Source: Eledone cirrhosa
Taxonomy: Eukaryota
Direction of reading: 5' to 3'
Length of the DNA stretch: 64,000 nucleotides
Assembly (NCBI GenBank): GCA_964016885.1
Contig: OZ024741.1
Location: 191,704,001 to 191,768,000, forward strand
In this document: positions 1 to 64,000 of the stretch, piece after piece
Layout: each line of letters begins with the position of its first letter
How positions within the stretch are numbered: the first letter of the stretch is position 1
Position numbers and translations under genes: made by a program
The notes under the pieces: generated by a model
What the model saw: only the letters and a program-made list of their open reading frames with translations
Told to the model about the DNA's origin: nothing
Database searches by the model: none

Positions 1-420
1 TTGCATAAATGCCAGTGAATCACCTTTCCTATTATATCGTGTCTCCAGCCTTTATAGTGAGTCTGGGCTAGATGTTTACACTCAGATACAATGTGAGCCA
101 CAGTCTCCTCTCTCTCTCTACAGATCCTACACAGTGAGTTAGCCTCCTCCTTGTCAATATGGTGTTTCGCCCACTTCGTACTGAGGGGTTGCTCTTGTAT
201 AGCCATTAGCATTCCTTCTGTAGCTTTTTTAAGGTCTCCTCTTTTTAACCAGCTCCATGTCTGTGGATCTCTGAAATCCATTTTCTTAAAAAAGGTACTA
301 TGAAGGGATTTTTTATGAAGGTTGCTTTTTCCTCTTTGTTCCTTCCTCCTTGAACATCCCCTGGTCTATTTTCTTCTCCTTCAGTACAACTTTGAACATC
401 GGCTCCCTACTCTGACACAT
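1..420 (-). mobile_element. R4/Dong-like (RLE-type) non-LTR retrotransposon fragment, C-terminal CCHC region
   Basis: Minus-strand manual translation gives WSWLKRGDLKKATEGMLMAIQEQ...CRIC...ETVAHIVSEC...RHD...IHWHLC, typical of the R4-clade post-RT zinc knuckle. Confidence 0.75.
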
Positions 421-444
421 AATAGTGCAGACTGCTTTTCTTCA

Positions 445-735
445 ATTAACTTTGCCTTTCATCCTTACGGGGTCGATAAAATAAAGTACCAGTAATGCAC
501 TGGGTAATTGCTGGCCTTGTGCCAAAAGTAGAAACAATTATTATTATTATTATTAGTACGGTAGAGGGTCGGACGCCATGCTTTGCAGCAAAGAGTTATG
601 ACCCTTTATGGTCTCAGTTCAAATCCCACCGAGGTTAACTTTGCCTTTCATCCTTACAGGGTCGATAAAATAAAGTACCAGTAATGCACTGGGATAATTG
701 CTGGCCTTGTGCCAAAAGTAGAAATAATAATAATT
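445..735 (+). mobile_element. Two tandem copies of tRNA-derived SINE family 1 with (ATT)n/(AAT)n tails; first copy 5'-truncated
   Basis: Direct repeat of TTAACTTTGCCTTTCATCCTTAC.GGGTCGATAAAATAAAGTACCAG...TGTGCCAAAAGTAGAAA; B-box-like AGTTCAAATCC near 616; further copies at 7491, 37160 and 38300. Confidence 0.75.
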
Positions 736-1455
736 TTTATTGCGCATCATTACTGCTTTACCGAGCACAGCTCTGTGCACCTTGGGTATGAGCAGTGTAG
801 TTTTTGCTGGTATTGTTTCTATTGTATTGATAATACTTTTCATAATATGTGTGCAGTGCCTAGTAGTGCTATCTTTTGTATGGTGTATATATTTGTAAGT
901 CCTGGGGTTTGGGTTATGTATTTGTCTGTGTGATTTTTTATCATTCCCAGAGCACCTATTATTATAGGTATTGTTTCTGTTTTCATTTTCTACATTTGAG
1001 TTATTTCTATCTCTAGATCTTTATATTTAGAGAGTTTCTCTATTTCCTTGGAAGATATATTGTCATCTGTGGGAATTGATACATTTATTAGAAGGCATTT
1101 TCTTTTTGTGGTCTTTGACTATAATATCTGGTCGGTTGGCTTTGATCTCTCTGTCTGTATGTATTGGCATATCCCAGAGAATGGTTTGTCATTCTCTGAC
1201 TCTTTTTCTGGTATGTGTTTGTACCATCTTTTATCTGTTGGTATTTCATAATGCTGGCATAATTTCCAATGTATGAAGGTCCCAACTCTATTATGCCTGT
1301 GGATGTATTCCTTTTTGGCTAGTGCTGGCCATCCAGAGACAATGTGGTTGATTGTTTCTTGCCTATCTCCACATATTCTACAGTTGCTTATAGTGCTTTG
1401 TTTCATTATGTACTTCTGGTAGTTTCTGGTGGATATACTCTTGTCCTGCGCTGTA
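736..1455 (-). mobile_element. R4/Dong-like LINE 3' end (CCHC finger plus restriction-like endonuclease), frameshifted
   Basis: ORF 1119..1478 has CRICGDRQETINHIVSG...RHNRV...HWKLC; the next frame gives ANRPDIIVKD...EKLSKYKDLEIE...IPIIIGALG. Both ends lie near (AAT)/(ATT) repeats. Confidence 0.85.
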
Positions 1456-1719
1456 TTATTATTGTTATTATTGAACATGTAAGACGTACGATTCTGGGCT
1501 CCAGCAGGTTGGTGGATTTAAGTTGTTTAAAGTAGTATTTTGTTAAAAAATTTTGTTGATAAGGGGACATTGGTCCTTGTCCCCAAGAAAGTAGAGCCCC
1601 ACTTTATTTTGTTTGAAAAATATTCAAAAAAAAACATGGATGGAGCTTCTCCCCCCCCCCCACCTAACGTTAAGCCAACTGTTATGTGACAGCGGCTCGA
1701 GCATTGAGCTAAGTGACAC

Positions 1720-4375
1720 CACCATGGGGAAAACTAACACAAATTTAGGCAGTATTGTCAATAACAACGGCACAAACAACAAAAACAAAACAAACTAGAA
1801 CATCGGAATTCATGACAACAACACCAACGGCAGAAGCAGCGATGACATCATCAACAACAATGTGAACACCACCAGCAACAACAGCAACAACATATTTGCT
1901 GCTGCAACAGCTAGAAAAAGGCCATGTTTTCACATCGACTTAACGGACAAGGAGCAATGTTTGGCCCAGGCATGGAAGCTGATCAAACCTAACCGTCCTG
2001 GCCAAAGCGATGGAGGCAATGCAGCGGAGGACGATTACATATAGATGCATTTTGGTGCAGAGAAGCAAAGCAGAACTAACCCGACAAGCTGAGGTGGAGG
2101 TTGTACTGAAATGTACCTGAGTAGACATAGATTATATAGAAAGGGGTAAACAATTTGGAACCATCTCAGTGCTGTTCAAATCCAAGGCCCTTGTTATAAA
2201 GCACTCAGTAGCCCCCTTTACGATGGACCACATTGTGATGCACCCATTCCACATGGGCAGGAGGACAGTGAGAGTTTGCATTCCAAGGAGCCCACCAGGT
2301 CTCGACTTGTGGTGGCTCCTGGGGTGTGTAATCAAGGAGGTACCAATGGTACCCTCATCGATGTCACCAAAAACGCCCAAGAGGACCGGTCCAAGGTGAA
2401 TTTGGCGATCCATCTCCAAATCAAATTGGAACAGCTAAAAAAACATCCCTGATCAAGTTCACCTCCAGGACGGGTCTATGATACAGGTGGTCACTGAGAG
2501 CAAAAGCCCGCATTGTTTCATTTGCAGTTAAACAACACATCTGCGAGCCTTCTGCCCTCAGCTCAAAAATACAGGGGTGCAAACATCCATTGCGACAAAC
2601 ACCTGTGCCGGGATGCAAAACCTCACTACCAGCAGCACCAGCAACAACACCAACAAGGACCACCAAAACCACCCAGGAAATCACCCAAACAAGCTCTCCC
2701 TCTCTCCTTCTTTCACCTAGAAATGGAGGCCAAATCACCCAACCTCCACAAGCCCTCTGGGATGTAAGTAAATCTTTCCTCTCTTTTAGCCTGCAAACAT
2801 GGCTGTTTTAAGAGTTTAAATGTTCGTGGCCTCAGGTTGTGCTGGAAGCAGGGTTGCTTGCTGAACAACCTCAGGTCACTAGATATGGATGTGACTGCCA
2901 TCAGTGAGACCAGTATTTTCGACTACAATCAGATCTTCACATCTCTTAGTCGGCCTGGAATGGGAGGTTGGGTGGCAGTCTTGTTTAGGAAAGGCCTGGA
3001 TCTTGAGGTAAGTTCGATTTTCCTGGACCTGGATGGTAAGTTGGTGGTCCTGGATGTGTGCAATAATGAAGGTGGTGCCTTTAGACTGGTGGCCATATAG
3101 GCTCTGACCAGAGCTGGGCTGCTGGATTTCTTTAGGTGCCTCAAAGCCTTTCTGGGAATGTATCACCCTTTACTGTTAGTGGGGGACTGGAATTGCATCT
3201 TAGACACACGCTGGGATTGTGAGTGAGTAGCTGATAGGAGTGGAAGGTACAAAAGCCTCAAGTATCTGATCAGCTAGTTCCAACTATCTGACGGGTACCG
3301 ACAGGATTTCCCTAATGCACCAGGACAGTAGATAAGGATAGTATAGTTTGTTCACATTTTCAAACGGTCACCTATTCAGATCACAAATTTGTGACCTGCA
3401 TGGTCGACCTAAATAGAATTCATAGGTTAGGACCTGGTTACTGGAAGCTCAACATGTCGTTCCCGGTATGTAAAGCTTATTGGGACCAGGTCACCACTTT
3501 AGTTAAGTGTAAGTTGACAGTATGGTGGGGTGAGTTGTCAACAGTAGGTGGTGGGGTGCTATCAAGAGAGATTTGAGAAGTGTCAATAGGTTTTAGTAAA
3601 GAAGTAGTGTTAGAAAAGAATAGAAAGGAGGGGGAACTGGTACCTAAATTAGATGAAGCTATTAGAAGTGGCATTGCAACTGACTTACTACTGGCAAGAA
3701 TGGCATATGACCATTTCTTCTATGGGAAATACTAAGGCGCATGAAAAAGAGGGAACCAAAGCTGTTTGATCGGCCCTTGTGGCAGAGGTGCAGCATGGTA
3801 ACCAAATCATGATTTGGTCTTTGACGGACCGAGACAAACGTGTGCTGAGTGATTCCAAGTAGATATGTGTGGCCTTTCGCCAGCAGTTTGCTCAACTGTT
3901 CAAGGAGGCCAGAGATGGTGGCGGACTTCAGTTCCTACGTCAATGGCCTCCTGCGACTACTCCCAGCCGATTCTGGGTGCTGCGAGAGGCTGATAACAAC
4001 AGCCAAGATTCGGGATTTCAGGTCCATTTCAGGCCCATAACTCTGTTAAACACAGAGTTTAAGATTTTGGCCAAGGTGTTAGCGAAGAGGTTGGCTCTTG
4101 TTGAGGGTATGGTAGGAGAAGTGCAAACTTGCACAATCCTGACCAGGTCCATACACGACAACCTCCACATCATGCAATACATCATAGGCAGAGTAGGGTG
4201 TAAAAATTGTTTTGGGTGGGCTATGATCAATTTAGATCAATCAAAAGCCTTTAATAAGGTCGACCATTGGTACCTGGCGGCTGTCCTCAAGGCAGCTGGC
4301 TTCCGTCCCGTCTTCAGAGGCTGGACTGCTGCAGCATCTACTTAGTGGTCAAAGTAAATGGGCACTCTTCCACTG
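1720..4375 (+). mobile_element. Degenerate L1/Tx1-clade LINE (ORF1 remnant, APE endonuclease, N-terminal RT)
   Basis: LNVRGL, AISET, GDWNC, SDHK, GPGYWKLN, FRPITLLNTEFKILAKVLAKRL and LDQSKAFNKVDH across broken frames. Confidence 0.8.
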
Positions 4376-5789
4376 GCTCTCCTTAGTAGTTACCCTGGTC
4401 CTCACTGTATACCCTCATACCATCCATACTCCTTAGTAGCTATTTCTTGCCATCATTGTATATGCTCATCCCATTCATGCTTCACTTTTTAGTAGCTATT
4501 CTTACACCTCACCACTACACACCAGTCATAATGCCTTAGCAGCTGCTATCACTACAGTGCCCCATCATATCATATACTTATTGTCCTTCTTGCTCATAGG
4601 GTAGAGAGGTCACTACATTTGTGTCAATGACTGACAGCCTCTTTAGTGCTGGCATCACAAAAAATGCACCCAGTATACCCTATAAGGTGGTTGGTGATAG
4701 GAAAGGTATCCCACTGTAGAAACCTTGCCAAACAAAAAGTCAGTTGTGTTAAAGATATGCCAAACTCACAAGTGTTGGTGATCTACAGGTTAAGTGCCTC
4801 TTTGGTCCCATTGTACAGCCCAAACCATAGCCTTGGAACAAGCCCAAATCTTTTAAATGAAATTGTACAGACAGAATTTTGCAGAGGTTCATCAAATGTA
4901 CAATATATGTACATTAATGGTTGGCTTAATCTGTCATTTGGTTTAACACCACCAATTAGCTCTTGGGTGCCTTTAGCATAATAAACTCTGTTGCAAGCAT
5001 TTCAGTCAGGTTGCCAGTTTCTTCCTACTTTTCTCCCATCAGTCTCAAAGGTCCTACAAAATGGACATGGACTTCCTCCACTAAACTATATAAATAATAA
5101 AAAAAAAATAAAAATGAAAATAATTTGAATTATTAACTTACTGAAATAATGACCATTCTCAGTTAATATTTCCCATTAACTTTTTTTATCATCTTGAAAG
5201 GCCATCAGTTGAGTTGGAGTATATCAATATGAATTGATGAATTTTTTATTAAACTAATACTGTTTATTTTTTATTGTATATGCTTGGTAGTAGCAAACAG
5301 AAAAAAAAAAAGTATAAAAGTGGTTTTGTATCAACTCATAAAATAGTGTTGATAAATATTAGATTGTGTATGTGTGTATGTATGTGTGTATAACTTAAGA
5401 ATGCCAGGTGATGAAAGAATGGCTTTAATAACAACAATGACACCACATTAAAGCAAACAGTCAAGTAGCAGAATACAACAGCTCAAACTTAAGATGGCGC
5501 ACAAGAGGTAAGTCAAGTTACAATGTACTTTATGTGCGGTAGTACAATCATATTTAATATAGTGTTATCTAATTTTTTTTTTCATTTTTTGCATAGTTAC
5601 TCTCTAAATTATGATATAACATATTAAAATGATTATATTGACATGTATGTACTCCATCAGGAAAAGTGTTAAGATACAGAGTGAGAGATTAAATGTGAAC
5701 ACAGTTTCATAGGCCAAAGATCAACTGGTTCTGAGCTAGCCTTTGTATCCATATATTGATAAACAATGGTTCATGGTTTCAACATCATA

Positions 5790-6550
5790 ATCATCATTTT
5801 ATGTTTACATTTCATGTCAGCATATGTTGGAGTGAGTCAGTTCTTATTCATAATTACTGCCCAATTAAAGGGTCAGAGGGCCATGTCTTGCTGGTACATT
5901 CCATTTTGGGCATAGTTTCTATGGTTGGATGTCCTTCCAAACATTAACCTCTTTACAGAGTGTACTGGGTGTATTTTATTATGGCACCAACACTAGGGAG
6001 ATTGATGTCCTCAACTAAAAACTAAAAGGTCCTCTCAACCCTACTGTTTGATTGCCAACCATTTTACACTTGGAAGTGGATATACTGAAAGAGTTGTTGC
6101 CAGAGTGAGAACAGGGTGGAAGAATCAAAAAGTTTCAGAGTGAAGGGCAGATTGAAGGCTGCATGTGTTTAAACTGTTATGCTGCATGGCATTGACATGA
6201 GCCCTGAGAGCAGAAGAGATGCAACAGCTAAAATGAAATTAAGCATGCATGCTTTGCTGGATGTGTAACTTTAGTGTACATTGAATGATAGAATACAAGT
6301 AAGCTGAGAATAAGAGGAAATAAATGTAGTGCACAAGAGAGATGAGTGCACTGGTATGGTTATGTGATGCATAAGAGGAGTGAGAGTTGTATAAAAAGGT
6401 ACCAAGTGCTCAAAGTAGATGGAACCTATGGCAGAAGGAGATCAAGAAAGATATAGGATAATGTTGTGAAGAATGATCTCAAGAAAGAACCTCACAAAGG
6501 AGAAGACACAGGACCAAGTTGACCAATATGCCATAATACAAAAGACCCTT
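5790..6550. mobile_element. Old degenerate RTE remnants (3' UTR on minus, ORF end on plus)
   Basis: ggttggatgtccttccaa 3'UTR motif near 5925; KLRIRG.KC..QER..HWYGYVM-like translation at about 6300-6480. Confidence 0.5.
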
Positions 6551-7134
6551 CCATCAATATAAGCACTGTAACTCTGAAAGTAAATGTGGTGATAGACTGG
6601 ATGCTACAGTGTTGGCAATAGAACAAAGACAATATAGCATTTGAGAAAACTCCACAGTCAGAAAGAACATGCAACAATCTCTCTAGTTCTGGTGCCATGG
6701 AAAACACTCCCATGACATTATACTGTTGTCACCCCCACCCCACCCCTGCCATATGTCACTTACCCATGACTCATATGTATCATCCTTCCTATCTATACAT
6801 CTTACAACACCTATAGGGTAGAGAGAGCTCTTAAATTGAGTCAGTGGCCAACAACCTCCAGAATGTTGGTGCCATGATGAAATGCACACAGTAGGCTCTG
6901 AAAGAAGGTTGACAATTTGGAATCCATGTAAAAAAAGATTGAGAGGACTCTTCAGTTGTGTCAAGGGTACAATAACCTCTTTATTGTTGATGATCTACAA
7001 GATAAATGTACCCAGTGCACTTATACTGTGCTTAGTGAGAGGCAGGGCATCCAGCCATAGAAAACTTCTGAAACAAAGAGTACAGAAGATTCTTCAGTTG
7101 TGTCAGAATAACTTGATTGTGAAGAGATGTTAGC

Positions 7135-7850
7135 CACATTATTACCAACTGTGAAAGAATATTGTCTCATTATTACCTCCCTGTGAGACACAATGTGATA
7201 GCTAGAATCATCTGGAATACACTAAGGAAAACAAAATTAAAAACAAATGAGGAGGAATATGTTGAGATAGATGGTACTAAGGAATACTGGTGGAACCTGA
7301 AAATAAAAACTATCACCAAATTAAAGCACAACCAGCCTGATATTGTTGTTTGGGACCACACATTGAAAATCAGCTGCCCACTTGATGCCAACAGTGTAAG
7401 AAAAATACAAGAGAAGGAGGACATCTATGGGCCATTGATTAGGAGTTTGCAGATTCAGTATCCAAGATACACCTTCAGCTTCATACTCATTGATTGGCAG
7501 TATCAGTAGAAGGTTAGACGTCATTCTTTGCAGCACAGAGTTACACCCCTTTATGGTGTGAGTTCAAATCCTGCTGAGGTTAACTTTGCCTTTCATCCTT
7601 ACGGGGGTCAATAAAATAAAGTACCAGTAATGTACTGGGGTAATCGCTGACCTTGTGCCAATAGTAGAAGCAATTATTATTGGAGCTACAGGTTATATAC
7701 CAACCCACTTGGACCAAAGTATGATTGAACTTGGATTTGTGGACAAAGAGTGCAGCTCCCTAATTCATAGACTACAAATGGCTGTGATAACTGGCACCTT
7801 CAAAATTTACAAAAAAAATTCTTGCAATTCAAGGGATAACAATTTCTTTT
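7135..7850 (+). mobile_element. R4-like RLE LINE C-terminal fragment interrupted by a SINE
   Basis: ORF 7162 (RHNVIARIIW...HNQPDIVVWD...EKEDIYGPL) resumes after the SINE as IIIGATGYIP (ORF 7655). Confidence 0.75.
7491..7680 (+). mobile_element. SINE family 1, near full length
   Basis: A-box-like TGGCAGTATCAG, B box GAGTTCAAATCC, conserved GCCTTTCATCC core and ATT tail. Confidence 0.75.
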
Positions 7851-7929
7851 CTTTCACAACCTTGCCACCAGCAAGGTGGCCAGTTAAAAATGTACTTGAA
7901 ATTAAAAGAAAGAGAACATACATACATGA

Positions 7930-9310
7930 ATGATCATGCAAAGATCAGTCGGAAGAATTGTTGTCCTGTTCTGGGTGGCGGCATGCCCTGAGGTGGTTAT
8001 AGAGGCTAATCCTGGACCCACATGCTCTGGTGCAGTTGAGGCAAGTGTGTAGTACTTGGTCAGTTGGTGGTTGGGTGGCAGATAGCTTTCTTCTTTGATG
8101 ATTGTCTTCAGTTGCCACCTTCTTGCCCTCCTCAAAGCTGTCAGGTGTTCCCAATCCTTGTGATCAATATTGCCTTGGACCAGCTGGTGCTTGAGTTAGT
8201 CGTTGAAGCGTTTTCGGGGGGCCCTTGGTTTCACTTGCCTTGATGCACTTTGCCGTAGAAAACTACCTTTGGCATCCTAGAGTCATTCATGCGTGAGACA
8301 AGGCCTTCCCAACAGAGATGTCTCAGCATCAGCATGCTCTCAATACTTGTGATATTGGCCCTCTTGAGAACTTCCTTGTTTCTTACATAGTCTTGCCAAT
8401 GAATGCCCATGATGGAGCAAAACGAAAGTCGGATTGCTTTTACGACCATGGCATCATGTTATTCCCAATTGCAGGCAAAATACTAGCTTGTGTCCTGCTC
8501 AATAGACTCATCCAAGCAATTGCAGAAAATGTCCTTCCAGAAAGCCAATGTGGATTCCATGCCAACCGTGGCACAACAGACAGGATTTTTGCCCTCCACC
8601 AGATCCAAGAAAAATGTAGAGAAAAACACATGACCTTGATTAACTTTACAAAGGTATTTGATACAGTCAGTAGGGATGGACTGTGGAAGATCCTAAGCAG
8701 ACTTGGATGTCAGCCAAAATTCCTGACCGTGCTCCAGCAACTCCACACAGGACAGCAGGGACAGGTGAATCTTAATGTTGGTCTCTCTGATCAATTCCCA
8801 ATTGAGAATAGTGTGAAACAAGGCTGTGTCCTTGCCCCAACCCTATATGCAATCTTCTTCAACATGATGCTCCGCAATGCAAAGAAAGATCTGTGGGAGG
8901 GCATATACATCCAGTTCCATACTGATGGAAGTGTGTTGAACTTGCGATGACTGCTCACCCGCACGAAAACACTGGATGAGTTGATCCTAGACCTGCTGTT
9001 TGGAAACAACTGTGCCCTTCTGGTGCACACAGAAGAAGATCTACAGGTAGCCGTTAGCAGCTTTGCTTGGGCAGCCAGGGCCATTGGCCTGGTCATCAGC
9101 CTCAAGAAAACTGAAGACATGTCCCAGAAGCCAGCAAATGAAGAGTACCACCCTACGCAGATTAACATCAATGACAGTGCAGTGGTGCACTTCACATACT
9201 TCAGAAGCGTCATTACCAACAACGCTACCTCAGCAAAGGATATTGACAACTGCATTGCCAAGGCCAGCAGCTCATTCGTTTAGCTTAAGCGCTTTCAAGA
9301 AATGTGTGGT
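7930..9310. mobile_element. BovB-like RTE LINE, degenerate, with inverted 5' part
   Basis: Plus 8445-9310 encodes RT (LPESQCGF, KQGCVLAPTL, IAKASSSF); minus 7930-8440 encodes the C-terminus (IMGIHWQD, LCW.GLVSRM..SRMPK). Confidence 0.8.
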
Positions 9311-10188
9311 GTGCAGGTCTTGGACTCCTGTAGTGCTGCATTTATTCTGGATACGTGTCAGTTCATTCCTTAAGTATCATTCAAAAAACATTTAGAGAAA
9401 TGCAAAAAACACCATAAAAAAATAACATAAAGAAACCATCAAAACAAAGAAACCATGGCAATCTCAGAATTAAGGAAGCCTTAACCATAGCGGAAACACA
9501 CCCGCAAATCAGTAATAGACTAGAATTAAGCACTTTATACGAAACATAGAACAAGGCACACAACACCTAACTTAAAAGGCCACTGGACTCTACACATAAG
9601 GGTACACATGGGCTCGCATACGAGCAAATCCAGGAGAAATTGTGTAATCATGTGTTTATACGACTCTATTCATTTGTGTTTGCGTATTTGCTTGCGTGCT
9701 TACACACACACACGTATGCATATAAAATTCTTTATCTCTCTGTCTATCTGTCTGTTCCTATGCATTCTCAAACGGCTCCACCAAATCAAATCAAATTTTA
9801 CAAGGTAATTTTACAATGTCATTTTTATTTTCATTGGGATTAAAACAATATAGTTGACTATAGAATAATCTTTCTATAGTCAACTATCGTAAACCACCAC
9901 CTCCACCATGTCACATTTTGTATATGAGTGTGTATGTGTCTGTGAGTGTGTGTCTGTTTGTCAGTTCGTTATGTACGTTAAGCCTCAGAGAATTAAATAC
10001 ACACGCACATCTCATACATATAGCCTTAGTAAGTTGCATACACATTATCTTCACACAGAGAATTAAACACACACACATCTACTCATACATATACATGTGT
10101 TGCCAGACAAGTAATAGGTGTGCGTGAATGTATCTCTGTGTGTAACTGTCTTAGTATATGTATGTGAGAGTGTATGTGTGTGTGAGTG

Positions 10189-11970
10189 TCATCATCATCA
10201 TCATCGCTTAACGTCTATCTTCCACACTAGCATGGATTAGACGGGAATTGTCCCACTTGAGGCGAGATTGGTCGGGTGACCGTGTCTCGCTCGTATAGGA
10301 CTATCTGGCAGGTTTACTATCTCTGGATGCCCTTCCTAACACCAACCACATTACAGCATGGACTGTGTGTTTTTTTTGTCGTGACACCTAGACGACCTCA
10401 TTAGTATGGACTGGATGTTGTGGTACCAACATAACTTTACAGAGAAATGTTGGTGGGAGTGGGAGGATGGAGTAGAGGTAGTGGGTTGGGGTGTATATTT
10501 GGTTAAGAGGTACCGTTTGCGTATATTACTATTACACATCCAACGGAGCATGCATGCTTCGTTCCTTTCCAGTCTGCACAGGTCCTCTGCATGTAATGCC
10601 CATGTCTTACTGCCATGTAACATTGCTGTTCGTATACAGGCATCATACAATCTGCCTTTCGTTTTTAGAGAGAAACCTTTCGTGGCCAACAGCGGTATAA
10701 GCTCTCTGAACTTTTTCCATCCCGTTCTGACTCTGGCTACTGTACTTTCAGAGCACCATCCACCACTGCTGATTTTGTCACCCAGGTAACGGAAAGTGTC
10801 CACTATTTCTATAGAACTATCTGGGCAGTAGAAGGAGCTAGTATCCTGTGAGCACTTGCTACTTATTGTACCTGAGCATCGGCCACATATAAAATCTATG
10901 TTCTTAGATAGCTTACCTGTGATCCCACTACATCTTTTATGTACCCATAGTTTGCATTTGGGACATAAAATGGAACTTCTACCTACTTCTTTCCTACACA
11001 CTGAGCATGGCCATTTCCCAGAGGGCACCTATGCCCTATTTTCCTTTCTACTAGTCTTAGACAAGTTAACTTTAAGTCCTTTTGATTCTAGGCCATGTTT
11101 CAATGTTTGGAATTTCTTCTCTAGTTCAGCCATAGATTCAGCTATGAGAGTTAGATCATCTGCGTATAGAAGTTCCCATGGGCAGCCAGTCTTAAACTCC
11201 TCTGTTATAGCCTGAAGGGCAATAATAAACAGGAGGGGGCTAAGGACAGAGCCTTGATGAACATCAACTTTTACGTTAAATTCTTCACTATATTCATTGT
11301 TAATTCTAACCTTACTGACTGTTTCTTTATACATGGCTTGTATAGCTCTCACAAGCTATTCATCTACACCTAATTTTCTAAAGGCCCACCAGATAATGGA
11401 GCGGAGAACTCTGTCAAAGGCTTTCTCCAAGTCAACAAAAGCTAAGTAGAGGGATTTACTTTCCCTGTAGTTGTCGTACAAGGAAAAGAGCATCTGTGGT
11501 ACTTTTTCCTGATACAAACCCAAACTGCATTTCATCTAGATCAGTTCGATCTCTGATTAGTTGTGCTATAACTCTTTCTGTGACCTTCATGACCTGGTCA
11601 ACTAACTTAATGCCTCTATAGTTTCCCCTATCTAGAGCATCTCCTTTACCCTTGTAACAGTTAATGATGATGCTGCAGCTATGCCTGTCATTTGGTATGA
11701 CCCCATTCTATATTACTTGGTTTACTATCCGGGTGACCATAGTATATCTCACCATTCCAGGTGCTTTCAGCTTCTCAGTAACTATTGCTAAAGGCCCAGC
11801 TGCCCTGCCTGTCTTCATATCTTTGATTACCTTATTTATTATACTACCATTGACTTGCACTGCTGGTCCTTCTATTGGATCGATTTGGGGCCGACTATCT
11901 TTTTCCCATTTATTCTCCTCATTTAGTAGTCTCTTAGTAGTGACACTTCCAAGCTACCTTCTTATCAGTA
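10189..11970 (-). mobile_element. RTE LINE with PHD-in-RT, subfamily C, 5'-truncated and defective
   Basis: ORFs 10351 and 11029 (HQGSVLSP, YADD); (GAT)n tail at 10189; stops and an internal deletion near 10510. Confidence 0.9.
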
Positions 11971-12064
11971 TATGTATGTATATATATGTACATATGTATA
12001 TATATGTTTATATATGTATATATATATGTATATATATATATGTATATACATATATGTATATATA

Positions 12065-12655
12065 TATTCATTAGTTAAGCAAAGCAAGACCACAAAATTC
12101 ACATGGAAGTCGTTAGTTAAAGCATAGGTGCACTTTAATGTAAGGAATAAAGAGTGTAATTGTAGTTTAATGTAAGGAATAATAATGTCCGTTTACAATT
12201 GTTTCGCTACTCCATCTAATGTTTCTGGATCAATTGATTATTAGATCGTTATTGATCTGGTACAGAGGAAGATAAGTAACTTAAGTAATGTTATGGAGCA
12301 GCTCTTCAGAACTATAGATGAGATAATGAAAATATTTATAAAGATAAGATGGAATAAGACATAAAATAAAGTAAAGTAAGATGGTTACGTGACTAAGATT
12401 ACATAGATTGGCATTTCATGAAAGGAGTCCTGGATAGGTCAAATGTCTGCTATAAACATGCATTAGGCTTCTGTCGAGGCTTTATTAAGCAAGATCTGCC
12501 TATGCGTAACAAGATGGGTACTTTTACGAAATTATATGGAGTAGCGAAACAATTGTAAACGGACATTATTATTCCTTACATTAAATTGCAACTATGCTTT
12601 AACTAACGTCTTCCATGTGAATTTTGTGGTCTTGCTTTGCTTAACTAATGAATAT
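12065..12655 (-). mobile_element. Non-coding PLE-type element with inverted terminal segment and hammerhead
   Basis: About 12065-12215 is the reverse complement of about 12535-12655; HHR on the minus strand. Confidence 0.65.
12191..12312 (-). ncRNA. Type I hammerhead ribozyme with long helix II
   Basis: GUU-CUGAAGA-GCUGCUCCAU...AUGGAGUAGC-GAAAC-AAUU-GUA/AAC; helix I is only about 3 bp. Confidence 0.7.
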
Positions 12656-12830
12656 TTCCAGTTCTGTGCACCTAATCTCTGCATGAACCCAGTTCTCTTG
12701 CTGCCTTCCACTGCATACTGCACATCGAGCACATGCTTTTATGCTTTTGGCTTCTAACACCTTCACCAATCTCTCTTCTCCTCTCCTATCTCCATCTCTC
12801 TCTTTAAGATTGGTTTACTCTCGAACTGTG

Positions 12831-12888
<58 letters not shown>

Positions 12889-12919
12889 TGTATATATTAT
12901 ATGTACATATATATGTATA

Positions 12920-12964
<45 letters not shown>

Positions 12965-12967
<3 letters not shown>

Positions 12968-13298
12968 GAGGCACATGGCTTAGTGGTTAGAGCATTGGCT
13001 TTGCAATCGAAAGGTTGTGAGTTCAATTCTCAGACCGGGTGATGTGTTGTTTCCTTGAGCAAGACACTTTATTTCACGTTGCTCCAGTTTACTCAGCTGT
13101 AGAAATGAGATGATAGGGACTGGGATCCCTATCATTCGTGGAGGTGCCACGGCAAAAAAAGCACCCAGCACTCACTGTAAATGAGGTTGGTGTTAGGAAG
13201 GGCATCCAGCTGTAGAAATCAAGCCAGAATCAGTTCCCGTCCCACCCTTGCAAGCAGGGAAAAGTGGACGTAAAATGAAATGATGATGAAATGATGAT
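12965..13298 (+). mobile_element. tRNA-derived SINE family 2 with RTE-derived 3' tail, inserted in (TA)n
   Basis: A box TGGCTTAGTGG, B box GAGTTCAATTC, core TCCTTGAGCAAGACAC; tail matches the RTE-A 3'UTR; (GAT)n end. Confidence 0.85.
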
Positions 13299-13299
13299 A

Positions 13300-14196
13300 T
13301 ATATATATATACATAAAAAGATCGGAATTAAGAGTATTCCGCAGTTCACAGTAATAATAATATTAGCTCAAAGAACAATAGAGAATTTTCATCTGAGCTC
13401 AAATACAAATATATTACACAGAGAGAAGTGTGTTACACGGTGAGATGTCTGTAAAGAATTATTACATGTGAGTTTAATCGTTACTGTATGGAGAACAATA
13501 TCTATAGGTTAGCAATTAAATAGAAAAAAACTACGTCAGAATCAAATCTCTGAAGTAGAGTTTTAAATTACCAACCTTATAACTATAAGCTTGCTGATAC
13601 GAATCTATTTCGTTTCGCCACAGAAATGTGCAGTGCAACAGCCCACAGTTTGCTCCCGAGCTGTTAGTTCACGCGGGATTCTCTGCTACACCTTTTCGTA
13701 ATAATACCGAACAACGTACTGCTTGTCACTCCTTCCTCCAAAAGCCGTACAAAGCGGACATGTGCATCGGGCAGATGGATCAGGTGCAAATCTACACCAA
13801 GCCTATGTGAGAAATTTGCAAGAGACTGCACAGAGAGGGATAGAGAAAAAGAGTAACTTAGTGGAAAGAGTGCAAATGAACTTTTGAGGTAAGTAGCCTA
13901 CGCCTTACTGCTATGACACTGGAACCTTCTGCCAACTTAATCTGTGACTTTCTCTTTCACATTTACTCCAATAGGCCAAAACAGAGGAGTATGAAAAGAT
14001 GGGGTTCAAAATTTCTATGAACAATGCACGTAGACAGCTAAACTGTACTTTCAACTTCTTAATTTTCTCCAAATAAAACAAGTTTCCTGTCGGTATATTT
14101 TCGTGAGATTTTTACAGGCACTAACAAATAAACCTCTCTCATTGGAGGTGCTATTACCAATGTTCTTACCCGTGCAACGCCAGGATACACTGCTAG
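13300..14196 (+). mobile_element. Possible non-autonomous Helitron
   Basis: 3' signature CCCGTGCAACGCCAGG followed about 9 nt later by CTAG-T at 14193-14197; 5' end obscured by (TA)n and the SINE. Confidence 0.45.
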
Positions 14197-14235
14197 TAAC
14201 TTTGTATATATATATGTATATGTATATATGTATAC

Positions 14236-14285
<50 letters not shown>

Positions 14286-14287
<2 letters not shown>

Positions 14288-14735
14288 AGGACGGGTAAAA
14301 TTCCCAAGATCCATGGATGAGTCCTCTTATCCAGCGGTCTCTGTCCCTTTTCATCGCTACCATGTCCTGCATCTCCAAGAGATCAGTGTCTGTCCTTAGG
14401 GCATCAACATATGTCAACCTCGGTCTCCCTCTTCCAGTGTGTCCATGCACAGGCTCCCACAGGAGCACTGAGTGCAGTGTCAACTCTGGATGTCGGTGAG
14501 CATGTCCAGCTAACCTCAGTCTCCTTTGTACTACTCTCGAGCTGACATTTGGGAGGCTCCCGTACAGTTCTGAGTTCTTCATCCTCAGTGTTTACTGATT
14601 AATGTTCAGAGCCATCCTCAGCATTCTCGTGTAGCACCCATCCACCATCTGAGTGAGTTTCTTGGTCATTGTCCAAATCTCAGACTTGTATAGCAGCACA
14701 GAATCCACTACAGCAATGAAGAGACGGATCTTCAG
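14286..14735 (-). mobile_element. RTE-type LINE 3' fragment (distinct family)
   Basis: SVLLYKSEIW...RRLRLAGHAHRH...LLWEP...GRGRPRLTYVD. Confidence 0.75.
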
Positions 14736-17560
14736 GATCTTATCCACTGTAGTAACCTTCCAGAGACACCAACATTCGATAGTTTTTTCAGTAGAATCTT
14801 ATGATCAACCTTGTCAAAGGCCTTGCTGAAATCAAGGTGGATGACATCAGTGTTGGAGCCCTCTCCCAAGGCTCTCAAAACATCGTCAAAGTGATGCAGG
14901 AGCTGCGTTAGGCAGTCCCTTCCATTACGGAACCCATGTTGGTTGGAGTTCAGCAGGCTGTTGCTTTCAAGAAAGTGGGTTATTCGTGATCTCACCACCC
15001 TCTCAAATACCTTGATAATATGTGAGGTGAGTGAGATCGGACGGTAGTTCACTGCAAGGGACTTATTTCCCTTTTTGAAGACTGGGACAGAAAGTTTTCA
15101 GGAATATAGCCAGTGTCCAGTGAGTTCCTCCACAGATTAGTAAGAGGAGATGCAAGTTGGTGTCGACACACCTTCAGGACACAAGCAGGGAACCTGTCGG
15201 GGCCTACTGCTTAATTGTGTTTAATTTCGTTTATTGCTGCTAAGACATCAGGGGCGCCAAACGTTATGTCTGATATAGTGTGTTGGGGATTAACATCACT
15301 GATACAGCCCAGATCGGCCATATCAGGATTGCTGAAAACAGAGCAGTATTGTTTCTGCAGTATCTCGCCCATGGTTTTGGCATTGTCCTGGAGTGTGCCA
15401 ATTTCATCAACTAGGGGGTCAACAGTGGAGACGGTGACCTTGTGATTTTTAGCAAATGAAAAGAACACTTTGGGGTTGAGTTTGATTTTCTCAATGGCCC
15501 ACCTCTCTTCAGCTATTCTCTAGTTATTGATGATGGTCATCATGCATTGCTGGAGGTTATATTTTTTGACTCAAGCAGGGCGATAAACACCGAATGTGTG
15601 TGTTGCTGTTGGTAGTATTTTAGTGTGTTTTTTTTGTTTGTTCTTTTTATTTTTCTGTTTTGGGGGATACTGCACTTGGTTTTGTTCACAGGTTTTGGTG
15701 GGGTGTGTTTTGTACATATATTTGTGACAGTGTCTACAAAGATCTGCCAAGATGTTTTGATGTTGGTGGAAATGTGTGTGTGTGTAAAAGACCAGTCAAC
15801 GTGATAGTTCGTTCATAATTGCATCCCAGTTGGCATTGTAGTGATCCATGTTATCAAATGGGTGGGCTGGAAAGAGGACCCTGGGATTAGCTTTCGGCTG
15901 GTGGAATCTCAAGTTACAAAGAACCATGTCATGGTCTGAGAGAAGGGTTTTTTCCACTGTAATATTATAGATAGTGTTAGTGTAGTTACTAAACACTAGA
16001 TCCAGAATGTTCTTCTGATGCCTTGTTGGTGCAAGGACAAGTTGGGACAAGAAAAACTCATTCATGAAGTCAAGAAGTGACTCGACAGCTTCTTTGTCAG
16101 TGGTTGAGGTTGGGGTGCCTGGTTTCAAAATACATGTAGACCAATCGACACAGGGTAGATTAAAGTCTCCCATCAAAAGTATGTTGCTAGAATGGCACTG
16201 TTTAATAAAGGATTTAATACTGTTGAGGCATTCTTTGAAGCAGATTATGGGTGTTTGTGGTGGCCTGTAGAGCCCAACTAATGTTAGGTCATTGGCTTTA
16301 TTGTGCACAGTGACTGATTCACAGTAGCCATTGGAGAATGTTGTGTTACCATCTGCCGTAAAGGAATCATGCAGGAAAATGGCAGTTCCACCCTTCCTTC
16401 TGCCAACACGATCCGCACGGATGGTTGTGAAATTCCTCACTCTTACTTCGGCCTCCAAGTGGGAGTTTTCAAGGTGGGTCTCAGTAAGAAGGAAGAAGGG
16501 GATGTGAAATGGATGGTTACCAACTCAATCCTCAATGAATTGGTCAGTTTTGACTGTTGCGGGGGGGGGGGGGGTGAGATTGTGTGTTAGTGACAGCAAG
16601 GATGGTGTTGGGTGATGGCTAAAATGTTTTTCTCTATCTCTTTTGCCAGGTTCATGGCTAAAAAAGAAAAAATTTCTTGTTCAGGGAACAGTTTTTGATT
16701 GGATTTGTGGTTACACCATTGGATAGGGTTGCAGTTTCCTCTTTTGTTGTTGTTGTTGTATTTGTTGTAATTGTGTCTTTGTGAAAAGTCTGGAGCAGCA
16801 TTACTTTTGTTGTTGTTGTATTTGTCGTTGTTGTAATCGTGTCTTTGTGAAGAGACTGGAGCAGCATTACTTTTGTTGTTGTTGTATTTGTCGTTGTTGT
16901 AATCGTGTCTTTGTGAAGAGACTGGAGCAGCATTACTTTTGTTGTTGTTGTATTTGTCGTTGTTGTAATCGTGTCTTTGTGAAGAGACTGGAGCAGCATT
17001 ACTTTTGTTGTTGTTGTATTTGTCGTTGTTGTAATCATGTCTTTGTGAAGAGACTGGAGCAGCATTACTTTTGTTGTTGTATTTGTCGTTGTTGTAATCG
17101 TGTCTTTGTGAAGAGACTGGAGCAGCATTACTTTTGTTGTTGTTGTTGTTGTAATCGTGTCTTTGTGAGAAGACTGGAGCAGCATTACTGCAGCAGGGGG
17201 TGGCTTTATTGTGGTTTGTGTGTTGGCATGGAACCCCTTTTCTGTTCGTGCATTGTGTCCCAGGAAGATGAGTGAAGGGACAGTCAGTCAGCAGACATAA
17301 CCTCTCACGTTGGGAATGTTGGCAGATTTTGGGACTCCGACTTATGCGTGCAGGCAGCGTGCTTTGGTGTTGGCTGGCAGTGTTAGTGCACCTAGTACCC
17401 GGTAAATGGGTAAATATACATCGCTACGTGTCATAGCCTCTGACATAGTGAGTAGCGGCATATTTTGGGGTTTCTAGTTTGTGTAGTGGGGAGTGAATAC
17501 AGCTCCATAGATTTTTTTTAAAAGTTCTTTTGTCTACGGCATGGTTGTGGTGGTGATGTG
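14732..17560 (-). mobile_element. Degenerate CR1/jockey-group LINE (ORF1 region, APE, partial RT)
   Basis: APE ORF 15796 (GLYRPP, MGDFNLP, SDH); RT ORF 14732 (NYRPISLTS, NQHGFR, LDFSKAFDKVDH). Confidence 0.8.
16745..17190. repeat. 63-bp minisatellite, about 7 units, in the LINE ORF1 region
   Basis: Unit encodes KVMLLQSLHKDTITTTTNTTT(T) on the minus strand; units vary by whole triplets. Confidence 0.9.
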
Positions 17561-17645
17561 GGGGAAGAAAGCAGTGGTGGTGGCGATGATGATGATGATG
17601 ATAACTGTGGTGGGAGAGAAAGCAGTGGTCGATTACTAGCAGTTG

Positions 17646-17752
17646 ATATATATATATATATATATGCATATATATATATATATGCATATATATATATATA
17701 TATGCATATATATATGCATATATATATATATATGCATATATATATATATATA

Positions 17753-17808
<56 letters not shown>

Positions 17809-17898
17809 TATATATATATATATATATATATGCATATATATATATATATATGCATATATATATATATATATATGCATATATATATATATATATATATA

Positions 17899-17938
<40 letters not shown>

Positions 17939-17978
17939 TATATATATATATATATGCATATATATATATATATATATA

Positions 17979-18026
<48 letters not shown>

Positions 18027-18110
18027 TATATATATATATATATGCATATATATATATATATATATATGCATATATATATATATATATGCATATATATATA
18101 TATATATATA

Positions 18111-18150
<40 letters not shown>

Positions 18151-18180
18151 TATATATATATATATATATATGCATATATA
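17646..18180. repeat. (TA)n array punctuated by TGCA
   Basis: Direct reading. Confidence 0.95.
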
Positions 18181-21100
18181 TCATCATCATCATCACCGTT
18201 TTACGTCCGTTCTTCCACGCTAGCATGGGTTAGACGGGTTGTCCTGTTGTGGGCAGTGTCTGGTCGGCTGACCATGCCTTGCTCATACAGGAACTGATCT
18301 GGCTTGATTTCTACAGCTGGATGCCCTTCCTAACACCAACCTCATTTACAGTCAGTGCTGGGTGCTTTTTCGTGGCGCCTACACGTCCACTTTACAGTGT
18401 GGGCTGGGTGCTTTTTTGCCGTGGCACCTCCACGACCACCTTGCGGTGGGGGGAGTGGAGGCATATTGTTTATATGCTTCAGCATGTACCCATGGGAGGT
18501 CGGGTACCCTGTATTACTGCGTGACGCCAGAAGTCACGGTCGTGTGTCATTGACTTTGAGAGGTGTAGTTGGGTAAGGTCGGCTTTTATCACCTCATCCC
18601 AAGTCATCTTGGGTCTCCCCACTCCGCGGTTTCCATCAACTTCTAGTGCTCTGCACCTTTTTATGCAGCTGTCATCCTTCATACGCATCACATGTCCATA
18701 CCAGCGTAACCGCCTCTCCTGCACGCAGCATTTGATTCCTCTTATGCTCAGTCTCTCTCTCAATTCCTTTATGCTTTGTCGTTCACGTATATTACTGTTA
18801 CACATCCATCGGAGCATGCAGGCTTCGTTTCTCTCTAATCTACGTAAGTCTTCCACCTTCAGCGCCCAGGTCTCACTACCATGCAACATCGCTGTTCGGA
18901 TACACGCATCATACAGTCTGCCTTTCATTCTGAGGGAGAAGCCTTTTGCAGCTAGCAGTGGTAGTAGTTCCCTAAACTTCTTCCATCCCGTTCTTACCCT
19001 AGTTATTGTACTTTCTGAGCACCCACCTCCGTTGCTAATTCGGTCACCTAGGTAGCAGAAGCTGTCTACTGTTTCTACAGGGCCCTCCCAGAGATTGGTG
19101 GTACTTGTTTCCTGTGGCTGTTTGCTTGCTGTTTCAGCACAGCTGCTGCATGTGAATCCTACATTCTTAATTAAGCTTCCTGAGATCCCGCTACATCTCT
19201 TGTGTACCCATTGTTTGCATTTGGGGCAGAGAATGGAGTTCCTACCTACACCTTTCCTACATACTGAGCAAGGCCATTTCCCTGAGGGGATCTGGGTTCT
19301 GTTTTCTCGTCTACTTATAAGGACCTTAGTCTTTGTCATGTTGACTTTGAGGCCCTTTCTCTCTAGTCCCTGCTTCCAGGTTTGGAATTTATTCTCTAGT
19401 TCTACCATAGATTCAGCTATGAGTGCGAGGTCATCAGCATACAGGAGTTCCCATGGGCATCCGGTCTTAAACTCCTCCGTTATTGCCTGCAGGACTATGA
19501 TGAACAGGAGAGGGCTAAGAACAGAGCCCTGGTGGACCCCAACCTGTACGCTAAATTCCTCGCTATACTCATTGCTAATCCTAACTTTGCTGACTGCTCC
19601 CCTATACATGGCTTGTACCGCTTTCACAAGCCATTCATCTACTCCTAGTTTTCTAAGAGCCCACCAGATTACTGCACGTGGAACTCTGTCAAAGGCTTTC
19701 TCAAGGTCGACAAATGCCAAGTAGAGTGGCTTACTTTTAGCTAGGTACTTTTCCTGTAATTGCCTCACAAGGAAGAGGGCATCAGTGGTGTCTTTCCCTG
19801 GTACAAACCCAAATTGCATCTCGTCTATATTCACCCGGTCCCTAATCAGCTGTGCTATAACTCTTTCTGTTACTTTCATGACCTGGTCCATCAACTTTAT
19901 ACCTCTATAGTTTCCTCTATCTAGTGCATCGCCTTTACCTTTGTAGCAGTTGACAATGATGCTACTGCACCAATCTTTTGGTATGGCCCCCTCTAGTATT
20001 ACCTGGTTAACGATACGTGTGGTTATAGTGTGACCTACAGACCCAGATCCCTTCAGCATCTCGGCAGCTATACCCGATGGACCGGTTGCCTTCCCTATCT
20101 TCATATCTCTGATTGCCTTACTTACTACGCTGCCGCTGACTTGTACTGCTGGTCCCTCTATAGGGTCTACGTGGGGTAGGGTCTCTTCTTCCCATGCATT
20201 CTCCTCATTTAGTAATCTATCATAATGACTCTTCCATGCAGCTTTCTTCTCAGCACTTGTGAGGGCAAGCTCACCTTTATCATTCCGGATACACTTCTCT
20301 CCAATGACATCACAACTATCTCTGACACACTGCCTCGCAATCTTGAATACCTCCTGTTTCTGGTCCTCACGTTGTAAAACATGCTTGAATTTTCTATCCT
20401 CTGCTTCCCTCCTAGCTAAGTATACTTGTCGCCTAGCTTCCCTCTTGGTCTCTATGTAATGTACCCTGCTCCCTCCGTTCTTCCATTCTTTCCATGCCTG
20501 TCTCTTGGCCTTGACTGCTTCATCTACCTTATTGTTCCACCACCAAGTCACTCTCCTCCTGCTTGAGGTCTTACTCCAGCCACAAACCTCATCCGTCGCC
20601 TCTAGTAAGTTATTTTTTAGGAACTCCCAGTTCTCTTCTACGTTAAATGTCTCTATCTGTTCTTCTTTACTGTCGTAGGCGTTGAGTAAAATATCTTTAA
20701 ATCTGTTACTGGTTGAGGGGACTTTCAGCTTCCAGATCTTTCTTCTCCAGGTTGGCCTCTGTTTCAGGGCTCGTCTAGTTCTGACCGTGAGGTCGCTGAC
20801 AACTAAGCTATGTTGGGATGTACATTCCTCACTAGGGAAGGCTTTTGTGTTTACGACCGTCCATCTGTCACGTCCTCTGATGAGGATAAAATCTAACTGA
20901 CTAGAGTGCTCCCCTGATCTATAGGTGATCAGGTGGTTGTCGGGTTTTTTAAAGTTTGTGTTACATATCGACATGTCATTGGCGTCGCAGAATTCTAGAA
21001 GTCTGAATCCTTCCTCATTCCTTGTGCCAACTCCATGGCCTCCATGTACTCTATTGAAGCCGTCGCAGTGTTTACCTACGTGTCCGTTAAAATCTCCTGC

Positions 21101-21259
21101 AATGATTAGGAAGTCCTTGTCGTCTGTTAGAGCAGTAGTGTGTATTAGGGACTCGTAAAACCTATCCTTAAGTTCGTCTGGCAGCCCCGATTGGGGTGCG
21201 TAAGCTGATATTATTGTGGTAATTGTCTTATTCAGGACTAGTCTGAGTTTAATGATTCT

Positions 21260-21260
<1 letters not shown>
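18181..21260 (-). mobile_element. RTE LINE subfamily A, 5'-truncated within APE, flanked by (TA)n
   Basis: (GAT)n tail at 18181; continuous ORF; 5' junction into TA/TGCA repeats. Confidence 0.95.
18479..21260 (-). CDS. RTE ORF (partial APE, RT with PHD finger), open but N-terminally truncated
   Basis: SAYAPQ, AGDFNGHVG, FVDLEKAFD, HQGSVLSP, YADD; the first about 40 aa of the 967-aa ORF call are microsatellite. Confidence 0.9.
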
Positions 21261-21297
<37 letters not shown>

Positions 21298-21357
21298 TAT
21301 ATATATGCATATATGCATATATATATATGCATATATATATATATATATATATATATG

Positions 21358-21765
21358 CATCATCATCATCATCGTTTAACATCCATATTCCACGCTTGCA
21401 TGGGTTTGGACGGGAGTTTTCCCACTTGAGGCAAGAGTGGTTGTCTTGCTCGCATAGGACTGTCTGGCGGATTTTCTACGGCTGGATGCTCTTCCTAACA
21501 CCAACCACGTTTACAGTGTGGAACTGGGAGGTTTTTACCATGTTACCTACACGCCCACATTACAGCGTGGACTGTGTGTTTTTTGTCGTGACACCTACAC
21601 AACCTCATTTGTTTCGGCCTGGATGTTGTGGTACCAACATAACTTTACATTGAAAGGGGGTGGTGTGGATGGGGTGGGGGTAGTGGGACCGGGGTGTATT
21701 TTGTTAGAGGTGCCTACTGATTGTAGTAGGTTTTACTTTGTATTTAGGTAAGGCGAGTCTTCTTT
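21358..21765 (-). mobile_element. Short RTE 3' fragment (B/C-like) in (TA)n
   Basis: 3'UTR homologous to 23047-23560, with (GAT)n tail. Confidence 0.85.
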
Positions 21766-21776
21766 GCATATATATA

Positions 21777-21850
<74 letters not shown>

Positions 21851-21903
21851 AGTATGTATGTATACGTACATACATATATGTATACAGACGTACAGTAGCA
21901 TGC

Positions 21904-21936
<33 letters not shown>

Positions 21937-22073
21937 TATACACATATGCATACAGGTACACATACATATATGCACGCATCAGTTTAGCCGACGTTTATTA
22001 TAACGCCTGCTTTGTTCGTTTGTTTGTTTGTTTGCTTTTCAACTTATCGTTTTCGGTATGCCTGACCGATTTA

Positions 22074-22135
22074 ACTCACTCAATATGCAAATTAGGCTGC
22101 TCAGCCGTTAATTTTCATAAGGAAAGTATATACTT
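22074..22135 (+). promoter_or_regulatory. Candidate snRNA-type promoter (octamer, conserved box, TATA) of RZ-A
   Basis: ATGCAAAT at 22085-22092, TAATTTTCATA, TATATA at 22127-22132; same order and spacing in RZ-B/C/D. Confidence 0.5.
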
Positions 22136-22165
22136 TCGAACGTTCAACTATCTGGCAGATGGGTA

Positions 22166-22210
22166 AACGGTGCTGATGATAGCTAACAAGCTTGAAACTA
22201 GTACATCGTT
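22166..22210 (+). ncRNA. Minimal type I hammerhead ribozyme
   Basis: AACGGUG-CUGAUGA-U-AGCU-aaca-AGCU-U-GAAAC-UA-GUA/CAUCGUU; predicted cleavage after 22203. Confidence 0.85.
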
Positions 22211-22369
22211 CCTGTGTCAGTGTTGAACAAAAAGGAGACGTGGTTGCCTTAACACCGTATGGCATAAATTCAGGCTGTTCGATTTGTTGACAAACAAACA
22301 AACAAAGCAGGCGTTATAATAAACGTCGGCTAAACTGATGCGTGCATATATGTATGTGTACCTGTATGC

Positions 22370-22410
<41 letters not shown>

Positions 22411-22644
22411 TGCTACTGTACGTCTGTATACATATATGTATGTACGTATACATACATACTTACATTTAAGTAAGTGCCATACTAAGAGTGAGAAATGAAA
22501 TTTCGTTTTCATTTTTTTCAACTTATCGTTTTCGGTATGCCTGACCGATTTAACTCACTCAATATGCAAATTAGGCTGCTCAGCCGTTAATTTTCATAAG
22601 GAAAGTATATACTTTCGAACGTTCAACTATCTGGCAGATGGGTA

Positions 22645-22689
22645 AACGGTGCTGATGATAGCTAACAAGCTTGAAACTAGTACATCGTT
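22645..22689 (+). ncRNA. Minimal type I hammerhead ribozyme (second unit)
   Basis: Identical to 22166-22210. Confidence 0.85.
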
Positions 22690-22859
22690 CCTGTGTCAGT
22701 GTTGAACAAAAAGGTGACGTGGTTGCCTTAACACCGTATGGCATAAATTCAGGCTGTTCGATTTGTTGACAAACAAACGAACAAAGCAGGCGTTATAATA
22801 AACATCGGCTAAACTGATGCGTGCATATATGTATGTGTACCTGTATGCATATGTGTATA

Positions 22860-22923
<64 letters not shown>

Positions 22924-23046
22924 TGCTACTGTACGTCTGTATACATATATGTATGTACGTATACATACATACTTACATTTAAGTAAGTGCCATACTAAGA
23001 GTGAGAAATGAAATTTCGTTTTCATTTTTTTCAACTTATATATATA

Positions 23047-26000
23047 TCATCATCATCATCATCAGGTTTAGCGTCCGTGTTCCACGCTTGCATGGGTTTG
23101 GACGGGGGTTTTCCCACTTGAGGCAAGAGTGGTTGTCTTGCTCGCATAGGACTGTCTGGCGGGTTTTCTACAGTTGGATGCCCTTCCTAACACCAACCAC
23201 ATTTACAGTGTGGGGCTGGGTGGTTTTTACCGTGTTGCCTACACGGCCACATTACAGCGTGGACTGTCTGGCGGGTTTTCTACAGCTGGATGCCCTTCCT
23301 AACACCAACCACATTTACAGTGTGGGGCTGGGAGGTTTTTACCGTGTTGCCTACACGGCCACATTTACAGCGTGGACTGTGTGTTTTTTGTCGTGACACC
23401 TACACGATCTCATTTGTTTCGGCCTGGATGTTGTGGCACCAACATAACTTTACATTGAAAGGGGCGGTGTGGGTGGGGTGGAGGTGGTGGGACGGGGGGG
23501 TGTTTTGATAGAGATGCCTACTGACTGTAGTAGGTTTTTACTTTGTATTTAGGTAAGGCGGGTCTTCTCTATTACTGAGTACCGCCAAAGGTCTCGGTCC
23601 AGTGACATTGTCTTGGAGAGGTGTAAGCGTGTGAGGTCGGAATTTATCAGCTCGTCCCATGTTTTTCTGGGTCTGCCTACTCCGTGGCTACCGTCTATCT
23701 TTATTGCCCTGCACTTTGTTATACAGCTGTTGTCTTTCATGCGCATCACGTGACCGTACCAACGTAGCCTTCTCTCGAGTAAACAACATCTGATCCCTCT
23801 TATTTCTAATTTTTTCCTTAGTTCGTTTATGCTTTGCCGTTCACGTATATTACTATTGCACATCCAGCGGAGCATGCAAGCTTCGTTCCTCTCTAGTCTG
23901 CGTATATCCTCTGCACACAATGCCCAGGTCTCACTGCCATGCAGCATTGCTGTTCGTATGCAGGCATCGTATAACCTGCCTTTCATTTTTAGGGAGAACC
24001 CTCTAGCGGCTAATAGTGGTATAAGCTCTCTGAACTTTTTCCATCCAGTTCTGACTCTAGCTACTGTACTTTCAGAGCACCCTCCCCCACTGCTGATTTT
24101 GTCACCCAGATAACGGAAGCTGTCCACTATTTCTATAGAACCCTCTGCGCAGTTGAAGGAGCTAGTATTTTGTGGGCACTTGCTGCTACTTATTGCACCA
24201 GAGCACCGGCCACATGTAAAATCTATGTTCTTAGTTAGCTTACCTGTGATCCCACTACATCTTTTATGCACCCATACTTTGCATTTGGGACATAAAATGG
24301 AGTCTCTACCTACGCCTTTCCTACACACTGAGCATGGCCATTTCCCAGATGGGACTGCCGCCTTATTTTCTTTCCTACAAACTAGAACTTTAGTCTTAGC
24401 CAGGTTAATTTTAAGGCCTTTTGATTCTAGGCCGTGCTTCCATGTTTGGAATTTCTTCTCTAGTTCGGTCATTGATTCAGCTATGAGCGTTAGATCATCT
24501 GCGTATAGGAGTTCCCATGGGCAGCCGGTCTTGAACTCCTCTGTTATAGCCTGAAGGGCAATAATAAATAGTAGGGGGTTAAGAACAGAGCCCTGATGGA
24601 CACCAACTTTTACGCTAAACTCTTCACTATATTCGTTGTTAATTCTAACCTTACTGACTGTTTCTTTATACATGGCTTGTATAGCTCTCACAAGCCATTC
24701 GTCAACACCTAGTTTTCTAAGAGACCACCAGATAATGGAACGGGGGACTCTGTCGAAGGCTTTCTCCAAGTCGACGAAAGCTAAGTATAGGGGTTTACTT
24801 TTAGCTAGGTACTTCTCCTGTAGTTGTCGTACAATGAAAAGAGCGTCTGTGGTACTTTTGCCTGACACAAACCCGAACTGCATTTCATCTAGATCAATTC
24901 TCTCTCTGATTAGTTGCGCTATTACTTTTTCCGTGACCTTCATGACCTGGTCGATTAATTTAATGCCTCTATAGTTACTCCTATCTAGGGCATCTCCTTT
25001 TCCCTTATAGCAGTTAACGATGATGCTGCTACGCCATTTCTTCGGAACAACCCCATTCTGTACGACTTGGTTAACTATCCGGGTGACCATGGTGTGTCCC
25101 ACCGAACCAGATGCCTTCAGCATCTCAGCAACTATTTCCGAAGGCCCAGCCGCCTTACCCGTCTTCATATCTTTGATTGCCTTACTTATTATACTACCTT
25201 CAACTAACACTGCTGGTCCCTCTATTGGATCGATCTGGGGGAGACTGTCTTTCTCCCATTTGTTCTCCTCATTTAGAAGCCTTTCGTAGTGACACTTCCA
25301 AGCTACCTTCTTATCAGCGTCGGTGATGGCAAGTATGCCATCATCGTTAAGTACACACTTCTCCCCGACAATATCACGGTTTTCCTTGACACATTGCCTG
25401 GCAATCCTGAACACCTCACGTTTTTGGTCCTCACGTTGTAGAACATGCTTGAACTTTCTTTCCTCTGCTTCCCTTCTTGCGAAGTACACTTGTCTCCTAG
25501 CTTCCCTCCTGGCCACTTGATAGTCTTCTCTACTTCCCCCATCCCGCCATACTTTCCAAGCCTGCTTTTTGGCCTTAATTGACTCCTCCACCTTACTGTT
25601 CCACCACCATGTTACTCTCCTCCTACCTACAGGCCTGCTCCAGCCACAGACTTCGTCTGCCGCCGTCAGCAGGTTTGCTCTCAGGAATTCCCACTGTTCC
25701 TCTATATTATACGACTCTAATTGCTCTTCCTTACTGTCGAAAGCGTCAAGTAATATGCTTTGAAATTTATTTCTGGCTATGGGGTCCTTTAGCTTCCATA
25801 TTTTTCTCCTGAGGATAGTCCTCTTCCGCTGTCTAGTACGTCTCGTCCTGACTATGAGGTCGCTAATTATCAGTCTATGTTGGGAGGTGAATTCTTCATG
25901 GGGGTGGGATTTAGTGTTAACAACAGACACTCTGTCACGTCTTCTGGTAAGGATATAATCTACCTGGCTTGTGTGTTCCCCCGATCTATAGGTGATCAAG

Positions 26001-26920
26001 TGATTGTCTCGTTTTTTGAAGTTAGTGTTACAGATAGTTAAGTTATTTGCGTCGCAGAATTCCAGGATTCTGGAGCCTTCCTCATTTCTAGTACCGAACC
26101 CATAGCCTCCATGGATTCCGTCATAGCCGTCACAATGTTGTCCAACGTGACCATTTAGGTCGCCTGCAATAACTATATAGTCACTGTCGGTTATTTGGGA
26201 GGTAGCGAGCATCAGTGTCTCGTAGAATCTGTCTTTTATAGCGCCGGGCAGTCCGGATTGGGGTGCGTACGCAGATATTACTGTCACCGTAGTTTTATTG
26301 AGGACAAGTCTTATTTTAATTATTCTGTTGTTCACTCTATTTACGTCTATTATCTTATCTGCCCACTTTTCTGCTACCATGATTCCTACCCCACCCAACC
26401 CATTGTCATTTCCCACCCAGAAAAGCTTATAGCATCGTTCTTTACCCACGATGAATCTAGCCGACCCTCCCCTCCACCTGGTCTCTTGAATACAACAAAC
26501 ATCGACCTCCTTTCGTTCAAGCATTTCTACAACCTCGTTAGAGCGACCCTTTAAGGTGCCTACATTCATGGTACCAACTCTGAAGTTTTGGATTGCGTTT
26601 GGAGGGTGGGAGCGGTGGGGCGCGGGGGGGGGGGGGGGTTATGTTAGCCATCCTGGGCCGAAACAAGGAGGAGTGCTTGCATTCTCGTCCACGAGGTGAA
26701 TTTGGCTTTATCTTCGGCATTGTCGCTGAGCGTCCACATTTTTCTCTCTTCAACTCTCCAGAATTCCGTAGTCCATCCATCATATCGAAAAGCAACCAGT
26801 TAAGCGATAGTATGGGCCTCTGACTTATGATTGGTCCACGTAATAATGGTGGTGCGTGGGGGCGGGAGGGAGGGATGATGGGTTGTTAGCGAGAATGTAA
26901 GGTTTAAGATAAGATCGCCG

Positions 26921-26922
<2 letters not shown>
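23047..26922 (-). mobile_element. Apparently full-length RTE LINE subfamily B in (TA)n
   Basis: 5'UTR, single ORF, 3'UTR with an internal duplication, (GAT)n tail, TA on both sides. Confidence 0.95.
23549..26569 (-). CDS. Intact RTE polyprotein: APE endonuclease plus reverse transcriptase with PHD finger (1006 aa)
   Basis: [57 protein letters not shown]; no stops. Confidence 0.95.
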   Translation of the reverse strand: MNVGTLKGRSNEVVEMLERKEVDVCCIQETRWRGGSARFIVGKERCYKLFWVGNDNGLGGVGIMVAEKWADKIIDVNRVNNRIIKIRLVLNKTTVTVISAYAPQSGLPGAIKDRFYETLMLATSQITDSDYIVIAGDLNGHVGQHCDGYDGIHGGYGFGTRNEEGSRILEFCDANNLTICNTNFKKRDNHLITYRSGEHTSQVDYILTRRRDRVSVVNTKSHPHEEFTSQHRLIISDLIVRTRRTRQRKRTILRRKIWKLKDPIARNKFQSILLDAFDSKEEQLESYNIEEQWEFLRANLLTAADEVCGWSRPVGRRRVTWWWNSKVEESIKAKKQAWKVWRDGGSREDYQVARREARRQVYFARREAEERKFKHVLQREDQKREVFRIARQCVKENRDIVGEKCVLNDDGILAITDADKKVAWKCHYERLLNEENKWEKDSLPQIDPIEGPAVLVEGSIISKAIKDMKTGKAAGPSEIVAEMLKASGSVGHTMVTRIVNQVVQNGVVPKKWRSSIIVNCYKGKGDALDRSNYRGIKLIDQVMKVTEKVIAQLIRERIDLDEMQFGFVSGKSTTDALFIVRQLQEKYLAKSKPLYLAFVDLEKAFDRVPRSIIWWSLRKLGVDEWLVRAIQAMYKETVSKVRINNEYSEEFSVKVGVHQGSVLNPLLFIIALQAITEEFKTGCPWELLYADDLTLIAESMTELEKKFQTWKHGLESKGLKINLAKTKVLVCRKENKAAVPSGKWPCSVCRKGVGRDSILCPKCKVWVHKRCSGITGKLTKNIDFTCGRCSGAISSSKCPQNTSSFNCAEGSIEIVDSFRYLGDKISSGGGCSESTVARVRTGWKKFRELIPLLAARGFSLKMKGRLYDACIRTAMLHGSETWALCAEDIRRLERNEACMLRWMCNSNIRERQSINELRKKLEIRGIRCCLLERRLRWYGHVMRMKDNSCITKCRAIKIDGSHGVGRPRKTWDELINSDLTRLHLSKTMSLDRDLWRYSVIEKTRLT

Positions 26923-26979
<57 letters not shown>

Positions 26980-27022
26980 TATATGAAATATAAGAATCAA
27001 AGAACTGTTCAAAACATTATTG

Positions 27023-27069
27023 TGCTTACAGCTGTTTCCTCCAAACCGAGGTTTGGATTCTTCGGAGCA
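27023..27069 (-). ncRNA. Type I hammerhead-like motif with variant core CCGAAGA
   Basis: UGCU-CCGAAGA-A-UCCAAACC-uc-GGUUUGGA-G-GAAAC-AGCU-GUA/AGCA; lies in a repeat (about 26983-27130) with an inverted homologue at 28200-28297 plus 30035-30075. Confidence 0.65.
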
Positions 27070-28019
27070 ATTTATTAATGCATGGACAGTTATATGACCT
27101 CCTTTTCAGCCGAGAGACATACCAATACATATTCAAACATTGATACATATTCAAACATTGTGGGTCAACATTCATTACAGAATTTAGAGTGGCAGTACAC
27201 ACTTCGAGATTACATTTATATTAATAGGTACAATCAAAAATCAAAAATATAGGTTAAAATACAACATGAAGATAAGCAGTTATATAGTGCAAATGTTATA
27301 TGTGTGGCACGCATGTGCGTCTTGTTTATATAGTGTGGCAGAGAGATATGTGTGGTAGAGGCACTTAGGTAGGTAAATAAGAGTGTTAGGTTGGTAGATC
27401 TGGTGGCAAATTCTTTATATGATTGATATAGTCTGTGTGTGGAGAAATATTATAAGCATTAAAGATAGTGCAAGCATTAAAAGTGTTATAAGTAATGGAG
27501 ATGCACAGCGCAGGGATGTCAAGTATTTCATGTACTTCGGCATTTTCATGGTCAGGGGAGTGTATTTTTCGATTATATGCCCTTCACATAATCCACGACA
27601 ATCCAGTTAGAGATCGTAGTCTGGTGTTCTTTAGTTCGATACAGGAGGTTGTTACGTTTCTAGAAACGCCATTGAATACCCCCCGGAAGTGTGTGTGTGG
27701 CAAAGGGGAGTTAATGCATGCGGGGAGGTAACTCTGGGGTTTCTATATCTAGCCATTAAAATGTGTCCCAATATAGACCCTAAATTCTATGGTGATGCGC
27801 ATCTTCCAAGAGAGATTTTTAAAGCATAAAGTGTATTAACTATAGAGTAGTTTAATTAAGTTATGCTGAAGGTGATCATATTATTATGGTGGATTAACCC
27901 ATCTTAAGGTGCCACAAATGGAAATTATAGATGATGAGCGAGGATTCTAAATTAATGATCTCTGTGGTTGTAGTCTGCTCATATGACCAGGCGCGGTGAT
28001 TGCAGGCTTGCTTCAGAAC

Positions 28020-28168
28020 CCAGTCCTATCTTCTCATTTCTACAGCTGAGTAAACTGGAGCAATGTGAAATAAAGTGTCTTGCTCAAGGAAACAACACAT
28101 CACCCGGTCTGAGAATTGAACTCACAACCTTTCGATTGCAAGGCCAATGCTCTAACCACTAAGCCTCC
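28020..28168 (-). mobile_element. SINE family 2 fragment (tRNA head plus core)
   Basis: Reverse complement of about 12975-13120. Confidence 0.85.
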
Positions 28169-28255
28169 ATTATATGTATATATATGTATATATATGTATC
28201 TGTATGTCTCATGTGTTGGAAAGGAGGTCATGTATGTAAACAAACATTGAAAAAT

Positions 28256-28297
28256 GCTCCGAAGACTCCAAACCTCGGTTTGGATGAAACAATTGTA
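28256..28297 (+). ncRNA. Hammerhead-like motif (CCGAAGA core) split by an RTE insertion
   Basis: GCU-CCGAAGA-C-UCCAAACC-uc-GGUUUGGA-U-GAAAC-AAUU-GUA; the helix I partner AGC resumes at 30035. Confidence 0.6.
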
Positions 28298-30027
28298 TAA
28301 AGTTGATGGACCAGGTCATGAAAGTAACAGAAAGAGTTATAGCACAGCTGATTAGGGACCGGGTGAATATAGACGAGATGCAATTTGGGTTTGTTCCAGG
28401 GAAAGGCACCACTGATGCGCTCTTCCTTGTGAGGCAATTACAGGAAAAGTACCTAGCTAAAAGTAAGCCACTCTACTTGGCATTTGTCGACCTTGAGAAA
28501 GCCTTTGACAGAGTTCCACGTGCAGTAATCTGGTGGGCTCTTAGAAAACTAGGAGTAGATGAATGGCTTGTGAAAGCGGTACAAGCCATGTATAGGGGAG
28601 CAGTCAGCAAAGTTAGGATTGGCAATGAGTATAGCGAGGAATTTAGCGTACAGGTTGGGGTCCACCAGGGCTCTGTTCTTAGCCCTCTCCTGTTCATCAT
28701 AGTCCTGCAGGCAATAACGGAGGAGTTTAAGACCGGATGCCCATGGGAACTCCTGTATGCTGATGACCTCGCACTCATAGCTGAATCTATGGTAGAACTA
28801 GAGAATAAATTCCAAACCTGGAAGCAGGGACTAGAGAGAAAGGGCCTCAAAGTCAACATGACAAAGACTAAGGTCCTTATAAGTAGACGAGAAAACAGAA
28901 CCCAGATCCCCTCGGGGAAATGGCCTTGCTCAGTATGTAGGAAAGGTGTAGGTAGGAACTCCATTCTTTGCCCCAAATGCAAACAATGGGTACACAAGAG
29001 ATGTAGCGGGATCTCAGGAAGCTTAATTAAGAATGTAGGATTCACATGCAGCAGCTGTGCTGAAACAGCAAGCAAACAGCCACAGGAAACAAGTACCACC
29101 AATCTCTGGGAGGGCCCTGTAGAAACAGTAGACAGCTTCTGCTACCTAGGTGACCGAATTAGCAACGGAGGTGGGTGCTCAGAAAGTACAATAACTAGGG
29201 TAAGAACGGGATGGAAGAAGTTTAGGGAACTACTACCACTGCTAGCTGCAAAAGGCTTCTCCCTCAGAATGAAAGGCAGACTGTATGATGCGTGTATCCG
29301 AACAGCGATGTTGCATGGTAGTGAGACCTGGGCGCTGAAGGTGGAAGACCTACGTAGATTAGAGAGAAACGAAGCCTGCATGCTCCGATGGATGTGTAAC
29401 AGTAATATACGTGAACGACAAAGCATAAATGAATTGAGAGAGAGACTGAGCATAAGAGGAATCAAATGCTGCGTGCAGGAGAGGCGGTTACGCTGGTATG
29501 GACATGTGATGCGTATGAAGGATGACAGCTGCATAAAAAGGTGCAGAGCACTAGAAGTTGATGGAAACCGCGGAGTGGGGAGACCCAAGATGACTTGGGA
29601 TGAGGTGATAAAAGCCGACCTTACCCAACTACACCTCTCAAAGTCAATGACACACGACCGTGACTTCTGGCGTCACGCAGTAATACAGGGTACCCGACCT
29701 CCCATGGGTACATGCTGAAGCATATAAACAATATGCCCCCCCCCCCCCCCCCCCCACCGCAAGGTGGTCGTGGAGGTGCCACGGCAAAAAAGCACCCAGC
29801 CCACACTGTAAAGTGGACGTGTAGGCGCCACGAAAAAGCACCCAGCACTCACTGTAAATGAGGTTGGTGTTAGGAAGGGCATCCAGCTGTAGAAATCAAG
29901 CCAGATCAGTTCCTGTATGAGCAAGGCATGGTCAGCCGACCAGACACTGCCCACAACAGGACAACCCGTCTAACCCATGCTAGCGTGGAAGAACGGACGT
30001 AAAACGGTGATGATGATGATGATGATG
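28295..30027 (+). mobile_element. RTE subfamily A, 5'-truncated, with 7-bp TSD AATTGTA
   Basis: ORF 28303..29718 differs from the 18479 ORF at about 3 residues; TSD at 28291-28297 and 30028-30034. Confidence 0.95.
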
Positions 30028-30314
30028 AATTGTAAGCTAATAAATGGTTTGAACAGAACTTTGATTCATGTGAATTCTATATAACTGCTCTGTAATACAA
30101 CTGATGTTATTACATTGAGCTATTATCTTACTGGTAATAAGGTAGTAATAAATTACTGGCTTTCACTGTTTAGCGTTTAAAATATATATAACTATAAAAA
30201 GTTTTAGTATATACATAACCATAAATAGTATCCTTAATACTATATGTATATATATATATGTGTGTGTGTATGTATATATATATATATGTATATGTATGTA
30301 TATATATGTATGTA

Positions 30315-30485
30315 CACTGTAAATGTGGTTGGTGTTAGGAAGGGCATCCAACTGTAGAAAACCCGCCAGACAGTCCTATGCGAGCAAGACAACCACTCTT
30401 GCCTCAAGTGGGAAAACCCCCGTCCAAACCCATGCAAGCGTGGAACACGGACGCTAAACCTGATGATGATGATGATGATGATGAT
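30315..30485 (+). mobile_element. RTE-B 3' terminal fragment in TA-rich repeat
   Basis: Matches the reverse complement of about 23047-23210; (GAT)n tail. Confidence 0.85.
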
Positions 30486-30534
30486 ATATATATATGTATA
30501 CATATATATGTATATATATACATGTATATATGTA

Positions 30535-30808
30535 TGTGTTGTTTCCTTGAGCAAGACACTTTATTTCACATTGCTCCAGTTTACTCAGCTGTAGAAATGA
30601 GATGATAGGGACGGAGGTCCCTATCATTCCACTGTAAAGTGGTCGTGGAGGTGCCACGGCAAAAAAGCACCCAGCACTCACTGTAAATGAGGTTGGTGTT
30701 AGGAAGGGCATCCAGCTGTAGAAATCAAGCCAGAATCAGTTCCCGTCCCACCCTTGCAAGCAGGGAAAAGCGGACGTAAAATGAAATGATGATGATGATG
30801 ATGATGAT
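30535..30808 (+). mobile_element. SINE family 2, 5'-truncated
   Basis: Homologous to about 13043-13298. Confidence 0.85.
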
Positions 30809-30899
30809 ATATGTATATATATATATATATATATGTTTATATATATATTTATATATATATGTATGTATATATATATGTATGTGTATATAGATATATATA

Positions 30900-33700
30900 C
30901 TCAAACTTCCTTCACTCTGCTCTCCACCTGCCATCACCAGACATACTCATTTTTCCTCCAACCCTATCCCTTTTATCCCGTCACCTACCAACCCTTTTTG
31001 TCTCACCACCACTGAATCTGAAGATACCTTGCCTAACCATCTCAGCCCCTCTGTCTCTGCCACTTTCACTCCCTCATGTACCTCCACTGTTGTCGAGATT
31101 TGCGTTTTATACCAACCACATCAACCTGTGATGAGTTCCGCACATGTGTCGAGATTGAAGCGTCCTTTTGTCAACTAAAGGTCAAAGGTTTTTTCCACGG
31201 CATCATCACCATGGACGTACGGCTTCACTAGTCTCAGTTGCTGGTAATCACACTGGACGCCAAACTCTGGCCAGTCCAGTACGCTCGACTCCTTTGTGGA
31301 CACTTACCGGCATACAGAGATCCGGTTCGATTTCCATCAGCATTCTTGTTGTACCAACCTCAATTGGGTCCAACTCTCCACTCTTTGCAGCCTATTTCGC
31401 TACCAACAGATCGTGTCCTCCACCATTCACCATCTCATCTACTCCTCTCTCCTAGCCACCAACCTTATGGTACGTACCCCTTGCACACCCACTATCTATT
31501 CCCCCCCCCCCCCATAATACACAAACCAAATAATCTCGGCCATCCTATCATTTTCGCCTTCAAGTGCCCCACCGAAATCATCTCATAATGCCTGGATACC
31601 CTCCTAGCCCTGTTAGTCGTCTACTTCCCCTCCCACACCCACAACACCAACTTTTAGACTCCTTCTCCTGCCCTCCTGGCCCATCTCGCCTTCTCTTCAC
31701 CTTGGACATCTACAGTCATCCTTCGTGATGATGGCCACTGTGCTTTCCGACATTTTTGGACCTACGCCCTACCCCTTATCCCAACATTACCACTCTTCTC
31801 CGTCTGGCTGAGATGTTCTGACCCTCATTGGGTTTTCATTTTCCTGTGAATTCTACCAGTAAGTCTCTGGGGTAGCGATGAAAACCAGAATGGGTCCAAA
31901 CTATGCCAACTTTTTTGTTGGCTACGTCGAAGCCCACATCTCCCAGTACACTGGACCTACTCCTGAGCTATACGGTCATTATATCGACGACTATATTGGC
32001 GCCACCTCTCTATCACATGAACAGCTCGACTGCTTTCTTGCCTTTATTCAATCTTGTCATCTCGCTCTCATCTTTACCACCTCCAACTCCGATTCTTCTC
32101 TCCCTTTTCTTGATATCTCTCTCTATCGATCACTCTCACCACACCCTCTCTACTTCTATCTTCTATAAACCTACTGACTCCCACTCTTACCTCGATTTCA
32201 CCTTCTCCCATCCAGCCTACACCAAACTCTCCATACCCTACTCCCAATTCCTCCCTTTTCATCGGCTCTATAGCCAGGAACACTATTTCGAAACACCTTC
32301 CCTTCACATGGCCTCCCGCTTCATCCAGCATCGATATCCCCCAACCCTAATCCACGCTGCCCTCACCCACACCCATGAAACTGACCGTACCACAGCCCTC
32401 TCACTCTACCATCTCTCTCCCAACACCCACCTTTTCCTCAGACCAACCACCCCATCACCCTACCTCTTCGATGACATATTCTCCGTTTCTTCCGTACCCT
32501 CACTTCTGACCCCATAACTTCTCGCTTTTTCCCTAACCCACTTATCATTACATTTAAGCGCACCCGTAATCTCCGCTACCTCTTGGTACGCAGTTCCTTC
32601 TCTTCTCCTACGACTCCACCCAGCTCTCCTCCTTGTTATCGTCTCCACTGTAACAGCTGTCCTTTCATTTCCAACCTCACCACTCTCACAGGCACCAACG
32701 GTTTATTCCGTATCTGCCACACCGTCACCTGCACCTCCCCCCACGTAGTCTATGCTCTCCAGTGTTTCCCTAGTGGACAAACTGGACGCCGTTAGGCGGA
32801 CCGTTTTGCTGAACATTTGAGGGACATATGACTCGGTATGGAAACTCCCGTCACCCGTCATTTCCGTTCCCCAGGTCACTCTTCCCTACATGTCTCAGTC
32901 TTTGCTGTCCTTTTACATCACACATTACAGGCCTCACGCACCAGGACTGAACAGAGTCTGATTTTCAGCCTTGAGTCCTGTTTCCCCAATGGACTTAACT
33001 CCCTTCCCCAATTACTTTAATATTACTCATATACGTTCATGCTTACTTCTCTACCCCTTGTAACCACCACGTTTACGCGGTCCATTGTCACACACGCACT
33101 TGTACATTCACCCCTAGATTCCTATCGCTCTCTTATGGTCAGAAACATATACTCTTACTGCTGATACAGACCAAATAAATACACACACACCTCTATTTTC
33201 CCCTTCACAGAGCTGTATACACACACACACATACACACCCTTATATTAACATACTTCTACTTATAGCTTCATACTTACAAGCACATACACATACTTTCTG
33301 ACTTACGCATACACACACATATCCTCTTAGCTTTGTACGGATGTATAATAACACACACACGTATAGCTCTATATACAAAACGTTTTTTTTTCCCTTTCAG
33401 ATAGACGCGCTCCATCATCCACTTTTCTAATAAAGTATATCATACACAAAACGCCAGCATCAACAGTTTTCCAAGAGATGATAACATGAACGGACCTGCT
33501 ATTTTTCTCTACAAAAATATTTTCCAATTCTGCCCTGCCCATCCCTTCAATCTTTCTAATTTCTCATTGTTTCTTCTGATTAAGGACTAGCGTCCAAAAC
33601 GTTCAGACACTCTTCCTGCTATTTCAATCGTTAAACTAATATATTCCTTCCATATACTGTACCGTTTCAGTTGTTATTTCTGTTTACATTTTACGTACAT
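30900..33700 (+). mobile_element. Degenerate Penelope-like element (Neptune-like): RT plus GIY-YIG
   Basis: GVAM..RMGPNYANFFVG, YIDD, PFLDI, YKPTDSHSYLDF, SIPYSQ, CNSCPF, VVYALQC..GQTGR, RFAEH; decayed HHR CTGATTA-AGGAC...GTCC-AAAAC at 33576-33600. Confidence 0.85.
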
Positions 33701-33756
33701 ATATATATATATATATGTTTTGCAAGGTTTTGATATAAAATCGTGTGTCGAAACAA

Positions 33757-34369
33757 ATATTGTTATACTTGGGGAGGGTCATATTGTTGTAATATTGCCA
33801 AAAATAATAACAGAACACATTCACTGTTTGGATGGTTTTCGCTTCTGTATCTTTTATATCTCCATAGATAATTTATTTGGCAATCAATATTTATCATTGA
33901 TAGACCAGCGGTTAAAAATACAGATATATATATATCCATTTTAATTTTTATTTATTTAATTATTTATTCTTGTCTCTTTCTCTGTGCATGCGTTTGCATG
34001 AGTGTATAGTGTTTGGTGTGTGTGTTTGCATTTGAGTTTGTGTTTTTGTTTTTGTATTCTATCTTTGTTCACTAGTGTGTGTTTATATGTGTTTGTTGTT
34101 ATTGTACTGTATATACTTATTTATTTACTTATTTATATTTCCCTTAATATCAGTATTTTTTGTTTGGGTATGTTTGTTGTTATTCCATTTGTTTTTTTCT
34201 GTTTAATTTCGGTCTTCTTATTTCTATCTCAGTTGCTTCTCTGATTTGCCAAATAAATTAACTATGGAGATATAAAAGATACAGAAGCGAAAACCAACCA
34301 AACAGTGAGTGTGTTCTGTTATTATTTCTGGCAATATTACAATATGACCCTCCCCAAGTATAACAATAT
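33757..34369. mobile_element. MITE/foldback-like element with about 128-bp terminal inverted repeats
   Basis: 33757-33886 (ATATTGTTATACTTGGGGAGGGTCATATT...) is the reverse complement of 34242-34369. Confidence 0.7.
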
Positions 34370-34390
34370 ATGTATATATATATATATATA

Positions 34391-36940
34391 TCATCATCAT
34401 CATCTTCGTTTAACGTCCATCTTCCACGCTAGCATGGGTTAGACGGGAGTTGTCCCACTTGAGGCAAGGCTGGTTGAGTGACCGTGTTTCGCTCATATAG
34501 GACTATCTGGCAGGTTTTCTACGGCTGAATGCCCTTCCTAACACCAACCACGTTTACAGTGTGGAACTGGGAGATTTTTACCATGTTACCTACACGGCCA
34601 CATTACAGCGTGGACTGTGTGTTTTTTTTTGTCGTGACACACGATCTCAATCTCATTATTTGGACTGGATGTTGTGGTACCAACTTTACAGAGAGAGGTT
34701 GGTGGGAGTGGGAGCATAGGGTACGAGTAGTGGATTGAGGTGTATATTTGGTTAAGAGGTGCCTACTAACTGTAGGTTTCGCTTTGTACATAGGCAAGGC
34801 GGGTCATCTGTATAAAATCTGTAGCGCCAAAGATCTCGGTCCAGTGACATTGTCTTAGAGAGGTGCAAGTGTGTAAAGGTCGGAATTTAACCAGATCGTC
34901 CCAGGTTTTTCTGGGTCTACCTACTCCGTAACTACCATCAATTTTGATCGCCCTGCACTTTTTTTATACAGCTGTCGTCTTTCAAGCACATCAGGTGGCC
35001 ATACCAACATAGTCTTCTCTCAAGTAAACAGCATCTGATCACTCTTATTCTTAATTTCTCACTTAGTCCATTTATGCTTTGCCGTTCACGTATATTACTA
35101 TTACACATCCAACGGAGCATGCATGCTTCGTTCCTTTCCAGTCTGAGCAGGTCCTCTGCACGTAATGCCCATGTCTCACTGCCATGTAACATTGCTGTGC
35201 GCATACAGGCATCATACAATCTGCCTTTCGTTTTTAGAGAGAAACCTTTTGTGGCCAACAGCGGTATAAGCTCTCTGAACTTTTTCCATCCCGTTCTGAC
35301 TCTGGCTTATTGTACTTCAGAGCACCCTCCACCACTGCTGATTTTGTCACCCAGGTAACGGAAAGTGTCCACTATTTCTATAGAACTATCTGGGCAGTAG
35401 AAGGAGCTAGTATCCTGTGAGCACTTGCTACTTATTGTACCTGAGCATCGGCCACATATAAAATCTACGTTCTTAGATAGCTTATCTGTGATCCCACTAC
35501 ATCTTTTATGTACCCATAGTTTGCATTTGGGACATAAAATGGAACTTCTACCTACTTCTTTCCTACACACTGAGCATGGCCATTTTCCAGAGGGCACCTA
35601 TGCCCTATTTTCCTTTCTACTAGTCTTAGACAAGTTAACTTTAAGTCCTTTTGATTCTAGGCCATGTTTCAATGTTTGGAATTTCTTCTCTAGTTCAGCC
35701 ATAGATTCAGCTATGAGAGTTAGATCATCTGCGTATAGAAGTTCCCATGGGCAGCCAGTCTTAAACTCCTCTGTTATAGCCTGAAGGGCAATAATAAATA
35801 GGAGGGGGCTAAGGACAGAGCCTTGATGAACACCAACTTTTACGCTAAATTCTTCACTATATTCATTGTTAATTCTAACCTTACTGACTGTTTCTTTATA
35901 CATGGCTTGTATAGCTCTCACAAGCTATTCATCTACACCTAGTTTTCTAAAGGCCCACCAGATAATGGAGCGGGGGACTCTGTCAAAGGCTTTCTCCAAG
36001 CCAACAAAAGCTAAGTAGAGGGGTTTACTTTTAGGTAGGTACTTTTCCTGTAATTGTCGTACAAGGAAAAGAGCATCTGTGGTACTTTTTCCTGACGCAA
36101 ACCCAAACTGCATTTCATCTAGATCAGTTCGATCTCTGATTAGTTGCGCTATAACTCTTTCTATGACCTTCATGACCTGGTCAACTAACTTAATGCCTCT
36201 ATAGTTTCCTCTATATAGAGCATCCCCTTTACCCTTGTAGCAGTTAATGATGATGCTGCTACGCCAGTCTTTTGGTATGACCCCATTCTGTATTACTTGG
36301 TTAACTATATGGGTGACCATAGTATGTCCCACCATTCCAGATGCCTTCAACATCTCAGTAACTATCTCCGAAAGCCCAGCTGCCTTGCCTGACTTCATAT
36401 CTTTGATTGCCTTATTTATTATACTACGCTGGTCCTTCTATTGGATCGATTTGGGGCAGACTATCTTTTTCCCATTTATTCTCCTCATTTAATAGTCTCT
36501 CGTAGTGACACTTCAGGCTATCTTCTTATCAGTATCAGTGAGGGCAAGTACACCATTATCATTACGGACACACTTCTCCCTGACAATATCACGGTTTTCC
36601 TTGACACATTGTCTAGCAATCCTGAACACCTCACGTTTTTGGTCCTCACGTAGAACATGCTTGAACTTTCTATCCTCTGCTTCCCTTTTTGCAAGGTACA
36701 CTTGTCTCCTCTCTTCTCTCCTGGCCACTTGATAGTGTTCTCTACTTCCCCCATCTTGCCATACTTTCCAGACCTGCTTTTTGGCCTTGATTGTCTCCTC
36801 CACCTTACTGTTCCACCACAAAGTTACTCTTCTCCTGCCAATAGGTCTGCTCCAGCCACAGATTTCATCCGTTGCTTTCAGCAAGTTCACTTTCAAGAAT
36901 TCCCACTGTTCCTCTATATTGCACGTCTCTAATTGCTTAG
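34391..36940 (-). mobile_element. RTE subfamily C, defective and 5'-truncated
   Basis: ORFs 34938, 35307, 35598, 35925 and 36513; (GAT)n tail adjacent to TA. Confidence 0.9.
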
Positions 36941-37096
36941 TAATAATAGTAGTAGTGGTGGTGGTAATAGTAGTAGTAGTAGTGGTAATAATAGTAGTAG
37001 TAGTGGTGGTGGTCATAGTAGTGGTGGTGGTAGTAGTGGTAGTGGTGGTGGTAATAGTAGTAGTGGTGGTGGTAATAGTAGTGGTGGTGGTGGTAA

Positions 37097-37127
<31 letters not shown>

Positions 37128-37128
37128 G
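36940..37128. repeat. (GTA/GTG)n compound trinucleotide repeat
   Basis: Direct reading. Confidence 0.9.
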
Positions 37129-37159
37129 TCAAATCAAAATGATAATAGAAGTGTTACTG

Positions 37160-37360
37160 ATAATAATAATAATAGTAATCGGGGGAGGGAAAGTCGATTA
37201 AACTGACCCCAGTGCATACGGGTACGTTATTTTATCAACTCTGTAAGGGTGAAAGGCAAAGTTAACCTTGGCGGGATTTGAACTCAGAATGTAAAGGTCC
37301 ATAACTCTATGCTACAAAGCATGGTGTCCGACACTCTACCGATACTGCCAATCTAGCACC
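37160..37360 (-). mobile_element. SINE family 1
   Basis: Reverse complement homologous to 556-735 and 7491-7680; ATT tail. Confidence 0.75.
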
Positions 37361-37997
37361 CTTGATAGTCAATAATCGTAAAATGTAAAAAACTTGTCTT
37401 TTGCTTTGTGTAATATTTCTCTCTCTAGCTCTCTGTATGATATATATACATAGGAAAAGAGTCGGGACCCCGACAGCTGAGCTCTGGCCATTTCGATAGC
37501 TAGGTCAAAATGGCCAGAGCTCAGCATTGGGGTCCTGACTCTTTTCCTATTACCCACTCTACTACCCTAAGTATCGAGTACTCTGGTGTGTTGTGGTCCA
37601 CCTGGTTCCTTACCACACTTCCTTCGTTATATATATATAGAGGTAGAACACTGGAAGGTAATATCTGTAGTGGTAGAGCACTCAGTCCATGGGACGAGTT
37701 AGGTAGAAGTGGTAAGACAACAGTTACTGCCGAGAGCAGTTGTTTCACCTTAGCGGATCTTGAGCTGAAGAATTGTATCTTACACCTCATTAAAACCCAG
37801 ACAAGGGCACCTAAATTCATCTTTGATATAGAAATCTTTAGAAGATATTCTTTATTGATTTGGAAGAGAAGAGTTGATTCAGCTATGCCATTATAAACTC
37901 AGCAAAGGTGGGCTAATGAAATAAAACCAGCAGGACATTAGGTTTATGACTACCTTCTCAAACACCCTTATCTTACAATCTCAACATTTTCTGAGTG

Positions 37998-38037
<40 letters not shown>

Positions 38038-38472
38038 TATGTATGTATACTTTAATTCCTCAGGACCTTCATCAACACTCATTAACACCACACGCCATAC
38101 CCCAGACACATCCAAATCTCTCTCTTCAACACAACCTGATCTCAGTTTGACGATCGCCACAGACAGACGAATGCGAGAAAGTTCTCCAACCCAAGTTAAC
38201 CAGGGATCTCTAAAATTCTTCCCACTGAAGTTAACAAAGAACTTACTGGATCTACCAACTCATAATATTATATTATATTATATTATAACATTAAATACAC
38301 TGGGATAATTGCTGGTCTTGTGCCAAAAGTAGAAACAATTATATTATAACATTAAATCATAAAATTTTTTAACACAAGTGAAGTCATTTTTTTCCTTTTT
38401 TTCAAATATACCTAACTGTACCAAGGATCTCACACATTTTCCAATATATATATATGTTTCTTTTTATTTTTT

Positions 38473-38516
<44 letters not shown>

Positions 38517-38599
38517 TCGCATGTATCTGTGTATTTCTTTATATTGTGTATATATATATATATATGTATGTGTTCGCATGTATCTGTATTTCATTATAT

Positions 38600-38646
<47 letters not shown>

Positions 38647-39262
38647 CATGAGAAGAAAGAAGAATACTGTGTGGTTTGCACATGGGTTACATATGATAAA
38701 AATAGTCCTTCGTCAGTGATTTTCCAACCATCATTGGTATTTCATCGCATTAAAAATCAGATACCTCAGGTTGGTGCGAGCAATAACTATAAAAAAAGTT
38801 ATTGAGACCAGAATTCGCGTAAGGCGAGGAGGACAAGTAAACAACATAGAAGGATAAAAGCAAACCGAAGATAGGAAAATAAACAAGCAGCATGGTTGTC
38901 CGGTCAGCATAAACTGGGTGGATTTCATGAGCGAGAGAGGTACAGACCGTGTTGATGTGAACAAGAAGAGACCCACACAAGCCAAACGGGAGGAAGTGAG
39001 AAGGGGAGAAACAGAGAGTGAGTGAGTGGAAGTGTGAGGAAGAGGTCAGTCGAGAGAAAGTGTAACTGACAGAGGGGGCGAAAGAAGGTGAGAGAAATAT
39101 ATATGTATATATATATACATACATGCACACATATATATATGTACGTATGGATTCACCGAACATTTATTATAATGCTCGGTGTGTTTGTAAACAAACATCC
39201 CGAATTAAGCTGTACAGTGTCTAGCAACCATCGTTGCTCATTTGTTCAACCCTGACAAAGGA

Positions 39263-39305
39263 ACGCTGTACTAGTTTCAAGCGTATTAGCTATCGTCAGC
39301 AACGT
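39263..39305 (-). ncRNA. Minimal type I hammerhead ribozyme
   Basis: ACGUUG-CUGACGA-UAGCUaauaCGCUU-GAAAC-UA-GUA/CAGCGU. Confidence 0.8.
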
Positions 39306-39755
39306 ATACCTTCCTGCCAGATGATTGAACGTCTGAAAGTATATACTTTCCTTATGCATATTAACGGCTGAGCAGCCTAATTTGCATATCGAGTGAGTTA
39401 ATCGGCCGGGGTACCGAAAACGATAAACGGAAAAAATGAAACGAAATTTCATTTCTCACTCTTAGTACGGCTGTTACTTAAATATAAGTATGTATATGTG
39501 CATGTATGTATATATATATATATATACATACTACTGTACGTCTGTATACACATATGTATGTACGTATACATACTTATATTTAAGTAACAGCCGTACTAAG
39601 AGTGAGAAATGAAAGTTCGTTTCTTTTTTTCCGTTTATCGTTTTCGGTACCCCGGCCGATTAACTCACTCGATATGCAAATTAGGCTGCTCAGCCTTTAA
39701 TATGCATAAGGAAAGTATATACTTTCAGACGTTCAATCATCTGGCAGGAAGGTAT

Positions 39756-39798
39756 ACATTGCTGACGATAGCTAATAAGCTTGAAACTAGTACAGCGT
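39756..39798 (+). ncRNA. Minimal type I hammerhead ribozyme
   Basis: ACAUUG-CUGACGA-UAGCUaauaAGCUU-GAAAC-UA-GUA/CAGCGU. Confidence 0.8.
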
Positions 39799-40119
39799 TC
39801 TTTTGTCAGGGTTGAACAAACACACCGAGCATTATAATAAATGTTCGGTGAATCCATACGTACATATATATATTTGTGCATGTATGATATATATATACAT
39901 ACTACTGTACGTCTGTATACATATATGTATGTACGTATACATACTTATATTTAAGTAACAGCGGTACTAAGAGCGAGAAATGAAATTTCGTTTCATTTTT
40001 TCCGTTTATCGTTTTCGGTACCCCGGCCGATTAACTCACTCGATATGCAAATTAGGCTGCTCAGCCGTTAATATGCATAAGGAAAGTATATACTTTCAGA
40101 CGTTCAATCATCTGGCAGG

Positions 40120-40171
<52 letters not shown>

Positions 40172-40370
40172 GTATATATATATATATATACGTATATATA
40201 TATATATATATACGTATATATATATATATATATATACGTATATATATACGTATATATATATATACGTATATATATATATATATATACGTGTATATATATA
40301 TATATATATACGTGTATATATATATATATACGTATATATATATATATATACGTATATATATATATATATA

Positions 40371-43300
40371 TGATGGATGGATGGACGGACGGACTGCGGA
40401 ATCCTGGAGAGTGGAAGGGAGAGAAAAATCTGGACGCTCAGAGCGAAAATGCCAAAGTTAAAGTCAAATTCACCTCGTGGACGAGAATGCGAGCACTCCT
40501 CTTTGTTTCGTCCGCGGATGGCTAACATAACCCTATCTCCTCCCGCCCCCCACCACCCCCACCCTCCAAACGCAACCCAAAACTTCAGAGTTGGTACCAT
40601 AAATGTAGGCACCCTAAAGGGTCGCGCTAACGAGGTTGTAGAAATGCTTGAACGTAAGGAGCTCGATGTTTGTTGTATTCAAGAGACCAGGTGGAGGGGT
40701 GGGTATGCTAGATTCATTGAGGGTAAAAAACGATGTTATAAGCTTTTCTGGGTGGGAAACGACGATGGGCTGGGTGGAGTAGGAATCATGGTAGCAGAAA
40801 AGTGGGCAGATAAGATAATAGACGTAAATAGAGTGAACGACAGAATAATTAAAATAAGACTTGTCCTCAATAGAACTACGGTGACAGTAATATCTGCGTA
40901 CGCACCCCAATCCGGACTGCCCGGCACTATAAAAGACAGATTCTATGAGACACTGTTGCTAACTACCTCCCAAATATCTGACAGTGACTATATAATTATT
41001 GCAGGCGACCTAAATGGTCACGTTGGACAACATTGTGACGGCTACGACGAAATCCATGGAGGCTATGGGTTTGGTACTAGAAATGAGGAAGGCTCCAGAA
41101 TTCTGGAATACTGTGATGCAAATAACCTAACTATCTGTAACACTAACTTCAAAAGACGTGACAATCACCTGATCACCTATAGATCCGGGGAACACACAAG
41201 CCAGGTAGATTATATCCTTACCAGAAGACGTGACAGAGTGTCTGTTGTAAACACTAAATCCCTCCCCCATGAAGAATGCACCTCCCAACATAGACTGATA
41301 ATTAGCGACCTCATAGTCAGGACGAGACGTACTCGACAGCAGAAGAGGACTATCCTCAGGAGGAAAATATGGAAACTAAAGGACCCCACAGCCAGAAATA
41401 AATTTCAAAGCATATTACTTGATGCTTTCGACAGTAAGGAAGAGCATCTAGAATCGGACAATATAGAGGGACAGTGGGAATTTCTGAAAGCAAACCTGCT
41501 GTTGGCGACAGACGAAGTCTGTGGCTGGAGCAGGCCTGTAGGCAGGAGGAGAGTAACATGGTGGTGGAACAGTAGGGTGGAGGGGTCAATTAAGGCCAAA
41601 AGGCTTGGAAAGTATGGCGGGATGGGGGAAGTAGAGTAGACTATCAAGTGGCCAGGAGGGAAGCTAGGAGAGAAGTGTACTTAGCAAGAAGGGAAGCTGA
41701 GGAAAGAAAGTTCAAGCATGTTCTACAACGCGATGACCAAAAACGTGAGGTGTTCAGGATTGCCAGGCAATGCGTCAAGGAAAACCGTGATATTGTCGGG
41801 GAGAAGTGTGTACTAAACGATGATGGCATACTTGCCATCACCGACACTGATAAGAAGGTAGCTTGGAAGTGTCACTATGAAAGGCTACTAAATGAGGAGA
41901 ATAAATGGGAGAAAGACAGTCTCCCCCATATCGACCCAATAGAGGGACCAGCAGTGTTAGTCGAGGGGAGTATAATAAGTAAGGCAATCAAGGATATGAA
42001 GACTGGTAAGGCGGCTGGGCCTTCGGAAATAGTTGCTGAGATGCTGAAGGCATCTGGCACGGTGGGACACACCATGGTCACCCGCATAGTTAACCAAGTC
42101 GTACAGAATGGGGTTGTTCCGAAGGACTGGCATAGCAGCATCATTGTTAACTGTTATAAGGGTAAAGGAGACGCCCTAGATAGGAGTAACTATAGAGGCA
42201 TTAAATTAATCGACCAGGTCATGAAGGTCACGGAAAAAGTAATAGCGCAACTAATCAGAGAGAGAATTGATCTAGATGAAATGCAGTTCGGGTTTGTGTC
42301 AGGCAAAAGCACCACAGACGCTCTTTTCATAGTACGACAACTACAGGAGAAGTACCTAGCTAAAGGTAAACCCCTCTACTTAGCTTTTGTCGACCTGGAG
42401 AAAGCCTTCGACAGAGTCCCCCGCTCCATTATCTGGTGGGCTCTTAGAAAACTAGGCGTTGACGAATGGCTTGTGAGGGCTATACAAGCCATGTATAAAG
42501 AAACAGTCAGCAAGGTTAGAATTAACAACGAATATAGTGAAGAGTTTAGCGTAAAAGTTGGCGTCCATCAGGGCTCTGTTCTCAGCCCCCTACTATTTAT
42601 TATTGCCCTTCAGGCTATAACAGAGGAGTTCAAGACAGGCTGCCCATGGGAACTCCTATACGCAGACGACCTGACACTCATAGCGGAATCAATGGCCGAG
42701 CTAGAGAAGAAATTCCAAACATGGAAGCACGGCCTAGAGTCAAAAGGACTTAAAATTAACCTGGCTAAGACCAAAGTTCTAGTTTGTAGGAAAGAAAACA
42801 AGGCGGCGGTCCCTTCTGGGAAATGGTCGTGCTCGGTATGTAGGAAAGGCGTAGGTAGAAACTCCATCTTATGTCCTAAATGCAAAGTATGGGTGCATAA
42901 AAGATGTAGTGGGATCACAGGTAAGCTAACTAAGAACATAGACTTTACATGTGGCCGGTGTTCTGGTGCAATAAGTAGCAGCAAGTGCCCACAAAATACT
43001 AGCTCTTTCAATTGCGCAGAGGGTTCTATAGAAATAGTGGACAGCTTCCGTTACCTGGGCGATAAAATCAGCAGTGGGGGAGGGTGCTCTGAAAGTACTG
43101 TAGCTAGAGTCAGAACTGGTTGGAAAAAGTTCAGAGAGCTTATACCACTATTAGCTGCTAAAGGGTTCTCCCTAAAAATGAAAGGCAGGTTGTACGATGC
43201 CTGCATACGAACAGCAATGTTGCATGGTAGTGAGACCTGGGCATTGTGTGCAGAGGATATACGCAGACTAGAGAGGAACGAAGCTTGCATGCTCCGCTGG

Positions 43301-43979
43301 ATGTGTAACAGTAATATACGTGAACGGCAAAGCATAAACGAACTAAGGAAAAAATTAGAGATAAGAGGGATCAGATGTTGTTTACTCGAGAGAAGACTGC
43401 GTTGGTATGGACACGTGATGCGCATGAAAGTCGATAGCTGTATTACAAAGTGCAGGGCAATAAAGATAGACGGTAGCCACGGAATAGGCAGACCTAGAAA
43501 AACATGGGATGAGCTGATAAACTCCGACCTCACACACTTACACCTCTCCAAGACAATGTCACTGGACCGTGACCTTTGGCGGTACTCAGTAACAGAGAAG
43601 ACCCGCCTTGCCAGTAGGCATCTCTAACAAAATACACCCCGTCCCGCCACCACCCCCACCCCATCCACACCACCCCGTTCTATGTAAAGATATGTTGGTG
43701 CCGCGCCATCCAGGCCGAAACAAATGAGATCGTGTAGGTGTCACGACAAAAAAACACACAGTCCACGCTTTAATGTGGCCGTGTAGGCAACACGGTAAAA
43801 ACCTCCCAGACCCACACTGTAAATGTGGTTGGTGTTAGGAAGGGCATCCAACTGTAGAAAACCTGCCAGACAGTCCTATGCGAGCAAGACAATCACTCTT
43901 GCCTCAAGTGGGACTACCCCCGTCCAAACCCATGCAAGCGTGGAACACGGACGTTAAACGTTGATGATGATGATGATGA

Positions 43980-43980
<1 letters not shown>
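40371..43980 (+). mobile_element. RTE subfamily B, near full length, one frameshift near 41600
   Basis: ORFs 40377..41639 (APE) and 41648..43627 (RT plus PHD); short deletion relative to the 23549 copy; TA flanks. Confidence 0.95.
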
Positions 43981-44925
<945 letters not shown>

Positions 44926-45642
44926 ATTTAAAAGAATAGAGGTGTAACAAGTTATGATATATTGGTAAACTGAAAAGAAAATGCTGACAAATTGTTCACA
45001 GTAAAAAATAGTTTAATTAGGAATAAGTGAGAATTAGTAATAGTATTGGTTAGTATTCAGTTTTGGTTTTAAGTTTTACCGGTTGTGCATTTCTAATGCT
45101 TTTCAAAAATAATTTTGAGATAGAGCGTCCGTGATGTTTGCTCTAATCTGATTAGTTTTGGAAATTCTACCTGTTTTTATGTGAAAAAAAGTAGCTCCAG
45201 AGGTATTAAAATAAGTTTCGCGCCAATTCGTGTTGCACAAATTCTTGTGGTCAAAACAATTTGATTGGTCGGTAGAGGTCATGTGAATGTTAAAAATTGA
45301 TTTTGCGCCAAATGTAGGTTTGTGTCGGCTGATTGAGAAGTCACTGAAAATAAGTCTTTCAAAACAAATGTGTGTGTGTGTGTGTAGTAGTAGTAAAGAG
45401 GTTCGTTGTTGTGATAATGGTCAGCAGGGATGTGTGTGCGAACCGCAGCCTGTTGACAGTTCAAATGCCTATTAAGACAAGTGTGTGTGTGTGTGTGTGT
45501 GTAGCAGAGTAATTCGTGGTAGAGGGATGGTCAGTAGGAATGTGTCTGTAAGTGTATGGGGGATATTTTAACATGTTAAAAGATATTTTTCAGCTCTTGT
45601 CTTATACGGAGAAGTGTGTGTGTGTGTATGTCTCTTTTGTAT

Positions 45643-45842
45643 NNNNNNNNNNNNNNNNNNNNNNNNNNNNNNNNNNNNNNNNNNNNNNNNNNNNNNNNNN
45701 NNNNNNNNNNNNNNNNNNNNNNNNNNNNNNNNNNNNNNNNNNNNNNNNNNNNNNNNNNNNNNNNNNNNNNNNNNNNNNNNNNNNNNNNNNNNNNNNNNNN
45801 NNNNNNNNNNNNNNNNNNNNNNNNNNNNNNNNNNNNNNNNNN
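45643..45842. other. Assembly gap (200 N)
   Basis: Run of N. Confidence 1.
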
Positions 45843-52695
<6,853 letters not shown>

Positions 52696-53293
52696 ATATG
52701 AAAGACGTAAAATAAGAAAATTATAAAAATTAACTTACTTAAGTTTCACTCCAACTAATTAGTTTCTGAAAGGGGATATACATAGTGTTCAAAACCATGG
52801 AGAATTCCTTTCTTCTTCAGGGAGTCAATTCTCTGCTAAGATCCCAGGCGATAGGCGGACACAGGGAGCTCAAACAAAAATAATTCAGTGAATGGAAAAG
52901 AAGCAAGCGCGGACTGAATTTCAAGACACTGAAAATTTCACTGCCTTCCCAGACGGTGGCACATTCAAAAGAATCAATCACGTGACATCGAGGTTAATCA
53001 GTGAGGAGTGGGATGTTAAAAAGACAGTAGCCAAAATATTACTATGAATCATAGCAGTAATTCAGGTGAATTTTTGCTCAAAAAATAATTTGGAGTTAAT
53101 TATAAAGAATTAGTATATCTACCGACATATTTATACAGAAGTATACTTATGCTAGCAAGATATAGGTTTCGTCTTAGTAACTTTGTGGTTCAATACAAAT
53201 ATGTAGAACAATTATATGAAAGACGTAAAAGAAGAAAATTATAATAATTAACTTACTTACTTAAGTTTCACTCCAACTAATTAGTTTCTGAAA
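52696..53293 (-). mobile_element. ORF-less about 520-bp unit with about 80-bp terminal direct repeat and hammerhead
   Basis: 52696-52771 is repeated at 53214-53293; TA flanks. Confidence 0.75.
52748..52825 (-). ncRNA. Type I hammerhead ribozyme
   Basis: ACUCC-CUGAAGA-A-GAAAGG...CCUUUC-A-GAAAC-UAAUUA-GUU/GGAGU. Confidence 0.8.
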
Positions 53294-53586
53294 TATATAT
53301 ATATATACGTATATATATATATATATATACGTATATATATATATATATATACGTATATATATATAATTAAGTTAAAAATGTACATCCACATATGTATACT
53401 GAAATACTAGTATGCATATGAATACACACACGTATACATATGTAGATGTACCGAGTTTTTTCACTGGTCACTTTACTGTGAGTGTCCAGCTATTCTGTAT
53501 GTAAACACACAGACAAACCGGTTTTTAGAGTCATACTGGTTTTTGAGGAAACACCTTTCCTCTATTCTCCAGAAAGCCAGACAAGG

Positions 53587-53631
53587 AATATTGAACTAGT
53601 TTCGTTGTTGTTACAACTCATCAGCAATATT
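53587..53631 (-). ncRNA. Minimal type I hammerhead ribozyme
   Basis: AAUAUUG-CUGAUGA-GUUGU-aaca-ACAAC-GAAAC-UA-GUU/CAAUAUU. Confidence 0.88.
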
Positions 53632-53828
53632 TACCTATCTTCCGGCCTTTCTAGAGAATCGTAAAAGCACATATCGTTATATGCTTTTTCTATGAAAATT
53701 AGTAGTGGGCAGACTAATTTGCATAGAGCGTGAGTACGCACCGGTTCAACGGAGACGATAAAAACGAATAACGAAACGAAATTAAATTTCGCTTCGTTTG
53801 TAACGTTGTAAAGGCCGGAAGATAGGTA

Positions 53829-53873
53829 AATATTGCTGATGAGTTGTAACAACAACGAAACTAGTTCAATATT
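53829..53873 (+). ncRNA. Minimal type I hammerhead ribozyme
   Basis: Same motif on the plus strand. Confidence 0.88.
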
Positions 53874-54161
53874 CCTTGTCTGGCTTTCTGGAGAATAGAG
53901 GAAAGGTGTTTCCTCAAAAACCAGTATGACTCTAAAAACCGGTTTGTCTGTGTGTTTACATACAGAATAGCTGGACACTCACAGTAAAGTGACCAGTGAA
54001 AAAACTCGGTACATCTACATATGTATACGTGTGTGTATTCATATGCATACTAGTATTTCAGTATACATATGTGGATGTACATTTTTAACTTAATTGTTTA
54101 AGCGTCAGTCATACAAAAGTGAGTTACAAACGAAGCGAAATTTAATTTCGTTTCGTTATTC

Positions 54162-54165
<4 letters not shown>

Positions 54166-54222
<57 letters not shown>

Positions 54223-54224
54223 CG

Positions 54225-54274
<50 letters not shown>

Positions 54275-54296
54275 CGTATATATATATATATATACG

Positions 54297-54334
<38 letters not shown>

Positions 54335-54336
54335 CG

Positions 54337-54368
<32 letters not shown>

Positions 54369-54426
54369 TATATATATATACGTATATATATATATATATA
54401 TACGTATATATATATATATATATACG

Positions 54427-54458
<32 letters not shown>

Positions 54459-54488
54459 CGTATATATATATATATATTTATATATACG

Positions 54489-54524
<36 letters not shown>

Positions 54525-54526
54525 CG

Positions 54527-54586
<60 letters not shown>

Positions 54587-54618
54587 CGTATATATATATA
54601 TATATATTTATATATACG

Positions 54619-54652
<34 letters not shown>

Positions 54653-54685
54653 CGTATATATATATATATATATATTTATATATAC

Positions 54686-54744
<59 letters not shown>

Positions 54745-54745
54745 C

Positions 54746-54786
<41 letters not shown>

Positions 54787-54787
54787 C

Positions 54788-54844
<57 letters not shown>

Positions 54845-54899
54845 CGTATATATATATATATACGTATATATATATATATACGTATATATATATATATAC

Positions 54900-54946
<47 letters not shown>

Positions 54947-54965
54947 CGTATATATATATATATAC

Positions 54966-55006
<41 letters not shown>

Positions 55007-55025
55007 CGTATATATATATATATAC

Positions 55026-55074
<49 letters not shown>

Positions 55075-55128
55075 CGTATATATATATATATATATTTATA
55101 TATACGTATATATATATATATATACGTA

Positions 55129-55191
<63 letters not shown>

Positions 55192-55218
55192 GTATATATA
55201 TATATATATATATACTTA

Positions 55219-55265
<47 letters not shown>

Positions 55266-55359
55266 GTATATATATATATATATATATATAAATATATATA
55301 TATATACGTATATATATATATATATATATATAAATATATATATATATACGTATATATAT

Positions 55360-55392
<33 letters not shown>

Positions 55393-55585
55393 CGTATATA
55401 TATATATATATATATATATACGTATATATATATATATATATATTTATATATACGTATATATATATATATTTATATATACGTATATATATATATATATATT
55501 TATATATACGTATATATATATATATTTATATATACGTATATATACGTATATATATATATATATATTTATATATATTTATATATAC

Positions 55586-55656
<71 letters not shown>

Positions 55657-55667
55657 CTTATATATAC

Positions 55668-55716
<49 letters not shown>

Positions 55717-55717
55717 C

Positions 55718-55792
<75 letters not shown>

Positions 55793-55793
55793 C

Positions 55794-55852
<59 letters not shown>

Positions 55853-55854
55853 CG

Positions 55855-55886
<32 letters not shown>

Positions 55887-55888
55887 CG

Positions 55889-55926
<38 letters not shown>

Positions 55927-55928
55927 CG

Positions 55929-55962
<34 letters not shown>

Positions 55963-55964
55963 CG

Positions 55965-55998
<34 letters not shown>

Positions 55999-55999
55999 C

Positions 56000-56040
<41 letters not shown>

Positions 56041-56042
56041 CG

Positions 56043-56076
<34 letters not shown>

Positions 56077-56078
56077 CG

Positions 56079-56112
<34 letters not shown>

Positions 56113-56113
56113 C

Positions 56114-56165
<52 letters not shown>
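54166..56165. repeat. (TA)n array punctuated by TTTA...CG
   Basis: Direct reading. Confidence 0.95.
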
Positions 56166-56167
<2 letters not shown>

Positions 56168-56349
56168 TAATACAATAACAGAGATAGCTTAACGCTAAAC
56201 TCCGACTGGTAACCATCTCACTCAACAAACATTAGGTTATATGTAAGTATAACCCAATTTAAGTGTTTGGGGTGCTAACTATATGTATTTTGTGGAAAGC
56301 CAGTTGTATTATTTTATGAGATATAATTAAAGTTAAAATATATCTCTCT

Positions 56350-56474
56350 TTCCAAACAATTGTTTCATTATAAGTTTTCTACAATTTGGGAAAATGTTTC
56401 CAGTTTATGTAGAAGCCTAACATATATTCATGTAAGAATATATTTAGGTGGGCACTTATAAATCTTCAGTGGAA
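56350..56474 (-). ncRNA. Type I hammerhead with long helix II insertion
   Basis: UUCCA-CUGAAGA-U-UUAUAAGU...ACUUAUAA-U-GAAAC-AAUU-GUU/UGGAA. Confidence 0.75.
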
Positions 56475-57335
56475 GCCCATTAAACTTTGAAATAAGAAAA
56501 AATTCTTACCGCAGTTAAAAATCGTGTCCGCTAAGCTGCTCCTTCACACATCAAATGACCGCCAAATTTGAAATTCCAGCAGTCTTTTGACTGAGAAAGA
56601 TTCATAGCGTCACGAAACGGGAAAGAGAGACAACCACGACACAAGAAAAGAAAAAAATAATATACACTCGGGTTAATTAGTTTTTTCAAAAACATTATCA
56701 ATCCAACATGTTAAGAACTCAATTGAAATTAAAAAAATAAATGTATGCGTGTATGAATTACACACTCATATAGATATTTTCTTAGGCTAAAAACAGAGGT
56801 GATACCAAAATAACAAACCACATCACATCACCGCAGCAAATACTGGAGGTTACGCTTTAAAGGCAATTCGGAATGTAAATCTCCGGCCAAATTAAGAGTA
56901 AAATATTTAATACACGCGGGTTAATTAGTTATTTAAAACTATTATCTATTCCACGTGTTAAGAACTCAATTAATTAAAAAAAAAATGTATGCATGTAATT
57001 ATTTACACATGCATATATATATTTTCCTAGGCTAAAAGCAGAGAAGTGACAACCAAAAAACCTCCATATCTCACAACAGTAACAAATACAGAAAGTCATG
57101 TTTATAAGGTACCTGGAAATAAGTACCTCTGGCCAAATCAAGAGTAACATAATTAATACAATAACAGAGATAGCTTAACGCTAAACTCCGACTGGTAACC
57201 ATCTCACTCAACAAACATTAGGTTATATGTTAGTATAACCCAATTTAAGTGTTTGGGGTGCTAACTATATGTATTTTGTGGAAAGCCAGTTGTATTATTT
57301 TATGAGATATAATTAAAGTTAAAATATATCTCTCT

Positions 57336-57461
57336 TTCCAAACAATTGTTTCATTATAAGTTTTCTACAATTTGGGAGAATGTTTCCAGTTTATGTAAAA
57401 GCCTAACATATATTCATGTAAGAATTTTATTTAGGTGGGCACTTATAAATCTTCAGTGGAA
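57336..57461 (-). ncRNA. Type I hammerhead, second unit
   Basis: Same core and helices as 56350-56474. Confidence 0.75.
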
Positions 57462-57751
57462 GCCCATTAAACTTTGAAATAAGAAAAAATTCTTACCGCA
57501 GTTAAAAGTCGTGTCCGCTAAGCTGCTCCTTCACACATCGAATGACCGCCAAATTTGAAATTCCAGCAGTCTTTTGACTGAGGAAGATTCATAGCGTCAC
57601 GAAGCGAGAAAGGGAGACAACCACGACACGAGAAAAGAAAAAAATAATATACACTCGGATTAATTGGTTTTTTCAAAAACATTATCAATCCAACGTGTTA
57701 AGAACTCAATTGAAATTAAAAATATATATATTTATATATACGTATATATAC

Positions 57752-57821
<70 letters not shown>

Positions 57822-58189
57822 CTAGAAATTGATTAACATATATATAAACATGAATAATCACAGGAGATAATTTTTACAAGTGTGTAACCACACACAGCTA
57901 GGTAGGTAACTAAATAAAGTTGACCAGAACTTCAAAAATAGATACCTTATAATATTATTAATCTTTCCTGTATATATTCCATTAAAGAAATATATTTCAC
58001 CAATTAATCAGATGGGAACCACGGAAGTGGGGACTTGGATTTTCAACAAGGAAGAAGTTCCAGCAATCCGTGCTTACACTTCAAGTTCAATTCTGCGACT
58101 GGCCATCACCACGTGTCGTATTTACTAGAAATACAAACATCATAGTAGCTTCGTCCCAGTGGCGTGAATAGGGTTATCGACAACTAGTA

Positions 58190-58225
<36 letters not shown>

Positions 58226-58290
58226 CGTATATATATATATATACGTATATATATATATATACGTGTATATATATATATATATATATATAC

Positions 58291-58374
<84 letters not shown>

Positions 58375-58489
58375 GTATATATATATATATATACGTATAT
58401 ATATACGTATATATATATATATATATATATACGTATATATATACGTATATATATATATATATATACGTATATATATATATATATACGTA

Positions 58490-58548
<59 letters not shown>

Positions 58549-58780
58549 GTATATATATATATAATTAAGTTAAAGTGTACATCTACATATGTATACGGAA
58601 GTATTAGTATGCATATAAATACACACATGTATACATATGTACATGTACTCAGCTTTTCACTAGACACTTTACAGTGAGTGTCAGCTAGTCTGTATGTAAC
58701 CACATAGGCGGACCGGGTTTTAGAGTCATACGAGTTTTCAAGGAAACACATTTCCTCTATTCCCCAGAGGGCCAGACAGG

Positions 58781-58825
58781 AATATTGGACTAGTTTCGAT
58801 GTTATTACATCTCATCAGCAATATT
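58781..58825 (-). ncRNA. Minimal type I hammerhead ribozyme (first of five in RZ-D)
   Basis: AAUAUUG-CUGAUGA-GAUGU-aaua-ACAUC-GAAAC-UA-GUC/CAAUAUU; canonical core and GUC triplet. Confidence 0.9.
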
Positions 58826-58870
58826 TACCCATCTTCCGGCTTCTCTGGAGAATTGTAAAAGCACATATCG

Positions 58871-58930
58871 TTATATGCTTTTTCTATGAAAATTAGTAGT
58901 GGGTAGACCAATTTGCATAGAACGTGAGTC
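58871..58930 (-). promoter_or_regulatory. Candidate snRNA-type promoter of an RZ-D unit
   Basis: Minus strand ACTCAC...ATGCAAAT (58911-58918)...TAATTTTCATA...CATATAA. Confidence 0.5.
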
Positions 58931-58959
58931 ATTGTACGCACCGGTTCAGCGGAAACGAT

Positions 58960-58996
58960 AAAAACAAATAACGAAACGAAATTAAATTTCGTTTCG
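58960..58996 (-). terminator. Palindrome plus T5 run, candidate Pol III terminator / RNA 3' end of the RZ unit
   Basis: CGAAACGAAATT-T-AATTTCGTTTCG then TTATTTGTTTTT; equivalent hairpin plus T6-7 in RZ-A/B. Confidence 0.4.
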
Positions 58997-60841
58997 CTTC
59001 TAACTCACTTTTGTATGACTGACGCTTAAACAATTAAGTTAAAGTGTACATCTACATATGTATACGGAAGTATTAGTATGCATATAAATACACACATGTA
59101 TACATATGTACATGTACTCAGCTTTTCACTAGACACTTTACAGTGAGTGTCAGCTAGTCTGTATGTAACCACATAGGCGGACCGGGTTTTAGAGTCATAC
59201 GAGTTTTCAAGGAAACACATTTCCTCTATTCCCCAGAGGGCCAGACAGGAATATTGGACTAGTTTCGATGTTATTACATCTCATCAGCAATATTTACCCA
59301 TCTTCCGGCTTCTCTGGAGAATTGTAAAAGCACATATCGTTATATGCTTTTTCTATGAAAATTAGTAGTGGGTAGACCAATTTGCATAGAACGTGAGTCA
59401 TTGTACGCACCGGTTCAGCGGAAACGATAAAAACAAATAACGAAACGAAATTAAATTTCGTTTCGCTTCTAACTCACTTTTGTATGACTGACGCTTAAAC
59501 AATTAAGTTAAAGTGTACATCTACATATGTATACGGAAGTATTAGTATGCATATAAATACACACATGTATACATATGTACATGTACTCAGCTTTTCACTA
59601 GACACTTTACAGTGAGTGTCAGCTAGTCTGTATGTAACCACACAGACGGACCGGGTTTTAGAGTCATACGAGTTTTCAAGGAAACACATTTCCTCTATTC
59701 TCCAGAGGGCCAGACAGGAATATTGGACTAGTTTCGATGTTATTACATCTCATCATCAATATTTACCCATCTTCCGGCTTCTCTGGAGAATTGTAAAAGC
59801 ACATATCGTTATATGCTTTTTCTATGAAAATTAGTAGTGGGTAGACCAATTTGCATAGAACGTGAGTCATTGTACGCACCGGTTCAGCGGAAACGATAAA
59901 AACAAATAACGAAACGAAATTAAATTTCGTTTCGCTTCTAACTCACTTTTGTATGACTGACGCTTAAACAATTAAGTTAAAGTGTACATCTACATATGTA
60001 TACGGAAGTATTAGTATGCATATAAATACACACATGTATACATATGTACATATACTCAGCTTTTCACTAGACACTTTACAGTGAGTGTCAGCTAGTCTGT
60101 ATGTAACCACACAGGCGGACCGGGTTTTAGAGTCATACGAGTTTTCAAGGAAACACATTTCCTCTATTCTCCAGAGGGCCAGACAGGAATATTGGACTAG
60201 TTTCGATGTTATTACATCTCATCAGCAATATTTACCCATCTTCCGGCTTCTCTGGAGACTTGTAAAAGCACATATCGTTATATGCTTTTTCTATGAAAAT
60301 TAGTAGTGGGTAGACCAATTTGCATAGAACGTGAGTCATTGTACGCACCGGTTCAGCGGAAACGATAAAAACAAATAACGAAACGAAATTAAATTTCGTT
60401 TCGCTTCTAACTCACTTTTGTATGACTGACGCTTAAACAATTAAGTTAAAGTGTACATCTACATATGTATACGGAAGTATTAGTATGCATATAAATACAC
60501 ACATGTATACATATGTACATGTACTCAGCTTTTCACTAGACACTTTACAGTGAGTGTCAGCTAGTCTGTATGTAACCACACAGACGGACCGGGTTTTAGA
60601 GTCATACGAGTTTTCAAGGAAACACATTTCCTCTATTCTCCAGAGGGCCAGACAGGAATATTGGACTAGTTTCGATGTTATTACATCTCATCAGCAATAT
60701 TTACCCATCTTCCGGCTTCTCTGGAGAATTGTAAAAGCACATATCGTTATATGCTTTTTCTATGAAATTAGTAGTGGGTCAGTCATACAAAAGTGAGTTA
60801 GAAGCGAAACGAAATTTAATTTCGTTTCGTTATTTGTTTTT

Positions 60842-60873
<32 letters not shown>

Positions 60874-60920
60874 CGTATATATATACATATATATACATAT
60901 ATATATATACGTATATATAC

Positions 60921-60951
<31 letters not shown>

Positions 60952-60998
60952 CGTATATATATACATATATATACATATATATATATACGTATATATAC

Positions 60999-61031
<33 letters not shown>

Positions 61032-61211
61032 CGTATATATACATATATATATATATACGTATATATATATATATATATATACGTATATATATATATATAC
61101 GTATATATATATATATATACGTATATATATATATATATTTACGTATATATACATATATATATATATATATTTACGTATATATTCATATATATATATATAT
61201 ATATATATACG

Positions 61212-61252
<41 letters not shown>

Positions 61253-61437
61253 GTATATATATATATATATTTACGTATATATACATATATATATATATAC
61301 GTATATATACATATATATATATATATATATACGTATATATATATATACGTATATATATATATATATGTATACGTACATATATATATATATATACGTATAT
61401 ATATATATTATATACGTATATATATATATATATATAC

Positions 61438-61500
<63 letters not shown>

Positions 61501-61629
61501 TTTTGAGTTTATGTTGGTTGTATACCAACACCTCAGTATGCAGGCTGGAGCACTCGACGAAGTGCGCAGGTTGGTTTGGTTACTCCGGAGTAGTGTAAAA
61601 TAAAGTTAAATAAAAGTCAAATGATTAAA

Positions 61630-64000
61630 ATTTAGCTTCGTTTATTACTGCTATATATATTTCAGTGACAGCCATCTTTGGCTTTGACCTCTTCAGGCAG
61701 TTTGAATTATTATGGTATAGACAAGTACATATGTTGTTTAGGTGTATGATATTGTCAATACTCTGATATGCCCAGTTCCTTGTTGGGTTGTTAATTCACT
61801 GGGGAACTGGAGTCATATATATAACTAGCTGATTTCTATAACTAAATTTATTATTCCAACATATATTAAAAGGTGTCTCAATTGAGTCCCTTATATAGAC
61901 CGTTATATACAGTTTCCAATTTTAAGTATCCTATCTTTAATTACAGTCTACTCTATCATGAAGTAATAAAAGTTTCTATATTAGGATGATTACTCCCTAT
62001 CATAGAGTGCTACAACTGAATGTTCCATACGAAGAGCCAGATATTCATGTCAAAGTTCTTTGTAAATGTAGTCTACTCACAGAACCTGTCAGGGGCCCTA
62101 TTAGAACCACGTCTATATAACCCCTGGTAAGCTCTGGGTCAGCGTATGGCTGACTGCATGGCAAAGCTAAATATCTCTAGGGTAGACCAAAAAACATCCC
62201 TCACTTACAATGTAATTAATCTATCTATCAAGTTATACATGCATATATAATTCACATACCACTTGTACATAATTCATTGTACTCAACATATAGGTTATAC
62301 AGATCTCTTATGTTAATGAATTAATCCTATATTTATCTAATGCTAGCACTCCATGCATATAACAACATTTGCACAAATAATTCATTGTTGAATTCGGTGT
62401 TTAAAGTTTACATATAATTATATAGTGATACAATACAGTCTAAGTAATTGAAAGTAATTATACTAAAAGTAGGTGTACATGGGGATATTTCTAGGGTAAA
62501 AGGTTATAGATAGATGGAACGGATCGTGTTAAGATAGGGTGGATCAGTGAGTGTGGAGTTGTGGTGTAAGGTGTGCCCTGGAGGTGTAGTGCTAGAAGTG
62601 GTGATGGGTTCAAGCCTGACATTGCTATATATTGGGTTTAAAGTTTTGGAAGGAGTGTCGGAAGCGGTGCTGGCATGACGCGAACACTTCCGATTTTTTA
62701 TTAAGGAGGTTATGGTTTGAGAAGATAATAGTATGGGTCTCTAGTAGACAGAGGTTACAAAATTTATTAGGTGGTTTGTACGATGCCGCCTTACCTATCA
62801 CTTCCCATTTAAGTGTATGAGATCTATTTTTAGTTTTTAGATAGTGTATGTAGCTAGATAGTGAAGTGGAGTTGGCTAGACTGTGTTTTTGAAAGAATGG
62901 AGGTGCGAATTGTATCTGGTTTTGAAGCAGTTTGAAGTAGAGCCTATATAGGTTTCAGAAGAGTTGCTAGTTGTGACGGTGCATGAGTAGATGATATCTT
63001 TGATTAAGCATTTTTTATCTAAAGGGCGGGTTCTATTAGATCTACAGTTACAATTATTTTGGATGTTAGCCTGCCGGTTATTATGTTGTGTAGAAGTCTG
63101 GATGATAGTTGTTGCATTATGGTTATGGGGGTTGTCGCTCTCAGCGTTATTGCTTACATTAGTGATATTACTATTATTACTATTGTTATTAGGGTTAGTT
63201 GATATAATGTTATTTTGAAGGTTTACCCCCTGTTGTGTTTTAGTTTGTTGGAAGTAAGAATTAATTTTTCTTTTATTGCTACTAGCTATGTGACGTGGTA
63301 GAGTAGGAGATTTTAATTGTGTTTTTGCTTAAAAATGTATTATTTCTTCTTCTATTTTTGTTTTTTATGTCTGGTGAGATGCTTCCGTTTATGGTATTAT
63401 GGTGACTTCTGTGGTGTGGGTTACGTTTGTTGGCATCCTTCGTATTAGTGTGTGTGTGGTTGCTATTCTTATTACTATTTTTCCTCATGGACATATTGTG
63501 CGAAATAATGTTGTAGCTATGTGTTTTTGTAGGTAGGAACCCGATCTCCTTATTGTGGCCTGATCTAGCTAATGCCTGATTATAATATTGCGAGTGTTTG
63601 CTAAATATGTTTTCGCCATAGGATAGATTAGAGATTCTATTGGATATTCCCTTAGAGATAGAGTTTAATATTGACCTAGGGTGGTTAGACTTGGTATCTA
63701 CGTAAATCAGTTTTTCCTTAGGTTTATGGAATGGTGTATATATCCTTGAGTCTAGGTAGAGGGTGGCGTCTAGGAAGTTAACGTTTTTAGTGTTTTTGTC
63801 TATGGTGATACTTAGGTTATAGTTTTTGAAAGTCTTGTGCAATAGTTTTCTAGTTCTTTCTATATTGAATTTTTTATAGTCTATAAGTAGAAGTGCATCA
63901 TCGCGGTACAAACCACCGTTGAGGTATGGAAGGTCCTTATGGATTTCGTTTAGTAAATATAGGCCGACCAAATCAGTGACCTGCGCCGACTCACGAGATC
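61630..64000 (-). mobile_element. Penelope-like element (YRDD RT plus C-terminal GIY-YIG) with 3' hammerhead; runs off the window
   Basis: ORF 63282..63971 (GLYRDDAL, NFLDATL, HKP...SNHP, NTIKISYS); downstream CNCR, IIYSC, YIGST, CNLCLLE, LLNKKSE, CQH. Confidence 0.9.
61647..61701 (-). ncRNA. Type I hammerhead in the PLE 3' repeat
   Basis: ACUGC-CUGAAGA-GGUCAAAGCCA-aaga-UGGCUGUCACU-GAAAU-AUAU-AUA/GCAGU followed by AAUAAA. Confidence 0.8.

Follow-up and report, generated by a model that had tools for sequence, protein, structure and literature searches.

Among described systems, those closest to the repeats considered here are the metazoan non-LTR retrozymes (Cervera and de la Pena 2020, PMC7229834; Li, Clavereau and Pollet 2026, bioRxiv 10.64898/2026.07.22.740005). 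In the accessible sections of these papers, neither of which analyses promoters there, the word promoter occurs only as the T7 promoter in the former and is absent from the latter. Hammerhead repeats with promoters of their own have been described elsewhere; in particular, as presented in part of PMC2220036, newt satellite 2 is a hammerhead repeat with an internal Pol II promoter of the snRNA type (Coats, Zhang and Epstein 1994), and a schistosome hammerhead satellite carries a Pol III promoter (Ferbeyre 1998). Sections of two further papers bear on reverse transcription: a Penelope-like RT starts in vitro at two adjacent internal sites and so makes the genomic 'tail' (Frangieh 2024, PMC11167929), and Penelope-like elements form inverted copies, have tails at one end and target (TA)n (Craig 2021, PMC8557442). 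A literature search, which left subscription papers mostly outside its reach, returned no publication that deals with invertebrate retrozyme promoters, with retrozymes of octopods, or with retrozyme editing marks.

The stretch of DNA analysed here (the window, 64,000 nt; positions 191,704,001 to 191,768,000 of OZ024741.1 in the 3.0 Gb genome of Eledone cirrhosa) contains four types of short, non-coding unit, RZ-A, RZ-B, RZ-C and RZ-D, that are 429-511 bp long and occur both in tandem and dispersed. Approximately 28,000 such units were counted genome-wide; an exact-pattern search of the genome found 6,527 C/D units and 21,669 A/B units, and the reversed controls found 0. The C/D units are both young and abundant (97-99% identity). 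Each unit type in the window carries a type I hammerhead 88 nt (A/B) or 100 nt (C/D) after the octamer ATGCAAAT, and the core, stems I and II and a short stem III are present in every unit. (Note that a search of the units against Rfam at the gathering score returned no match, and that unit positions are counted from the A of ATGCAAAT, which is position 0.) The octamer lies 5' of the hammerhead at 22085 and 22564 in RZ-A, at 39387 (minus strand), 39674 and 40045 in RZ-B, at 53724 (minus strand) in RZ-C, and at 58918, 59387, 59856 and 60325 (minus strand) in RZ-D.

A first-pass annotation of the window had treated A/B and C/D as two separate unit types that both kept a set of promoter-like motifs. 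The two can be aligned from end to end, and the blocks kept between them are the tail (with AATTTCGTTT and TTATCGT), the octamer, TAAT.T.CATA, TATA and the ribozyme core. Because A/B and C/D are homologous over their whole length, they represent one lineage and not two independent witnesses. As for the motifs, TAAT(T/A)T(T/G)CATA followed by TATA is indeed found 3' of the octamer in all of A-D, and ACTCAC is found upstream of it, but with a spacer of five nucleotides (ACTCAC-n5-ATGCAAAT) and not the six that had been given. The hairpin plus T-run said to precede the next octamer is likewise there, although the T-runs of A/B and C/D are not homologous: the T6-8 of A/B lies 7-8 nt before the end site, and the T5 of C/D aligns with the GTTTAT end site of RZ-B. 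At the level of sequence, RZ-A to RZ-D are identified as homologous hammerhead retrozymes with Penelope-type ends. Of note, an abundant subfamily, B' (L210, L248; about one third of the A/B rows listed), has an 8-nt deletion between TATA and the ribozyme, after which position 72 is still Y|A and stem I is whole.

RZ-C in the window consists of two arms joined head to head. The minus arm (53366..53804, minus strand) has its 5' end at unit position 386 and its 3' end at site 1 (position 358), where it is joined to (TA)n. On the same strand it contains the octamer block TATGCAAATTAG (53714..53725; position 0 is 53724), a PSE-like stretch (53691..53708) with the core CCACT at position 16, a TATA-like box (53677..53682; positions 42-47) that lies 27 nt after the PSE core and within the 5' arm of a hairpin, and a type I hammerhead (53587..53631) with a short palindromic stem III and a predicted cut between 53594 and 53593. 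Five extra bases (53805..53809) form the junction with the plus arm (53810..54165, plus strand), an inversion arm that covers positions 74 to about 430, stops at site 2, and includes a type I hammerhead (53829..53873) with a predicted cut between 53866 and 53867. RZ-D is built in the same way: an array of 4.7 units of 469 bp (58563..60779, minus strand; 3' end at site 1) lies head to head with a short inverted arm of 64 bp (60778..60842, plus strand) that runs from just past site 1 to site 2. The RZ-A units (22036..23039, plus strand), whose last end is 6-8 nt past a T7, are accompanied by an inverted piece (21972..22027, minus strand). RZ-B is represented by a minus arm (39102..39481), a plus arm with an internal deletion (39489..40131; ends approximate in both arms), and a tail-only fragment (49239..49297, minus strand) that lies between site 1 and site 2 and ends 7-8 nt past a T6. 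RZ-C and this fragment are both contained in approximately 10 kb of degenerate (TA)n (45843-56167). The window also holds LINE copies that encode an endonuclease, an RT and an embedded PHD finger (18479-21475 and 23549-26638), together with a LINE copy that is related to them at the DNA level (40374-43627).

We compared the units with a host set of 29 promoters, from which near-identical array copies were excluded. (Note that 12 further U6 matches and several U6atac matches without promoters, which resemble retrocopies, were left out.) The host promoters fall into three classes, each of which, even that of the Pol II genes, has a TATA-like box near -30. The 22 Pol II snRNA promoters (six U1, four U2, six U5, two U11, one U12 and three U3) have YCA at -55..-58 and a first TATA 23-31 nt later, with 21 of the 22 having one at 24-28; U1, U2 and U5 also have AATTA near -90 (-89..-91) and a 3' box downstream, and U1, U2 and U12 start at Y|A. 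Three U6 genes, U6atac and MRP have TATG(C/G)(A/T)AAT(T/G)AG at -76..-78, TATA 46-48 later, a start at T|G and T6-10 at the gene end. In 7SK and RNase P, TCAGT is found at -64/-66 and TATA 32-34 nt later. Which polymerase serves which class is well established for these RNA families, and the T-runs and 3' boxes of the host genes agree with that assignment. Separately, a mobile insertion separates the PSE region from the TATA box in some copies of the U6 array on C19 (L007, L008, L010-L013) and likely silences those copies.

The upstream part of the RZ units is a hybrid of two of these classes, with the octamer block of one and the Pol II-type spacing of another. The octamer block TATGCAAATTAG, the word that host U6, U6atac and MRP have at -76..-78, equals the host U6-class block in 11-12 of 12 bases, and a pattern of octamer block plus TATA found 28,718 matches genome-wide versus 795 for the reversed control. 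The distance from octamer to TATA is 42-43 in A-D, compared to 46-48 in the host U6 class. A core that matches the host PSEs, (T/C)CA(G/C), is present 16 nt after the octamer start; it reads TCAGC in A/B and CCACT in C/D and precedes TATA by 26-27 nt, which is the Pol II spacing. Across RZ families the octamer is 40-45 from TATA, and the PSE core (YCA at position 16) is 24-29 nt from it (29 in family K, and within 24-28 in A, B, E, F and G). With a matrix made from the 22 host Pol II genes, position 16 ranks 1-5 of 876 in A, B, B', E, E2, F, F2, G and K, and with a 17-gene host matrix it ranks first in six of these. The same 22-gene matrix ranks position 16 only 37 (C) and 24 (D) of 876, where a host U6 gene (L001) ranks 18, and 110-306 in families I and J; the background P of the match, by the 17-gene matrix, is 0.25 in C and 0.17 in D. 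Thus, the superfamily as a whole matches the PSE well, and C/D, the family at this locus, matches it only weakly, although the spacing from PSE core to TATA fits the Pol II class in C/D too. Y|A is found at 71|72 in all four unit types of the window, which puts the predicted transcription start of the minus arm at 53652 (minus strand; position 72, a T|A that lies 29-30 nt downstream of the TATA-like box). The AATTA of host U1, U2 and U5 is missing or shifted in RZ units, a 3' box pattern of the host type was not found in A-D, and an octamer at -72 was found in 0 of the 22 host Pol II promoters checked.

The first-pass annotation had proposed an snRNA-type promoter of the U6/H1, or Pol III, kind in each unit. 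Similarity to the upstream regions of host U6, 7SK and U1 genes does exist in the octamer block, the YCA core and TATA, and the snRNA-type character is upheld to that extent, with the reservation that the PSE match is weak in C/D. The Pol III assignment of A-D is not, because the units follow the spacing of host Pol II snRNA genes and because A/B have T6-8 in every unit. We consider it likely that RZ units have a promoter of their own; given a promoter, use by Pol II rather than Pol III in A-D is quite likely.

TAATTTTCATA, originally put forward as the PSE, makes up the 3' part of the PSE-like stretch of the minus arm; it repeats the octamer block in inverted orientation, as a degenerate copy with one mismatch, and is predicted to pair with it in RNA. 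Moreover, the older relatives F and F2 are without TAATTTTCATA yet keep TCAGC. We therefore discarded it as PSE, the host-like core being at position 16 instead. A caveat attached to the original proposal, that TATA lies in a palindrome, was well founded: octamer and TATA both fall inside predicted hairpins, TATA in a hairpin arm. Counts of shared variants within families are 0 in the inverted site and in TATA, and such counts have little power.

The same layout recurs in other hammerhead families. Among the first 100 listed of the 28,718 octamer-TATA matches, 86 are A/B and 14 are of other types. (Note that the search pattern demanded octamer and TATA, with the hammerhead and the position-16 core left free, and that family K was picked with a pattern forcing wider spacing.) Families E, F, G and I have no blastn alignment with A-D beyond low-complexity bits, and F2 (L281) seems to be an older A/B relative. 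The hammerhead core is 90-108 nt downstream of the octamer in E, G, I and J; F and K have a variant core, as read by eye, that of F being U3:A8-type, and in family H no hammerhead was seen downstream of the octamer. By eye, the PSE stretch of F is identical to host U2 and U5 PSEs at 11 of 14-15 positions. The octamer strand is fixed across families, and its pairing partner differs or is absent in F, G and I. The old families I and J have U6 spacing (47-48) and T|G or C|G at 77-78, and in most copies of I seen, T5-8 follows soon after the ribozyme; Pol III should not cross such a T-run. (Loci of E, F, G and K are L239, L243-L247, L209; L233, L238, L220, L281, L284 and L268, and those of I and J are L241, L242, L270, L273, L277, L278, L282, L285; L279.) As a side observation, also made by eye, the U3:A8 core of the F type resembles that of the host Penelope-like families F1, F5 and F6.

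The plus copy of RZ-C had been singled out as matching the predicted primary transcript. Its description was accurate: it matches the minus copy from 53810 on, 27 nt after the end of TATAA, it ends in the T-run at 54165 (microhomology extends to 54169), and RZ-C has an earlier T5. The reading of the copy as a primary transcript, however, does not hold up, because the copy forms one arm of an inversion and meets the minus copy head to head across the five extra bases, and because only one 5' end is found at the predicted start, as chance allows. In particular, the junction falls 2 nt after the predicted start, so that the arm is without the first two predicted transcript bases. Among 63 C/D 5' ends (32 + 31, with one at an N gap and one internal in the set of 32), the window plus arm is the only one in positions 72-77, and the chance of at least one of 63 falling there is approximately 0.56 (6/466 per end). 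None of the first 100 listed of the 6,527 C/D units (26 arms) starts at positions 72-78. Eight junctions were placed by eye in positions 37-77 among the first 100 listed A/B units (at about 38, 40, 48, 62, 64, 68, 69 and 76; there is also one internal deletion), with no peak at 72. Positions 455-42 hold 13 of 31 C/D 5' ends, to which sample selection and hairpins may both contribute. The start of the RZ-C plus copy is a chance inversion junction, seen no more than chance would give, and it is very unlikely, as judged by these ends, that the copy represents a primary transcript.

When copy endpoints were tabulated for sampled C/D and A/B loci, 5' ends proved to be scattered and 3' ends fixed at two sites. 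In 18 C/D insertions, chosen by a motif downstream of the predicted start, all 31 3' ends are at TTA(T) sites followed by (TA)n, 14 at site 1 (positions 355-363) and 17 at site 2 (positions 429-432). Thirteen of the 18 are two-armed, and all 13 of these use one site 1 and one site 2; in a second C/D set of 30 loci, 29 of 31 3' ends are at the two sites. On the plus arm of RZ-C (plus strand), site 1 (ACTTAATTGTTTA, 54088..54100) and site 2 (GTTTTTAT, 54163..54169, joined to (TA)n) are likely the first and second start sites of reverse transcription, and the tail hairpin with the conserved AATTTCGTTT (54129..54157) lies between them. The internal T5 (54082..54086), which is T4 in other copies, is crossed by this arm. 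End sites of RZ-B are at 332-338 and 390-393; 15 of the 41 ends listed are at site 2, 7 nt past the T6, and approximately 10 of the 41 are internal breaks or lie within the TA-like part. At 31 further A/B loci, nine of nine site-2 ends were found 7-8 nt past the T6-8 and 0 inside the run, and C/D site-2 ends fall in or at the T5. Ends in the window had been said to fall in, at or a few nt past the T-run; 54165 is inside it, and 23037-23039 and 49239 are 6-8 nt past. The T-run had been taken for a terminator. A Pol III RNA that ended in the T-run could not template bases beyond it, so A/B ends past the run speak against a terminator, and two fixed sites per Penelope 'tail' rule are found instead. 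To judge from where copies end, it is improbable that the T-run sets the copy end.

Open reading frames that encode an RT with a C-terminal GIY-YIG domain co-occur with RZ in the host genome, and some are long and 97% alike. The host elements F1 and F2 (not to be confused with the hammerhead families F and F2) have two 3' ends 60-65 nt apart, (TA)n and head-to-head pairs. These two-site ends, together with the work of Frangieh and of Craig, lead us to read the hairpin and T-rich stretch as a tail, one that likely represents the starting region of reverse transcription and not the end of transcription. F1 is a young Penelope-like family (97% protein identity; open frames of 938 and 844 codons) with two 3' ends in (TA)n (L188:3809-6622, L189:2488-5019, L193, L196, L197, L201), the first of which resembles site 2 of RZ-B; F2 has CCAAT boxes, TATA, a hammerhead and two 3' ends (L191, L192, L195, L199, L204) and lies head to head in L199. 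The likeness between the RZ-B and F1 tails is weak (2/500 shuffles, in one of nine comparisons), and a partner search by blastn of 50 loci from the GIY-YIG search found no RZ-like repeat in the sequence of Penelope-like elements.

Arms of RZ insertions run through many whole units, up to approximately 31 among the units listed. In 38 C/D insertions, 16 of the 25 changes common to all units of one insertion only were A>G and three were T>C, compared to 14 A>G among 119 single-unit changes; counted by insertion, the asymmetry is milder (seven with A>G versus three with T>C). The shared A>G changes cluster in hairpins, and none has a 5' G. The shared changes fit ADAR editing, of which A>G is the signature. 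The A>G changes on the ribozyme strand suggest that edited RNA templates holding the promoter were copied. The idea of the first-pass annotation that read-through from unit to unit lets the promoter be copied gains support from the arms that are many units long and from A>G changes inside the octamer. A>G clusters on the ribozyme strand were seen in all units, and often in both arms, of several insertions (L045:811-2014, L060, L055, L056, L339); in L045 there are five A>G changes within 20 nt of the tail hairpin.

In one array, every unit of both arms carries an octamer altered at three A positions. We entertained the idea that this array was a one-off dead end and rejected it, since the same haplotype, a young RZ-C with three A>G changes that we call octamer-dead, was found as 71 units in seven insertions with different junctions. 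It makes up approximately 1% of 7,269 units; its units are near-identical, with one intact octamer in the stretches examined. The spread of this haplotype indicates that the octamer is not needed in the copied unit. It also means that 'private' changes may be inherited from a source copy, and the case for a single circle as template is weaker than at first, given inheritable changes. (Octamer-dead loci are L341, L342 and L347-L353, on C1, C6, C18, C410 and C744; in L353 one unit of another haplotype lies beside octamer-dead units, likely through a template switch.)

Four sequencing runs were typed on a ribosomal-protein gene, by which X4 is spliced RNA and X1 is DNA. Contigs of X4 cover RZ-C, and one bridges the predicted start and the TATA region, but these contigs give no strand, start or level. 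Because of this, and because host transcripts may carry copies, the cover in X4 was not counted as promoter activity. The summed depth of RZ-C contigs in X4 relative to X1 is far below that of other repeats, contig depth not being a ranking measure. Among loose ends of X4 compared with RZ-C by eye (12 of 35 rows), two differ by T>C on the plus strand only (6/6 and 7/7; A>G as seen on the ribozyme strand), and one further end differs in the opposite sense.

We incline to an account in which RZ units, with octamer, PSE-like core and TATA at the spacing of U1, U2 and U5, are likely transcribed by Pol II and copied from two Penelope-like RT start sites. Pol II would start at Y|A approximately 72 nt after the octamer start and, as the units are without a host-type 3' box, would cross the T-runs into the next unit. 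Two successive hammerheads would then cut out a monomer that starts behind the cut and contains body, tail and the promoter of the unit that follows, and this monomer would be circularised and sometimes A-to-I edited in hairpins. A Penelope-like RT/GIY-YIG protein would cut (TA)n and prime the two target strands at different sites, site 1 for one and site 2 for its partner; the RT would copy a variable length of the circle, going round it, and the resulting cDNAs would join head to head at random points. The plus copy would be one such arm, with its junction by coincidence 2 nt past the predicted start.

Suppose instead that a U6/H1-type Pol III promoter drives the units, that the T-run hairpin ends most transcripts with rare read-through, and that the plus copy is a reverse-transcribed primary transcript. 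The octamer 12-mer would then be explained by its occurrence only in the host Pol III class (five of seven Pol III promoters versus none of the 22 Pol II promoters), and the C/D site-2 ends in or at T5 would fit as well. Against this, the distance from octamer to TATA is 42-43 and not 46-48, and positions 11-29 score below zero on a U6-class matrix (a weak point, as MRP fails leave-one-out). The A/B ends lie beyond the run, where RNA terminated in it could not serve as template, and A/B have T6-8 in every unit, the length at which host Pol III genes end (T6-10). A second end site exists, with arms alternating between the two, and 5' ends are not in excess at the predicted start. We consider this account rather unlikely for A-D. 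The true U6 spacing of I and J does fit it, and Pol III retrozymes may have existed.

A different possibility is that the units have no working promoter at all, the motifs being arms of RNA hairpins and the RNA coming from host transcripts that run through copies. Octamer and 'PSE' do form a 12-13 bp stem and TATA lies in another; z is -4.0 in C, -5.1 in D, -0.8 in A and -2.2 in B. The octamer-dead lineage is present in seven places, and copies are frequent enough for read-through (four RZ insertions in approximately 280 kb). Pairing alone, however, does not account for an octamer strand that stays while its partner differs or is absent (F, G, I), for three separate motifs at host spacing, or for a host-gene matrix that finds position 16 unaided, and we regard a promoterless unit as unlikely. 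The octamer block equals an optimal POU site, and immunoglobulin promoters are driven by an octamer near -70 together with TATA near -30. A third alternative is that the units use an ordinary Pol II promoter in which a POU site is combined with TATA and SNAPc takes no part, the PSE likeness being a relic lost in C/D; that C/D are young and abundant (97-99% identity, 6,527 units) yet have a poor PSE is in keeping with such a promoter. What makes it quite unlikely is that YCA(G/C) sits exactly at position 16 in A, B, E, F, G and K, that the F stretch is so close to the host U2 and U5 PSEs, and that the octamer-dead lineage keeps spreading. Returning to the snRNA-type Pol II reading, it can be extended to the whole superfamily, as self-transcribing circular RNAs that unite a U6-class POU block with a U1/U2-class PSE and TATA, in a Pol II and an older Pol III spacing, and whose ADAR-edited circles would be copied from two sites into arrays of at most 30 units, one edited, octamer-dead circle having seeded seven insertions. 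This extension is possible but speculative; if true, circles would persist or multiply without a working DNA promoter.

The general idea, a hammerhead repeat that brings along a promoter, has a precedent in newt satellite 2 and is not new. In the accessible parts of both retrozyme papers, how animal retrozymes are transcribed and whether circles template insertion are left open, and both points can now be tested here. The handles offered are a start base and a polymerase, both predicted, natural variants of the spacing, a lineage that goes on spreading with a natural mutation of the octamer, two predicted sites of priming, and editing marks as tags of RNA templates; a grammar of the host snRNA promoters was also obtained.

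Like the metazoan non-LTR retrozymes, as far as the sections cited describe them, RZ units are short, non-coding and tandem, have one type I hammerhead each, lie in dispersed arrays and co-occur with Penelope-like elements, and copying from circular RNA has been proposed for those retrozymes too. The two-site head-to-head ends and the A>G marks are absent from those sections. RZ differs from newt satellite 2, as partly described in our source, in its invertebrate host, its several unalignable families and its two spacing classes, and also in a U6-class octamer fixed 16 nt before the PSE core. With the schistosome satellite, on the same partial account, it shares the possession of an own promoter, which is a Pol III promoter there and has an upstream snRNA-type layout here. 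Octamer block and TATA are held in common with the host type 3 Pol III promoters (U6, U6atac, MRP, 7SK and RNase P), compared to which the RZ spacing is 4-6 bp shorter, the predicted start is Y|A rather than T|G, and ends are not set by the T-run. Upstream of the hammerhead, the host elements F1 and F2 show sequence of the CCAAT/TATA type and lack an octamer. In the sections consulted on PAc, priming occurs without homology to the cut DNA, whereas RZ ends all have a TTA(T) overlap with (TA)n. Compared to Penelope-like elements, RZ has no ORF and a tail of 60-70 nt versus 30-40. In the parts of those papers on which we draw, it nevertheless resembles them in the two RT start sites, the cutting of both strands in AT-rich DNA, the inverted 5'-truncated copy, the (TA)n targets, and a hammerhead that follows the promoter within the repeat.

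What the first reader, a model, noticed from the sequence alone, without database searches (positions are those of the whole stretch)
58562..60842. Hammerhead-ribozyme tandem repeats (retrozyme-like family RZ-A/B/C/D) colonising (TA)n arrays
Seen: each 469-bp ORF-less unit carries a type I hammerhead (CUGAUGA...GAAAC-UA-GUC). Related arrays lie at 21848-23037, 39095-40120 and 53364-54165. Helices covary between families while the core is fixed: helix I is AACGGUG/CAUCGUU, ACGUUG/CAGCGU or AAUAUUG/CAAUAUU; helix II is GUUGU/ACAAC versus GAUGU/ACAUC. Helix III is the palindrome ACUAGU. Every array has an inverted 5' arm and TA-rich flanks. Known: tandem minimal HHRs with palindromic helix III cleave as dimers and define metazoan non-LTR retrozymes (newt satellite 2, Schistosoma Sm-alpha, cave-cricket pDo500), some yielding unit-length linear or circular RNAs. 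Inverted 5' segments are typical of Penelope-like insertions. Inference: a young non-autonomous ribozyme retroelement family, possibly undescribed in this lineage.
Basis: partly seen in the sequence, partly recalled or inferred. Interest (0 to 1): 0.92.

Follow-up and report, generated by a model that had tools for sequence, protein, structure and literature searches.

The report
Hammerhead retrozyme repeats with Penelope-type insertions
A 469-base non-coding repeat carrying a self-cutting hammerhead RNA motif has spread as short arrays through this animal genome, and the ends of its insertions show the marks left by Penelope-like jumping genes, so it is a new member of a known kind of RNA parasite with unusually clear clues to how it is copied.

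Summary
Confirmed. 58563-60779 holds 4.7 head-to-tail 469-bp units (99% alike); 4 of 5 carry an intact type I hammerhead on the minus strand, one has C3A. Helices I and II covary across subfamilies. The genome has 1,463 exact copies of this core and 39,957 superfamily cores (controls 0). Insertions end at two fixed 3' sites 74 nt apart, not at the ribozyme cut. Arms join head to head, mostly in (TA)n, with 13-16-bp target duplications. In 30 of 30 two-ended insertions of this subfamily one arm ends at each site; older subfamilies 13 of 15. Two young autonomous Penelope-like (PLE) families in the genome show the same anatomy. Verdict: a non-LTR retrozyme, i.e. a non-autonomous element moved by PLE target-primed reverse transcription, probably in an octopod. 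Not shown: transcription, cleavage, RNA circles, or the partner PLE (no homology to the families examined). New member of a known kind; the one-site-per-strand rule is the fresh, testable detail.

The parts
58563..60779 (-). Main arm of array D: 4.73 tandem 469-bp units (58563-59031, 59032-59500, 59501-59969, 59970-60438, partial 60439-60779); 3' end at fixed site 'end 1' (58563)
60778..60841 (+). Second, inverted arm: 3'-terminal tail (unit positions 9-72) ending at fixed site 'end 2'; joined head to head with the main arm
58766..58836 (-). Type I hammerhead, unit 1 (C3 58818, cut after 58788, GUC)
59235..59305 (-). Type I hammerhead, unit 2 (cut after 59257)
59704..59774 (-). Hammerhead of unit 3 with core change C3A (59756), probably inactive (inferred)
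60173..60243 (-). Type I hammerhead, unit 4 (cut after 60195)
60642..60712 (-). Type I hammerhead, partial unit 5 (cut after 60664)
58188..58562 (.). (TA)n target tract, left
60842..61498 (.). (TA)n target tract, right
53365..54165 (.). Array C (87-88% to D): minus arm ending at end 1 (53365), plus arm ending at end 2 (54165); hammerheads at 53624 (-) and 53836 (+), GUU
21848..23039 (.). Array A: inverted arm ending at end 1 (21848), about two plus-strand units ending at end 2; hammerheads near 22173 and 22652 (+), GUA, U.U at base of helix II
39097..40120 (.). Array B: inverted pair of arms, neither canonical end kept; hammerheads near 39299 (-) and 39762 (+)
49239..49449 (-). 3' fragment of an A/B-type unit inside the long (TA)n tract
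61500..64000 (-). Neighbour, not part of the repeat: broken Hydra-type PLE (RT and GIY-YIG, frameshifted) with its own hammerhead-like motif at 61696, in the same (TA)n tract; continues beyond the window

Best explanation
A non-autonomous retroelement of the animal non-LTR retrozyme kind, copied in trans by a Penelope-like element (PLE). SHOWN in DNA: ORF-less 420-480-bp units with a conserved type I hammerhead; thousands of dispersed insertions; two fixed 3' ends; head-to-head arms; (TA)n targets; 13-16-bp target duplications. INFERRED cycle: an array is transcribed; neighbouring hammerheads, probably paired through the palindromic helix III, cut out a unit-length RNA that a host ligase closes into a circle (or the multimer stays uncut). 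A PLE RT/GIY-YIG protein binds the tail region and nicks both strands of AT-rich DNA about 13-16 bp apart. One nick primes cDNA at end 2 and the other at end 1, both internal to the RNA. The two cDNAs run for variable lengths, past the ribozyme junction, and join at their truncated ends. Arrays can later grow by local duplication.
For: Copy number 1,463 exact D cores and 39,957 superfamily cores, reversed controls 0; 1,850 exact end-2/(TA)n junctions for C/D. Ribozyme: 7 of 15 pairs change on both sides, 92% of cells paired, 0 of 500 shuffles reach it, slid controls 29-44%; core 15-16 of 17 identical between D and A/B/E against 47-52% outside. Ends: 21 of 33 positional loci and 9 of 15 best-hit loci have two canonical ends, always one of each, none with two alike; 23 of 24 head-to-head pairs within 5 kb from scan coordinates are of unlike ends, and the exception is two abutting insertions (3 of the 23 also). 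42 of 54 canonical ends abut at least 60% TA/AT (counted by hand). All 3 two-armed loci with low-TA flanks show a 13-16-bp duplication. Both arms of a locus usually share subfamily or locus-private variants. Only 2 of 72 5' truncations lie near the cut site, as chance would give. Autonomous PLE P1 (1,217-aa ORF): 4 of 4 chosen pairs have one tailed and one untailed end; Hydra-type PLE (832-aa ORF): in 8 of 9 pairs exactly one arm stops at its end 1. PLE RT starts at two internal sites that bound the tail and extends both strands in vitro (PMC11167929).
Against: No transcript, cleavage or circle is shown. No sequence homology links the unit to any PLE 3' region examined (P1, Hydra-type, Neptune-like, Poseidon-like), so the partner is unknown. 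In older A/B/E subfamilies 2 of 15 two-ended loci carry tail sequence on both arms (L038, L053). In several arrays internal units share private variants that terminal units lack (L014, L017, L022, L025, the window array), so array length is partly post-insertion and is not proof of rolling-circle copying. In vitro, hammerhead cleavage was not needed for PLE insertion and uncut RNA was the main substrate (PMC11167929); 8 of 9 Xenopus retrozyme dimers did not cleave (preprint). Loci for the core-conservation and truncation counts were picked by an intact core, which biases them.
Confidence: 0.85

Rival explanations
1. Same PLE-driven insertion, but the template is an uncut read-through multimer; the hammerhead is nearly silent or serves another step, and no RNA circle is involved.
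For: Ends and truncations ignore the cut site. Hammerhead mutants insert normally in vitro for an anole PLE (PMC11167929). Helix III is not predicted in a monomer and a two-strand fold did not give the swapped dimer. Some arrays hold unlike units.
Against: Core and helices are kept with compensatory changes over about 50% divergence, which implies selection on the fold. The cut-to-cut unit folds as a highly paired circle (z -8.2 sense, -5.9 antisense; family A -9.6). Coral, mussel and axolotl retrozymes do make circles (PMC7229834).
Confidence: 0.3
2. The units are only the 5'-truncated 3' ends (pLTRs) of an autonomous PLE that was not found, duplicated locally.
For: PLE insertions are mostly 5'-truncated and Xenopus retrozymes resemble pLTRs (preprint). 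The partner search covered only some families.
Against: In the 48 D loci the arms run from unit into unit, into TA or into flank, never into coding sequence. Units repeat in exact register up to about 30 or more times (L094-L097). Several separate subfamilies each propagate as tandem units.
Confidence: 0.08
3. A satellite or DNA-level repeat spread by recombination or fold-back events in (TA)n, with a hammerhead as passenger.
For: Higher-order repeats in long arrays (L062, L094-L095) and shared private variants of adjacent units show DNA-level expansion. Some 5' junctions hold inverted copies of the flank (L073).
Against: Fixed 3' ends, random 5' ends, target duplications and the same anatomy as ORF-bearing PLEs are marks of target-primed reverse transcription.
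Confidence: 0.04

Closest known systems
Animal non-LTR retrozymes (Cervera and de la Pena 2020, PMC7229834; Li, Clavereau and Pollet 2026, bioRxiv 10.64898/2026.07.22.740005)
   Same: ORF-less tandem units under 50% GC, each with a canonical-size type I hammerhead, weak palindromic helix III, highly paired predicted circle, target duplications longer than 4 bp, PLEs in the same genome. The U.U at the base of helix II in A/B matches axolotl HHR_Amex2.
   Different: Units of 420-480 bp are at or above the upper end of the 150-450 bp given in 2020 (the preprint reports 51-972). No pLTR homologue found here, unlike 24 of 57 Xenopus families. RNA not examined. The texts read do not describe tail, inverted arms or (TA)n targeting for retrozymes.
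Endonuclease-bearing Penelope-like elements (PMC8557442, PMC3846280, PMC11167929, PMC4209133)
   Same: Partial tandems, head-to-head inverted 5'-truncated arm, tail on one end only, short target duplication, (TA)n preference, hammerhead upstream of the 3' end.
   Different: No ORF. Tail of about 60-74 nt against 30-40 nt. Hammerhead has canonical helix I and loop 2 rather than the minimal PLE form.
Non-autonomous Chlamys PLEs such as MRC1 (PMC8557442, passage)
   Same: [quoted passage not shown]
   Different: Algal, mostly without hammerheads, and similar to their autonomous partner at the 3' end.
Rfam Hammerhead_HH9 (RF02275, clan CL00010)
   Same: Full-length structural match, E 6.7e-6.
   Different: 31.8 bits against a cut-off of 52; helix III much shorter.

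Membership tests
Animal non-LTR retrozyme | Short tandem units each with a type I hammerhead, at least two consecutive complete motifs | tested here: met
   Units 1-2 and 4-5 intact; covariation
Animal non-LTR retrozyme | No protein coding; no LTR, PBS or tRNA part | tested here: met
   Longest Met-started frame 64 aa; no tRNA gene in the window; no LTR structure. PBS/PPT not searched separately.
Animal non-LTR retrozyme | Dispersed multi-copy insertions with target duplications longer than 4 bp | tested here: met
   1,463 exact cores; 13-16-bp duplication in 3 of 3 low-TA two-armed loci
Animal non-LTR retrozyme | Self-cleavage in vitro as monomer or dimer | not testable with these tools
   Needs a bench assay
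Animal non-LTR retrozyme | Expressed as unit-length linear and circular RNA | not testable with these tools
Non-autonomous PLE | Fixed 3' ends with a tail on one end, 5' truncation, inverted head-to-head arm | tested here: met
Non-autonomous PLE | 3' or pLTR sequence shared with an autonomous PLE | tested here: inconclusive
   None found against P1, Hydra-type, Neptune-like and Poseidon-like loci held; not all families sampled
Autonomous PLE | ORF with RT and GIY-YIG endonuclease | tested here: not met
Rfam hammerhead families | Score at or above gathering threshold | tested here: not met

The most novel reading that the evidence does not exclude
PLE integration is asymmetric twin priming: one protein dimer holds one RNA by its tail and uses each of the two internal start sites exactly once, one per target strand, which explains head-to-head arms, the one-sided tail and the target duplication together. 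This retrozyme supplies the tail as a circle, has replaced any sequence likeness to its partner by a shared fold (end 1 lies in the loop of a small AU-rich hairpin here, in P1 and in the Hydra-type PLE), and is a 469-nt minimal substrate for testing it.
Probability: 0.35. Interest if true: 0.72.

Novelty: new member of a known kind. Interest (0 to 1): 0.5.

Why it matters
How animal retrozymes move is open: the papers read propose PLEs from co-occurrence and pLTR likeness, not from insertion scars. Here a young family with about 40,000 ribozyme cores (roughly half a percent of the genome, rough estimate) leaves PLE-specific scars at nearly every locus, beside two active candidate drivers. The rule that each insertion uses both start sites once adds an in-genome constraint to the 2024 in vitro PLE mechanism, which reported no strand difference in start sites. 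It gives a small substrate for asking whether hammerhead cleavage and circles matter for PLE-type transposition.

Tried and rejected
Partner search: neighbouring Hydra-type PLE, P1, Neptune-like and Poseidon-like 3' regions show no homology to the unit beyond TA-like sequence or nested retrozyme copies; 12 shortened stretches of the 20 long-frame GIY-YIG loci I wanted were examined. A short-helix pattern search gave deletion variants and chance hits, no ORF-linked ribozyme in the 5 of 30 loci read. A distant protein query returned hits that look like P1 only, judged from shared places and scores. An apparent retrozyme/P1 chimera at L073 was rejected: it is an inverted copy of the flank across the TA tract. 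Two-strand folding did not give the helix III dimer; the method cannot model it well. The end-1 pattern missed young D copies and overcounts one strand, so only its coordinates were used. Rfam miRNA hits on the TA-like hairpin are far below cut-off and were discarded. Earlier-findings look-ups by sequence and place were empty.

Full report
Observation. The stretch 58563-60779 is 4.7 copies of a 469-bp unit, 99% alike, between long (TA)n tracts. On the minus strand each unit reads helix I AAUAUUG / CUGAUGA / helix II GAUG-UAAUAA-CAUC / GAAACUAGUC / CAAUAUU. The cut falls after unit position 244. Unit 3 has C3A, so 4 of 5 cores are intact. Rfam gives nothing at gathering level, but HH9 aligns over all 77 positions at 31.8 bits, E 6.7e-6. 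The unit has no frame over 64 aa from Met and the window no tRNA gene. Arrays A, B and C are homologous, at about 64-67% (A, B; partial alignments) and 87-88% (C) to D.

The ribozyme is selected. In 12 chosen variants from the subfamilies, 7 of 15 pairs change on both sides and 92% of cells pair; 0 of 500 shuffles reach this and slid controls give 29-44%. The sequences are related, so this is not a probability. The core is 15-16 of 17 identical between D and A/B/E, against 47-52% elsewhere; these sequences were found by the core pattern, which inflates that figure, but the helix changes are not fixed by the pattern. Beyond the ribozyme, 21 of 92 consensus pairs over 8 monomers show a double change. 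The cut-to-cut monomer folds as a circle with z -8.2 (antisense -5.9; family A -9.6; 40 shuffles each). Helices I and II are well populated and helix III is not. A weak palindromic helix III is the known sign of dimer-dependent hammerheads (PMC4209133, parts 1-2 of 4 read; PMC7229834, parts 2-4 of 6 and passages read). Dimer cleavage here is inference.

Abundance and age. The window lies in a 3.0-Gb assembly. It holds 1,463 exact D cores and 39,957 cores of the wider pattern, with reversed controls at 0, and 1,850 exact end-2/(TA)n junctions of the C/D type. Held D monomers differ from their centroid by a median of 0.6% (98 monomers, some counted twice through overlapping loci). The best database hit of a neighbouring PLE protein is an Octopus vulgaris protein at 67%, the next at 46%, so the host is probably an octopod; this rests on one hit.

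Insertion anatomy. I took the 35 loci behind the first 100 exact hits on contig C1, dropped one segmental duplicate (L072) and one array whose far end was not reached (L094-L095), and cut L079 by hand where a second insertion abuts. Of 33 loci, 21 have two canonical 3' ends, 4 end 1 only, 6 end 2 only, and 2 end 2 plus an internal inverted piece. Of 15 further loci from the 30 best hits (overlapping or open-ended ones left out), 9 have two canonical ends. All 30 have one end 1 (unit position 469) and one end 2 (74 nt further), with arms head to head. Scan coordinates on C1 give 23 of 24 such pairs, the exception being L079. In A/B/E loci (40 examined, 4 without a match), 13 have end 1 plus end 2 and 2 have tail on both arms with one end cut short against non-TA DNA. 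42 of 54 canonical ends abut TA-rich DNA. The 3 two-armed loci with low-TA flanks on both sides carry 13-16-bp duplications. Only 2 of 72 5' truncations lie at positions 238-248, about what chance gives. End 1 sits in the loop of a hairpin CUUA..UAAG kept in all subfamilies. Both arms of a locus usually share variants, so they come from one template; internal units often share variants that terminal units lack, so arrays also grow after insertion.

Who moves it. The same (TA)n tract holds a broken Hydra-type PLE (61500 onward; motifs RWR, DKT, CxCx5C, CxxC and CxH as listed in PMC8557442, passages read), and a second PLE, P1, lies 3 kb past the window. Both have many near-identical intact copies: 1,217-aa and 832-aa frames. 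P1 has an end 1 and a tail of 47-59 nt; 4 of 4 chosen head-to-head pairs have one of each. In the Hydra-type family exactly one arm stops at end 1 in 8 of 9 pairs; the other end was not reached. PLE papers describe this anatomy: inverted 5'-truncated arm, tail on one end, 8-10-bp duplication (PMC3846280, passages; PMC8557442). In vitro an anole PLE cuts and extends both strands, starts at two internal sites that bound the tail, is predicted to be a dimer, shows no strand difference in start site, and does not need its hammerhead (PMC11167929, parts 1-2 of 4). I found no sequence shared between the unit and any PLE 3' region held, so the partner is not named. P1's clade was not tested; a likeness to Nematis is recalled only.

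Mechanism. Shown: non-coding, selected ribozyme fold, PLE-type scars, one template per insertion, ends away from the cut site. Inferred: two target-primed cDNAs, one from each start site, joined at their truncated ends (confidence in PLE-driven retrotransposition 0.85). Because arms cross the ribozyme junction with no pile-up there, the template is a ligated circle or an uncut multimer. Selection on the core and precedent in coral, mussel and axolotl favour the circle, about 0.6 to 0.4. The axolotl HHR_Amex2 has the same U.U feature.

Novelty. Non-LTR retrozymes are known, also in a mollusc (mussel), and a 2026 preprint (parts 1-3 of 5 and passages read) already calls them non-autonomous PLEs, from co-occurrence and pLTR trees in vertebrates. 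Searches for octopus or cephalopod with hammerhead or retrozyme, and for Penelope with twin priming, listed no paper that by title or abstract describes this family or the one-site-per-strand rule (listings only, except the papers named). A 2026 octopus repeat annotation has no occurrence of 'ribozyme' in its main text (PMC13282606, passages). The library lacks most subscription papers, Dfam and Repbase were not available, and the supplements of PMC7229834 and the preprint were not seen. Earlier notes of this scan report similar PLE-type scars for ribozyme-free tandem units in other genomes; they are unchecked leads. Verdict: new member of a known kind, interest 0.5.

Noticed in passing
window 61500-64000 (-), continuing in L031 to about window-equivalent 64850: Broken Hydra-type PLE with an Asn-rich stretch before the GIY-YIG domain and a hammerhead-like motif (CUGAAGA, palindromic AUAUAU helix III) at 61696. 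The young subfamily (832-aa frame, 1.6-kb 3' UTR) has a CCGAAGA core variant instead.
   Followed up: partly
L031:6100-8440 (-); L102-L131; L201-L204: PLE P1: young, 1,217-aa frame with a long Asn-rich insert, C-terminal GIY-YIG, (TA)n target, atypical hammerhead-like core with no clear helix I or III. Clade not tested.
   Followed up: partly
window 30900-33700 (+) and 33717-34300 (-): Old decayed Neptune-like PLE with a degenerate hammerhead near 33577, next to an old P1 3' fragment with tail.
   Followed up: partly
L238, L239, L241, L246: A Neptune-like family whose hammerhead has U.U at the base of helix II and helix III AG-UA-CU, the same design as retrozyme A/B, about 200 nt before its 3' end; no sequence homology found.
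   Followed up: partly
L073:1612-1700; L083: 5' junctions of one-armed insertions that carry an inverted copy of the flanking DNA across the TA tract, as if the cDNA switched to the target.
   Followed up: partly
L062, L094-L097: Long arrays (14 to over 40 units) with higher-order repeats of 2 or 7-8 units: insertions turning into satellites.
   Followed up: partly
window 18479-21475, 23549-26638, 28288-29718, 40374-43627: Several near-intact LINE frames (endonuclease, RT, PHD finger; about 1,000 aa); Pfam checked for one.
   Followed up: no
window 45843-56167: A 10-kb (TA)n tract holding several inserted elements; such tracts act as sinks for PLEs and their parasites and seem to lengthen beside insertions.
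   Followed up: no
window 56178-57700: Another AT-rich repeat: about 246-bp period (78%) and a roughly 1-kb direct duplication; no hammerhead found by the scan.
   Followed up: no
L045:1475-1530; L047:1475-1530: Short fragments with a further hammerhead-like core (CUGAUGA ... GAAACUAGUC, different helix II) and a partial inverted copy; source element unknown.
   Followed up: partly
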